DNA from: Planctomycetota bacterium
GTDB taxonomy: Bacteria > Planctomycetota > Brocadiia > Brocadiales > Bathyanammoxibiaceae
DNA: 22,072 nt
Assembly: GCA_030598065.1 (NCBI GenBank)
Contig: JAUVQR010000005.1
Coordinates: 1 to 22,072 of the forward strand
Reading direction: 5' to 3'
The notes beneath the pieces are model-generated. The model did not search any database. It saw only the letters and a program-made list of their open reading frames with translations, and had not been told where the DNA came from. This document shows positions 1 through 22,072 of the stretch, one piece after another. Numbering within the stretch: position 1 is the first letter of the stretch; each line of letters starts with the position of its first letter. The position numbers were made by a program, and so were the translations under genes.

Positions 1-270
1 CACCGGCGAAGGGGTATGTACCATCCCTGCAAAACGAAGATTTGAGGAGTTAAACGAAAACTCTCGGCTTTAGGACGTCCTCAAGGCTATTCGTTACAGT
101 GCCTTATAAATAACACAAACGGGGCTTTAAGTCAACTTGGGCATGCTCCACAAAGGCTTGAATATGCCGTTAATACCGTATATTATACGCGAAAACCCGA
201 AAGCACATAGGTGAGGGTCAAATAATGAAACAGTCTACCAGGGACAATTGAGCATCCACTCAAGACCTCT

Positions 271-900
271 TTAAGGTTCTCGCCTTGACCGTGCTTCCTT
301 ATTTATAAATGCCAGCAACTTTTCTCTAAATTTCCCAAGCGCGCGGTTGCGGTGGCTTATCTGGTTTTTAATTTCCGGGCCCAGTTCGGCGAAGGTCTTG
401 GTGTGACCTGTTGGATAAAAGACCGGGTCGTAACCGAAGCCGTGTTCGCCCCTGTGTTCTTCAGATATTACCCCCGAACACTCCCCCTCGACCACGAAGA
501 CAAGTCCCTCCGGCCTGGCCAGGGCAATGGCACAAACGAATCTTGCAGTACGCCGCTCCTTCGGTATATCTTTGAGCGCATCGAGAAGTTTCCGGTTATT
601 GTTCTCATACGAGACGTCTTCACCCGCATAGCGCGCCGACCGCACGCCGGGCTCTCCGCCGAGGGCGTCCACCTCCAGCCCCGAGTCGTCGGCCACGGTC
701 CACTCCCCGGTGAACCGCGCGCACTCAACGGCCTTCTTGACGGCGTTTTCTTTGAACGTCCGGCCGTCCTCTATGACCTCCGGCAGCGGCGCCGTCTCAT
801 CAGGGGTGATGAGTTCTACGGGACGGCCATCTAGTATTTCGCGGACCTCTCTCAGCTTATGGGAGTTTGTAGTAGCAATGAGTATTCGGCGCAACGGCAA
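271..900 (-). CDS. rdgB: Non-canonical purine NTP pyrophosphatase (RdgB/HAM1 family, dITP/XTP pyrophosphatase)
   Basis: 209-aa ORF with a TTG start at 900 preceded by GAGG. Family motifs ATTNSHKLREV, FGYDPVF and ISHRNRAL are present. It lies downstream of rph, as in Bacillus subtilis (rph-ysnA). Confidence 0.9.
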   Translation of the reverse strand: MPLRRILIATTNSHKLREVREILDGRPVELITPDETAPLPEVIEDGRTFKENAVKKAVECARFTGEWTVADDSGLEVDALGGEPGVRSARYAGEDVSYENNNRKLLDALKDIPKERRTARFVCAIALARPEGLVFVVEGECSGVISEEHRGEHGFGYDPVFYPTGHTKTFAELGPEIKNQISHRNRALGKFREKLLAFINKEARSRREP

Positions 901-1040
901 AAAACCTCAGAATCCCACAGAACGGGATGGACAACGAAGCCATGTATCAGGTGGAACGTCGTGCAGCGTTAAAACCCTGCTGCATCCTGTTTTCTTATGA
1001 TAATACTAATAGGGCCGGGGCTCCATCCCCGGTCAAACAT

Positions 1041-1778
1041 CTAACGAGCAGAAACAATCTCTATGCCGCCCAGCGCTTCTTTCTGCAGCCCGGTCAGTTC
1101 TTCAATACCCTTCCTGGACAACGCGAGCATCTCCGCAAGCTGGCCGTCGCTAAACGTGTACCCTTCTCCGGTGCCCTGTATCTCTATGAACCGTCCGCTG
1201 CCGGTCATGACCACGTTCATGTCCACCTGGGCCCCGGCGTCTTCAACATAGTTCAGGTCCAGTAACGCCTCATCCTTTACAATACCCACGCTGACGGCGG
1301 CTATGGTCTCCTTTAGCGGTATTGCGGCAAGCTTTTCCTTCTCTTTTATCTTGTTGAGCGCGTCAACCAGGGCCACGAACGCGCCCGTTATCGCGGCGGT
1401 ACGAGTCCCCCCGTCGGCCTGAATGACGTCACAATCCACCCATATCGTCCTGTCGCCAAGCTTTGTCATGTCAACCACCGACCTCATGCACCTGCCTATA
1501 AGGCGCTGTATCTCATGCGTGCGCCCGCCAACCCGGCCACGGCTCGACTCCCTGGACGTACGGCCGGCCGTGGAACCCGGAAGCAGTGAATATTCCGACG
1601 TTACCCAGCCCCGGCCGGAACCTAAGAGGTGGCGCGGCACTCCGTCCTCCACACTGACGGTGCAGAGGACCTTCGTGTCTCCAGTCTCTATCAGCACGGA
1701 ACCCGCCGCAAATTTGGTGTAGCTCCTTGTTATCACTACGGGCCTGAGTTCATCGGGCTCTCTGCCGTCTACTCTCAT
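1041..1778 (-). CDS. rph: Ribonuclease PH
   Basis: 245-aa ORF with an ATG start and GGAGGAGG about 11 nt upstream. The N-terminus RxDGRxxDELRPV and the [13 protein letters not shown] phosphate-binding segment are typical of RNase PH. It starts 23 nt after the argF stop. Confidence 0.93.
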
Positions 1779-1801
1779 CCTGTTGACTGCCTCCTCCGTC
1801 T

Positions 1802-2734
1802 TTAACCCGTTAAAAGTATTTTCAGTATCGCCTTTTGCACGTGCAGACGGTTTTCCGCCTGATCATACACGATGGAATTGGGGCCGTCCAGCACATCACC
1901 GGATATCTCTTCACCCCGGTGGGCGGGTAAGCAGTGCATAACCAGGACGTCCTTTTTTGCGCCGGCCACCAGGGCCGCGTCCACACAGTAGCCCCGAAAG
2001 TCTCTTCGCTTCTTTTCCGCCTCGGCCTCCTGGCCCATACTTATCCAGGTGTCGGTGTAAACCACGTCGGCTCCGGCCACCGCTTCACTTGGGTCTGTGG
2101 TTGCGCTTAGAGGGCTATGCGTCACCGACGCACTTATCTTGTCAAGAAACTCGTTGTCCAGCCCGTACCCACGCGGAGACGCGATACAGAAACCAACACC
2201 CAGCTTTGCGCAGAGCATCGCCAGCGAGCGGGCCATGTTGTTGCCATCACCGATGAATGACACCTTCACCCCCTCCAGCGTACCGCGCTTCTCTCTAACG
2301 GTGTAGAGGTCCGTCAACGCCTGGCAGGGGTGAGTGTAGTCGGAGAGGGCGTTGATGACCGGCACGGTAGAGTCCTTCGCCATCTCAAGCACCGTCTCAT
2401 GTCTGAACGTCCTGAGTGCGATAACGTCTACGTACCTTGAAAGGGTCTTGGCCACGTCCCTGACCGACTCCCTGTGGCCCAGGTCTATGTCCTGGCGGCT
2501 CAAATAAATGGTGCCGCCTCCCAGCTGCCTCATGGCCACGTCAAAAGAGACACGGGTCCTGAGCGAACTCTTTTCAAAGACCAGCGCCAGGGTCTTCCCC
2601 GCAAGGGGTTTTTCCGTGCCGGCCCCGCTGCCCCCCCCGCCCCGTGAAGACTTAAGCTCCGCTGTCTGGCGGAAAATATCCTCTATGTCACCAACGCTCA
2701 GGTCGGCGACGGTGATGAGATGTTTGGGCCACAT
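1802..2734 (-). CDS. argF: Ornithine carbamoyltransferase
   Basis: 310-aa ORF with motifs FEKSSLRTR (an SLRTR variant of STRTR), [18 protein letters not shown] and [10 protein letters not shown]. The SMG and HCLP motifs indicate ornithine specificity. It starts 15 nt after the argD stop. Confidence 0.92.
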
Positions 2735-2749
2735 ATCAGTCCGCCCCGT

Positions 2750-3949
2750 TTATTCCTGCTGATATTCTTTGAGCACGCCTTCCAGAATCGCAATCCCCTC
2801 GTCTATATGCTTTTTCCTGACGTTGAGGGGCGGCATAAACCGGAGGACCTTCTCCTGCGTGCAGTTGAGAAGAAGACCCTTCTCCATACATCTCTTTACC
2901 ACGGTCATCCCCTCCTTCTTGAGCTCAACACCTATCATAAGGCCGACGCCCCTCACTTCCTTTACAAGGTCTCCAAATCTCTCGGCAAGGGAGTTAAGCC
3001 TCTCCATAGAATACGCGCCCATCTCGGAGCAATTCTCCAACAGCCCCTCTATCCGAATCGTGTCGAAGACGGCCACACCGGCCGCGCAGGCCAGCGGGTT
3101 TCCGCCAAAAGTGGTGGCGTGGCTGCCGGGCACAAGGCTCTTGGCAAGCTCGGCCCTTGCCGTCATCGCGCCGATTGCCGTGCCGTTGCCGAGCGACTTG
3201 GCAAGCGTCATAATATCCGGAGTTATTCCGTAGTGCTGGTACGCGAAATACTTCCCCGTGCGCCCCATGCCGCACTGGACCTCATCCAGTATCAGCAGCA
3301 GCCTGTGCTCATCACAGAGACGCCTCAGGCCCTTGAGATACTCCTGGGATGCGATATTTATCCCTCCCTCGCCCTGTATCGGCTCCAGCATCACCGCGCA
3401 TGTCTTGTCGTCAACGGCCTCTTTGACCGCATCAAGGTCATCAAACGGCACAAAGGTAAAACCCTCGAGCATGGGCGAGAAACCTTTGTGATACTTCGGT
3501 TGTGCGGTCGCGGCGAGCGCGGCCATGGTGCGTCCGTGAAAGGAGTTATGCATGGTAATTATCTTGTACCTCTCCTGAGGGCTGTAGTGTATCCTGGCCA
3601 GCTTGATTGCCGCCTCGTTGGCCTCGGCGCCGCTGTTACAGAAGAAACACATGCCGCCGAAGGAGCTGTCTGATATCAGCTTTGCCAGGGCCCCCTGGGG
3701 CTCTGTGTAGAAAATGTTCGGGGCATGGACGAGCGTCTTGGCCTGCCTGCTGATGGCGCTTGTCACCCTGGGATGACAGTGACCCAGATTGCTCACCGCC
3801 CAGCCGGAAAAGAGGTCCAAGTACCTCTTGCCCTCGCTATCCCACAGGTACATACCCTTACCCCTGGTAAGGACCACCGCGTTTCTGATATAATTGGGTA
3901 CGACGTATTTTTTAAAACTCTCTATCGTGCTGTTAGTATCCGTTTTCAC
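2750..3949 (-). CDS. argD: Acetylornithine aminotransferase (class III PLP aminotransferase)
   Basis: 399-aa ORF with a GTG start. It carries LILDEVQCGMGRTGK and the PLP-lysine segment DIMTLAKSLGNG. Placement directly upstream of argF supports ArgD over other class III enzymes. Confidence 0.88.
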   Translation of the reverse strand: MKTDTNSTIESFKKYVVPNYIRNAVVLTRGKGMYLWDSEGKRYLDLFSGWAVSNLGHCHPRVTSAISRQAKTLVHAPNIFYTEPQGALAKLISDSSFGGMCFFCNSGAEANEAAIKLARIHYSPQERYKIITMHNSFHGRTMAALAATAQPKYHKGFSPMLEGFTFVPFDDLDAVKEAVDDKTCAVMLEPIQGEGGINIASQEYLKGLRRLCDEHRLLLILDEVQCGMGRTGKYFAYQHYGITPDIMTLAKSLGNGTAIGAMTARAELAKSLVPGSHATTFGGNPLACAAGVAVFDTIRIEGLLENCSEMGAYSMERLNSLAERFGDLVKEVRGVGLMIGVELKKEGMTVVKRCMEKGLLLNCTQEKVLRFMPPLNVRKKHIDEGIAILEGVLKEYQQE

Positions 3950-3990
3950 CGGTCTTACCTACCATAAGTTAAGGGGGAGATAGTCGGCGT

Positions 3991-4019
3991 ATTATTGCAC
4001 AGCAAAAAAGCACAATCAA
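3991..4019 (-). promoter_or_regulatory. Candidate sigma70-type promoter for argD-argF-rph
   Basis: The minus strand reads TTGATT (4019-4014), a 17-nt spacer, then AATAAT (3996-3991), about 40 nt upstream of the argD GTG. Confidence 0.4.
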
Positions 4020-4119
4020 GTTGAATTCTAGCCCGCTGCATTCGCCGGGCGTGTAACAGGATAGTAGTTGCCTTTTAAGACGGAAGATGTTATTTTTTCT
4101 CGTAAAGAACAAACAAGAG

Positions 4120-4593
4120 ATGATTCTCAAGACGAATAAAATTATGTTAATCCAGTTGGCCCTTATCGCGCTCTTTCTTGCCGGGTGCTCCGGTATGTCA
4201 ACGGACTGGGGCGTGGGCTTTATGCAAGGCGTAAGGAGCATCCCTCAACACGACTTCACCCCCGAGCAAAAGGAAAAGGCGATTGCGGCGAAGGAGCGTT
4301 TCAGAAAACCGTTCATTGCCGAGTTGAAGAACAAACTTGAGGAGAACGACCTTGGAAACCTGAAGGGTTGGCTGGTCTTCTTCGACTTCTTTTCAGACGG
4401 CACCATCAAGACCGCCAACGTGTGGGTTTACACCTACTGGGGAGCGGAGCAGCGGTATAACGTGTTCAGCGTGCCTCTGGAGTCCTTCCTGGACAGCAGC
4501 CAACAGCAAGACATCATAGACGAATCCACACAAGAAGTAACCAGCCTGCTGCAGAGGAAGGCCACCTTCCGATACCAGCAGACAGTTGATTAG
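4120..4593 (+). CDS. Hypothetical lipoprotein
   Basis: The ORF is open from 4087. Starting at the ATG at 4120 gives the signal peptide MILKTNKIMLIQLALIALFLAG|C with a canonical lipobox (LAGC). There is no recognisable catalytic motif. The start codon is uncertain (4087, 4120 or 4144). Confidence 0.6.
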   Translation: MILKTNKIMLIQLALIALFLAGCSGMSTDWGVGFMQGVRSIPQHDFTPEQKEKAIAAKERFRKPFIAELKNKLEENDLGNLKGWLVFFDFFSDGTIKTANVWVYTYWGAEQRYNVFSVPLESFLDSSQQQDIIDESTQEVTSLLQRKATFRYQQTVD

Positions 4594-4605
4594 CCCGGTC
4601 ATCCG

Positions 4606-5562
4606 CTAGAAGGAAGTGTACATGACACTGCTGAAGGCGCCGTGGGGTATTATGGCCCTGAAGCCGTTGACCGTCTCAGTCAGATTGGCCATCATATTCT
4701 GCAGGTCTTCATAGAGGTCTTCATTCCTCATCAGCTTACCCAGCGTTCCCTCTCCCCTGACCAGCTTGCCAAGTATGATGTTGGCGTTTTCCACGGAAGC
4801 CGTCAGCTGGTCGAACAGCACATCATCCATGAAAAGCTTTCCCATGGTACCCTCACCCTTTGATATCTTGGCCAGCAGAAAGTTCGCGTTGTTTACCGTC
4901 TCCTTGAAATCTTCAAATAATTCGTCATCATCCAGGAGCTTGCCCATGGTGCCCTCGCCCCGCGCCATCTTGCCCATAATGACGTTGGCATTGGTAACCG
5001 CACCCTTCAATTCGTCAAATATCTCCTCATCGGTAAACAGCTTACCCATCGCGCCCTCTCCGTTCTCCAGTCTTGCCATAATAGTTTTGGCGCTCTCAAG
5101 GGTATCGGAAAGGAGTTCAATGCTGCTCATGGCCTGGTCCAGCCTTACCAGCATGTCGCTGAAGCCGGGGATATCCCTGCTCTTTATTACGCTGCCCGGA
5201 GGCAGTAACGGCCTATCCGGCGGTACCAGGGTTATGTCCACATAGCTCTTGCCGAAGAGAAAATCGGGCACTATCGCCGCAAGACTGCCCTCACGTATCG
5301 GAATATTCTTTTCGATGCCCATCTTCACCAGTATCTTGCCGTCCTCAACGGTTACTTCCCTAACCTCACCAACATACATCCCGGAAAGAGAGACCTTTGA
5401 ACCACTCTTGAGTCCCTTGGAGCCCTGGAAAAAGGCCTTGTACTCGTTGTGCCTCTTGAAGAAACGGCCTATCTGCTCCACCCTGAAGGTTATCAGCCCC
5501 AGGATTATCATTCCTATGATAAAAAATATACCGACCTTCTTTGCCTGTGCCGGCGAAGCCAT
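4606..5562 (-). CDS. mlaD: MlaD/MCE-family substrate-binding protein with a C-terminal tandem-repeat extension
   Basis: 318-aa ORF with GGGGAGAG 8 nt upstream of the ATG. It has an N-terminal TM helix (GIFFIIGMIILGLITF) and an MCE-like core, and follows mlaE-mlaF. The C-terminal half consists of four ~34-aa GEGTMGKL repeats. Confidence 0.85.
   Translation of the reverse strand: MASPAQAKKVGIFFIIGMIILGLITFRVEQIGRFFKRHNEYKAFFQGSKGLKSGSKVSLSGMYVGEVREVTVEDGKILVKMGIEKNIPIREGSLAAIVPDFLFGKSYVDITLVPPDRPLLPPGSVIKSRDIPGFSDMLVRLDQAMSSIELLSDTLESAKTIMARLENGEGAMGKLFTDEEIFDELKGAVTNANVIMGKMARGEGTMGKLLDDDELFEDFKETVNNANFLLAKISKGEGTMGKLFMDDVLFDQLTASVENANIILGKLVRGEGTLGKLMRNEDLYEDLQNMMANLTETVNGFRAIIPHGAFSSVMYTSF
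4663..5061 (-). repeat. Four tandem ~102-nt (34-aa) coding repeats inside mlaD
   Basis: Residues 168-300 read GEGAMGKLFTDEEIFDEL...NANVIMGKMAR, GEGTMGKLLDDDELFEDF...NANFLLAKISK, GEGTMGKLFMDDVLFDQL...NANIILGKLVR and GEGTLGKLMRNEDLYEDL...MANLTETV. Confidence 0.85.
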
Positions 5563-5584
5563 AACGACACTCTCCCCTTAAAAT

Positions 5585-6397
5585 TTAGAGACTGAGACTT
5601 TTGTCAAAGAATTTTCCCTCTTCCTGCCTCTTAAACCTGCTTATAAACTGCTCTACCACAGGGTTCGTACTCCGCCAGAATTCTTCAGGCGTACCCTGTT
5701 CCACAATCTTACCTTCGTATATCATAGCAATATAGTCCACCGTTTTAAAAGCAGAATCCATATCATGGGTTACAACCACCATCGTCTTCTTTAACTTGTT
5801 TTTAAGGTCTATCATCAGGGCGTCGATACGCTCGGCCATTACGGGGTCAAGACCCGTGGTAGGCTCGTCGAAGAGGATTATATCCGGGTCCATAGCCAGC
5901 GCCCTGGCAATTCCCACCCTCTTCTTCATTCCACCGCTCAATTCGCCCGGTAACAGGGACTCCTTCCCGCGCAACCCCACAAGCGCGAGCTTCTCGCCCA
6001 CAATCTCGTCTATCTGTTTCCTGCTGAGCCGGCGCTGCTCGGTAAGGCCCAGTCCCACATTCTGCCCGACCGTAAGAGAGTTAAGTAGCGCCGAACCCTG
6101 AAAGACCATCGCAAACCGCCGCCGCAGGGCCTCCAGGTCCCTGCCCGTCTTTCCGGTCAGCTCCCGGCCGAGTATAAATATCTGGCCTGAAGTGGGCCTG
6201 GCCAGGCCAATCATGTGCTTGAGCAGCACGCTCTTACCCGCCCCGCTACTGCCTACTATGGCGGTGGCCGTTCCGGTGTGGACCTTCAGGTCGAGGCCCC
6301 TGAGCACGTGATTGCCCCTGAACCATTTGTGCAACTGCCGCACCTCAATGGCCGTATCCGTTGCAGTCCCTTTTGTGTCTAAGCCTACTACAGCCAT
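5585..6397 (-). CDS. mlaF: ABC transporter ATP-binding protein, MlaF-like
   Basis: 270-aa ORF with Walker A GSSGAGKS, ABC signature LSGGMKKR and Walker B IILFDEPTTGLD. It overlaps the mlaE stop by 10 nt. Confidence 0.9.
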   Translation of the reverse strand: MAVVGLDTKGTATDTAIEVRQLHKWFRGNHVLRGLDLKVHTGTATAIVGSSGAGKSVLLKHMIGLARPTSGQIFILGRELTGKTGRDLEALRRRFAMVFQGSALLNSLTVGQNVGLGLTEQRRLSRKQIDEIVGEKLALVGLRGKESLLPGELSGGMKKRVGIARALAMDPDIILFDEPTTGLDPVMAERIDALMIDLKNKLKKTMVVVTHDMDSAFKTVDYIAMIYEGKIVEQGTPEEFWRSTNPVVEQFISRFKRQEEGKFFDKSLSL

Positions 6398-7182
6398 AGT
6401 CTGGTAACGAAATAGTTAAAGATGTATACGCTTACAAACGAGAAAACCACCGAATTAGTCGTGGCGAGACCTACCTCCCCGGGACCGCCCACGGTAACAA
6501 GACCCCGGTGGCAGCTTACTATGGCAATAACGACGCCAAATACCGCGGCCTTCACCAGCCCCTTCGCCAGGTCCTCTACGGTCATCCACGCCTCTATGTT
6601 CTCAACGTAAGCCATAAACGGCACGCCAAAATTCGCCTTGGCTACCGCGGCTCCGCCTATCATGCCTACCAGATCCACGTAGATGACCAGTATCGGCAAC
6701 ATAAGCAGACATGCAAGAAACCTGGGCATCACCAGGTAGCGCACGGGATTGATGCCCAGCGTCTTCAGGGCGTCAATCTCTTCGGAGACGCTCATGGTAG
6801 CTATCTCAGCCGTAATAGCGGCGCCTATCCTGCCTATCACCAGTATGGCCGTCAGCACGGGGCCCAGCTCACGCGTCATAGACAGGGCGACTATAGCACC
6901 GATACTTTCCTCCTGACCAAACTCTTTTAGCGCAATCCCCGTCTGAAGGGCCAGCACGAAGCCGACAAACACCGCTGTCAGGGTCGCAATCGGCAGCGTA
7001 TCGGCGCCCACCTTGCCCATCTGGAAAAGCACCTTATCCACGTTCTTGAAGACGGCCCGGCACCACAGTATGGTCATCGCCAGCAACAGGCACATCTCCC
7101 CAACCCTCTGAAAGAAATTGAGGAGCCCGTTACCAAGGGCAATAAAGCATCTCCCGAATTTCGTTCTGCCCGGCCTGCTCAT
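6388..7182 (-). CDS. mlaE: ABC transporter permease, MlaE-like
   Basis: Polytopic membrane protein of the MlaE/YrbE family. The preferred start is the ATG at 7182 (MSRPGRTKFG...), which forms an ATGA overlap with the argB stop. The upstream part of the computed ORF (to 7305) lies inside argB. Confidence 0.85.
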   Translation of the reverse strand: MSRPGRTKFGRCFIALGNGLLNFFQRVGEMCLLLAMTILWCRAVFKNVDKVLFQMGKVGADTLPIATLTAVFVGFVLALQTGIALKEFGQEESIGAIVALSMTRELGPVLTAILVIGRIGAAITAEIATMSVSEEIDALKTLGINPVRYLVMPRFLACLLMLPILVIYVDLVGMIGGAAVAKANFGVPFMAYVENIEAWMTVEDLAKGLVKAAVFGVVIAIVSCHRGLVTVGGPGEVGLATTNSVVFSFVSVYIFNYFVTRLWL

Positions 7183-8051
7183 AAGACTATCTGCGTACCG
7201 ATACCCTTGTCTGTAAATATCTCGAGTAAAAGAGAGTGAGATATCCTGCCGTCGATTATATGGGCCTTTTTCACGCCGGACTCCATGGCCCTGAGACATG
7301 CCCACGACTTGGGCAGCATACCGCCCCCTATCACCCCGCTCTCCACAAGAGACATCACCTCCGCCTTGGACAGGCTGGAAACGGTGGAATCATCATGAAC
7401 GGGGTCTGACATTATGCCGTGCGTGTTCGAGAGAAACACCAGTTTCTCCACCTTCAGGGAACCAGCTATGAATGAGGCCACACTGTCGGCGTTTACGTTC
7501 AACAAGCCGTCTCGCCCGCCAGCTATCGGCGGTATAACAGGTATCTTGCCGGCCTTGCACGCCTTATTAAAGGCCCTTTCGTCTATAGATAACAGGTCCC
7601 CCACATGACCCAGGTCTATCTTCTTGCCGCCCTCATCGGTAATCATGTGCTTCTGCGCCTTTAGAGGAGGATGCCCGTCTCTCCACAGATTGACGCCGTC
7701 ACAATCAAGGCCTTCCAGCTCGCTGATAATCCCTTTGTTAATGTCGTTTATAAGTATGTCCACCACTATATCAAGCGTTTCCTGGTCGGTCACGCGATGC
7801 CCATGTACAAACCTGGGCTCTTTGCCCCTCCTGGCCATCTCCTCGCTGATGTGAGGACCGCCCCCATGCACCAGTATCGGCCTCATGCCCACGGTCTTCA
7901 TGAAGACCACGTCCTCAAGGAGCCCGCGGAGCTCCCCGACCGAAGCCAGGGCGCTACCACCCAGCTTAATTACAACCAGTTTATCCCTGAATGCCCTTAT
8001 GTATGGCAGGGCCTCTATCAGTATGTCCGCCTTATGTATTGCCTCTTCCAC
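7179..8051 (-). CDS. argB: Acetylglutamate kinase
   Basis: Motifs ALPYIRAFRDKLVVIKLGGSA and LVHGGGP match the amino-acid kinase family. The preferred start is the GTG at 8051 (GAGAGG 6 nt upstream), giving a typical 13 residues before ALPYI. The computed ORF start at 8129 lies upstream of the candidate promoter at 8082-8110, so that promoter could not express it. Confidence 0.88.
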   Translation of the reverse strand: MEEAIHKADILIEALPYIRAFRDKLVVIKLGGSALASVGELRGLLEDVVFMKTVGMRPILVHGGGPHISEEMARRGKEPRFVHGHRVTDQETLDIVVDILINDINKGIISELEGLDCDGVNLWRDGHPPLKAQKHMITDEGGKKIDLGHVGDLLSIDERAFNKACKAGKIPVIPPIAGGRDGLLNVNADSVASFIAGSLKVEKLVFLSNTHGIMSDPVHDDSTVSSLSKAEVMSLVESGVIGGGMLPKSWACLRAMESGVKKAHIIDGRISHSLLLEIFTDKGIGTQIVL

Positions 8052-8081
8052 AGCTCCCCTCTCTTGAATCCGGTTCACGAA

Positions 8082-8110
8082 ACTATAACACCTGCCGCCC
8101 TTTGCGTCAA
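8082..8110 (-). promoter_or_regulatory. Candidate sigma70-type promoter for argB-mlaEFD
   Basis: The minus strand reads TTGACG (8110-8105), a 17-nt spacer, then TATAGT (8087-8082), about 30 nt upstream of the GTG at 8051. Confidence 0.5.
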
Positions 8111-8147
8111 TTGCATAACACCAGTACATTTAACGCCATACGACTTG

Positions 8148-8176
8148 TTGACTACGCCCGACGGTAGAACTATAAT
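8148..8176 (+). promoter_or_regulatory. Near-consensus sigma70-type promoter for the 8230 gene
   Basis: TTGACT (8148-8153), a 17-nt spacer, then TATAAT (8171-8176), with GGGAGG and an ATG at 8230 downstream. Confidence 0.55.
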
Positions 8177-8229
8177 AGTTGACACGCATTATCAGTCTTA
8201 ACGATACGTACCAGGACGGGAGGTTTCCA

Positions 8230-8715
8230 ATGAAGTTCCTAAAGAGCGGATACCCGCTTGCAGTATATGTAGTCTCCGTACTTTCCCTTGTTTTAATATA
8301 CGAGACCACCGTGCAGGGGACCTATAGCCGGAACATCTTCATGTACGGGGGCGCTCCGACCATACCTGCGCCGGATGAGACATACAACCCGGACATGACC
8401 ACCTTAAAGGTGGAAGAGAAGTTCATGTACGAAATAGCATTGCCGAAAGAACAGCTGGAAAAAGGCGAGATAACGCCGGACGACCTGGAACTGATACCCG
8501 TGGAGGACAAGGACAAGATAATCTTCCACCAGATCGAGTGCCACTACTACAGGCCGGTCACCGAGAGACACACCAGGACCACCGATACCATGATATGCAA
8601 CCGCACCCGCCAGGGCACCGAGTACTGGCTGACCGACAAGACCCGGTTTGTCGAGTGGGAAGACTGGTCCGACTGGGTCACGCTGCCCAGAAAGGGCGTG
8701 GCAAAGAAGGACTAA
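8230..8715 (+). CDS. Hypothetical membrane-anchored protein
   Basis: The ATG at 8230 has GGGAGG 7 nt upstream. It has one N-terminal hydrophobic helix (YPLAVYVVSVLSLVLIY) and no motif I recognise. The computed TTG start at 8179 follows the -10 box almost immediately and is unlikely. Confidence 0.55.
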   Translation: MKFLKSGYPLAVYVVSVLSLVLIYETTVQGTYSRNIFMYGGAPTIPAPDETYNPDMTTLKVEEKFMYEIALPKEQLEKGEITPDDLELIPVEDKDKIIFHQIECHYYRPVTERHTRTTDTMICNRTRQGTEYWLTDKTRFVEWEDWSDWVTLPRKGVAKKD

Positions 8716-8774
8716 ATAGTCTGGTTTTGGGTGATTGCTTACTACAAGCGTTACAAAAGCCCGCATGCGTCAAA

Positions 8775-8791
8775 TGTCATTCTGAGCGAAG
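8775..8791 (+). repeat. Copy 1 of short intergenic repeat core TGTCATTCTGAGCGAAG
   Basis: It is an exact 17-nt match to 18916-18932. It lies in the spacer between two convergent genes. Confidence 0.7.
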
Positions 8792-8804
8792 CGCTGAGCA
8801 AAGC

Positions 8805-8859
8805 GTAGGGGCACAGCGGCCTGCCCCTACAATAAGATTACGGTGCGTCAAGACGCACC
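8805..8859. terminator. Two GC-rich hairpins between convergent genes (possible bidirectional terminators)
   Basis: The first is GTAGGGGCA/TGCCCCTAC (8805-8813 / 8822-8830). The second is GGTGCGTC/GACGCACC (8842-8849 / 8852-8859). Neither has a clean U-tract. Confidence 0.3.
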
Positions 8860-8879
8860 CTACACACAGCAGTCCTTCA

Positions 8880-10229
8880 CTACACCTCCACCCGCCGCCA
8901 TCTGCCGCGGCGGTACATTATGAAGACGGCTATGGCGCGGAGTATCCAGTCGAGGGCTGCGGCCAGCCAGACCCCGCCGAGCCCCCAGCCAAATACAATC
9001 CCGAAGAGATACGCCGCCGGAACGTGAAAAAGAAACGTCCCGATGATTGTAATCACCATCGGACTCACGGTATCTCCGGCGCCCCTCAGCCCCCCTGCGT
9101 ATACCATGTAGACGGCGAGCGCCGGCTGCTCGATTGCGGCAATCATCACGCATAGCACGGCCAGCTTCATCACGTCCTCTTCCGGCGAAAAGATGCCGAC
9201 CAGTTGAGCCGGAATTAGCAGAAACAGGGCCCCAAACGTACACATGATTATCAGGGCGCATATACAGCTTCTCTTCATGCTGAGCCGCGCAAGGTTCTGA
9301 TTCCCGGCGCCCAGGCTCTGCCCGACCAGCGTGGCCGTGGAGACGGCCAGCGCGTAACCCGGCATAAACGAGAATGACTCTACCCTTATAGCCACCTGGT
9401 GAGCCGCCAGCGCCGAAGTGCCCAACATCGCCACAATCTTCAAAAATACCAGATAGCCGGCCTGGGTGAGAAAGGCGTCCAGGGCCGCGGGCATGGATAT
9501 CCGGAGAATTCTTCTTATAATATCCATGTCCACAGGGAACATGTTGCCTACCGTTACCGTAATCAGCGCCTTCCCCCGGAACAGGATAACGAGCACCAGT
9601 AGCGCCCCCGCCACGTAAGATATGGCGGTGCCCCATGCCGCGCCGGCCACCTCCATCCTCGGGAATATCCAGATGCCGAATATCAGGAGCCAGTTGAATA
9701 AAACGTTCAGGCAGTTCATTACCAGCGTAATGATCAGCGGGGTTCTGGCGTCGCCTGCTCCCCTGAAGGCGGCATTGCAGGACAACATTATCAACCTGCA
9801 CGGCAGGAAACAGATGACAATCCTGAAGTAAAGCCCGCCCAGTTCCGCCACCTGCGGCTCCGCGCTCATAAAGTAAAGGACGTTCACGGCGGAAAGATAA
9901 AGAATCGGGGCGATGCAAACCCCAATGGCCGTGGCCAGCAGCAGGGACTGCGCCGCCGCCCGCTCTGCAACCGGTTTTTCCATGGCCCCCATGTATCTGG
10001 CCACAAGGCTGACCGTGCCAACCGAGGCGGAGGAAAAAACAATCGTCAAAACGAAGTTAAGCGCACCCGCAAGACCTACCGCGGCAATCGCCTCCGTACC
10101 GAGCTTACCTACCATGATGAGGTCAACAACAAACACCATCATGTGAAGCATGTTCTCCATGGCGGCCGGGACGGCCAGGCGGGCTATGTTGCTGTTGAGG
10201 TTTTCCTCTGTAGGTTCAAGTGTGTACAT
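8880..10229 (-). CDS. MATE-family efflux transporter
   Basis: 449-aa polytopic membrane protein with a MATE-type N-terminus (RLAVPAAMENMLHMMVFVVDLIMVGKLG) and an internally duplicated 6+6 TM organisation. Confidence 0.88.
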   Translation of the reverse strand: MYTLEPTEENLNSNIARLAVPAAMENMLHMMVFVVDLIMVGKLGTEAIAAVGLAGALNFVLTIVFSSASVGTVSLVARYMGAMEKPVAERAAAQSLLLATAIGVCIAPILYLSAVNVLYFMSAEPQVAELGGLYFRIVICFLPCRLIMLSCNAAFRGAGDARTPLIITLVMNCLNVLFNWLLIFGIWIFPRMEVAGAAWGTAISYVAGALLVLVILFRGKALITVTVGNMFPVDMDIIRRILRISMPAALDAFLTQAGYLVFLKIVAMLGTSALAAHQVAIRVESFSFMPGYALAVSTATLVGQSLGAGNQNLARLSMKRSCICALIIMCTFGALFLLIPAQLVGIFSPEEDVMKLAVLCVMIAAIEQPALAVYMVYAGGLRGAGDTVSPMVITIIGTFLFHVPAAYLFGIVFGWGLGGVWLAAALDWILRAIAVFIMYRRGRWRRVEV

Positions 10230-10240
10230 CGGAACAGGCC

Positions 10241-10268
10241 ATTATATGCTATCTCTTTGAGCTGTCAA
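10241..10268 (-). promoter_or_regulatory. Consensus sigma70-type promoter for the MATE gene
   Basis: The minus strand reads TTGACA (10268-10263), a 16-nt spacer, then TATAAT (10246-10241). Only 11 nt separate the -10 box from the ATG at 10229. Confidence 0.55.
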
Positions 10269-10313
10269 CGTTAAGGGCACATATGGTCATTACATGGCAC
10301 AATCAATTTCTCG

Positions 10314-10342
10314 TTGACATCCATTGCCACAACCGATAGAAT
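10314..10342 (+). promoter_or_regulatory. Near-consensus sigma70-type promoter heading the acpS/radical-SAM/KS operon
   Basis: TTGACA (10314-10319), a 17-nt spacer, then TAGAAT (10337-10342). The TTG used as the start of the computed ORF is the -35 hexamer itself. Confidence 0.6.
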
Positions 10343-10391
10343 CCGTACACTTATAGATTGTTTTCTACCGTGCATTTTTAGAGGAGTGGGG

Positions 10392-10766
10392 GTGTTCATA
10401 GGCATAGACCTGGTAGAAGTAGAACGCATCCAGGACCTTTTTACCAGGCATAAGTCTTTTTTGGGACGTGTCTACACCCCGGGAGAGATAGAATACAGCT
10501 TCTCTAAGAAAAATACGTTTGAGCACCTGGCCGCCAGATTTGCCATAAAAGAGGCCGTTGTGAAGGCCCTGGGCACGGGGATGAAGTGGACAGACATTGA
10601 GATGCTAAATGATTCTTCGGGAAGGCCTTACCTCAATCTACATGGCAGGGCGAAGGAAATGGCAAAGGAAAAGGGCGTGGGTGCGTGGGATGTCTCTGTA
10701 ACGCACACCAAAGGACACGCGATAGGGCAGGTATTATTGGTAACCGGCACGCCGTCACGCAAATGA
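10392..10766 (+). CDS. acpS: Holo-[acyl-carrier-protein] synthase (4'-phosphopantetheinyl transferase, AcpS type)
   Basis: The GTG at 10392 has AGAGGAG 6 nt upstream and gives VFIGIDLVEVERI..., the canonical AcpS N-terminus. FAIKEAVVKALG and the ~124-aa size fit the AcpS family. Confidence 0.85.
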   Translation: MFIGIDLVEVERIQDLFTRHKSFLGRVYTPGEIEYSFSKKNTFEHLAARFAIKEAVVKALGTGMKWTDIEMLNDSSGRPYLNLHGRAKEMAKEKGVGAWDVSVTHTKGHAIGQVLLVTGTPSRK

Positions 10767-10839
10767 GCGTTTTGCGTGAACGTACTCAATCAGGGCAAAT
10801 GATACAGGCACGACAAGAATACGTGGAAAGAGAACCGTA

Positions 10840-12318
10840 ATGGCAAACAAAAGAAAACTGGTGCTTATCAACCCGCATCCAAAGGGAAACGTGGGCGAAG
10901 AGAACGTCTCCGTGCTGACCCAGATGCCGGTAAACCTGGGATATCTGATATCATTGACCCCGGAGCACTGGGACGTGGACATAATAGACGAGACCCAGGA
11001 ACATGCCATAGACGACAACGACAACCTCGCCTTCCCGGGGGCGGACCTGGTCGGCATAACGTCTGTCAGCTATCAGGCCCCGCGGGCGTATAAGATAGCG
11101 GCCGCCTGCCGGAAGAAAGGTATTCCGGTGGTGATGGGCGGCGTGCATGCGACCATTTACCCCAATGAGGTGGCCAAGCACGTAGACTGCGTGGTGCAGA
11201 GGGAGGCCGTCTCTATCTGGGAAACACTTTTGTCGGACTTTGAGCACGGACGCCTCCAGAAGCTCTACGAAGGAGGTCTGACGCCCCTTGAAAATCTTAA
11301 GTTAATCTACCCCGACCGCGAATTCCTGAAAGAAAAATACGGATACCGTTACTCCGGCATTACAACAACGGCCGGTTGCCCGTTCACCTGTGAATTTTGC
11401 TCTGTGCCGCAGGCCCAGGGGCAAAAGTACCGCGAGAGGCCCATTGAAGACGTACTGGATGAAATGCAGGCCATCGAGGGTAAGTTCCGGGGGCTGGTGC
11501 TCACGGACGAAAATTTCTACGGACACAGTAAGAAGTCGAACGAAAGGGTCAGAAGCCTGTTCAAGGAGATGGTGGACAGGGGGATTTACCAGAACTGGTT
11601 CGGTTTTACCTCGCTCAACATATTTGAGGACGACGAGACCCTGGACTACATGGTCAGGAGCGGTTGCGTCGGAGTGCTCATAGGGATAGAGTCATTGAAC
11701 AAAGACGCCCTGGAGTCGATGAACAAGCACGTCAACCTGCGAATAACGATAGACAAGTATTACGAAGCGATTAATAACATCCGCAAGCATGGCATAGCCG
11801 TGTGGGGAACCGTAATCTTTGGCAACGACGCTGACTCGGTGGACACATTCGACGAGGTTGCAGATTTTGTGCTGGATACCAACCTTGATATAATGACCTG
11901 CGGAATACTTTGCCCGTTTATCAACACACCTCTCTACAAACGCCTGGAGAAGGGCAACAGGCTCTTCCGCACTGATTTCCCGGACGATTGGGTACATTAC
12001 ACGTCCCACCACCTCGTTCACATCCTTAACAACCTTTCCATTCATGAACTGTCTGACGGGATGGAACGCCTAAAAGAGCGTCTTTGGTCCACGGAGGTTA
12101 TCAGGAAAAGGTTCCAAAATTCGAGACAGGTGCTCAACAACAACAATTCCGCCATGTTTGCCCTCAAGGTCAACTGGGACTGGCGGGAAGTCATTGCACA
12201 CTTCATCGACAACCTGAACAAACTGGAAGCCTCCGGCGTCTACCAAGAAGCCCTCGACCGAATTGGCAAGAAGGAAAGATTCAACGAGGCCTCCAGCCTG
12301 CTAACCACAAAGGTCTAG
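10840..12318 (+). CDS. B12-binding-domain radical SAM enzyme (class B), paralogue 1
   Basis: 492 aa. The N-terminal cobalamin-binding-type Rossmann segment reads LVLINPHP...GITSVSYQAPRAYKIAAACRKKGIPVVMGGVHAT. The radical SAM cluster motif CPFTCEFC spans 11377-11400. The C-terminal region may be DUF4070-like, which is unverified. Confidence 0.88.
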   Translation: MANKRKLVLINPHPKGNVGEENVSVLTQMPVNLGYLISLTPEHWDVDIIDETQEHAIDDNDNLAFPGADLVGITSVSYQAPRAYKIAAACRKKGIPVVMGGVHATIYPNEVAKHVDCVVQREAVSIWETLLSDFEHGRLQKLYEGGLTPLENLKLIYPDREFLKEKYGYRYSGITTTAGCPFTCEFCSVPQAQGQKYRERPIEDVLDEMQAIEGKFRGLVLTDENFYGHSKKSNERVRSLFKEMVDRGIYQNWFGFTSLNIFEDDETLDYMVRSGCVGVLIGIESLNKDALESMNKHVNLRITIDKYYEAINNIRKHGIAVWGTVIFGNDADSVDTFDEVADFVLDTNLDIMTCGILCPFINTPLYKRLEKGNRLFRTDFPDDWVHYTSHHLVHILNNLSIHELSDGMERLKERLWSTEVIRKRFQNSRQVLNNNNSAMFALKVNWDWREVIAHFIDNLNKLEASGVYQEALDRIGKKERFNEASSLLTTKV

Positions 12319-12334
12319 AAGAGATACCCATATT

Positions 12335-13540
12335 ATGTCCAGAGTAGTTGTAACAGGCCTTGGTTTAGTGACAGCCATTGGTTCAAACTTAAAGGAATCC
12401 TGGGAAGCGATGCTTAACGCCCAGGACGGTACCGCAGAAATCACATCGTTTGACACCTCCAAGTACAGGGTCCACCGCGCCTGCGAATTAAAGTCTTTGA
12501 ATTCAAACGGCAACAATAAGCAGAAGGAAAAATATAACGTTTACGATTGCCTGTACGCAGCGGCCAAAGACGCCTTTCAGGACAGCGGCATATCCGATTG
12601 CCAGCACCTTCAGCCCGACAGAGTGGGTATTTCCATCGGGACACTGGCCGGAGAGCTATCCGCCTTTGAGCAGACGCTCAGGAAACACCCCAACAACAAG
12701 GCTGACGGGTTCAGTATGGACGTGGTCTGCAGTTATCCTCCCATGACCCTGTCTACCCAACTGGCGGAAGATTTCAACGTTGAAGGCCCTAACGTTATAC
12801 TGATAAACGCCTGCTCATCGGGCAACCATGCACTGTGCTGGGCCTTCGACATGCTGCAGGACGGAAGTGTCGACGCGATGGTGGTGGGCGGCAGCGACGT
12901 GGTGCCGCAAACGGAATTTACCCACTTCCACAACCTGAAGGCGCTGGCGCCGGAAAAATGCCAGCCCTTTGACAAGAACAGGCAGGGCCTGGTGGTGGGC
13001 GCAGGAGCCGGAGTGCTCATCCTTGAGACCTTTGAACACGCGAAGAAGCGCGACGCAAAAATATATGCGGAAGTCATGGGCTACGGCCTTAGCAGTGACG
13101 GTTTTCACATGACCGCTCCTCACCCGAAAGGAGTAGGCGCCATCAGGGCTATGGAAAAGGCCCTCACACACTCAAAGCTCTCTTACAAGGACATAGACTA
13201 TATAAGCGCGCACGGCACGGGTACGTCGCTAAACGACAAGATGGAGACGCTTGCACTCAAGGCCGTCTTCAAGGAAAGGGCTAAAGAGACCCCGTGCAGT
13301 TCGGTGAAGTCTATGATCGGCCATACCATGGGGGCCGCAAGCGCCATCGAGTCGGTAGTTTGTTGTCAGACGATAAGTTCCGGTGAACTCCCGCCAACCA
13401 TAAATTACGAGACAAAGGACCCGGAATGCGACCTGGACTGCGTACCGAATGAGGCGCGAAAAAAGCCGGTTAAATTCGCCCTGAATAATTCCTTTGCCTT
13501 TGGCGGTAACAATGCCAGTACTGTCTTTGGTAGGGTATGA
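12335..13540 (+). CDS. Beta-ketoacyl synthase, FabF/KAS II-like, with an intact Cys-His-His triad
   Basis: 401 aa. The active-site Cys160 sits in INACSSG (tgc at 12812-12814). The two histidines are in SAHGTGTSLND and KSMIGHTMGAAS. Confidence 0.9.
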   Translation: MSRVVVTGLGLVTAIGSNLKESWEAMLNAQDGTAEITSFDTSKYRVHRACELKSLNSNGNNKQKEKYNVYDCLYAAAKDAFQDSGISDCQHLQPDRVGISIGTLAGELSAFEQTLRKHPNNKADGFSMDVVCSYPPMTLSTQLAEDFNVEGPNVILINACSSGNHALCWAFDMLQDGSVDAMVVGGSDVVPQTEFTHFHNLKALAPEKCQPFDKNRQGLVVGAGAGVLILETFEHAKKRDAKIYAEVMGYGLSSDGFHMTAPHPKGVGAIRAMEKALTHSKLSYKDIDYISAHGTGTSLNDKMETLALKAVFKERAKETPCSSVKSMIGHTMGAASAIESVVCCQTISSGELPPTINYETKDPECDLDCVPNEARKKPVKFALNNSFAFGGNNASTVFGRV

Positions 13541-14775
13541 AAAGAAGGGTAGCAATAACCGGCATAGGCGTAATCTCTCCGCTGGGGTTTGGACATGAGG
13601 AGTTCTGGAAGAACCTCACCGAAGGCCGCACCGCGATAGGCCCGATAACGTCTCTGGACGTATCGAACTACCCCTGCAAATTGGCCGCGGAAGTCAAGGG
13701 CCTTAACCCGTCTGATTATCTGGGCGACAAGGGCCTCAAATATCTGACGAAAGGCACAAAGTTCCTTGCCTCCGCCTCAAAACTAGCCCTTGAAGACGCC
13801 GGCCTTATGCAGAGCAGCCACAACCCAGACGGCTTCGGTGTGATAATAGGCTCGGCTCTCGGCAACTATCCCCAAACCACTGACTACACGTATGTCATCC
13901 TCAAAGAGGGACCGGAAAAACTGCTGCCCATGGACAGTTATGACGTCGCTCTAAACTCGTCCACCAACTTTGCCTCGGTATTCTTTAAACTCACCGGTCC
14001 CTCAAGAACCATCACCTCGGGCTTCACGTCCAGCACCGACGCCATCGGCAACGCCTTCACCCTGGTGCAAAAAGGCAGGGCCGACGTGCTGATAGCCGGC
14101 GGGGTGGAACAGATATCTCTCGACAGTTACCTTATATTCCTGATGCGAAAACTGCTGGCGGGCTCACAAGACTCCACGCCGGAGATAAGCGCACCGTTCG
14201 ACATGCGTCGGAACGGGTTCATACTCAGCGAGGGCAGTTACGTCTTCGTGCTGGAGGATATGGAATCCGCGACCAGGCGGGGCGCGCGCATATACGCGGA
14301 AGCGACGGGTCACGGCTTGACCTACATGGGGGCAAAGAGGTTCAGCCTGGAAGAAAAGGTAGACAAGGCCAAGGCCGCCATGGAGCAGGCGCTCCAGCGG
14401 GCCGGGCAGCCGAAGGAGTCGCTTGCGTTAATCTGCGCCAACGGCAACTCCTCTACGCAAACGGACCTCATAGAGGCCAGGGCAATCCAGTCGCTGCTGG
14501 GGGACCGCACCAAGGAGGTGCCGGTCTGTTCCGTAAAGTCTCAGTGCGGTGAATGTTATGGCGCTTCCGGAGCGATGCAGATGGCCTTGTGCCTGCTGGC
14601 TATCGAGAAATCTGCCATCCCGCCCATGATAGGCTATGAAGTGCCAGACAAAGAGTGCGACCTGGGTTTTGTGCTCAATCAGGAGCGCAGGCAAGACACG
14701 AAGGTCGCAATGGTGAACAGCCTCGACCACGACGGAAACTGCTCCTGCCTTATACTTGAAAAAAGGGATATGTAA
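13537..14775 (+). CDS. Ketosynthase-like partner lacking the catalytic triad (chain-length-factor-like)
   Basis: 412 aa with a KS fold. Aligned by eye to the upstream KS, Cys becomes Phe163 (ttc at 14023-14025, TSGFTSS), the first His becomes Asn (ICANGNSS) and the second His becomes Glu (CGECYGA). Its ATG overlaps the KS stop (GTATGA at 13537-13540). Confidence 0.85.
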   Translation: MKRRVAITGIGVISPLGFGHEEFWKNLTEGRTAIGPITSLDVSNYPCKLAAEVKGLNPSDYLGDKGLKYLTKGTKFLASASKLALEDAGLMQSSHNPDGFGVIIGSALGNYPQTTDYTYVILKEGPEKLLPMDSYDVALNSSTNFASVFFKLTGPSRTITSGFTSSTDAIGNAFTLVQKGRADVLIAGGVEQISLDSYLIFLMRKLLAGSQDSTPEISAPFDMRRNGFILSEGSYVFVLEDMESATRRGARIYAEATGHGLTYMGAKRFSLEEKVDKAKAAMEQALQRAGQPKESLALICANGNSSTQTDLIEARAIQSLLGDRTKEVPVCSVKSQCGECYGASGAMQMALCLLAIEKSAIPPMIGYEVPDKECDLGFVLNQERRQDTKVAMVNSLDHDGNCSCLILEKRDM

Positions 14776-14805
14776 TCCCGCCCGCAGTGGCTATAATAGT
14801 GCGCC

Positions 14806-14826
14806 AGCAGGACCTTTTGTCCTGCT
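14806..14826 (+). other. Stem-loop between the KS pair and the reductase gene (possible attenuator or partial terminator)
   Basis: AGCAGGAC (14806-14813), loop CTTTT, then GTCCTGCT (14819-14826), followed by TCATTAGTTTAT. A lone TATAAT lies just upstream at 14792-14797. Confidence 0.4.
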
Positions 14827-14857
14827 TCATTAGTTTATATAACCACCACATCTAAAA

Positions 14858-16867
14858 ATGGTCGGCTTATTTGACCCAATAAACATAGGTACACTCACGT
14901 TAAAGAACCGTCTGGTTATGACGGCCATGGACCTTGGCTACTCAAACGACGGCCTTGTCAACGACCGTTTTATCGATTTCTACACCGAGAGGGCCGACGG
15001 CGGCACGGGCCTTATCGTCGTAGGCGGATGCTACCCGGAGCGGAACGGCAAGGTATGGAAGAGCATCCTCGGACTGGACGACGACCGCTGCATACCTTCT
15101 CTCACCAGATTCACCGAGGCCATGCACCGCCACGGCGCCAAGACCGCGGCCCAGATACTGCACGGCGGGCGTTACGCCTCCAGCCTGTTCTCCAAAATGC
15201 AGCCCGTCTCGGCGTCAAACATACCGTCACGCCTGGCCAGAGACACCTCCAGGGCTCTGAGCGCCTCTGAAATTAAACAGGTCATACATGGCTACGCGAC
15301 GGCCACAAAAAGAGTAAAAGAAGCCGGTTTTGACGCCGTGGAGATTCACGGTGGCATGGGCTACCTCATCAACCAGTTCCTGTCTCCTATAAGCAATAAG
15401 AGGTCTGACGAATATGGGGGCGGCCTGGATAACAGAATGCGCTTTGCCGTGGAGACCATTGAGGCCATTAGAGAGTCAGTGGGTGACGACTTCCCCATAA
15501 TCTTCAGGCTGTCCGGGGATGAGCTGATGGAGGGCGGTCTCAAGGTCCGGGACAACATAGAAGTAGCCCAGAGACTGGCAAAGGTCGGCGTGGACGCCTT
15601 CCACGTATCTCCCGGCTGGCACGAAAGCAAGGTGCCTATAATGATAATGGTAATCCCGAGGACGGCCTACGCTGTACTGGCCGCCGCCATACGGGAGAAC
15701 GTGGACATACCGGTTATATCCGGCATACGGATTAATGACCTGGCGCTGGCCGACGAACTGCTCAGGGACGGACAGACCGACCTGGTAGCCATAGGCAGGC
15801 CCCTGATAGCCGACCCCGAGCTGCCAAAGAAGTATAAGGAGGGAAGACTCGAAGATATAAGGACCTGCATCGCGTGCAATCAGGGCTGTTTCGACGAGCT
15901 CCTCAATATGAGACCGGTCACCTGCCTGTACAATCCCAGAGCGGGCCGAGAACGGGAGTATAACGTAACGCCCGCGGCTAAAAAGAAAAAGGTCATGGTG
16001 GTCGGCGGCGGTCCCGGAGGGATGGAAGCCGCCAGTGTCGCGGCGCAGAGGGGGCACGACGTGACCCTGTACGAAAAAACGGGGATACTGGGAGGCCAGC
16101 TCTGCTACGCCTACAAACCGCCCGGCCGTGAGGAATTCGCCAACGTGATTACCTATCTGAAGAGGCAGGTCAAGAAGGAAGGAGTAAAGGTGGTCCTGGG
16201 AGTGGAAGTGACCCCGGAGACCGTCAAGACGGAACAACCCGACACACTGATAGTGTCGACCGGCTCTACGCCGTCGGTACCGCCGATACCCGGCATAAAC
16301 AGCGATAGCGTGGCGCTGGCAATGGACGTGTTGGACGGAAAGGCGCCGGTTGGCCGGGAGGTAGTCATAATCGGCGGCGGGACTGTGGGCACCGAGACCG
16401 CCCTGTATGTGGCAAAGCTGGGCAGCATGCGGCCGGACGTAGCCATGTTCCTGCTGAAGAACGACATAATAGACCTGCCGACTGCCCTTAAGAAGGTCTC
16501 CAGGGGCCACAGAAACGTCACCATACTCGAGATGAAGAGGAGGGTGGGCGGCGGTTTTGGCATCTCCACCCGCTGGGTTATGGAAAGGGAGATAGAGGAC
16601 GCAGGCATAAAATCAATTACAAAAATAACGGTCAAAGAGATAAGGCAAGGACCTGAAGGCTGTGTGGTGGTGTACGAAAAGGACGGAAAGGAGACGTATA
16701 TACCCGCGGATACGGTTATAATCGCCACAGGCTACATCCCCAACGACACACTGTCCAAACACCTGAACGGCCTTGTACCTGAGGTATACACCATCGGTGA
16801 TTGTGTAAAGGTAAGGACCGCGTTGGAGGCGATTCATGAAGGTTTTAAGATCGGGCTCACTGTATGA
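14858..16867 (+). CDS. FadH-type 2,4-dienoyl-CoA reductase / enoate reductase family flavoprotein (OYE-like FMN domain, 4Fe-4S, FAD/NAD(P) domain)
   Basis: 669 aa, compared with 672 aa for E. coli FadH as I recall it. It has an OYE-like N-terminus, the cysteine motif CIACNQGCFDELLNMRPVTCLYNP and the dinucleotide fold VMVVGGGPGGMEAA. Confidence 0.87.
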   Translation: MVGLFDPINIGTLTLKNRLVMTAMDLGYSNDGLVNDRFIDFYTERADGGTGLIVVGGCYPERNGKVWKSILGLDDDRCIPSLTRFTEAMHRHGAKTAAQILHGGRYASSLFSKMQPVSASNIPSRLARDTSRALSASEIKQVIHGYATATKRVKEAGFDAVEIHGGMGYLINQFLSPISNKRSDEYGGGLDNRMRFAVETIEAIRESVGDDFPIIFRLSGDELMEGGLKVRDNIEVAQRLAKVGVDAFHVSPGWHESKVPIMIMVIPRTAYAVLAAAIRENVDIPVISGIRINDLALADELLRDGQTDLVAIGRPLIADPELPKKYKEGRLEDIRTCIACNQGCFDELLNMRPVTCLYNPRAGREREYNVTPAAKKKKVMVVGGGPGGMEAASVAAQRGHDVTLYEKTGILGGQLCYAYKPPGREEFANVITYLKRQVKKEGVKVVLGVEVTPETVKTEQPDTLIVSTGSTPSVPPIPGINSDSVALAMDVLDGKAPVGREVVIIGGGTVGTETALYVAKLGSMRPDVAMFLLKNDIIDLPTALKKVSRGHRNVTILEMKRRVGGGFGISTRWVMEREIEDAGIKSITKITVKEIRQGPEGCVVVYEKDGKETYIPADTVIIATGYIPNDTLSKHLNGLVPEVYTIGDCVKVRTALEAIHEGFKIGLTV

Positions 16868-16942
16868 TTTAACCGCGGGTTCCTTCGCCGTAAGATGTGC
16901 CGGGCCTGACGGACACACATTACAACAACTTGGAGAATCAAC

Positions 16943-17686
16943 ATGTCTTTAAAAGGAAAGGTCGCTGTCGTTACGGGCGGCACCAGGGGCATCGGGAGGG
17001 CGATAGCGCTTGAGCTCGCCGCGAACGGCGTGGACGTCGCCTTCTGCTACGCCAAGAACGTCGAAAAGGCAAAAGAGGTAGAGAGTGAGATAAAGAAGCT
17101 GGGCGTAAGGGCGCTGCCGATGCAGAGTGACGTCTCCGACTTCGCTCAGTCAAAAGAAATGATAGCTAACGCCATAAAGGAGCTCGGTAAGATTGACCTG
17201 CTGGTCAACAACGCCGGCATAACCAGAGACAAGATAATCATGATGATGTCGGAGGATGACTGGAAGTCGGTCATAGACACCAACCTGACCGGCGTCTTCA
17301 ACTGCACAAAGGCCGCCGTGGTACCGATGATGAAGCAGAGGAGCGGCTCCGTAATAAACATAACCTCCGTCAGCGGTCTTGTCGGGATGGCGGGCCAGAC
17401 CAACTACTCGTCCTCAAAGGCGGGGATAATCGGGTTTACCAAGGCGCTGGCCAAGGAGGTGGCCAGACGGGGAGTCAGGGTCAACGCCATAGCCCCCGGA
17501 TTCATTGACACCGAGATGGTGCAGGCCATCAACCAGAAATACCTGGACGAGATGCTGAAACTGGTGCCCCTTGCCCGCGTAGGCAAGGCCGAGGAGGTGG
17601 CACACGTGGTGACGTTCCTGGCCTCAGACCAGGCCAGCTATATAACGGGCTGCGTAATCAACGTAGACGGCGGCATGGCCATGTGA
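16943..17686 (+). CDS. fabG: 3-oxoacyl-ACP reductase (SDR family)
   Basis: 247 aa with GGAG 8 nt upstream. It carries VTGGTRGIGRAIA, NNAG and the catalytic S...YSSSK motif. Confidence 0.9.
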   Translation: MSLKGKVAVVTGGTRGIGRAIALELAANGVDVAFCYAKNVEKAKEVESEIKKLGVRALPMQSDVSDFAQSKEMIANAIKELGKIDLLVNNAGITRDKIIMMMSEDDWKSVIDTNLTGVFNCTKAAVVPMMKQRSGSVINITSVSGLVGMAGQTNYSSSKAGIIGFTKALAKEVARRGVRVNAIAPGFIDTEMVQAINQKYLDEMLKLVPLARVGKAEEVAHVVTFLASDQASYITGCVINVDGGMAM

Positions 17687-17737
17687 CGCCCCTGGGCCGC
17701 GGCAAAACATAAACACTAGACGCGAGGTGAGACCCCC

Positions 17738-18088
17738 ATGCTCTTTCTTGTGAAGGTAGAGATAGAAAAACTTAACCAGATGCCGGTCAAGGATTTTTTT
17801 CAGCTCTTGATAAAGGAATGGGAGTTTTATGAACGGATGAAGAAGAGGGGCAAGGTGCTGGCGGGCGGAAAGCTGGCCGGGAGACGCGGGGCGGCGGCCA
17901 TCTTCGACGCCGAGGACCACGCCGAAATCGAGGCAATCGTGACAAGACTGCCGCTCTTCCCCCTGTTCACAAAGATAGAGATAACGCCGCTGGTGGACCA
18001 GGAAAAGGCCCTGCTGGACGCCCGCAGGATGTTTCAGATGGTGAAAGACCTCGATACCATGATATTCCCCCCGGACAAACCATCATAA
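17738..18088 (+). CDS. Muconolactone delta-isomerase-like small alpha+beta barrel protein
   Basis: 116 aa with GAGGTGA upstream. MLFLVKVEI..., ...IFDAEDHAEIEAIVTRLPLFPLFTKIEITPL aligns by eye with CatC-type MLFHVKM...FDV...LPLFPYMDIEV. Confidence 0.65.
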   Translation: MLFLVKVEIEKLNQMPVKDFFQLLIKEWEFYERMKKRGKVLAGGKLAGRRGAAAIFDAEDHAEIEAIVTRLPLFPLFTKIEITPLVDQEKALLDARRMFQMVKDLDTMIFPPDKPS

Positions 18089-18159
18089 AATTATAAAATT
18101 AGCGTCCGCGGCAGGGCGCACCCTTATACGCTGCAAGCTACATGCAGAAAGGAAGTCTG

Positions 18160-18893
18160 ATGAAACTGGTAAGGATTCTTCATGCCGTTCTTTTTTTGTT
18201 ATGCCTGACGGCATTGACCCAGGACGTGCGCGCGGAACAGGCGGAAAAAGAGACGGCCGGGAAGCCGCACGTAGACGTAGGCACCTTCCTTCAGGAAACG
18301 TTTAAGATGAAGGTGGGCGGCAATATGAGCACCCTCGCCGCCTGGCTGCCGTTCGAGTTCTACGTGGAATCCGCTTACGCCGAAGGCGGTCAATCCAGGG
18401 AACTCCTGAGAAAAGATTTTCAATTCATACAGCCGTACCTCACCATAATCGTTCAAAGCAGCGTTGACCAGCTGGACGGCACCGCTTCGTACGAGAGTGA
18501 AGAAGCCATCCGCGCAAGGGCCGTGGTGAGACAGAAGGACGTGCCGAGGTCAAGCCGCTGGACGCCAAGGATATACCTCCTATGGTATCTGCCACCATGA
18601 TAGCCATGAAGTCAATATTATCGGCGGAAGGCGACCCCAGCGGGGCCAACATGCACGTCCTGGTGTTTCCAAACAAGGGCAAGGACGGCAAACCCATAAT
18701 CGACGCCACAAAGAAGGGTAAGCTGGTGCTGGTGCTGAAACCCGACAAGCAGTTCAACGAGACCGTGTTTATGTGGCGCACCCCGTTCGACGCGATGACC
18801 GCCGCCCCCCCATGCGCCAAGTGCGGAGAGAACCTTTCCGCCCAGTGGTCATACTGCCCCTGGTGCGGCGCCGAACTGCCCCATACGCACTAA
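18160..18893 (+). pseudogene. Signal-peptide protein with a C-terminal zinc ribbon, split by an apparent 1-nt frameshift near 18540
   Basis: ORF 18142-18600 probably starts at 18160 (GGAAG upstream) and begins with the signal peptide MKLVRILHAVLFLLCLTALTQDVRA|EQ. ORF 18582-18893 is open in the -1 frame from 18501. Reading across gives ...VVRQKD / (G)AEVKPLDAKDIPPMVSAT.... The C-terminus reads CAKCGENLSAQWSYCPWCG. Confidence 0.5.
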
Positions 18894-18915
18894 ATGGTAG
18901 ACGACGCGCAGGTGT

Positions 18916-18932
18916 TGTCATTCTGAGCGAAG
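18916..18932 (+). repeat. Copy 2 of repeat core TGTCATTCTGAGCGAAG
   Basis: It is an exact match to 8775-8791. It begins 23 nt after the stop at 18893. Confidence 0.7.
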
Positions 18933-19002
18933 TACCGGGTAGCGCAGGGTCGTACCGTAGGCAGATTCGCCTTTGGCGAACTTTCGCCCTGCCGTTCTCC
19001 AT

Positions 19003-19058
19003 GTAGTTGCCCCATTTATGGGACCTTATAAACGCGCTCGATGAATCGAGCAACTACA
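19003..19058. repeat. Nested inverted-repeat element
   Basis: Outer arms TGTAGTTGC (19003-19011) and GCAACTACA (19050-19058) enclose two small hairpins, CCCAT..ATGGG and GCTCGAT..ATCGAGC. Confidence 0.55.
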
Positions 19059-19087
19059 ACCCCTCAATTGCCTCCCGTCACTCAGGT

Positions 19088-19105
19088 TGTCATTATGAGC
19101 CAAAG
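19088..19105 (+). repeat. Copy 3 (degenerate) of the repeat core
   Basis: TGTCATTATGAGCCAAAG, preceded like copy 2 by GT (copy 1 has AA there), and followed by ...GAGCGCAGCGAAGGGACAGCGAAGGATC. Confidence 0.5.
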
Positions 19106-19208
19106 CCCTGAGCGCAGCGAAGGGACAGCGAAGGATCTGTCGGGTGCCGTGCCAGAGGCAGGTCCGCCTACAGCGTGACGTTTTAACGTGCCATTATACA
19201 ATCGGGGG

Positions 19209-19237
19209 AAAAAAAAGGGCACGACATCGTCGTGCCC
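19209..19237 (-). terminator. Rho-independent terminator of the minus-strand CrtI-like/radical-SAM operon
   Basis: The minus strand reads GGGCACGAC-GAT-GTCGTGCCC (19237-19217) followed by T8 (19216-19209), about 70 nt after the stop at 19309. A second 8-bp hairpin, CGCAGGGC/GCCCTGCG (19267-19286), lies between the stop and this terminator. Confidence 0.85.
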
Positions 19238-19308
19238 CTACGTTTATTTTATTATGAAGCGGGTAGCGCAGGGCTTTAGCCCTGCGGCGCCACCTTGAAG
19301 GTTGTTGA

Positions 19309-20754
19309 CTACGCCGGGAGTGAGATGGTCCTTTCCTGCGTGGAGTAGGTGTCTTTGTAGTAGTCGCCGGATTCCTGCAGCTTGCGCAGGTTTTCAAGGA
19401 CCTGCAAGAAAACCTGGTCCCAGTCCTGGCTGACCCTGAGGGCGAACATGGAGTTGCGCGGGTCGCTGGTCTCCTGCATCGAGACCCTGAATTTCTTGCG
19501 GATGTTGTCGCCCGCGTACACGTTGTCGTAGACGTACTGCATGCCGTCAACAAACTCGTCCAGCGTCATGTCCACAAACTTGTGGACCACGTTGGCGGTC
19601 TCGTAATACTCCCAGTCCTCCGGCAGATTCCTACGAAACAGCCTTTTTTCGGAATCCAGCCTGTAGAATAACGGCGTCTTGGGAAAGGGACAATCCAGAC
19701 CATACGTAAGGATGTCTACCTTGCAGTCGTGTACAAAATCCACCATCTTCTTGAAAGAATCCTTGTCGTCGCCGTCGGCGCCGAAGACGACCGAGGCCCA
19801 TACGATAAGCCCCGCGTCATGTATCTTCCTGATACACTCCTTATAATTAGTGGCTCCCAGTTTCAGATTCACCCTCTTGCCCATCTTCTTGAGCACTTCG
19901 GGGTTGGTGCTCTCTATGCCTACCAGGAAGCCGAAGTTGCCGGACTTTCTCATCAACTGAAGCGCCTCCGCGTCCTGCGAGATATTGAGCGCGGTAAAGC
20001 CCAGCCAGTCCTTCTTGAGTTCCCTGTCTATCATGCCCCGGAAGAGTTCCTTGGCGCGCTCGGCGGAGCGCACGCTGTGACCGTAGAAATTGTCTTCGGC
20101 GAACATCAGGCCCTTATAGTCGGTGGCCGCCATCTCCTCCAGCACGTCTTCAACGGGCCGCTCACGGTATTTTTGTCCCTGGAAGGTGGGTACGCTGCAG
20201 AAATCGCAGCGGTTGGGGCAACCCTTGGTGGTTACTATAGAAGAGAACTTGTAGCCGTACTTCTTCTTCAAGAGTTCTCTGTCGGGATGTACTTTCTTAA
20301 GGATTGACAGGTGGGGAAGACCGCCGTCGTAGCGTTTCTGGAGCTTACCGGCCTCGAAGTCCTTTATGACCTGCGGCCAGACAGTTTCAGCTTCACCCGT
20401 GATGACCGTATCCACGTACTGCACCGCCTCTTCGGCACACACGGAGGCGTGGATACCGCCCATTATCGTGGTGCAGCCATGTTTCTTGGCCAGCTTGGCG
20501 ATATGGTAGGCGCGCGGGGCCTGATAAGTCAGGGCCGTGAGACATACTATGTCAGGGGGGTCAAAGGTTATATCGTCTCCGGCGTCATTCAGCGCCGACT
20601 CGATGTTCTCGTCTACAACGTCAAACTCCCAATCGTCGCCCGGCGTGAGCGCTGCGATATAGCCCAGATTCAACGGCATCTGGACTATTACGCTTATGCT
20701 CTCCTCGCCGTGACGGCCCGGAGGATGAGGGTTCACGAGCATCATCTTCTTCAT
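19309..20754 (-). CDS. B12-binding-domain radical SAM enzyme (class B), paralogue 2
   Basis: 481 aa and colinear with the 10840-12318 product; roughly half the positions are identical by eye. Shared strings include NPHP, QMPxNLGY, YQAPRAY, MGG(I/V)HA, GKLQK, GQKYRERP and NSMFALxV. The cluster motif CPNRCDFC spans 20197-20220. GGGAGA lies upstream, inside the end of the preceding gene. Confidence 0.88.
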   Translation of the reverse strand: MKKMMLVNPHPPGRHGEESISVIVQMPLNLGYIAALTPGDDWEFDVVDENIESALNDAGDDITFDPPDIVCLTALTYQAPRAYHIAKLAKKHGCTTIMGGIHASVCAEEAVQYVDTVITGEAETVWPQVIKDFEAGKLQKRYDGGLPHLSILKKVHPDRELLKKKYGYKFSSIVTTKGCPNRCDFCSVPTFQGQKYRERPVEDVLEEMAATDYKGLMFAEDNFYGHSVRSAERAKELFRGMIDRELKKDWLGFTALNISQDAEALQLMRKSGNFGFLVGIESTNPEVLKKMGKRVNLKLGATNYKECIRKIHDAGLIVWASVVFGADGDDKDSFKKMVDFVHDCKVDILTYGLDCPFPKTPLFYRLDSEKRLFRRNLPEDWEYYETANVVHKFVDMTLDEFVDGMQYVYDNVYAGDNIRKKFRVSMQETSDPRNSMFALRVSQDWDQVFLQVLENLRKLQESGDYYKDTYSTQERTISLPA

Positions 20755-20758
20755 AACC

Positions 20759-22072
20759 TTATCTCCCGTCTCTTAATATCATATTTGCTACCCGCCAACC
20801 GGAAGACACAACCGCACACACTCCCGGCCCGGGGTTGGTCCAATGCCCCGCGAGGTAGAGGTTCTCTACCGGGGTCTTGTTAGCGGTCCTGCCCGGACCC
20901 GTCTGCCCTAACGTGACGGCCCATCCGTAGGCAGCGCCCTTCGCATTCAGCGTATAACGCTCAAGCGTCTTGGGCGTCGCCGCGTCCACCACCTCGATGT
21001 GCTTCTCAAGATTGGGCACAAAACCCTCAAGGTAGCGTATTGTACCCTTCGTAAGTCTATCTTTCAAGTCTTTCCAGTTCTCAATCTCGTCGTATTTTTC
21101 CTCTATAGTGGCCACCACGGTTATCTCCTGCCGGCCTTTTGTCGCAAGCGACTGGTCCACCATGGTAGGCGCCGATATGTACTTCCACTGATGGTTCGGG
21201 CTATGATAAAAGCCTCTCTTAAAATTACTTAGGTTAATTTCCGGGTCAAGCCCCAAATACAGTAGAAAATATGATGGACTTTCCTTCATCCCCCTCATCC
21301 TGTCCATAAACGCGGGGTCAACCTGTTCTTTATCCTTTATCAGTTTAAAAAAAGTCTGTCTGGCGTCAATGTTTGATATTACGTATTCCGCGCCGATATC
21401 GCCGCCCTCATCCAGTCTCACGCCTGCCACCCTGTTGCCCTTGAGAAACATCTCTTCCACCCTGGAAGACAGCAGCAGGTCGCCGCCGGAATCCCTGAGT
21501 TTTTTGGCAAATGCGTCGGCAAAGCCTTGCGTGCCCCCCCTCGGATACCATGCGCCGTCTCTGAGATAGTTCACCAGCATCTGGCACATGCCTATGCTAG
21601 AGACCTCGTGGGCCGGCGAGCCAAGATAACCCCACTGTCCCGCCAGCGTCGCCTTCAGTTCCGGATCGTCGAAGAAGCCGTCCAGCATGGCGCCGTATGT
21701 TTTTTCCCTATACCTCTCAAGGGTGGGGCTACGCTCCGATTCATTTATTATCGCCCTGTAGAGTTTTACGAGCTCGCCGAAGAACCCGGATATGTTCTCC
21801 TTCTCTGCGGGATATCTCTTCTGCAGGGACGACTGATAGTCGTCAATGTCGGCCGGAATCTCTACAGAGAACGAGGGGAATATGAGGTTGTCCATCGGGT
21901 CCAGCCTGAAAAAATCCAATTCTATTTCCAGCTCTTTCAGGCATCTGTCCACGATGCTGTACTTGCCGCAGCCGCCTATATGGTGCACGGCGGCATCGAA
22001 GAGGAATCCCCCGCGTTTGAATGAAGTGCAATAGCCCCCGGGGATATTGTGCTGCTCTACGACCAGCGTCCT
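20759..22072 (-). CDS. FAD-dependent oxidoreductase of the phytoene desaturase (CrtI)/amine-oxidase superfamily, 5' end outside the window
   Basis: The frame stays open to the window edge (RTLVVEQHNIPGGYCTSFKRGGFLFDAAVHHIGG...), so the computed start at 21988 is an internal GTG. The C-terminal motif LYLAGHWTNPGPGVCAVVSSG is present. The stop lies 4 nt before the radical SAM ATG. Confidence 0.82.
   Translation of the reverse strand, partial: RTLVVEQHNIPGGYCTSFKRGGFLFDAAVHHIGGCGKYSIVDRCLKELEIELDFFRLDPMDNLIFPSFSVEIPADIDDYQSSLQKRYPAEKENISGFFGELVKLYRAIINESERSPTLERYREKTYGAMLDGFFDDPELKATLAGQWGYLGSPAHEVSSIGMCQMLVNYLRDGAWYPRGGTQGFADAFAKKLRDSGGDLLLSSRVEEMFLKGNRVAGVRLDEGGDIGAEYVISNIDARQTFFKLIKDKEQVDPAFMDRMRGMKESPSYFLLYLGLDPEINLSNFKRGFYHSPNHQWKYISAPTMVDQSLATKGRQEITVVATIEEKYDEIENWKDLKDRLTKGTIRYLEGFVPNLEKHIEVVDAATPKTLERYTLNAKGAAYGWAVTLGQTGPGRTANKTPVENLYLAGHWTNPGPGVCAVVSSGWRVANMILRDGR

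Follow-up and report, generated by a model that had tools for sequence, protein, structure and literature searches.

Adjacent copies of two ladderane candidate gene clusters in a deep-branching anammox bacterium

Results

The stretch of DNA analysed here (22,072 nucleotides, hereafter the window) holds, side by side, both gene clusters known as ladderane candidates, in a copy from a deep-branching anammox bacterium whose named closest relatives are Candidatus Bathyanammoxibius and the Rifle MAGs FULL_50_42 and FULL_50_35 (PMC9723696). It is rather likely, in our view, that the region encodes most of a dedicated, anammox-specific type II FAS/PKS-like line acting on an ACP-tethered chain, a gene set that has been proposed for ladderane lipids but never proven. 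An earlier, sequence-only reading stated this proposal correctly, but it took the cluster for an orphan, akin to that gene set yet distinct from it. The window belongs to a Brocadiales (anammox-order) genome of the Candidatus Bathyanammoxibiaceae type, and its genes are one-to-one orthologs of the published candidates kuste2802-2805 and kuste3607-3608.

Pfam and NCBIfam profile searches placed ten genes in two convergent operons at the positions given below, which confirmed the layout and bore out the enzyme family first assigned to every gene. A sigma-70-like promoter (10314..10342, plus strand; TTGACA, 17 nt spacer, TAGAAT; 11 of 12 matches) precedes the plus-strand operon, and the divergent promoter of a MatE gene (10268-10241, minus strand) matches perfectly (12 of 12). 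Position 10314 belongs to the -35 box of this promoter; acpS itself begins at a GTG at 10392. Downstream (3') of the second radical SAM gene, where a terminator had been proposed, there is a strong, intrinsic-terminator-like hairpin (19215..19239, read 19239-19215 on the minus strand; 11 pairs, then a T-run). Housekeeping neighbours (argB/D/F, Mla, RNase PH) flank the region.

The plus-strand operon (Module II) shares the AcpS-rSAM-KS-dead KS order of Kuenenia kuste2802-2805 (Rattray 2009, Javidpour 2016), with 51-68% identity to a Kuenenia-type locus (L087), and judged by its sequence it is the ortholog of that cluster. The kuste2802 ortholog, acpS (10392..10766, plus strand), follows a GAGGAG ribosome-binding site and codes for a holo-ACP synthase of 124 aa, as called in the 99%-identical contig L080, which exceeds the cut-offs of both PF01648 and TIGR00516 and shares 52% identity with its L087 counterpart. 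Radical SAM enzyme 1 (10840..12318, plus strand; Kuste2803 ortholog) has B12-binding and Radical_SAM domains and shares 68% identity with the cluster that includes K. stuttgartiensis CAJ73554.1; the accession numbering, in which CAJ73556 is Kuste2805, makes this protein Kuste2803. The active ketosynthase (12335..13540, plus strand; ortholog of Kuste2804, the FabF of the Kuenenia cluster) has an intact Cys-His-His triad and is 56% identical to the KS of L087, but only 47% to Kuste3605. Its stop codon overlaps (ATGA) the start of a dead, chain-length-factor-like ketosynthase (13537..14775, plus strand; Kuste2805 ortholog, 51% identical to the dead KS of L087), in which Cys163 is replaced by Phe, His298 by Asn and His333 by Glu. 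The active-site signature of this protein, F163/N298/N300/S302/K328/E333, fits the published F/N/N/C/K/E of Kuste2805, the Kuenenia 'FabB', with which it shares Phe163, Asn298, Asn300, Lys328 and Glu333, and does not fit the V/N/Y/G/K/E of Kuste3606 (PMC2649909, Table 2). Among solved structures its best relative is 9s5h (chain C), which we infer to be the anammox FabF heterodimer.

In the type II PKS KS/CLF pairs (actinorhodin ActI, ishigamide Iga11/12) and in AmcF/AmcG of cispentacin, too, the stop codon of an active KS overlaps the start codon of a catalytically dead paralog, and the substrate is ACP-tethered. Cispentacin is a precedent for KS/CLF-type machinery making a small carbocycle. 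However, the KS proteins of the region reach 234-238 bits against the AmcF family (cut-off 325), and the neighbouring FabZ 103 bits against the cyclising decarboxylase AmcE (cut-off 140). Aromatic-PKS chain-length factors carry Gln at the Cys position where the window dead KS has Phe, the window has no aromatase or cyclase genes, and the B12-radical-SAM partners present here have no part in either the type II PKS KS/CLF or the AmcF/AmcG systems.

In Kuenenia (L087) the cluster ends at the dead KS, followed by defence and mobile genes; in the window, FadH-like, FabG and MIase-like genes come next, and Cluster I is the immediate neighbour. The FadH-type FMN/[4Fe-4S]/FAD ene-reductase (14858..16867, plus strand), similar to 2,4-dienoyl or enoyl-thioester reductases, aligns over its full length with E. 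coli FadH (1PS9, E 4e-129) and 2-naphthoyl-CoA reductase NCR (6QKG, E 1e-125), across the FMN, [4Fe-4S] and FAD/NADPH modules. The window protein keeps Tyr166, His252 and all four cluster cysteines of FadH (CxxCxxxCx11C), while Glu164 is Met; the context is biosynthetic and ACP-linked, in contrast to the beta-oxidation or aromatic degradation of FadH and NCR. The FabG-type 3-oxoacyl-ACP reductase (16943..17686, plus strand; TIGR01830, 331 bits vs a cut-off of 298) is always encoded beside the MIase-like gene, and this pair is intact even in a Kuenenia-type locus with a fragmented operon (L084).

The MIase-like gene (17738..18088, plus strand) codes for a muconolactone-isomerase-fold protein of 116 aa that passes PF02426 (55 bits vs 26.7) but misses the cut-off of the equivalog model TIGR03221 (41 bits vs 131). 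ClcF and MIase are the best PDB matches of its AF2 model (pLDDT 91.6); the fold is common to them (TM 0.81-0.87, rmsd 1.4-1.7 A over 88 residues) at an identity of merely 23-27%, and the window protein has an added C-terminal helix (residues 88-109). Glu27, the residue mutated in PDB 3zo7 'ClcFE27A', is kept here and is almost invariant among 29 homologs. Only 72 homologs turned up, almost all from Brocadiales, and the window protein has no aromatic-degradation genes nearby. From its sequence and modelled fold, the protein is probably a proton-shift (double-bond) isomerase.

The minus-strand operon consists of B12-binding radical SAM enzyme 2 (19309..20754; 71% identity to Kuste3608, the last Cluster I gene) and a phytoene-desaturase-like (CrtI-like) flavoprotein with an Amino_oxidase domain (20759..22072; Kuste3607 ortholog, 56% identity). 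The latter ORF continues beyond 22072, and its N-terminal FAD-binding motif is therefore cut off; in L080 the full-length PDH-like protein has 477 aa and is preceded by amxFabFmut, amxFabF2, amxFabZ and amxACP. By sequence orthology the pair is the tail of Cluster I, KustE3603-3608 (amxACP, amxFabZ, amxFabF2, amxFabFmut, PDH and B12 radical SAM; Dietl 2023, Granatino 2026), of which only two of the six genes lie inside the window and the other four directly adjoin them in L080 and L081. A lack of ACP and FabZ had been used as an argument on the nature of the cluster. Neither gene, nor an ECH gene, was found within the window by tblastn, but the argument fails because both of these 99%-identical contigs encode ACP, FabZ and a second KS/dead-KS pair right after the point that corresponds to base 22072, so that the absence is an artefact of the window end. 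In the window lineage, Glu occupies the Cys position of the amxFabFmut-type subunit, where other anammox genera have Val or Thr. The amxFabF2/amxFabFmut pair is a KS/CLF heterodimer that prefers C6-C8 (bioRxiv 10.64898/2026.05.19.726425), and amxFabZ is specific for amxACP and favours chains of C8 or shorter (PMC10139942).

This combination of enzymes could also point to a ring-free product (a linear conjugated polyene, a polyunsaturated hydrocarbon or a polyunsaturated fatty acid) with its double-bond pattern set by the PDH-like, FadH-like and isomerase-like enzymes, similar to KS/CLF-based polyene systems or to the pathway that Rattray proposed for Desulfotalea psychrophila. Polyene-forming type II systems are laid out in this way, with KS/CLF, ketoreductase and dehydratase but no FabI (for example Iga11/12 of ishigamide, as cited in bioRxiv 10.64898/2026.05.19.726425); the set includes both a PDH-like flavoprotein and a dienoyl reductase, and there is synteny with D. 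psychrophila, a maker of polyunsaturated hydrocarbons (Rattray 2009, PMC2649909). Nevertheless, we consider such a product improbable: polyunsaturated fatty acids were not detected in anammox bacteria (PMC10139942), the two B12-radical-SAM enzymes would be left without a role, and neither qualifies for TIGR04072 ('rSAM_ladder_B12', a model of B12-radical-SAM lipid biosynthesis), with 73-78 bits vs a cut-off of 360.

The gene arrangement itself is widely kept. The PDH-type gene stands in the order ACP-FabZ-KS-CLF-PDH-rSAM in 70 of 70 genome loci, as far as the contigs reach, and all but two of these loci have Brocadiales-compatible labels. Four lineages have the extended Module II operon, namely Bathyanammoxibiaceae (the window, L003/4, L077 and L080/81), Brocadiaceae (L075), Scalindua (L076) and an Anammoxibacter relative (L079), and the FadH-like gene is kept within it in L075, L076, L079, L003 and L077. 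In Scalindua, Brocadiaceae and L079 the FadH-like and FabG genes are separated by a crotonase (ECH) gene, which the window lineage lacks. The FadH-like, FabG and isomerase-like genes, conserved operon members across four anammox lineages, were outside the 34 ladderane candidates tested earlier, and this 3' extension of Module II is the ancestral state, retained here.

The two modules occur together in three arrangements: convergent in the window lineage, divergent head-to-head in L079, and as a co-directional fusion in L062, a non-anammox MAG (69% GC). Their enzyme sets are complementary, Cluster I having ACP and dehydratase without ketoreductase, enoyl reductase or PPTase, and Module II having these three without ACP or dehydratase. 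Rough NJ trees put radical SAM 1 in a clade apart from the Cluster I radical SAM enzymes (the two window copies are 47% identical and both have CxxxCxxC) and show that KS, CLF and rSAM were duplicated en bloc as a trio. A single module with rSAM, KS, CLF-like, FabG and MIase-like genes is found in L083, a non-Brocadiales Planctomycetota MAG (59% GC). Since related gene sets exist outside anammox bacteria (L062, L083), the chemistry need not be ladderane-specific.

A mere chance meeting of housekeeping AcpS, FabF and FabG with an unrelated radical SAM/flavoprotein pair has next to no likelihood. AcpS and FabG do score as bona fide housekeeping-type enzymes, and could be the cell's housekeeping copies, which would also count against the ladderane reading; the flanks are housekeeping genes as well, and variable space separates the two operons. 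However, at least four anammox lineages share the operon at a protein identity of just 50-69%, and chance falls far short of explaining the arrangement. A housekeeping role is impossible for the dead KS, the modules are joined in three different ways, and in Kuenenia the canonical FabF, FabH, FabD and ACP are encoded elsewhere (kustd1386-1391; PMC4790861). The genes are co-conserved in related genomes, and the synteny data effectively refute accidental adjacency.

Discussion

What is new here is the adjacency of the two modules in three arrangements, their complementary enzyme sets, the block duplication, the three extra operon genes and the fused version in L062. The gene set maps onto a known candidate pathway, with a product that is still unproven, and the idea of a chain that is built on an ACP and later modified by flavoenzymes and radical SAM enzymes appears to have been right. 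In a ladderane pathway, AcpS would prime amxACP, and the KS with its translationally coupled dead KS would elongate the amxACP-bound chain as a KS/chain-length-factor heterodimer, as suggested by the solved paralogous heterodimer. Conserved catalytic residues are consistent with FabG reducing the 3-keto group before dehydration by the off-window amxFabZ, with the FadH-type enzyme reducing enoyl or dienoyl thioesters, and with the MIase-fold protein and PDH-like flavoprotein shifting or introducing double bonds. More speculatively, Module II would probably handle later or bulkier intermediates, because the published Cluster I enzymes prefer C8 or shorter, and the two paralogous B12-radical-SAM enzymes might close the rings by radical C-C bond formation, by analogy with BchE, HpnJ and OxsB.

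These three enzymes have the N-terminal B12-binding domain and CxxxCxxC radical SAM core seen in the window enzymes, whose substrate would be an acyl-ACP, unlike those of BchE, HpnJ and OxsB; HpnJ and BchE are among the top NCBIfam matches, at 72-80 bits, far under cut-offs of 481-578. A B12-radical-SAM enzyme could also act as a C-methyltransferase on an unactivated carbon, and Module II could make or tailor another specialised lipid, such as mid-chain methyl-branched fatty acids, with only a shared ACP linking it to Cluster I. Anammox bacteria do contain 10-methyl-branched fatty acids as well, which counts for this alternative. The best NCBIfam match is the PhpK methyltransferase family, though far under its cut-off, the Kuenenia operon is split into separate pieces, and L083 carries the single-module relative. 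The predominance of methyltransferases among class B radical SAM enzymes (PMC12931638, PMC9204698) favours methylation and counts against ring closure. Still, we regard a methyl-branched product as unlikely, since a KS/CLF pair of its own, an ene-reductase and an isomerase would be superfluous for plain methylation, Module II adjoins Cluster I in three separate arrangements with complementary enzymes, and a published sequence-similarity network places Kuste2803 with BchE and HpnJ, neither of which methylates (PMC9204698).

As for a role in ladderane synthesis, no gene of either cluster has been experimentally linked to ladderanes (PMC10139942; bioRxiv 10.64898/2026.05.19.726425), and E. coli expressing kuste3603-3608 and kuste2802-2805 produced no new fatty acids, with most of the proteins insoluble (PMC4790861). 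Isotope labelling of the ladder part, as cited in PMC10139942, does not fit simple head-to-tail acetate assembly, and the Bathyanammoxibiaceae family paper makes no mention of ladderanes.

Between the two operons, the gene at 18142..18893 (plus strand), whose secreted product has a zinc ribbon at its C-terminus, is truly frameshifted, as had been read from the sequence: compared with L080 (99.3% identical) and L077 (90%), in which the ORF is intact (244/253 aa), it has one gap of 1 nt near 18541. The slot is variable, with another gene (MrcB_N) in L003 and an extra SIR2-like gene in L077, and the frameshifted gene is probably inter-operon filler outside the pathway.

Results and Discussion

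An ORF listing and profile searches of the window recovered every gene that the sequence-only reading had named, and the searches on each protein confirmed the enzyme families, but the two clusters that these genes form were already known as candidates for ladderane biosynthesis, so that its overall interpretation stands only in part. Since both match published candidates, the window is a rediscovery of known candidate clusters in a further lineage, with three modest additions: the supercluster arrangement, a conserved operon extension and homologs outside anammox bacteria.

The plus-strand operon, here called Module II, is preceded by a promoter-like site (TTGACA-17-TAGAAT) on the same strand. 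Position 10314 belongs to the -35 hexamer of this site, and the true start of acpS is a GTG at 10392 behind a GAGGAG ribosome-binding site. A gene for a B12-binding radical SAM protein (rSAM 1, 10840-12318) is followed by a KS with an intact Cys-His-His triad (12335-13540) and by a dead KS (13537-14775), which overlaps the KS stop codon (ATGA) and has lost the triad (Cys163 to Phe, His298 to Asn, His333 to Glu). The operon goes on with a FadH-type flavoenzyme (14858-16867), which matches E. coli FadH 1PS9 over its full length (E 4e-129), a FabG (16943-17686) and a muconolactone-isomerase-family (MIase-like) protein of 116 aa (17738-18088), and behind it, on the same strand, lies a secreted zinc-ribbon protein gene broken by a 1-nt gap (18142-18893). 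The minus strand carries a second B12 radical SAM gene (rSAM 2, 19309-20754), with a strong terminator-like hairpin after it, and a gene for a CrtI-like, phytoene-desaturase-like flavoprotein (PDH, 20759-22072) that extends off the window end. The window holds no Rfam match at gathering thresholds, neither a cobalamin riboswitch nor any other RNA element, and no tRNAs. A perfect 12/12 sigma-70 consensus promoter (TTGACA-16-TATAAT, 10241-10268, minus strand) is directed at the MatE efflux gene and lies divergent to the promoter of the operon.

The mismatch with ordinary fatty acid synthesis was borne out, as none of FabH, FabD, ACP, FabZ/A and FabI accompanies the FabF-type and FabG genes in the window, and tblastn found no ACP, FabZ or crotonase gene there; in Kuenenia, the canonical FAS II set lies elsewhere in the genome (PMC4790861). 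However, the argument built on the missing ACP and FabZ reflects only the cut point of the window, because in contigs L080 and L081, 99.3% identical to it in DNA, four missing genes adjoin base 22072: those for an amxFabFmut-type protein (427 aa), an amxFabF2-type protein (406 aa), FabZ (149 aa) and ACP (90 aa). The exclusion of carotenoid, aryl-polyene and aromatic type II PKS pathways held up as well. Phytoene synthase, aromatase and cyclase genes are all absent, the KS and PDH models scored below cut-off throughout (for the CrtI family TIGR02734, 127 bits against 238 on the N-terminally cut protein), and the Kuenenia ortholog kuste3607 has no CrtI activity, having failed to replace CrtI in vivo (PMC4790861).

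The closest homologs of rSAM 1 are proteins from Brocadiales MAGs. The 87% match is named 'Planctomycetes bacterium RIFCSPHIGHO2_02_FULL_50_42', and the 90% cluster has members called Candidatus Bathyanammoxibius. Both the FULL_50_42 and the FULL_50_35 MAG fall within Ca. Bathyanammoxibiaceae, a family that branches deeply in the anammox order (PMC9723696). An exact-protein look-up with rSAM 2 gave no match, and the genomic context of the window was obtained by way of the MIase-like protein. The window is fully syntenic, arg/Mla/MatE flank included, with L080/L081 (99.3% DNA identity), L077 (about 95% identity) and L003/L004 (74-88% protein identity), all from this family. An rSAM 1-like protein on L078 (56% identity) was left out of the comparison, as its gene stands alone in an unrelated context beside GCV_T and an acyl-CoA dehydrogenase.

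The secreted protein and the spacer between the two convergent operons were judged to lie outside the cluster because the neighbours at that place differ between relatives: at the spacer position L077 has an additional SIR2-like gene and L003 a MrcB_N-domain gene. The zinc-ribbon gene is intact (244 aa) in the contigs 99.3% identical to the window, and the 1-nt gap near 18541 is either a sequencing error or a recent pseudogenisation. An AEQ-rich repeat near the N-terminus of its product differs in length by 27 nt, in frame, between the window and L077. The spacer itself (18894-19308) looks like a small dispersed repeat element, in which a GTTGTCATTCTGAGCGAA-type repeat occurs twice, beside a recurring CGGGTAGCGCAGGG motif and an inverted repeat of 18 nt.

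Module II represents the kuste2802-2805 cluster, here with its 3' end complete. In Kuenenia these genes code for an ACP synthase, a SAM radical enzyme, FabF and a non-canonical FabB (Javidpour 2016, PMC4790861), and the same order of AcpS, radical SAM enzyme, active FabF-type KS and inactive KS is found in the window, in L087 (Kuenenia-type), L075 (Brocadiaceae MAG) and L076 (Scalindua) and, without AcpS, in L079 (an Anammoxibacter relative). The active site of Kuste2805 (CAJ73556) has been described as Phe163, Asn298, Asn300, Cys302, Lys328 and Glu333 (Rattray 2009, PMC2649909 Table 2); the dead KS of the window reads F/N/N/S/K/E, five of these six residues, that of L087 has all six, and Kuste3606 reads V/N/Y/G/K/E. 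rSAM 1 is 68% identical to the P0050 protein cluster, which holds K. stuttgartiensis CAJ73554.1 (Kuste2803 by consecutive accession numbering), versus 51% to Kuste3608, and in rough NJ trees it falls in a separate clade from the radical SAM enzymes of Cluster I (KustE3603-3608). Identities between L087, the locus of P0050, and the window are 52% for AcpS, 68% for the radical SAM enzyme, 56% for KS and 51% for the dead KS, each above the identity to the Cluster I paralog.

At the 3' end of this operon the lineages differ. In L087 the four genes from AcpS to the dead KS stand alone (9578-13960), followed by PIN/AIPR/methylase defence and mobile genes, and FabG and the MIase-like gene are paired at a separate Kuenenia-type locus (L084:9070-10345; Kuenenia member CAJ74413.1). 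This fragmentation in Kuenenia is probably the reason why the operon extension was never listed as a candidate. In L076, L075 and L079 the operon continues with FadH-like, crotonase, FabG and MIase-like genes, the crotonase (ECH) lying between FadH-like and FabG at L075:18831-19637, L076:7605-8438 and L079:16120-16935. The window lineage shares this extension except for the crotonase: at the crotonase site the window (16868-16942) and all Bathyanammoxibiaceae contigs have a gap of 75-195 nt with no gene remnant.

The two minus-strand genes form the end of Cluster I. Their products, the CrtI-like protein and rSAM 2, share 56% identity with Kuste3607 and 71% with Kuste3608, respectively, and the other four genes of the cluster are found directly upstream in L080/L081 (99% identical DNA) and in L005-L015. 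A scan of the genome collection with a PDH alignment gave 70 loci and, wherever the contig was long enough, the order amxACP-amxFabZ-KS-dead KS-PDH-radical SAM. Their labels are Scalindua, Brocadia, Kuenenia, Jettenia, Anammoxibacter, Loosdrechtia, Subterrananammoxibius and generic Brocadiales or Planctomycetota, with two exceptions, L062 and L019. The latter (CAXMPV010000082.1) is labelled Thermodesulfobacteriota, probably through a binning error affecting a Scalindua contig, since its GC content is 39% and its identities across Cluster I are at Scalindua level. Just past the window end, the Cluster I dead KS of this lineage (L080:14364-15647, minus strand) has Glu in place of Cys163 and Asp in place of His333; the published anammox genera show Val or Thr for this cysteine and Glu, Cys or Asn for the histidines. 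The FabZ beside it gives a sub-threshold match to AmcE, a cyclising decarboxylase of cispentacin biosynthesis. In L079 a further Kuste3608-like radical SAM gene (20394-21464, minus strand; 77% identity) sits roughly 9 kb downstream from Module II, next to a transposase.

To our knowledge, the assembly of ladderanes has been unsolved since 2002, with anammox bacteria lacking genetics and no pathway reconstituted, and the literature as of 2026 still describes knowledge of their biosynthesis as almost nil. No experiment ties the genes of Module II or Cluster I to ladderanes; amxACP, amxFabZ (with a preference for chains no longer than C8) and the heterodimer of amxFabF2 and amxFabFmut, in which a KS pairs with its chain-length-factor-like partner (KS/CLF), have been characterised without a link to a product (PMC10139942; bioRxiv 10.64898/2026.05.19.726425). 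The KS and dead KS of the window are predicted to form such a heterodimer, physically shown only for the paralogous amxFabF2/amxFabFmut (bioRxiv 10.64898/2026.05.19.726425). The best PDB match is 9s5h, and we infer that 9s5h and 9s5i are the amxFabF2/amxFabFmut pair.

The arrangement of the two modules argues for functional coupling, because they have become neighbours in three different ways: convergent in Bathyanammoxibiaceae, divergent and head to head in L079, and fused in one direction in L062. They lie far apart in Scalindua, Brocadia and Kuenenia. Cluster I supplies an ACP, a dehydratase, KS/CLF, PDH and a radical SAM enzyme without a ketoreductase, enoyl reductase or PPTase, and Module II supplies a PPTase, a radical SAM enzyme, KS/CLF, ene-reductase, ketoreductase and isomerase-like protein without an ACP or dehydratase; neither alone has a full elongation cycle but the combined set does, a malonyl transferase being its only lack. 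In the rough NJ trees, which carry no bootstrap support, the Module II KS is sister to amxFabF2, its dead KS is sister to amxFabFmut and the two radical SAM groups are sister clades, and because all three pair in this manner the KS/CLF/radical SAM trio appears to have been duplicated as a block. As a working model, the two modules would form a dedicated lipid pathway dependent on amxACP, and with moderate confidence we consider such a pathway, most likely that of the ladderanes, the best explanation of the locus.

The main rival is that the genes make a different specialised lipid with a methylating radical SAM enzyme, which we regard as unlikely. Both radical SAM enzymes have class B architecture, with an N-terminal B12-binding domain (PF02310) and a radical SAM core (PF04055) above cut-off and the CxxxCxxC motif present in their translations as CPFTCEFC and CPNRCDFC. 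Neither reaches any curated equivalog model, the methyltransferase models included, of which PhpK came closest (98 bits against 600). Their best partial matches include the non-methylating HpnJ and BchE, and Kuste2803 likewise lies near these two enzymes in a published network (PMC9204698). The label 'rSAM_ladder_B12' (TIGR04072, lipid biosynthesis B12-binding/radical SAM) was dropped for both because their scores, 73.4 and 77.7 bits, are below its curated cut-off of 360 bits.

For the ladderane pathway, the window offers no new system; what it shows is the most compact version of the candidate clusters already published, with the two modules inside about 15 kb, and an ene-reductase, a FabG and an isomerase-like protein that are co-transcribed with the candidates and were absent from the earlier candidate list. 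A previous study expressed 34 candidates in E. coli (kuste3603-3608, 2802-2805, 3335-3352 and kustd1386-1391; 6+4+18+6) (PMC4790861), and the FadH-like protein, the paired FabG and the MIase-like protein were not among them; our search of open-access papers turned up none that connects MIase-like or FadH-like genes with lipid clusters of anammox bacteria. The FadH-like protein has the OYE-type FMN domain, the CxxCxxxCx11C motif, the FAD/NAD(P)H domain and Tyr166 and His252, which we take to be the catalytic residues of FadH-type enzymes. The catalytic and cluster residues typical of dienoyl-thioester reductases are conserved in it. The MIase-like protein has only 72 homologs in an index of 5.8 billion proteins, nearly all on Brocadiales contigs. 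Its AlphaFold model (pLDDT 91.6) can be overlaid on ClcF and muconolactone isomerase with TM 0.81-0.87, its nearly invariant Glu27 is the residue mutated in the 'ClcFE27A' structure, and a C-terminal helix (residues 88-109) is extra. Its membership is at the level of Pfam family and fold, as it scores 41 bits against the 130.6 bits of the muconolactone isomerase equivalog TIGR03221, and the model fits a predicted proton-shift isomerase acting on an unsaturated thioester.

It is conceivable, though we advance it tentatively and at somewhat less than even odds, that the ladderane pathway includes as integral parts the ene-reductase of FadH type, the FabG paralog and the isomerase with the MIase fold (in most lineages the crotonase too), and that these enzymes were overlooked because their genes are scattered in the reference genome, Kuenenia. 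Their absence from the 34 would then have contributed to the failure in E. coli, the two KS/CLF/radical SAM trios would act in sequence on one amxACP-bound chain, and the Bathyanammoxibiaceae supercluster of about 15 kb, or the fused L062 locus, would be the minimal set. A specialist would know the clusters at once, but the compact set still sharpens the experiment that is needed, as it gives a concrete gene list for heterologous or in vitro reconstitution.

Cluster I has been stated to be exclusive to ladderane producers (PMC10139942). Two loci weaken this statement and leave room for a non-ladderane product. L062 (CAZYOL010000003.1, region 1-21314) lies on a 61-kb contig of 69% GC that is clearly non-anammox, from a MAG labelled uncultured Spirochaetales. 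Its genes run in one direction as ACP-FabZ-KS-CLF-PDH-rSAM-rSAM-KS-CLF-FabG, and their products are 34-58% identical to those of anammox bacteria; KS1/CLF1 fall in with the clades of Cluster I and KS2/CLF2 with those of Module II. Besides bearing on exclusivity, this fused homolog might provide proteins that are easier to express. The second locus, L083 (QQUA01000023.1:8551-20363, a Planctomycetota MAG with 59% GC), has a single module of a B12 radical SAM enzyme, KS, a degenerate CLF-like protein of 332 aa and FabG, with a trio of FabH, ferredoxin and MIase-like genes about 6 kb away, and may be a version of Module II from outside Brocadiales that is either simpler or ancestral. Flanking the L062 genes are a crotonase gene, two additional B12 radical SAM genes and genes for an alpha/beta hydrolase, an MBL-fold protein, an inositol-1-phosphate synthase and a phenylacetate-CoA-ligase-like protein.

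Follow-up and report, generated by a model that had tools for sequence, protein, structure and literature searches.

Anciently diverged B12-domain radical SAM paralogues in a Brocadiales locus as candidate enzymes of acyl-chain tailoring

The window, meaning the whole 22,072-nt stretch of DNA that was analysed, comes from a small basal Brocadiales (anammox) MAG and contains two radical SAM (rSAM) genes on opposite strands, set among genes for acyl-chain synthesis. This arrangement raises the question of whether the two proteins are duplicates of one activity or carry out different radical steps on one chain, and whether that chain could lead to the ladderane lipids of anammox bacteria. To our knowledge, ladderane biosynthesis, a problem unsolved since 2002, has yet to have an enzyme assigned to it, and anammox bacteria are not genetically manipulable.

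Two colinear paralogues and their neighbours

Both rSAM open reading frames are present as listed in Table 1. The pairwise alignment that the first-pass annotation had proposed as a check matches the two proteins over 466 residues with 4 gaps, at 47% identity and 69% positives (BLASTP, E 2e-169); this E value rules out chance similarity, and the earlier description of colinear paralogues with the same domains holds. Both proteins match the B12-binding family PF02310 (37.4 and 44.2 bits for copies 1 and 2; cut-off 32.1) and the Radical_SAM family PF04055, and the CxxxCxxC motif expected after the B12-type domain is indeed found there, reading GCPFTCEFC and GCPNRCDFC in copies 1 and 2, respectively. 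Its cysteines (C180, C184 and C187) and the GG.H motif of the Rossmann domain are invariant across 91 family members. Three strings listed as common to the copies (YQAPRAY, GQKYRERP and FYGHS) are so, but NSMFAL occurs in copy 2 only, copy 1 reading NSAMFAL. The annotation was mistaken in describing divergence just after the cluster motif, where alignment columns 161–240 are the best-kept stretch (61–68% identity), and it overstated the divergent C-terminus at about 60 residues; the weakest stretches are columns 401–440 (25%) and, at the C-terminus, just the final ~20 residues.

Table 1. Features of the window, in order of position
Feature	Position	Strand	Basis
Divergent promoter match (12/12), facing MATE gene	10268-10241		consensus match only
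Sigma-70-like promoter match (11/12) ahead of acpS	10314..10342	+	consensus match only
acpS (holo-ACP synthase, Kuste2802-like)	10392..10766	+	PF01648, NCBIfam AcpS models
rSAM copy 1 (clade A)	10840..12318	+	B12-binding and radical SAM domains; Kuste2803 orthologue
KS (FabF-like, Kuste2804-like)	12335..13540	+	PF00109/PF02801
KS-like partner KS' (Kuste2805-like, non-canonical)	13537..14775	+	PF00109/PF02801; synteny
FadH/OYE-type flavoenzyme	14858..16867	+	Oxidored_FMN and Pyr_redox_2
FabG (3-oxoacyl-ACP reductase)	16943..17686	+	TIGR01830, 331 bits, above cut-off
Muconolactone-isomerase-like (MIase-like) small protein	17738..18088	+	PF02426
Terminator-like hairpin (11-bp stem and T-run), ~70 nt past the stop of rSAM copy 2	19215..19239	-	consensus match only
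rSAM copy 2 (clade B)	19309..20754	-	PF02310 and PF04055; Kuste3608 orthologue (Cluster I B12-rSAM)
CrtI-like flavoprotein (Kuste3607-like), 5' end lost at contig end	20759..22072	-	PF01593, TIGR02734 partial matches

The PF02310 scores, the CxxxCxxC core and the fold place the proteins among class B radical SAM enzymes, with cobalamin binding predicted. In the AlphaFold model of copy 1 (pLDDT 92.7) the N-domain is Rossmann-like, and the predicted fold as a whole, comprising a Rossmann domain, an rSAM barrel and a helical C-domain, resembles TsrM, MgmA, CysS, TokK and OxsB (Foldseek E 1e-13 to 1e-18). The top match by both sequence (6fd2, E 5e-13) and fold (TM 0.68–0.73) is AprD4, at 18% identity. 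AprD4 does not use cobalamin; as it is the closest solved structure, we infer cobalamin dependence here from the Pfam match.

Membership of several named families was rejected on score. Copies 1 and 2 reach 73.4 and 77.7 bits against the cut-off of 360 for TIGR04072 (rSAM_ladder_B12, "lipid biosynthesis B12-binding/radical SAM protein"), a family named for ladderane-type lipid clusters that has the same architecture but is distinct, and nothing in the source genome attains that cut-off. Matches to HpnR (58–75 bits against 650) and PhpK (96–98 against 600) likewise fall short, and HpnP is not among the best 25 NCBIfam families listed. The non-methylating class B enzymes BchE and HpnJ share the architecture and give partial NCBIfam matches at 72–80 bits (BchE, 72–80 against 481; HpnJ, 74–79 against 578), but their substrates and gene neighbourhoods are unrelated to those of the window proteins.

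Each copy is closely joined to its own partners, as had been claimed: the KS gene starts 16 nt after copy 1, and the stop codon of the CrtI-like gene, which is translationally coupled to copy 2, lies 4 nt ahead of the copy 2 start. The window stops within this CrtI-like gene, which is 54.7% identical to its Kuenenia counterpart upstream of P0081. At the other end, acpS homology begins near residue 25–28 of a long open reading frame, and the start codon is likely the GTG at 10392, after AGAGGAG. A complete tail-to-tail locus lies on a 230-kb contig of a same-genus genome (G016), where the minus-strand operon extends upstream of the CrtI-like gene with ACP, FabZ, KS and KS'. The first-pass annotation had the two copies bracketing a cluster; both are present on opposite strands, but the layout is demonstrable in this genus only, and the bracketing is most simply read as a genus-specific tail-to-tail meeting of what were once the halves of a single, older operon.

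Orthology with Kuste2803 and Kuste3608 and distribution in anammox bacteria

Judged by clade and gene order, neither copy is new: they are orthologues of the published ladderane candidates Kuste2803 and Kuste3608. Copy 1 is about 67–68% identical (66.8% by tblastn) to the rSAM in the acpS–rSAM–KS–KS' locus of a closed 4,406,153-bp Kuenenia genome, with which it groups in the tree; it is monophyletic with the Kuenenia gene, and across five families it keeps the acpS–rSAM–KS–non-canonical KS order of the Kuenenia stuttgartiensis cluster kuste2802-2805 (Rattray 2009, PMC2649909). Copy 2 is 71% identical to K. stuttgartiensis P0081, whose neighbourhood reads ACP–FabZ–KS–KS'–CrtI-like–rSAM; it too is monophyletic with its Kuenenia counterpart and lies directly 3' of the CrtI-like gene, as does Kuste3608 in Cluster I (KustE3603-3608; PMC10139942, bioRxiv 10.64898/2026.05.19.726425), with the upstream part of the cluster confirmed in G016. 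These associations are fixed: the clade A rSAM always directly precedes the KS/KS' pair, in all five families, and the clade B rSAM closes Cluster I, always immediately after the CrtI-like flavoprotein.

The loci differ in their extensions. Unlike the Kuste2803 locus, the operon here and in families f1, f2, f3 and f5 continues after the KS pair with the FadH/OYE-type reductase, which is not found at this place in Kuenenia or Brocadia-type genomes; unlike those genomes also, f1 and f2 add FabG and the MIase-like gene. The two clusters lie ~186 kb apart in Kuenenia, whereas in the present genus they stand tail to tail.

The co-occurrence check that had been suggested gave a consistent picture: 74 of 81 Brocadiales genomes contain both clade A and clade B, and those that do not are incomplete assemblies. 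At least one family copy is present in 80 of the 81 and at least two in 74; closed genomes carry exactly one A and one B, and both are kept even in reduced genomes of 1.5–2.5 Mb. The earlier count of two paralogues was too low for the source genome, which carries three, the third (contig C15) aligning with copies 1 and 2 at 53% and 55% identity, respectively; clade C was found here only in basal family f1. No family copy was found in 285 sampled genomes of other Planctomycetota, and a GTDB-wide scan returned, among the matches listed, four Brocadiales loci and distant B12-rSAMs at 25–36% identity.

Several apparent departures from this pattern were rejected. What looked like additional copies in closed genomes, those of Kuenenia size included, are members of other B12-rSAM families (only 34–41% identical), and an apparent pseudogene of copy B in genome G005 ("2 TAA") arose from a match that overran the natural stop; that gene is intact, within a complete Cluster I. 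The assembly of the source genome gave no match to HZS_alpha; since same-genus G016 and 8 of 13 family members have it, and it was missed also in many Brocadiaceae assemblies that are 97–100% complete, its absence is taken as an assembly gap, and a Brocadiales lineage with the lipid genes but without anammox was dismissed.

Undivided operons and the age of the duplication

Outside anammox bacteria, two or three rSAM copies stand in tandem between two KS/KS' pairs in MAGs labelled Planctomycetota and Myxococcota and in further MAGs and contigs, the taxonomy of these carriers resting on MAG labels; GCA_037446155.1 is one genome with such an undivided operon. HzsA was not found in the carrier genomes G081 and G082, while the control Kuenenia genome gave two copies at 65% identity, which argues that these carriers do not belong to the anammox bacteria. 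L054 and L055 are operons with three rSAM genes, whose best matches run in the order rSAM2-like, rSAM3-like, rSAM1-like; the KS pair at the upstream end of L054, L055 and L057 corresponds to that of Cluster I, and the one at the downstream end to the window KS and KS'. FabG is present in non-anammox operons too, and the MIase-like gene is common to L055 and L057.

A careful IQ-TREE analysis resolves three clades, A, B and C. Rooting with an outgroup (branch length ~5) collapsed the backbone, and an unrooted tree with an AU test was used instead. Clades A and B are each monophyletic over all five Brocadiales families and each sister to non-anammox proteins: A groups with tandem position 3 (100/100) and B with position 1 (100/97), anammox B being sister to the position 1 group (97/95). 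Position 2 is compatible with clade C, a grouping that was not rejected (AU p = 0.52). The old duplication proposed earlier is thus borne out, and on the tree the A/B split predates both the Brocadiales radiation and the separation from the non-anammox carriers.

Because the A and B counterparts of non-anammox bacteria stand in tandem within one operon, the paralogues appear to belong to one pathway, and because A, B and C match these tandem rSAM genes, Cluster I and kuste2802-2805 are most simply two halves of it. Cluster I has been described in the literature as unique to ladderane producers; this needs qualifying, as collinear cassettes occur in MAGs labelled non-anammox. The cassette is present in bacteria not known as ladderane makers, and the chemistry of the family need not be ladderane-specific.

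A proposed pathway and its alternatives

We consider it probable that copies 1 and 2 are non-redundant members of an anciently diverged B12-domain rSAM family that tailor an ACP-bound acyl chain built by two KS/KS' pairs. In the proposed sequence, the first KS pair would work with FabZ and FabG to make a short unsaturated acyl-ACP, to which the CrtI-like enzyme would add double bonds or in which it would rearrange them; the rSAM paralogues B, (C) and A, in an order read from gene order only, would then each perform a different radical step on the chain, and the second KS pair would lengthen the modified product with the help of FabG and the FadH-type reductase. Such a pathway is the foremost candidate for making the ladderane end of anammox lipids, the candidate radical step being a ring-closing C–C bond or a methyl transfer; for this enzyme class, methylation is as ordinary a reading as radical C–C bond formation. 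Cyclobutane formation has been proposed for these enzymes (PMC2649909, PMC9204698, PMC10139942). A precedent of mechanism is offered by GrsA and GrsB, paralogous B12-type rSAMs that close carbocyclic rings successively and regiospecifically in one lipid (PMC13459092); these archaeal GDGT ring synthases are likened to the window proteins by function, not by sequence, and act on isoprenoid tetraethers to form cyclopentane rather than on ACP-bound acyl chains to form cyclobutane.

That the two copies are interchangeable isozymes, retained for gene dosage or for separate regulation, is very improbable. They do share one architecture and all core motifs, and only 8 positions are fixed differently between clades A and B, too few to be accepted as a strong signal of new function; against redundancy stand the 47% identity, a split of the age described above, the retention of both copies in essentially every genome, reduced ones included, and the invariant neighbour genes of each. 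This retention, the different partners and the 8 clade-fixed residues together suggest the subfunctionalisation that the first reading had assumed. Slightly less remote, though still quite improbable, is a degenerate B12-like N-domain that holds no cobalamin, as in AprD4, leaving 5'-dA-radical chemistry only, such as dehydration, desaturation or isomerisation of hydroxy- or enoyl-ACP. The rank of AprD4 as top match and a partial match to NCBIfam rSAM_AprD4 fit this idea; the low AprD4 identity, the above-gathering PF02310 scores of both proteins and the invariant GG.H motif do not, and a phyletic-pattern comparison of anammox and non-anammox bacteria (PMC9387917) shows cobalamin-related cbi genes among others.

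A stronger competitor, which we nevertheless hold to be unlikely, is that the paralogues are cobalamin-dependent C-methyltransferases of different regiospecificity that put methyl branches on acyl-ACP and form no rings. Fatty acids with a methyl branch in mid-chain, 10-methylhexadecanoic acid for example, are found in anammox bacteria, and methylated lipids occur in some Acidobacteria. The best NCBIfam match, although sub-threshold, is the PhpK methyltransferase family, the structural neighbours TsrM, MgmA, CysS and TokK are all methylases, and the family is present in organisms without ladderanes. Crystal structures of CysS and TokK contain pantetheinylated substrates, and the class B methylases TokK/ThnK and CysS resemble the window proteins in fold, carrier-linked substrates, sequential steps and the presence of paralogues within one cluster; they differ in sequence (13–16% identity), in transferring methyl groups in antibiotic pathways, and in lacking KS/KS' and CrtI-like partners. 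Among characterised class B rSAMs methylases are the majority, often as paralogue sets in a single cluster (BotRMT1-3, PoyB/C, ThnK, TokK; PMC12931638, PMC13459092). However, the genes are universally and closely set among KS/KS' pairs and a CrtI-like enzyme, partners that the mere addition of methyl branches would not require, and their place in the core of every anammox family, with 0 of 285 other Planctomycetota, fits an anammox-typical trait. No score reached a methylase equivalog cut-off, and in a published similarity network the "ladderane" enzyme groups with non-methylating BchE and HpnJ (PMC9204698).

Against acyl-chain tailoring by non-redundant paralogues, the reading that we prefer, stand earlier attempts at expression, in which kuste3603-3608 gave no new fatty acid in E. 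coli (PMC4790861) and heterologous production of the Cluster I rSAM failed (PMC10139942). As the clusters look like one pathway, they should be reconstituted jointly, with the third paralogue where present, rather than as the six-gene E. coli cluster alone, and the undivided tandem operons offer alternative enzyme sources and possibly hosts and products. More tentatively, and less likely than not, Cluster I and kuste2802-2805 may be halves of an ancient operon whose three rSAMs would act between two KS modules in the order B, C, A, and whose undivided version in rare MAGs could make undiscovered lipids that are cyclised or branched by radical chemistry and possibly resemble ladderanes; in that case, chemistry of the ladderane type and its enzymes would become open to study outside slow-growing and genetically intractable anammox bacteria. 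In the order of carrier G082, 1 of 20 genomes has the family, and two of the three rSAM clusters of one carrier of the undivided operon are common to a Blastocatellia contig.

The two radical SAM genes and their surroundings

The window encodes two B12-type radical SAM (rSAM) proteins, copy 1 and copy 2, which align by BLASTP at 47% identity and 69% positives over 466 residues with 4 gaps (E 2e-169), and their reading frames bear out the first-pass annotation of colinear paralogues on opposite strands. Both match PF02310 (B12-binding) above the Pfam gathering score and PF04055 (Radical_SAM), and both carry CxxxCxxC. Three of the four strings reported as identical are indeed shared, the fourth, NSMFAL, being confined to copy 2 (NSAMFAL in copy 1). 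The segment following the cluster motif, previously described as divergent, proved to be the best-conserved block (QGQKYRERP.EDVL.EM, 61–68% identity); divergence of the C-terminal ~60 residues held for the last ~20, the other weakest stretch being alignment columns 401–440 (25%).

Locations of the genes discussed
Feature	Location	Strand	Remarks
Copy 1, B12-type rSAM	10840–12318	+	ORF, 492 aa
Copy 2, B12-type rSAM	19309–20754	-	ORF, 481 aa
acpS	10314–10766		long ORF, TTG start, overlaps promoter-like site; homology from ~residue 25
MATE-family transporter	8880–10229	-	divergent from acpS
Split ORF	18142–18893	+	overlapping pair, frames differ: 152 aa with a start resembling a signal peptide, 103 aa ending in a zinc ribbon
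Counterpart of split ORF, same-genus genome G016	L043:15097–15810	-	single intact 237-aa ORF
Copy 3, third rSAM paralogue	C15:1091–2524 (locus L002)		477 aa
Clade B copies, genome G003	C14:50217–51641; C10:18394–19824		67% and 66% to copy 2
Distant B12-rSAM genes, genome G020	C1:113215–118141		three in tandem, 38–41% to copy 2

The suggested coupling of copy 1 to a ketosynthase pair (KS and its non-canonical partner KS') and of copy 2 to a CrtI-like gene is upheld by the spacing: a KS gene starts 16 nt downstream of copy 1, and 4 nt separate the CrtI-like stop from the copy 2 start, with the window's 3' edge falling within the CrtI-like gene. A consensus scan of the window returned divergent promoter-like sites close to consensus in the MATE–acpS interval, and a terminator-like hairpin with an 11-bp stem ~70 nt past the copy 2 stop, which agree with two convergent operons. 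Judged from its sequence context, the acpS start is more likely a GTG at 10392 after AGAGGAG (about 124 aa). Divergent MATE–acpS pairing recurs in three of the five Brocadiales families compared, f1 (the window's own), f2 and f5 (genomes G016, G026 and G005), and the transporter might be part of the cluster. The split ORF is a frameshift or assembly error in the window.

The same tail-to-tail layout is found on a 230-kb contig of G016, with ACP-FabZ-KS-KS'-CrtI-rSAM2 on one arm and acpS-rSAM1-KS-KS'-FadH-FabG-MIase (MIase, muconolactone-isomerase-like protein), then a secreted protein, on the facing arm. Bracketing of the cluster by two rSAM genes thus holds in the window's genus and not elsewhere: G010 (same family, 98% complete) has three copies on three separate large contigs, the two copies lie ~186 kb apart in G018, and the distance is ~21–22 kb in several f2 genomes. 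For the copy 1 type, the core acpS-rSAM-KS-KS' occurs in f1, f2, f4 and f5; rSAM-KS-KS' is present in f3, where no acpS was detected within the stretch examined. A FadH-type gene follows in f1, f2, f3 and f5, then FabG and MIase in f1 and f2; in Kuenenia and Brocadia-type genomes these three genes are not adjacent to rSAM-KS-KS'.

The window spans the whole of one 22-kb contig in a 1.87-Mb MAG (369 contigs, 91% complete), and the closest database proteins are labelled 'Planctomycetes bacterium RIFCSPHIGHO2_02_FULL_50_42', 'Candidatus Brocadiales' and 'Candidatus Hypogeohydataceae'. A profile search for hydrazine synthase alpha (PF18582) found none in this assembly. Since the gene is present in G016 and in 8/13 genomes of the family, and is likewise missed in many near-complete Brocadiaceae assemblies, we attribute its absence to an assembly gap; hzsA seems difficult to assemble. 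The lineage is treated here as a basal anammox family with small genomes.

Orthology, family membership and predicted fold

Copy 2 is 71% identical to Kuenenia stuttgartiensis protein P0081, which on CP049055.1 comes after ACP, FabZ-like, KS, KS' and CrtI-like flavoprotein genes. This order, ACP-FabZ-KS-KS'-CrtI-rSAM, is that of the published Cluster I, KustE3603-3608 (PMC4790861; bioRxiv 10.64898/2026.05.19.726425), which identifies copy 2 as the orthologue of Kuste3608. Copy 1 matches, at about 67–68% (66.8% by tblastn), the rSAM of an acpS-rSAM-KS-KS' locus in the closed 4,406,153-bp genome G018; this locus corresponds to kuste2802-2805 (PMC2649909, PMC4790861), making copy 1 the orthologue of Kuste2803. 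Kuste2803 and Kuste3608 are long-standing candidates, still unproven, for closing the ladderane rings (PMC9204698, PMC10139942, PMC13459092); the pair and Cluster I are therefore already published candidates.

Both copies scored below threshold for every NCBIfam model: TIGR04072 ('rSAM_ladder_B12') gave 73–78 bits against a cut-off of 360, and the HpnJ, HpnR, BchE and PhpK-family models matched only partially. Membership of TIGR04072 was ruled out genome-wide, with no protein of the source assembly reaching the cut-off. An AlphaFold2 model of copy 1 (alignment of 91 family sequences; pLDDT 92.7, pTM 0.90) has the Rossmann domain, radical SAM barrel and helical C-domain common to its Foldseek matches AprD4, TsrM, MgmA, CysS, OxsB and TokK (TM about 0.55–0.7, 13–19% identity); the closest solved chains by sequence are AprD4, 9ccb (MgmA) and TsrM. 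Architecturally, the predicted fold puts the family among class B enzymes and leaves its reaction unassigned. AprD4, the top match, itself uses no cobalamin, so the cobalamin dependence of the family is only presumed.

Clades and tandem operons

At least one copy is present in 80/81 Brocadiales genomes. Co-occurrence held in 74/81, which have at least two copies, so that the pair is kept together across anammox bacteria; the genomes with fewer than two are 61–93% complete. Closed Brocadiaceae genomes have exactly one clade A and one clade B copy (the clades holding copies 1 and 2). Additional matches there were rejected as other B12-rSAM families (34–41% identity), and an apparent pseudogene in G005 as an artefact of a match extended beyond the stop. 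Genome G003 (f3) has one clade A and two clade B copies, which suggests that the Cluster I rSAM was duplicated in this lineage.

Copy 3 shares 53% identity with copy 1 and 55% with copy 2, and its 3.5-kb contig contains no fatty-acid genes. All three trees (193-row FastTree, 61-row quick IQ-TREE, 56-row careful IQ-TREE) recovered three anammox clades: A with copy 1, B with copy 2 and the Kuenenia and Brocadia proteins, and C with copy 3. Among the genomes searched, clade C is confined to f1; one clade C database row is labelled 'Brocadiaceae bacterium'. Clades A and B show fixed differences at just 8 alignment positions, including D-E versus E-D at 223–224, just before the invariant NF.G motif, as well as Q251/K, V277/F, T324/S and N436/R.

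Family members 50–60% identical come from MAGs bearing the labels Acidobacteria, Blastocatellia, Planctomycetota and Myxococcota. Outside anammox bacteria, the rSAM genes can stand in tandem within a single operon, with a KS/KS' pair on either side.

Gene orders around rSAM relatives outside anammox bacteria
Source	Gene order
Acidobacteria contig	ACP-FabZ-KS-KS'-CrtI-rSAM-FabG
Planctomycetota QQUA01	ACP-FabZ-KS-KS'-CrtI-rSAM-rSAM-KS-KS'-FabG
Logan contig SRR13254584_18761	ACP-FabZ-KS-KS'-CrtI-rSAM-rSAM-rSAM-KS-KS'-ECH
GCA_037446155.1	ACP-FabZ-KS-KS'-rSAM x3-KS-KS'-MIase-ECH-FabG-ACP-FabH-AcpS...
JGI contig (3300082212)	two tandem rSAMs, MIase-like gene, second KS pair, ferredoxin, ECH, FabG
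Myxococcota contig (3.4 kb)	rSAM-rSAM-KS (partial)

The two carrier genomes searched (5.7 and 3.5 Mb) contain no HzsA; a control search of a Kuenenia-size genome returned two copies (65% identity). The family was found in 16/16 sampled Brocadiales, 0/285 other Planctomycetota genomes sampled and 1/20 genomes of the order of GCA_037446155.1, and is thus core in anammox bacteria, rare and patchy elsewhere. The undivided operon of GCA_037446155.1 (L055, JBBIJE010000001.1) lacks a CrtI-like gene; besides an AcpS of its own it encodes FabH, a second ACP, a third pair of KS genes and a transporter of the MacB type.

In the careful IQ-TREE, clade A is joined by the rSAMs at tandem position 3, immediately ahead of the second KS pair (100/100), and clade B by those at position 1, after CrtI (100/97), anammox B and the position 1 group being sisters (97/95). 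Copies 1 and 2 are therefore ancient paralogues, as the proposed old duplication required. Position 2 forms a solid group, as does clade C; constraining the two together gave a marginally better likelihood and was not rejected (AU p = 0.52). By best hits, the rSAMs of the three-rSAM operons L054 and L055 run rSAM2-like, rSAM3-like, rSAM1-like; in L054, L055 and L057 the same comparison matches the KS pair upstream to that of Cluster I and the one downstream to KS and KS' of the window. In a separate group of Planctomycetota QQUA01, Acidobacteria and Myxococcota, the tandem copies are mutually closest, which points to lineage-specific duplication.

Ring formation or C-methylation

We infer that each anammox cluster supplies half of a single pathway. 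In it, an unsaturated chain carried on ACP would leave the first KS module, undergo a different radical step with each paralogue in a set order, and only then reach the second module. Such a sequence would agree with the position of the ladderane moiety at the omega end of the fatty acid, the part made first, and with later addition of the linear C8 part; this argument combines our own reasoning with the type b and c schemes proposed in PMC10139942. Successive ring formation by paralogous rSAMs has a precedent in GrsA/GrsB, B12-type enzymes that form rings one after the other in a single lipid (PMC13459092), to which copies 1 and 2 are likened by analogy. The main rival reading is that the paralogues are regiospecific C-methylation enzymes, C-methylation being the commonest class B chemistry; nothing in the present data discriminates between this and ring formation. 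The cassette's presence in organisms without known ladderanes implies that the chemistry is more general, that these organisms make unknown related lipids, or that extra anammox-specific genes are needed.

The literature searched, with incomplete coverage, yielded no report of the third clade, of the clade-to-tandem-position correspondence or of the view that each cluster represents half of a single operon. 'Ladderane' clusters of the antiSMASH type have been loosely mentioned in non-anammox taxa (PMC9902471, PMC11968836), and Liao et al. (2022) place the gain of kuste2805, 3603, 3605 and 3606 at the anammox origin and do not treat the rSAMs. In practice, the arrangement bears on reconstitution experiments. 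Separately, the tandem B12-rSAM genes of the Scalindua-type genome G020 (f2) may mark another multi-rSAM lipid or natural-product locus.

Follow-up and report, generated by a model that had tools for sequence, protein, structure and literature searches.

A FabF-like ketosynthase and its probable non-catalytic partner in a kuste2802-2805-type operon of a probable Brocadiia lineage

Introduction

Ladderane biosynthesis is still unsolved. The main candidates for it are FabF-like pairs whose genes lie beside one for a B12 radical-SAM enzyme. For Kuenenia stuttgartiensis, the cluster kuste2802-2805 was described, comprising acpS and genes for a B12 radical-SAM enzyme, a FabF and a "non-canonical FabB" (Rattray et al. 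2009, Javidpour et al. 2016). Kuste2803 was described as a SAM radical enzyme that carries a B12 domain (Rattray 2009). Expression of Kuste2804 and Kuste2805 in E. coli yielded insoluble proteins and no new product. The window analyzed here, the whole stretch of 22,072 nucleotides, harbors a pair of this kind, KS-1 and KS-2, whose second member has none of the catalytic triad residues. In type II polyketide synthases (PKS), an active KS-alpha is likewise encoded beside a triad-less homologue (KS-beta), the stop codon of one gene often overlapping the start codon of the other. An earlier note on this DNA had taken KS-2 for a CLF-like partner of KS-1 and had compared the pair with those of type II PKS and aryl-polyene systems. 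The locus raises the question of what the degenerate protein does, and with which partner.

Results

Both genes are located on the plus strand, KS-1 at positions 12335 to 13540 (401 amino acids) and KS-2 at 13537 to 14775 (412 amino acids). They overlap in an ATGA (13537-13540) that was read directly, and the earlier note had assigned the reading frames and the overlap correctly. Motif reading and alignment revealed an intact triad in KS-1, consisting of Cys160 in ACSSG (codon 12812-12814), His293 in HGTGT (13211-13213) and His330 in GHTMG (13322-13324). For KS-2, the HMMER alignment with Bacillus subtilis FabF (4ls5), which spans residues 2-409, confirmed the exchanges C to F, H to N and H to E that had been reported by eye: Phe163 in GFTSS (14023-14025), Asn302 in ANGNSS (14440-14442) and Glu339 in GECYG (14551-14553). 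Since two MAFFT alignments placed these three residues identically, the by-eye alignment was not offset. Misalignment of the triad is ruled out by the HMMER alignments with FabF and with chain C of the anammox structure 9s5h and by both MAFFT alignments.

From the ATGA overlap, the earlier note had deduced a stoichiometric co-translation. Co-expression of the two genes is supported by the overlap, a 1:1 stoichiometry is not proven by it. Stop/start overlaps of four nucleotides are common in bacterial operons generally. In orthologous loci, the exact ATGA was retained in close relatives only (L001-L005, L015, L016). The KS-1 stop and the KS-2 start are separated by 2 nt in L006-L008 and L011 and by 23-50 nt in L010 and L012, while L009 has the junction sequence of the former group but lacks a KS-1 ORF to score. 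Nonetheless, KS-1 adjoins KS-2 with 0-50 nt between them in all orthologous loci spanning the two genes (L001-L008, L010-L012, L014-L016), down to a KS-2 identity of about 46%. It is the tight adjacency that is conserved, not the 4-nt overlap itself. This matters for the question whether KS-2 may be the dead partner of another ketosynthase, either the Cluster I amxFabF2 next door or the housekeeping FabF, with its adjacency to KS-1 reflecting co-regulation only. A second pair of an active and a dead ketosynthase does occur a few kb away in the same lineage, and all active and dead subunits have one fold and one dimer geometry in common. However, besides the conserved adjacency, the clades of the active and of the dead subunits run in parallel, as would be expected if the pair was duplicated as a unit, and single-polypeptide fusions of an active and a dead ketosynthase exist within the family. 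We regard a different partner as quite unlikely.

The 120 closest homologues of KS-2 originate from Brocadiia and other Planctomycetota MAGs. Phe163 and Glu339 are each present in all of them (120/120), while Asn302, and with it the full F/N/E set, is found in about 116-117 of the 120. Comparison with orthologues yielded dN/dS values of 0.067-0.097 for KS-2 and 0.084-0.094 for KS-1; purifying selection on KS-2 is as strong as on KS-1. The AlphaFold model of KS-2 (pLDDT 93.4) revealed a confident FabF fold. In a Foldseek search against a PDB library up to 2026-04-08, which did not contain 9s5h, the nearest matches were FabFs, headed by that of B. subtilis (TM 0.95), and 6kxd_A ranked 35th. That all three catalytic residues are lost might be expected of a functionless, decaying fabF duplicate. 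However, decay is refuted by the dN/dS values (0.07-0.10, equal to KS-1) and by the near-invariance of the substituted residues themselves, and the ORF of KS-2 is intact and colinear with the crystallised protein, its predicted fold being confident. A pseudogene is therefore extremely improbable.

The top PDB matches of both proteins are subunits of one anammox heterodimer, amxFabF2 and amxFabFmut of Brocadia fulgida (together amxFabFhet; 9s5h chains B and C; Broful02171/02170, corresponding to kuste3605/3606; also 9s5i; Granatino et al., bioRxiv 2026). KS-1 matched 9s5h_B with 394 bits and 46% identity, KS-2 matched 9s5h_C with 302 bits and 38% identity, residues 2-409 aligning with 2-409 without a gap. 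This shared match favors the proposal that KS-2 may act as a non-catalytic, CLF-like partner of KS-1. With other ketosynthases, KS-2 reached 250 bits (B. subtilis FabF), 191 bits (actinorhodin KS) and 144 bits (actinorhodin CLF, 1tqy_B). The NCBIfam model NF005589 is passed by KS-1 (396.9 against a cutoff of 387), whereas both proteins are below the cutoff of the fabF equivalog TIGR03150 (493.75; KS-1 411.5, KS-2 326.7). Measured against a canonical FabF, KS-1 possesses the triad but a score below the cutoff, and KS-2 lacks both the triad and a sufficient score.

In an NJ tree, which contained no KS-beta sequence, the proteins fall into two clades, one of the active partners and one (bootstrap 99) of all the degenerate ones, amxFabFmut among them. 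KS-2 clusters with the degenerate partners, apart from the active ones. As the earlier note had suggested, KS-2 represents a degenerate lineage distinct from the classical KS-beta, judging by the 250 versus 144 bits and the degenerate clade. Inside this clade, KS-2 and Scalindua proteins with the F/N/E set (53-56% identity) constitute an anammox F/N/E clade (bootstrap 94) apart from amxFabFmut, which is located in a different sub-clade. KS-1 joins amxFabF2 with a bootstrap of 100. Given the identities of 46% and 38% and the separate sub-clades, KS-1 and KS-2 are paralogues and not orthologues of kuste3605/3606.

The paralogous pair has been studied biochemically. AmxFabF2 and amxFabFmut form an obligate heterodimer, its substrate tunnel being lined by the dead subunit; they co-purify and only together catalyze malonyl-ACP decarboxylation and acetoacetyl-ACP formation (bioRxiv 10.64898/2026.05.19.726425). 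Phe135, Thr138 and Val139 of amxFabFmut line the tunnel, and their mutation shifts the chain-length preference for probes (bioRxiv 10.64898/2026.05.19.726425). The corresponding segment of KS-2, PMDSYDVALN (residues 131-140, positions 13927 to 13956, plus strand), belongs to the helix-loop-helix that lines the acyl tunnel of the active subunit in the crystallised paralogue. It is almost invariant (PMxSYDVALN): P131, M132, S134, D136, V137, A138, L139 and N140 were found in all 120 homologues, Y135 in 115 of them. An electrostatic asymmetry of the helix-loop-helix was also considered, but the by-eye charge count was uninformative, as it failed to recover the published asymmetry in the crystallised pair itself.

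Outside this segment, N304, K334 and E339 show little or no variation across 65 diverse degenerate homologues, and F163 is invariant within the anammox clade of degenerate partners. The near-invariance of N304, K334 and E339 could mean that some ligand binding or catalysis persists and that KS-2 is not purely a scaffold. KS-2 might then itself be an enzyme or an acyl-ACP-binding protein, for instance by recruiting or loading a non-FAS moiety as a homodimer via a pocket formed by Asn304, Lys334 and Glu339. Such an independent role was proposed as "pathway b", where a ready-made ladderane unit enters fatty-acid synthesis by means of a divergent FabF (Rattray 2009), and the conservation of N304, K334, E339 and F163 exceeds what a simple filler would need. 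Moreover, the paralogous dead subunit possesses a tunnel of its own, occupied by a PEG molecule in the crystal, and amxFabFmut of S. brodae crystallised as a homodimer. On the other hand, position 163 does not provide a nucleophile and both decarboxylation histidines are missing. The paralogous dead subunit alone is inactive and shows no cross-link with acyl-ACP probes, the helix-loop-helix of the amxFabFmut homodimer is disordered, and according to the preprint its results refute an early ladderane proposal (bioRxiv 10.64898/2026.05.19.726425). An independent function of KS-2 is thus unlikely.

KS-1 and KS-2 are part of an operon with the gene order acpS, B12 radical-SAM, KS-1, KS-2, OYE/FadH-type reductase, FabG and MIase-like protein, all on the plus strand. 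A sigma-70-like promoter sequence (10314 to 10342, plus strand; TTGACA, 17 nt spacer, TAGAAT; 11 of 12 consensus matches) precedes the probable start of acpS by about 45 nt; it is a consensus match only, near background frequency. The acpS gene (10386 to 10766), in gene order the counterpart of kuste2802, encodes a holo-ACP synthase (4'-phosphopantetheinyl transferase; Pfam ACPS, E=7.5e-18; TIGR00516, 80.2 bits, cutoff 59.8). Its mechanical ORF begins at a TTG (10314); relatives are called at 124-126 amino acids, and the probable start is a GTG at 10386 or 10392, preceded by a GAGGAG motif. It is followed by rSAM1 (10840 to 12318; Pfam B12-binding and Radical_SAM), the counterpart of kuste2803, which lies directly upstream of KS-1 in all loci that reach this far (L001, L002, L004-L008, L010-L012, L014-L016). 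Downstream of KS-2, a hairpin of 8 bp with a weak T tail (14806 to 14826, plus strand) is not significant on its own, since 12 terminator-like sites were detected in the region and 9.7 were expected; it could be an attenuator or nothing. The next gene (14858 to 16867; Pfam Oxidored_FMN and Pyr_redox_2) encodes an old-yellow-enzyme/FadH-type Fe-S flavoprotein reductase, whose architecture resembles 2,4-dienoyl-CoA reductase. It directly follows KS-2 in 13 of 15 Brocadiia-type loci (L001, L003, L004, L006-L012, L014-L016), the loci L002 and L005 ending at KS-2. FabG, a 3-oxoacyl-ACP reductase (16943 to 17686; TIGR01830, 331 bits, cutoff 297.75), is syntenic in L001, L003, L006, L008, L010, L011 and L015. 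The last conserved gene of the operon (17738 to 18088) encodes a small muconolactone-isomerase-like protein (PF02426; Pfam MIase, E=8.8e-15) and, with 80-91% identity in L001, L006, L008, L010 and L011, is the most conserved one.

On the minus strand follow rSAM2 (19309 to 20754), a second B12-binding radical-SAM enzyme by Pfam, similar to kuste3608, and PDH (20759 to 22072), a phytoene-desaturase-like flavoprotein similar to kuste3607 (Pfam Amino_oxidase) that is cut by the window end. They constitute the tail of a convergent Cluster I; in this lineage, the Kuste2804/2805-type operon and the Cluster I homologue are arranged tail to tail. RSAM2 is 46-49% identical to rSAM1 and its orthologues. 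Assignment of rSAM1 and rSAM2 to TIGR04072 ("rSAM_ladder_B12") was rejected, as both stayed below its cutoff of 360 (73 and 78 bits). PDH scored 127 bits with TIGR02734 (crtI_fam), under the cutoff of 238. The 95%-identical relative L015 has the minus-strand order dead KS, PDH, rSAM. There, a PDH orthologue of 475 amino acids is followed, just past the equivalent of the window's right end, by an amxFabFmut orthologue with Glu, Asn and Asp at the triad positions. With 61% identity to 9s5h_C and its position beside PDH and rSAM2, it is a closer relative of amxFabFmut than KS-2 (38%), for which orthology with amxFabFmut is rejected.

The nearest relatives carry the labels Planctomycetota, Brocadiales, Brocadiia JP1, Ca. 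Hypogeohydataceae and Ca. Subterrananammoxibius, and Scalindua is also represented among the relatives; JP1 and Hypogeohydataceae possess core anammox genes. Neither a hydrazine-synthase gene nor rRNA was found within the window. The host appears to be an early-branching lineage of the anammox class Brocadiia from an aquifer or sediment.

Discussion

The conservation of the F/N/E set, the dN/dS values, the near-invariant PMxSYDVALN segment, the FabF fold and the position in the degenerate-partner clade suggest, by homology with the crystallised pair, that KS-2 most likely forms a heterodimer with KS-1 as its non-catalytic subunit, which shapes the tunnel. There is a good probability that the two proteins are the counterparts of Kuste2804 and Kuste2805 in a conserved operon, with KS-2 as the dead partner that shapes the tunnel of KS-1. 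Active only as a complex, as the paralogous pair suggests, KS-1 would use its triad Cys160/His293/His330 for the decarboxylative Claisen condensation of an acyl chain bound to ACP. KS-2, presumably capable of neither acylation nor decarboxylation, would take the position of a second KS-1 molecule in a 1:1 pair with KS-1. Its helix-loop-helix (residues about 110-140) would close and shape the acyl tunnel of KS-1 and form part of the ACP docking surface, and may in this way set the accepted chain lengths or shapes. Phe163, Asn304, Lys334 and Glu339 would fill and stabilise the vestigial active-site pocket. The idea of the earlier note that the pair sets an unusual chain length or scaffolds a polyene is speculation.

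The cluster has long been a candidate for the synthesis of ladderanes or other unusual fatty acids or lipids in anammox bacteria. However, modules of a ketosynthase, a dead ketosynthase (F-x-E partner) and a B12 radical-SAM enzyme also occur in a Blastocatellia MAG and on other non-anammox contigs. Therefore, a ladderane-specific link is unproven, and caution is needed in calling the module ladderane-specific. It is conceivable, though doubtful, that the Kuste2804/2805-type heterodimer is not a redundant copy of the Cluster I pair but another elongation module that differs in function and comes with a B12 radical-SAM enzyme, an OYE/FadH-type reductase, FabG and an MIase-like protein of its own. 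In a possible division of labor, Cluster I would initiate and build short chains, and the KS-1/KS-2 module, with its Y135/A138/L139 tunnel and Phe-plugged partner, might then extend radical-SAM-modified (cyclised or branched) acyl-ACPs. If this is true, the module would define a wider class of fatty-acid synthases with radical-SAM tailoring, as yet uncharacterised, and ladderane synthesis would be one specialised form of it. Regardless of this, the second pair is as constrained as the crystallised one, its partner-side tunnel segment being almost invariant, and this constraint, the operon content and the tail-to-tail layout may guide the choice of constructs for reconstitution.

Comparison with known systems

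The closest counterpart of the locus is kuste2802-2805 of K. stuttgartiensis, which has the same order of acpS, B12 radical-SAM gene, active FabF and dead KS and belongs to the class Brocadiia, the probable class of the host as well; the order also occurs in 11 other loci (L001, L002, L004-L008, L010-L012, L015). For Kuste2805, Phe163, Asn298, Asn300, Cys302, Lys328, Glu333, Gln342 and Phe392 were tabulated in FabB numbering (Rattray 2009, Table 2, PMC2649909). The aligned residues of KS-2 are F163, N302, N304, S306, K334, E339, Q348 and H398. Thus, six of the eight positions, including all three of the triad, are identical, while Cys302 corresponds to Ser and the gate residue Phe392 to His in KS-2. 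The Kuste2805 sequence (CAJ73556) was not among the 120 closest homologues and was compared via the published table, so the orthology rests on this table, gene order and taxonomy. Contrary to the novelty implied by the earlier note, the Phe/Asn/Glu pattern was already in print in 2009 (PMC2649909, Table 2), and the arrangement of KS-1 with a dead KS-2 is known; the window adds nothing new in kind. While the published cluster comprises four genes, the operon in the window and in the Brocadiia loci reaching downstream regularly carries the OYE/FadH-type reductase, FabG and the MIase-like protein in addition.

The crystallised pair shares with KS-1/KS-2 the linkage to a B12 radical-SAM gene. AmxFabF2 has the 6-residue deletion common to the active subunits, as does KS-1. 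AmxFabFmut has the same length as KS-2, is colinear with it and contains Asn and Glu at the first and second His position and the GECY motif. B. subtilis FabF is the nearest structure for amxFabFmut, too (bioRxiv 10.64898/2026.05.19.726425). By contrast, the Cys position is occupied by Val or Thr in the crystallised family and by Phe in KS-2, and the tunnel residues are F135/T138/V139 in amxFabFmut and Y135/A138/L139 in KS-2. With identities of only 46% and 38% and these differing residues, specificity is therefore not transferable between the pairs. Cluster I also differs in content, since it possesses amxACP, amxFabZ and PDH, while the KS-1/KS-2 operon contains acpS, the OYE-type reductase, FabG and the MIase-like protein.

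Type II PKS were represented by the actinorhodin system (1tqy) and by highly reducing pairs, those for ishigamide (Iga11/Iga12, 6kxd) and aryl polyenes (ApeO/ApeC). Their heterodimer has one active site, and its dead subunit bounds the acyl cavity, as also described in the preprint. The gene of the classical KS-beta directly follows that of KS-alpha, and their stop and start codons are usually coupled, which matches KS-2. However, the classical aromatic CLF has Gln at the active-site Cys position where KS-2 has Phe163, and KS-2, unlike a KS-beta, is nearer to FabF than to the actinorhodin CLF. Its neighborhood is fatty-acid-like with radical-SAM genes; no cyclase, aromatase or ACP gene was found within the window. 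An aryl-polyene or aromatic type II PKS setting is rejected on these grounds and because FabF and the anammox pair are the closest matches of both proteins. With the canonical FabF, KS-2 shares the fold and an alignment over the full length, and KS-1 shares every catalytic motif. While canonical FabF is a homodimer with a Cys-His-His triad, KS-2 lacks the Cys and both His.

The KS-1/KS-2 gene pair

Two FabF-like open reading frames on the plus strand, KS-1 (12335-13540, 401 aa) and KS-2 (13537-14775, 412 aa), share an ATGA at 13537-13540 in which the TGA of KS-1 is overlapped by the ATG of KS-2. KS-1 contains the motifs ACSSG (Cys160), HGTGT (His293) and GHTMG (His330). In a full-length HMMER alignment of KS-2 with B. 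subtilis FabF (4ls5), the catalytic Cys is replaced by Phe163, the first His by Asn302 and the second His by Glu339, a placement that was reproduced by MAFFT alignments. Since the KS-1 motifs are present and both alignment methods agree on KS-2, the earlier note, which had reported from a by-eye alignment a coupled ketosynthase pair with a triad-less partner, was correct as written, and its alignment was not offset. Both proteins matched the Pfam ketoacyl-synt N and C domains and both missed the NCBIfam fabF equivalog cutoff of 493.75 (KS-1 411.5, KS-2 326.7). Stop and start codons of the pair overlap in close relatives, are separated by 2 nt in the related loci L006-L008 and L011 and by 23-50 nt in L010 and L012. 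This tight spacing favours co-synthesis of the two proteins.

Constraint and relatives of KS-2

The best 120 homologues of KS-2 came from Planctomycetota, Brocadiales, Scalindua and Ca. Hypogeohydataceae MAGs. At the triad positions, 117 of them have F/N/E, three F/S/E and one F/H/E. The latter is a KS-2 orthologue with 78% identity (P0008, locus L002 of the Brocadiales MAG K_2_bin.28), the only one among the 120 with a His at the first histidine position (CAHGNSS). Phe163, Lys334 and Glu339 are invariant in this set, and residues 131-140 (PMxSYDVALN) are almost so, with Tyr135 in 115 and Ala138 and Leu139 in all 120 homologues. KS-2 might be a decaying duplicate, but this explanation is refuted by the selection data, as dN/dS values of 0.067-0.097 were determined for KS-2 against orthologues at 79-82% identity, compared to 0.084-0.094 for KS-1.

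When 1.84 billion cluster representatives were scanned exhaustively with HMMER, the 50%-identity clusters nearest to KS-2 proved to be, for the most part, degenerate KS proteins that stand alone. Sixteen of these clusters have F-[N/S/A/C]-E at the triad positions; in further ones, the Cys position is occupied by I, M, E, Q, S, Y or N and the second His position by Glu. The family also includes fused proteins of ~820 aa, in which an intact Cys/His/His ketosynthase is followed by a degenerate one. In a neighbour-joining tree (100 bootstraps), all degenerate partners, among them KS-2, amxFabFmut and the C-terminal halves of the fused proteins, fell into one clade (bootstrap 99), within which the F/N/E proteins of the anammox group branch together (bootstrap 94). 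A separate clade (bootstrap 100) unites amxFabF2, the KS-1 orthologues and the N-terminal half of the fused protein P0127, to which the other two fused N-terminal halves attach at a bootstrap of 78. These parallel clades of active and degenerate partners indicate that the active/dead pair is old and was duplicated as a unit. KS-2 may alternatively be partnered with a ketosynthase other than KS-1, a possibility against which the universal adjacency to KS-1, the parallel clades and the fused forms all speak.

A distinct CLF-like lineage had been proposed in the earlier note. KS-2 scored 250 bits against B. subtilis FabF (4ls5) and 144 bits against the actinorhodin CLF (1tqy_B); it thus resembles true FabFs more closely than the latter, and its lineage is separate from the classical KS-beta. 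This supports the proposal of the note, though the lineage is already present in the literature.

Some members of the family reside in other genetic surroundings. The fused polypeptides of loci L018/L019 (8001-10475, ~820 aa) belong to type II PKS-like clusters that also encode ACPs, a ketoreductase, a polyketide cyclase, an acyltransferase and two additional KS. Modules comprising a KS, a dead KS (F/S/E or F/A/E) and flanking B12 radical-SAM genes, two or three in number, were found in L021 (7799-14133; Blastocatellia MAG, GCA_035652355.1) and in the unassigned metagenome contig L017 (1-10051), where genes for an enoyl-CoA hydratase, another KS and a PDH-like protein are present as well. Because such modules occur outside anammox bacteria, a link to ladderanes is not established.

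The crystallised paralogue and a possible role of KS-2

Among solved structures, chains B and C of PDB 9s5h/9s5i were the top matches for both proteins. In 9s5h, these chains are the amxFabF2 and amxFabFmut proteins of Brocadia fulgida. KS-1 matched chain B with 394 bits and KS-2 chain C with 302 bits, residues 2-409 aligning to 2-409 without a gap. That KS-1 and KS-2 are the amxFabF2/amxFabFmut pair itself is ruled out by the kuste2802-2805 gene order and the Kuste2805-type residues. An AlphaFold2 model of KS-2 (65 homologues) reached a mean pLDDT of 93.4 and its best PDB fold match was B. subtilis FabF (TM 0.95), likewise the nearest structure for amxFabFmut (bioRxiv 10.64898/2026.05.19.726425).

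For this sister pair, the concept of a CLF-like heterodimer was demonstrated in 2026. In the crystal, Phe135, Thr138 and Val139 of amxFabFmut form part of the wall of the active subunit's acyl tunnel, and mutations of these residues alter the chain-length preference of cross-linking probes (bioRxiv 10.64898/2026.05.19.726425). They correspond to Tyr135, Ala138 and Leu139 of KS-2. By homology, KS-1 and KS-2 probably form a heterodimer that is active only as a complex. KS-1 would be the sole catalytic subunit, KS-2 would take the place of the other protomer in a FabF-type dimer, and a helix-loop-helix of KS-2 would close the acyl tunnel of KS-1 and part of the ACP docking surface. Closing the tunnel in this way, KS-2 would act as a chain-length or shape factor. 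The present analysis itself established the facts of sequence, conservation, fold, phylogeny and synteny, whereas the heterodimer, its complex-only activity and the shaping of the tunnel are deduced from the paralogue. Less probably, KS-2 may have a binding or catalytic role of its own, which is the recruitment idea of Rattray. The near-invariance of N304, K334 and E339 across the family lends it some support, but the paralogue amxFabFmut is inert alone.

Operon and neighbouring cluster

Upstream of the KS pair, also on the plus strand, lie acpS (holo-ACP synthase) and rSAM1 (10840-12318), which encodes a B12-binding radical-SAM enzyme. The mechanical start of the acpS frame, TTG 10314, coincides with the -35 box of a plus-strand promoter match; hence, translation probably begins at GTG 10386 or 10392. 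The promoter match is one of two near-consensus sigma-70 matches that point away from each other in the gap separating acpS from the MATE transporter gene (10241-10342), one at 10268-10241 on the minus strand (12/12 consensus) and one at 10314-10342 on the plus strand (11/12).

KS-2 is followed on the same strand by a gene for an OYE/FadH-type Fe-S flavoprotein (14858-16867) whose architecture is that of a 2,4-dienoyl-CoA reductase. This gene is located directly 3' of KS-2 in 13 of 15 related Brocadiia-type loci, the remaining two stopping at KS-2. The final gene of the operon (17738-18088, plus strand) encodes a muconolactone-isomerase-like (MIase-like) protein of 116 aa (PF02426). It is the most conserved one, with 80-91% identity in loci where KS-2 shows just 64-79%, and its product might isomerise or cyclise the acyl chain. 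Segments of the order acpS, rSAM, KS-1, KS-2, OYE/FadH-type reductase, FabG, MIase-like were detected in 12 Brocadiia MAG loci, including Ca. Subterrananammoxibius and JP1, which has been described as an anammox bacterium (bioRxiv 10.1101/2023.04.27.538623). The operon thus comprises a PPTase, a B12 radical-SAM enzyme, a dienoyl-reductase-like flavoenzyme, a ketoreductase and the MIase-like protein. ACP and dehydratase genes are absent between acpS and the MIase-like gene; presumably, these functions are supplied by the neighbouring Cluster I (kuste3603-3608-like).

Downstream on the minus strand lie a second B12 radical-SAM gene, rSAM2 (19309-20754), and a truncated phytoene-desaturase-like gene (PDH, 20759-22072). 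In the closest public relative, L015 (95% protein and ~94.7% DNA identity), the minus strand continues beyond the equivalent of the right end, giving the order dead KS, PDH, rSAM2 (17520-21239), which identifies rSAM2 and the truncated PDH as the tail of a Cluster I homologue. The dead KS of L015 has Glu/Asn/Asp at the triad and is 61% identical to 9s5h_C, but only 38% to KS-2; it is an amxFabFmut orthologue. Both KS pairs are present in this lineage, tail to tail, the two candidate ladderane clusters being convergent neighbours. rSAM1 and rSAM2 are paralogous to each other, rSAM2 sharing 46-49% identity with rSAM1 orthologues, and neither of the two reached the cutoff of 360 bits of NCBIfam TIGR04072 'rSAM_ladder_B12' (73 and 78 bits).

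Between the clusters, two overlapping frames at 18142-18893 (152 and 103 aa) correspond to a single gene in L015, whose 253-aa product resembles a signal peptide at its N-terminus and carries a CxxC...CxxC motif at its C-terminal end; the change of frame near 18540 reflects a frameshift mutation or else an error of assembly. An indel distinguishes L015 15391-17519 (~2.1 kb, with a SIR2-like gene) from the ~415 bp at 18893-19308, apart from which both sequences are 94-95% identical.

Comparison with the Kuenenia clusters

The order acpS, B12-rSAM, KS-1, KS-2 is identical to that of kuste2802-2805 of Kuenenia, described as acpS, B12-rSAM, FabF and a non-canonical KS (Rattray et al. 2009, PMC2649909; Javidpour et al. 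2016, PMC4790861). The published four-gene cluster is here extended by the OYE/FadH-type gene and FabG, and the MIase-like protein is not among the kuste2802-2805 genes as published (PMC2649909, PMC4790861). The Kuste2805 gene, called 'non-canonical FabB', was expressed in 2016 but the product was insoluble (PMC4790861). Kuste2805 has Phe163, Asn298, Asn300, Cys302, Lys328, Glu333, Gln342 and Phe392 (Rattray Table 2, PMC2649909). Six of the eight residues recur in KS-2, the three triad positions among them, whereas Kuste3606/9s5h_C has Val, Asn, Tyr, Gly, Lys, Glu, Gln and Arg. The substitution pattern of KS-2 was therefore already published in 2009 (PMC2649909), and the pair is probably another orthologue of the known 2804/2805 type.
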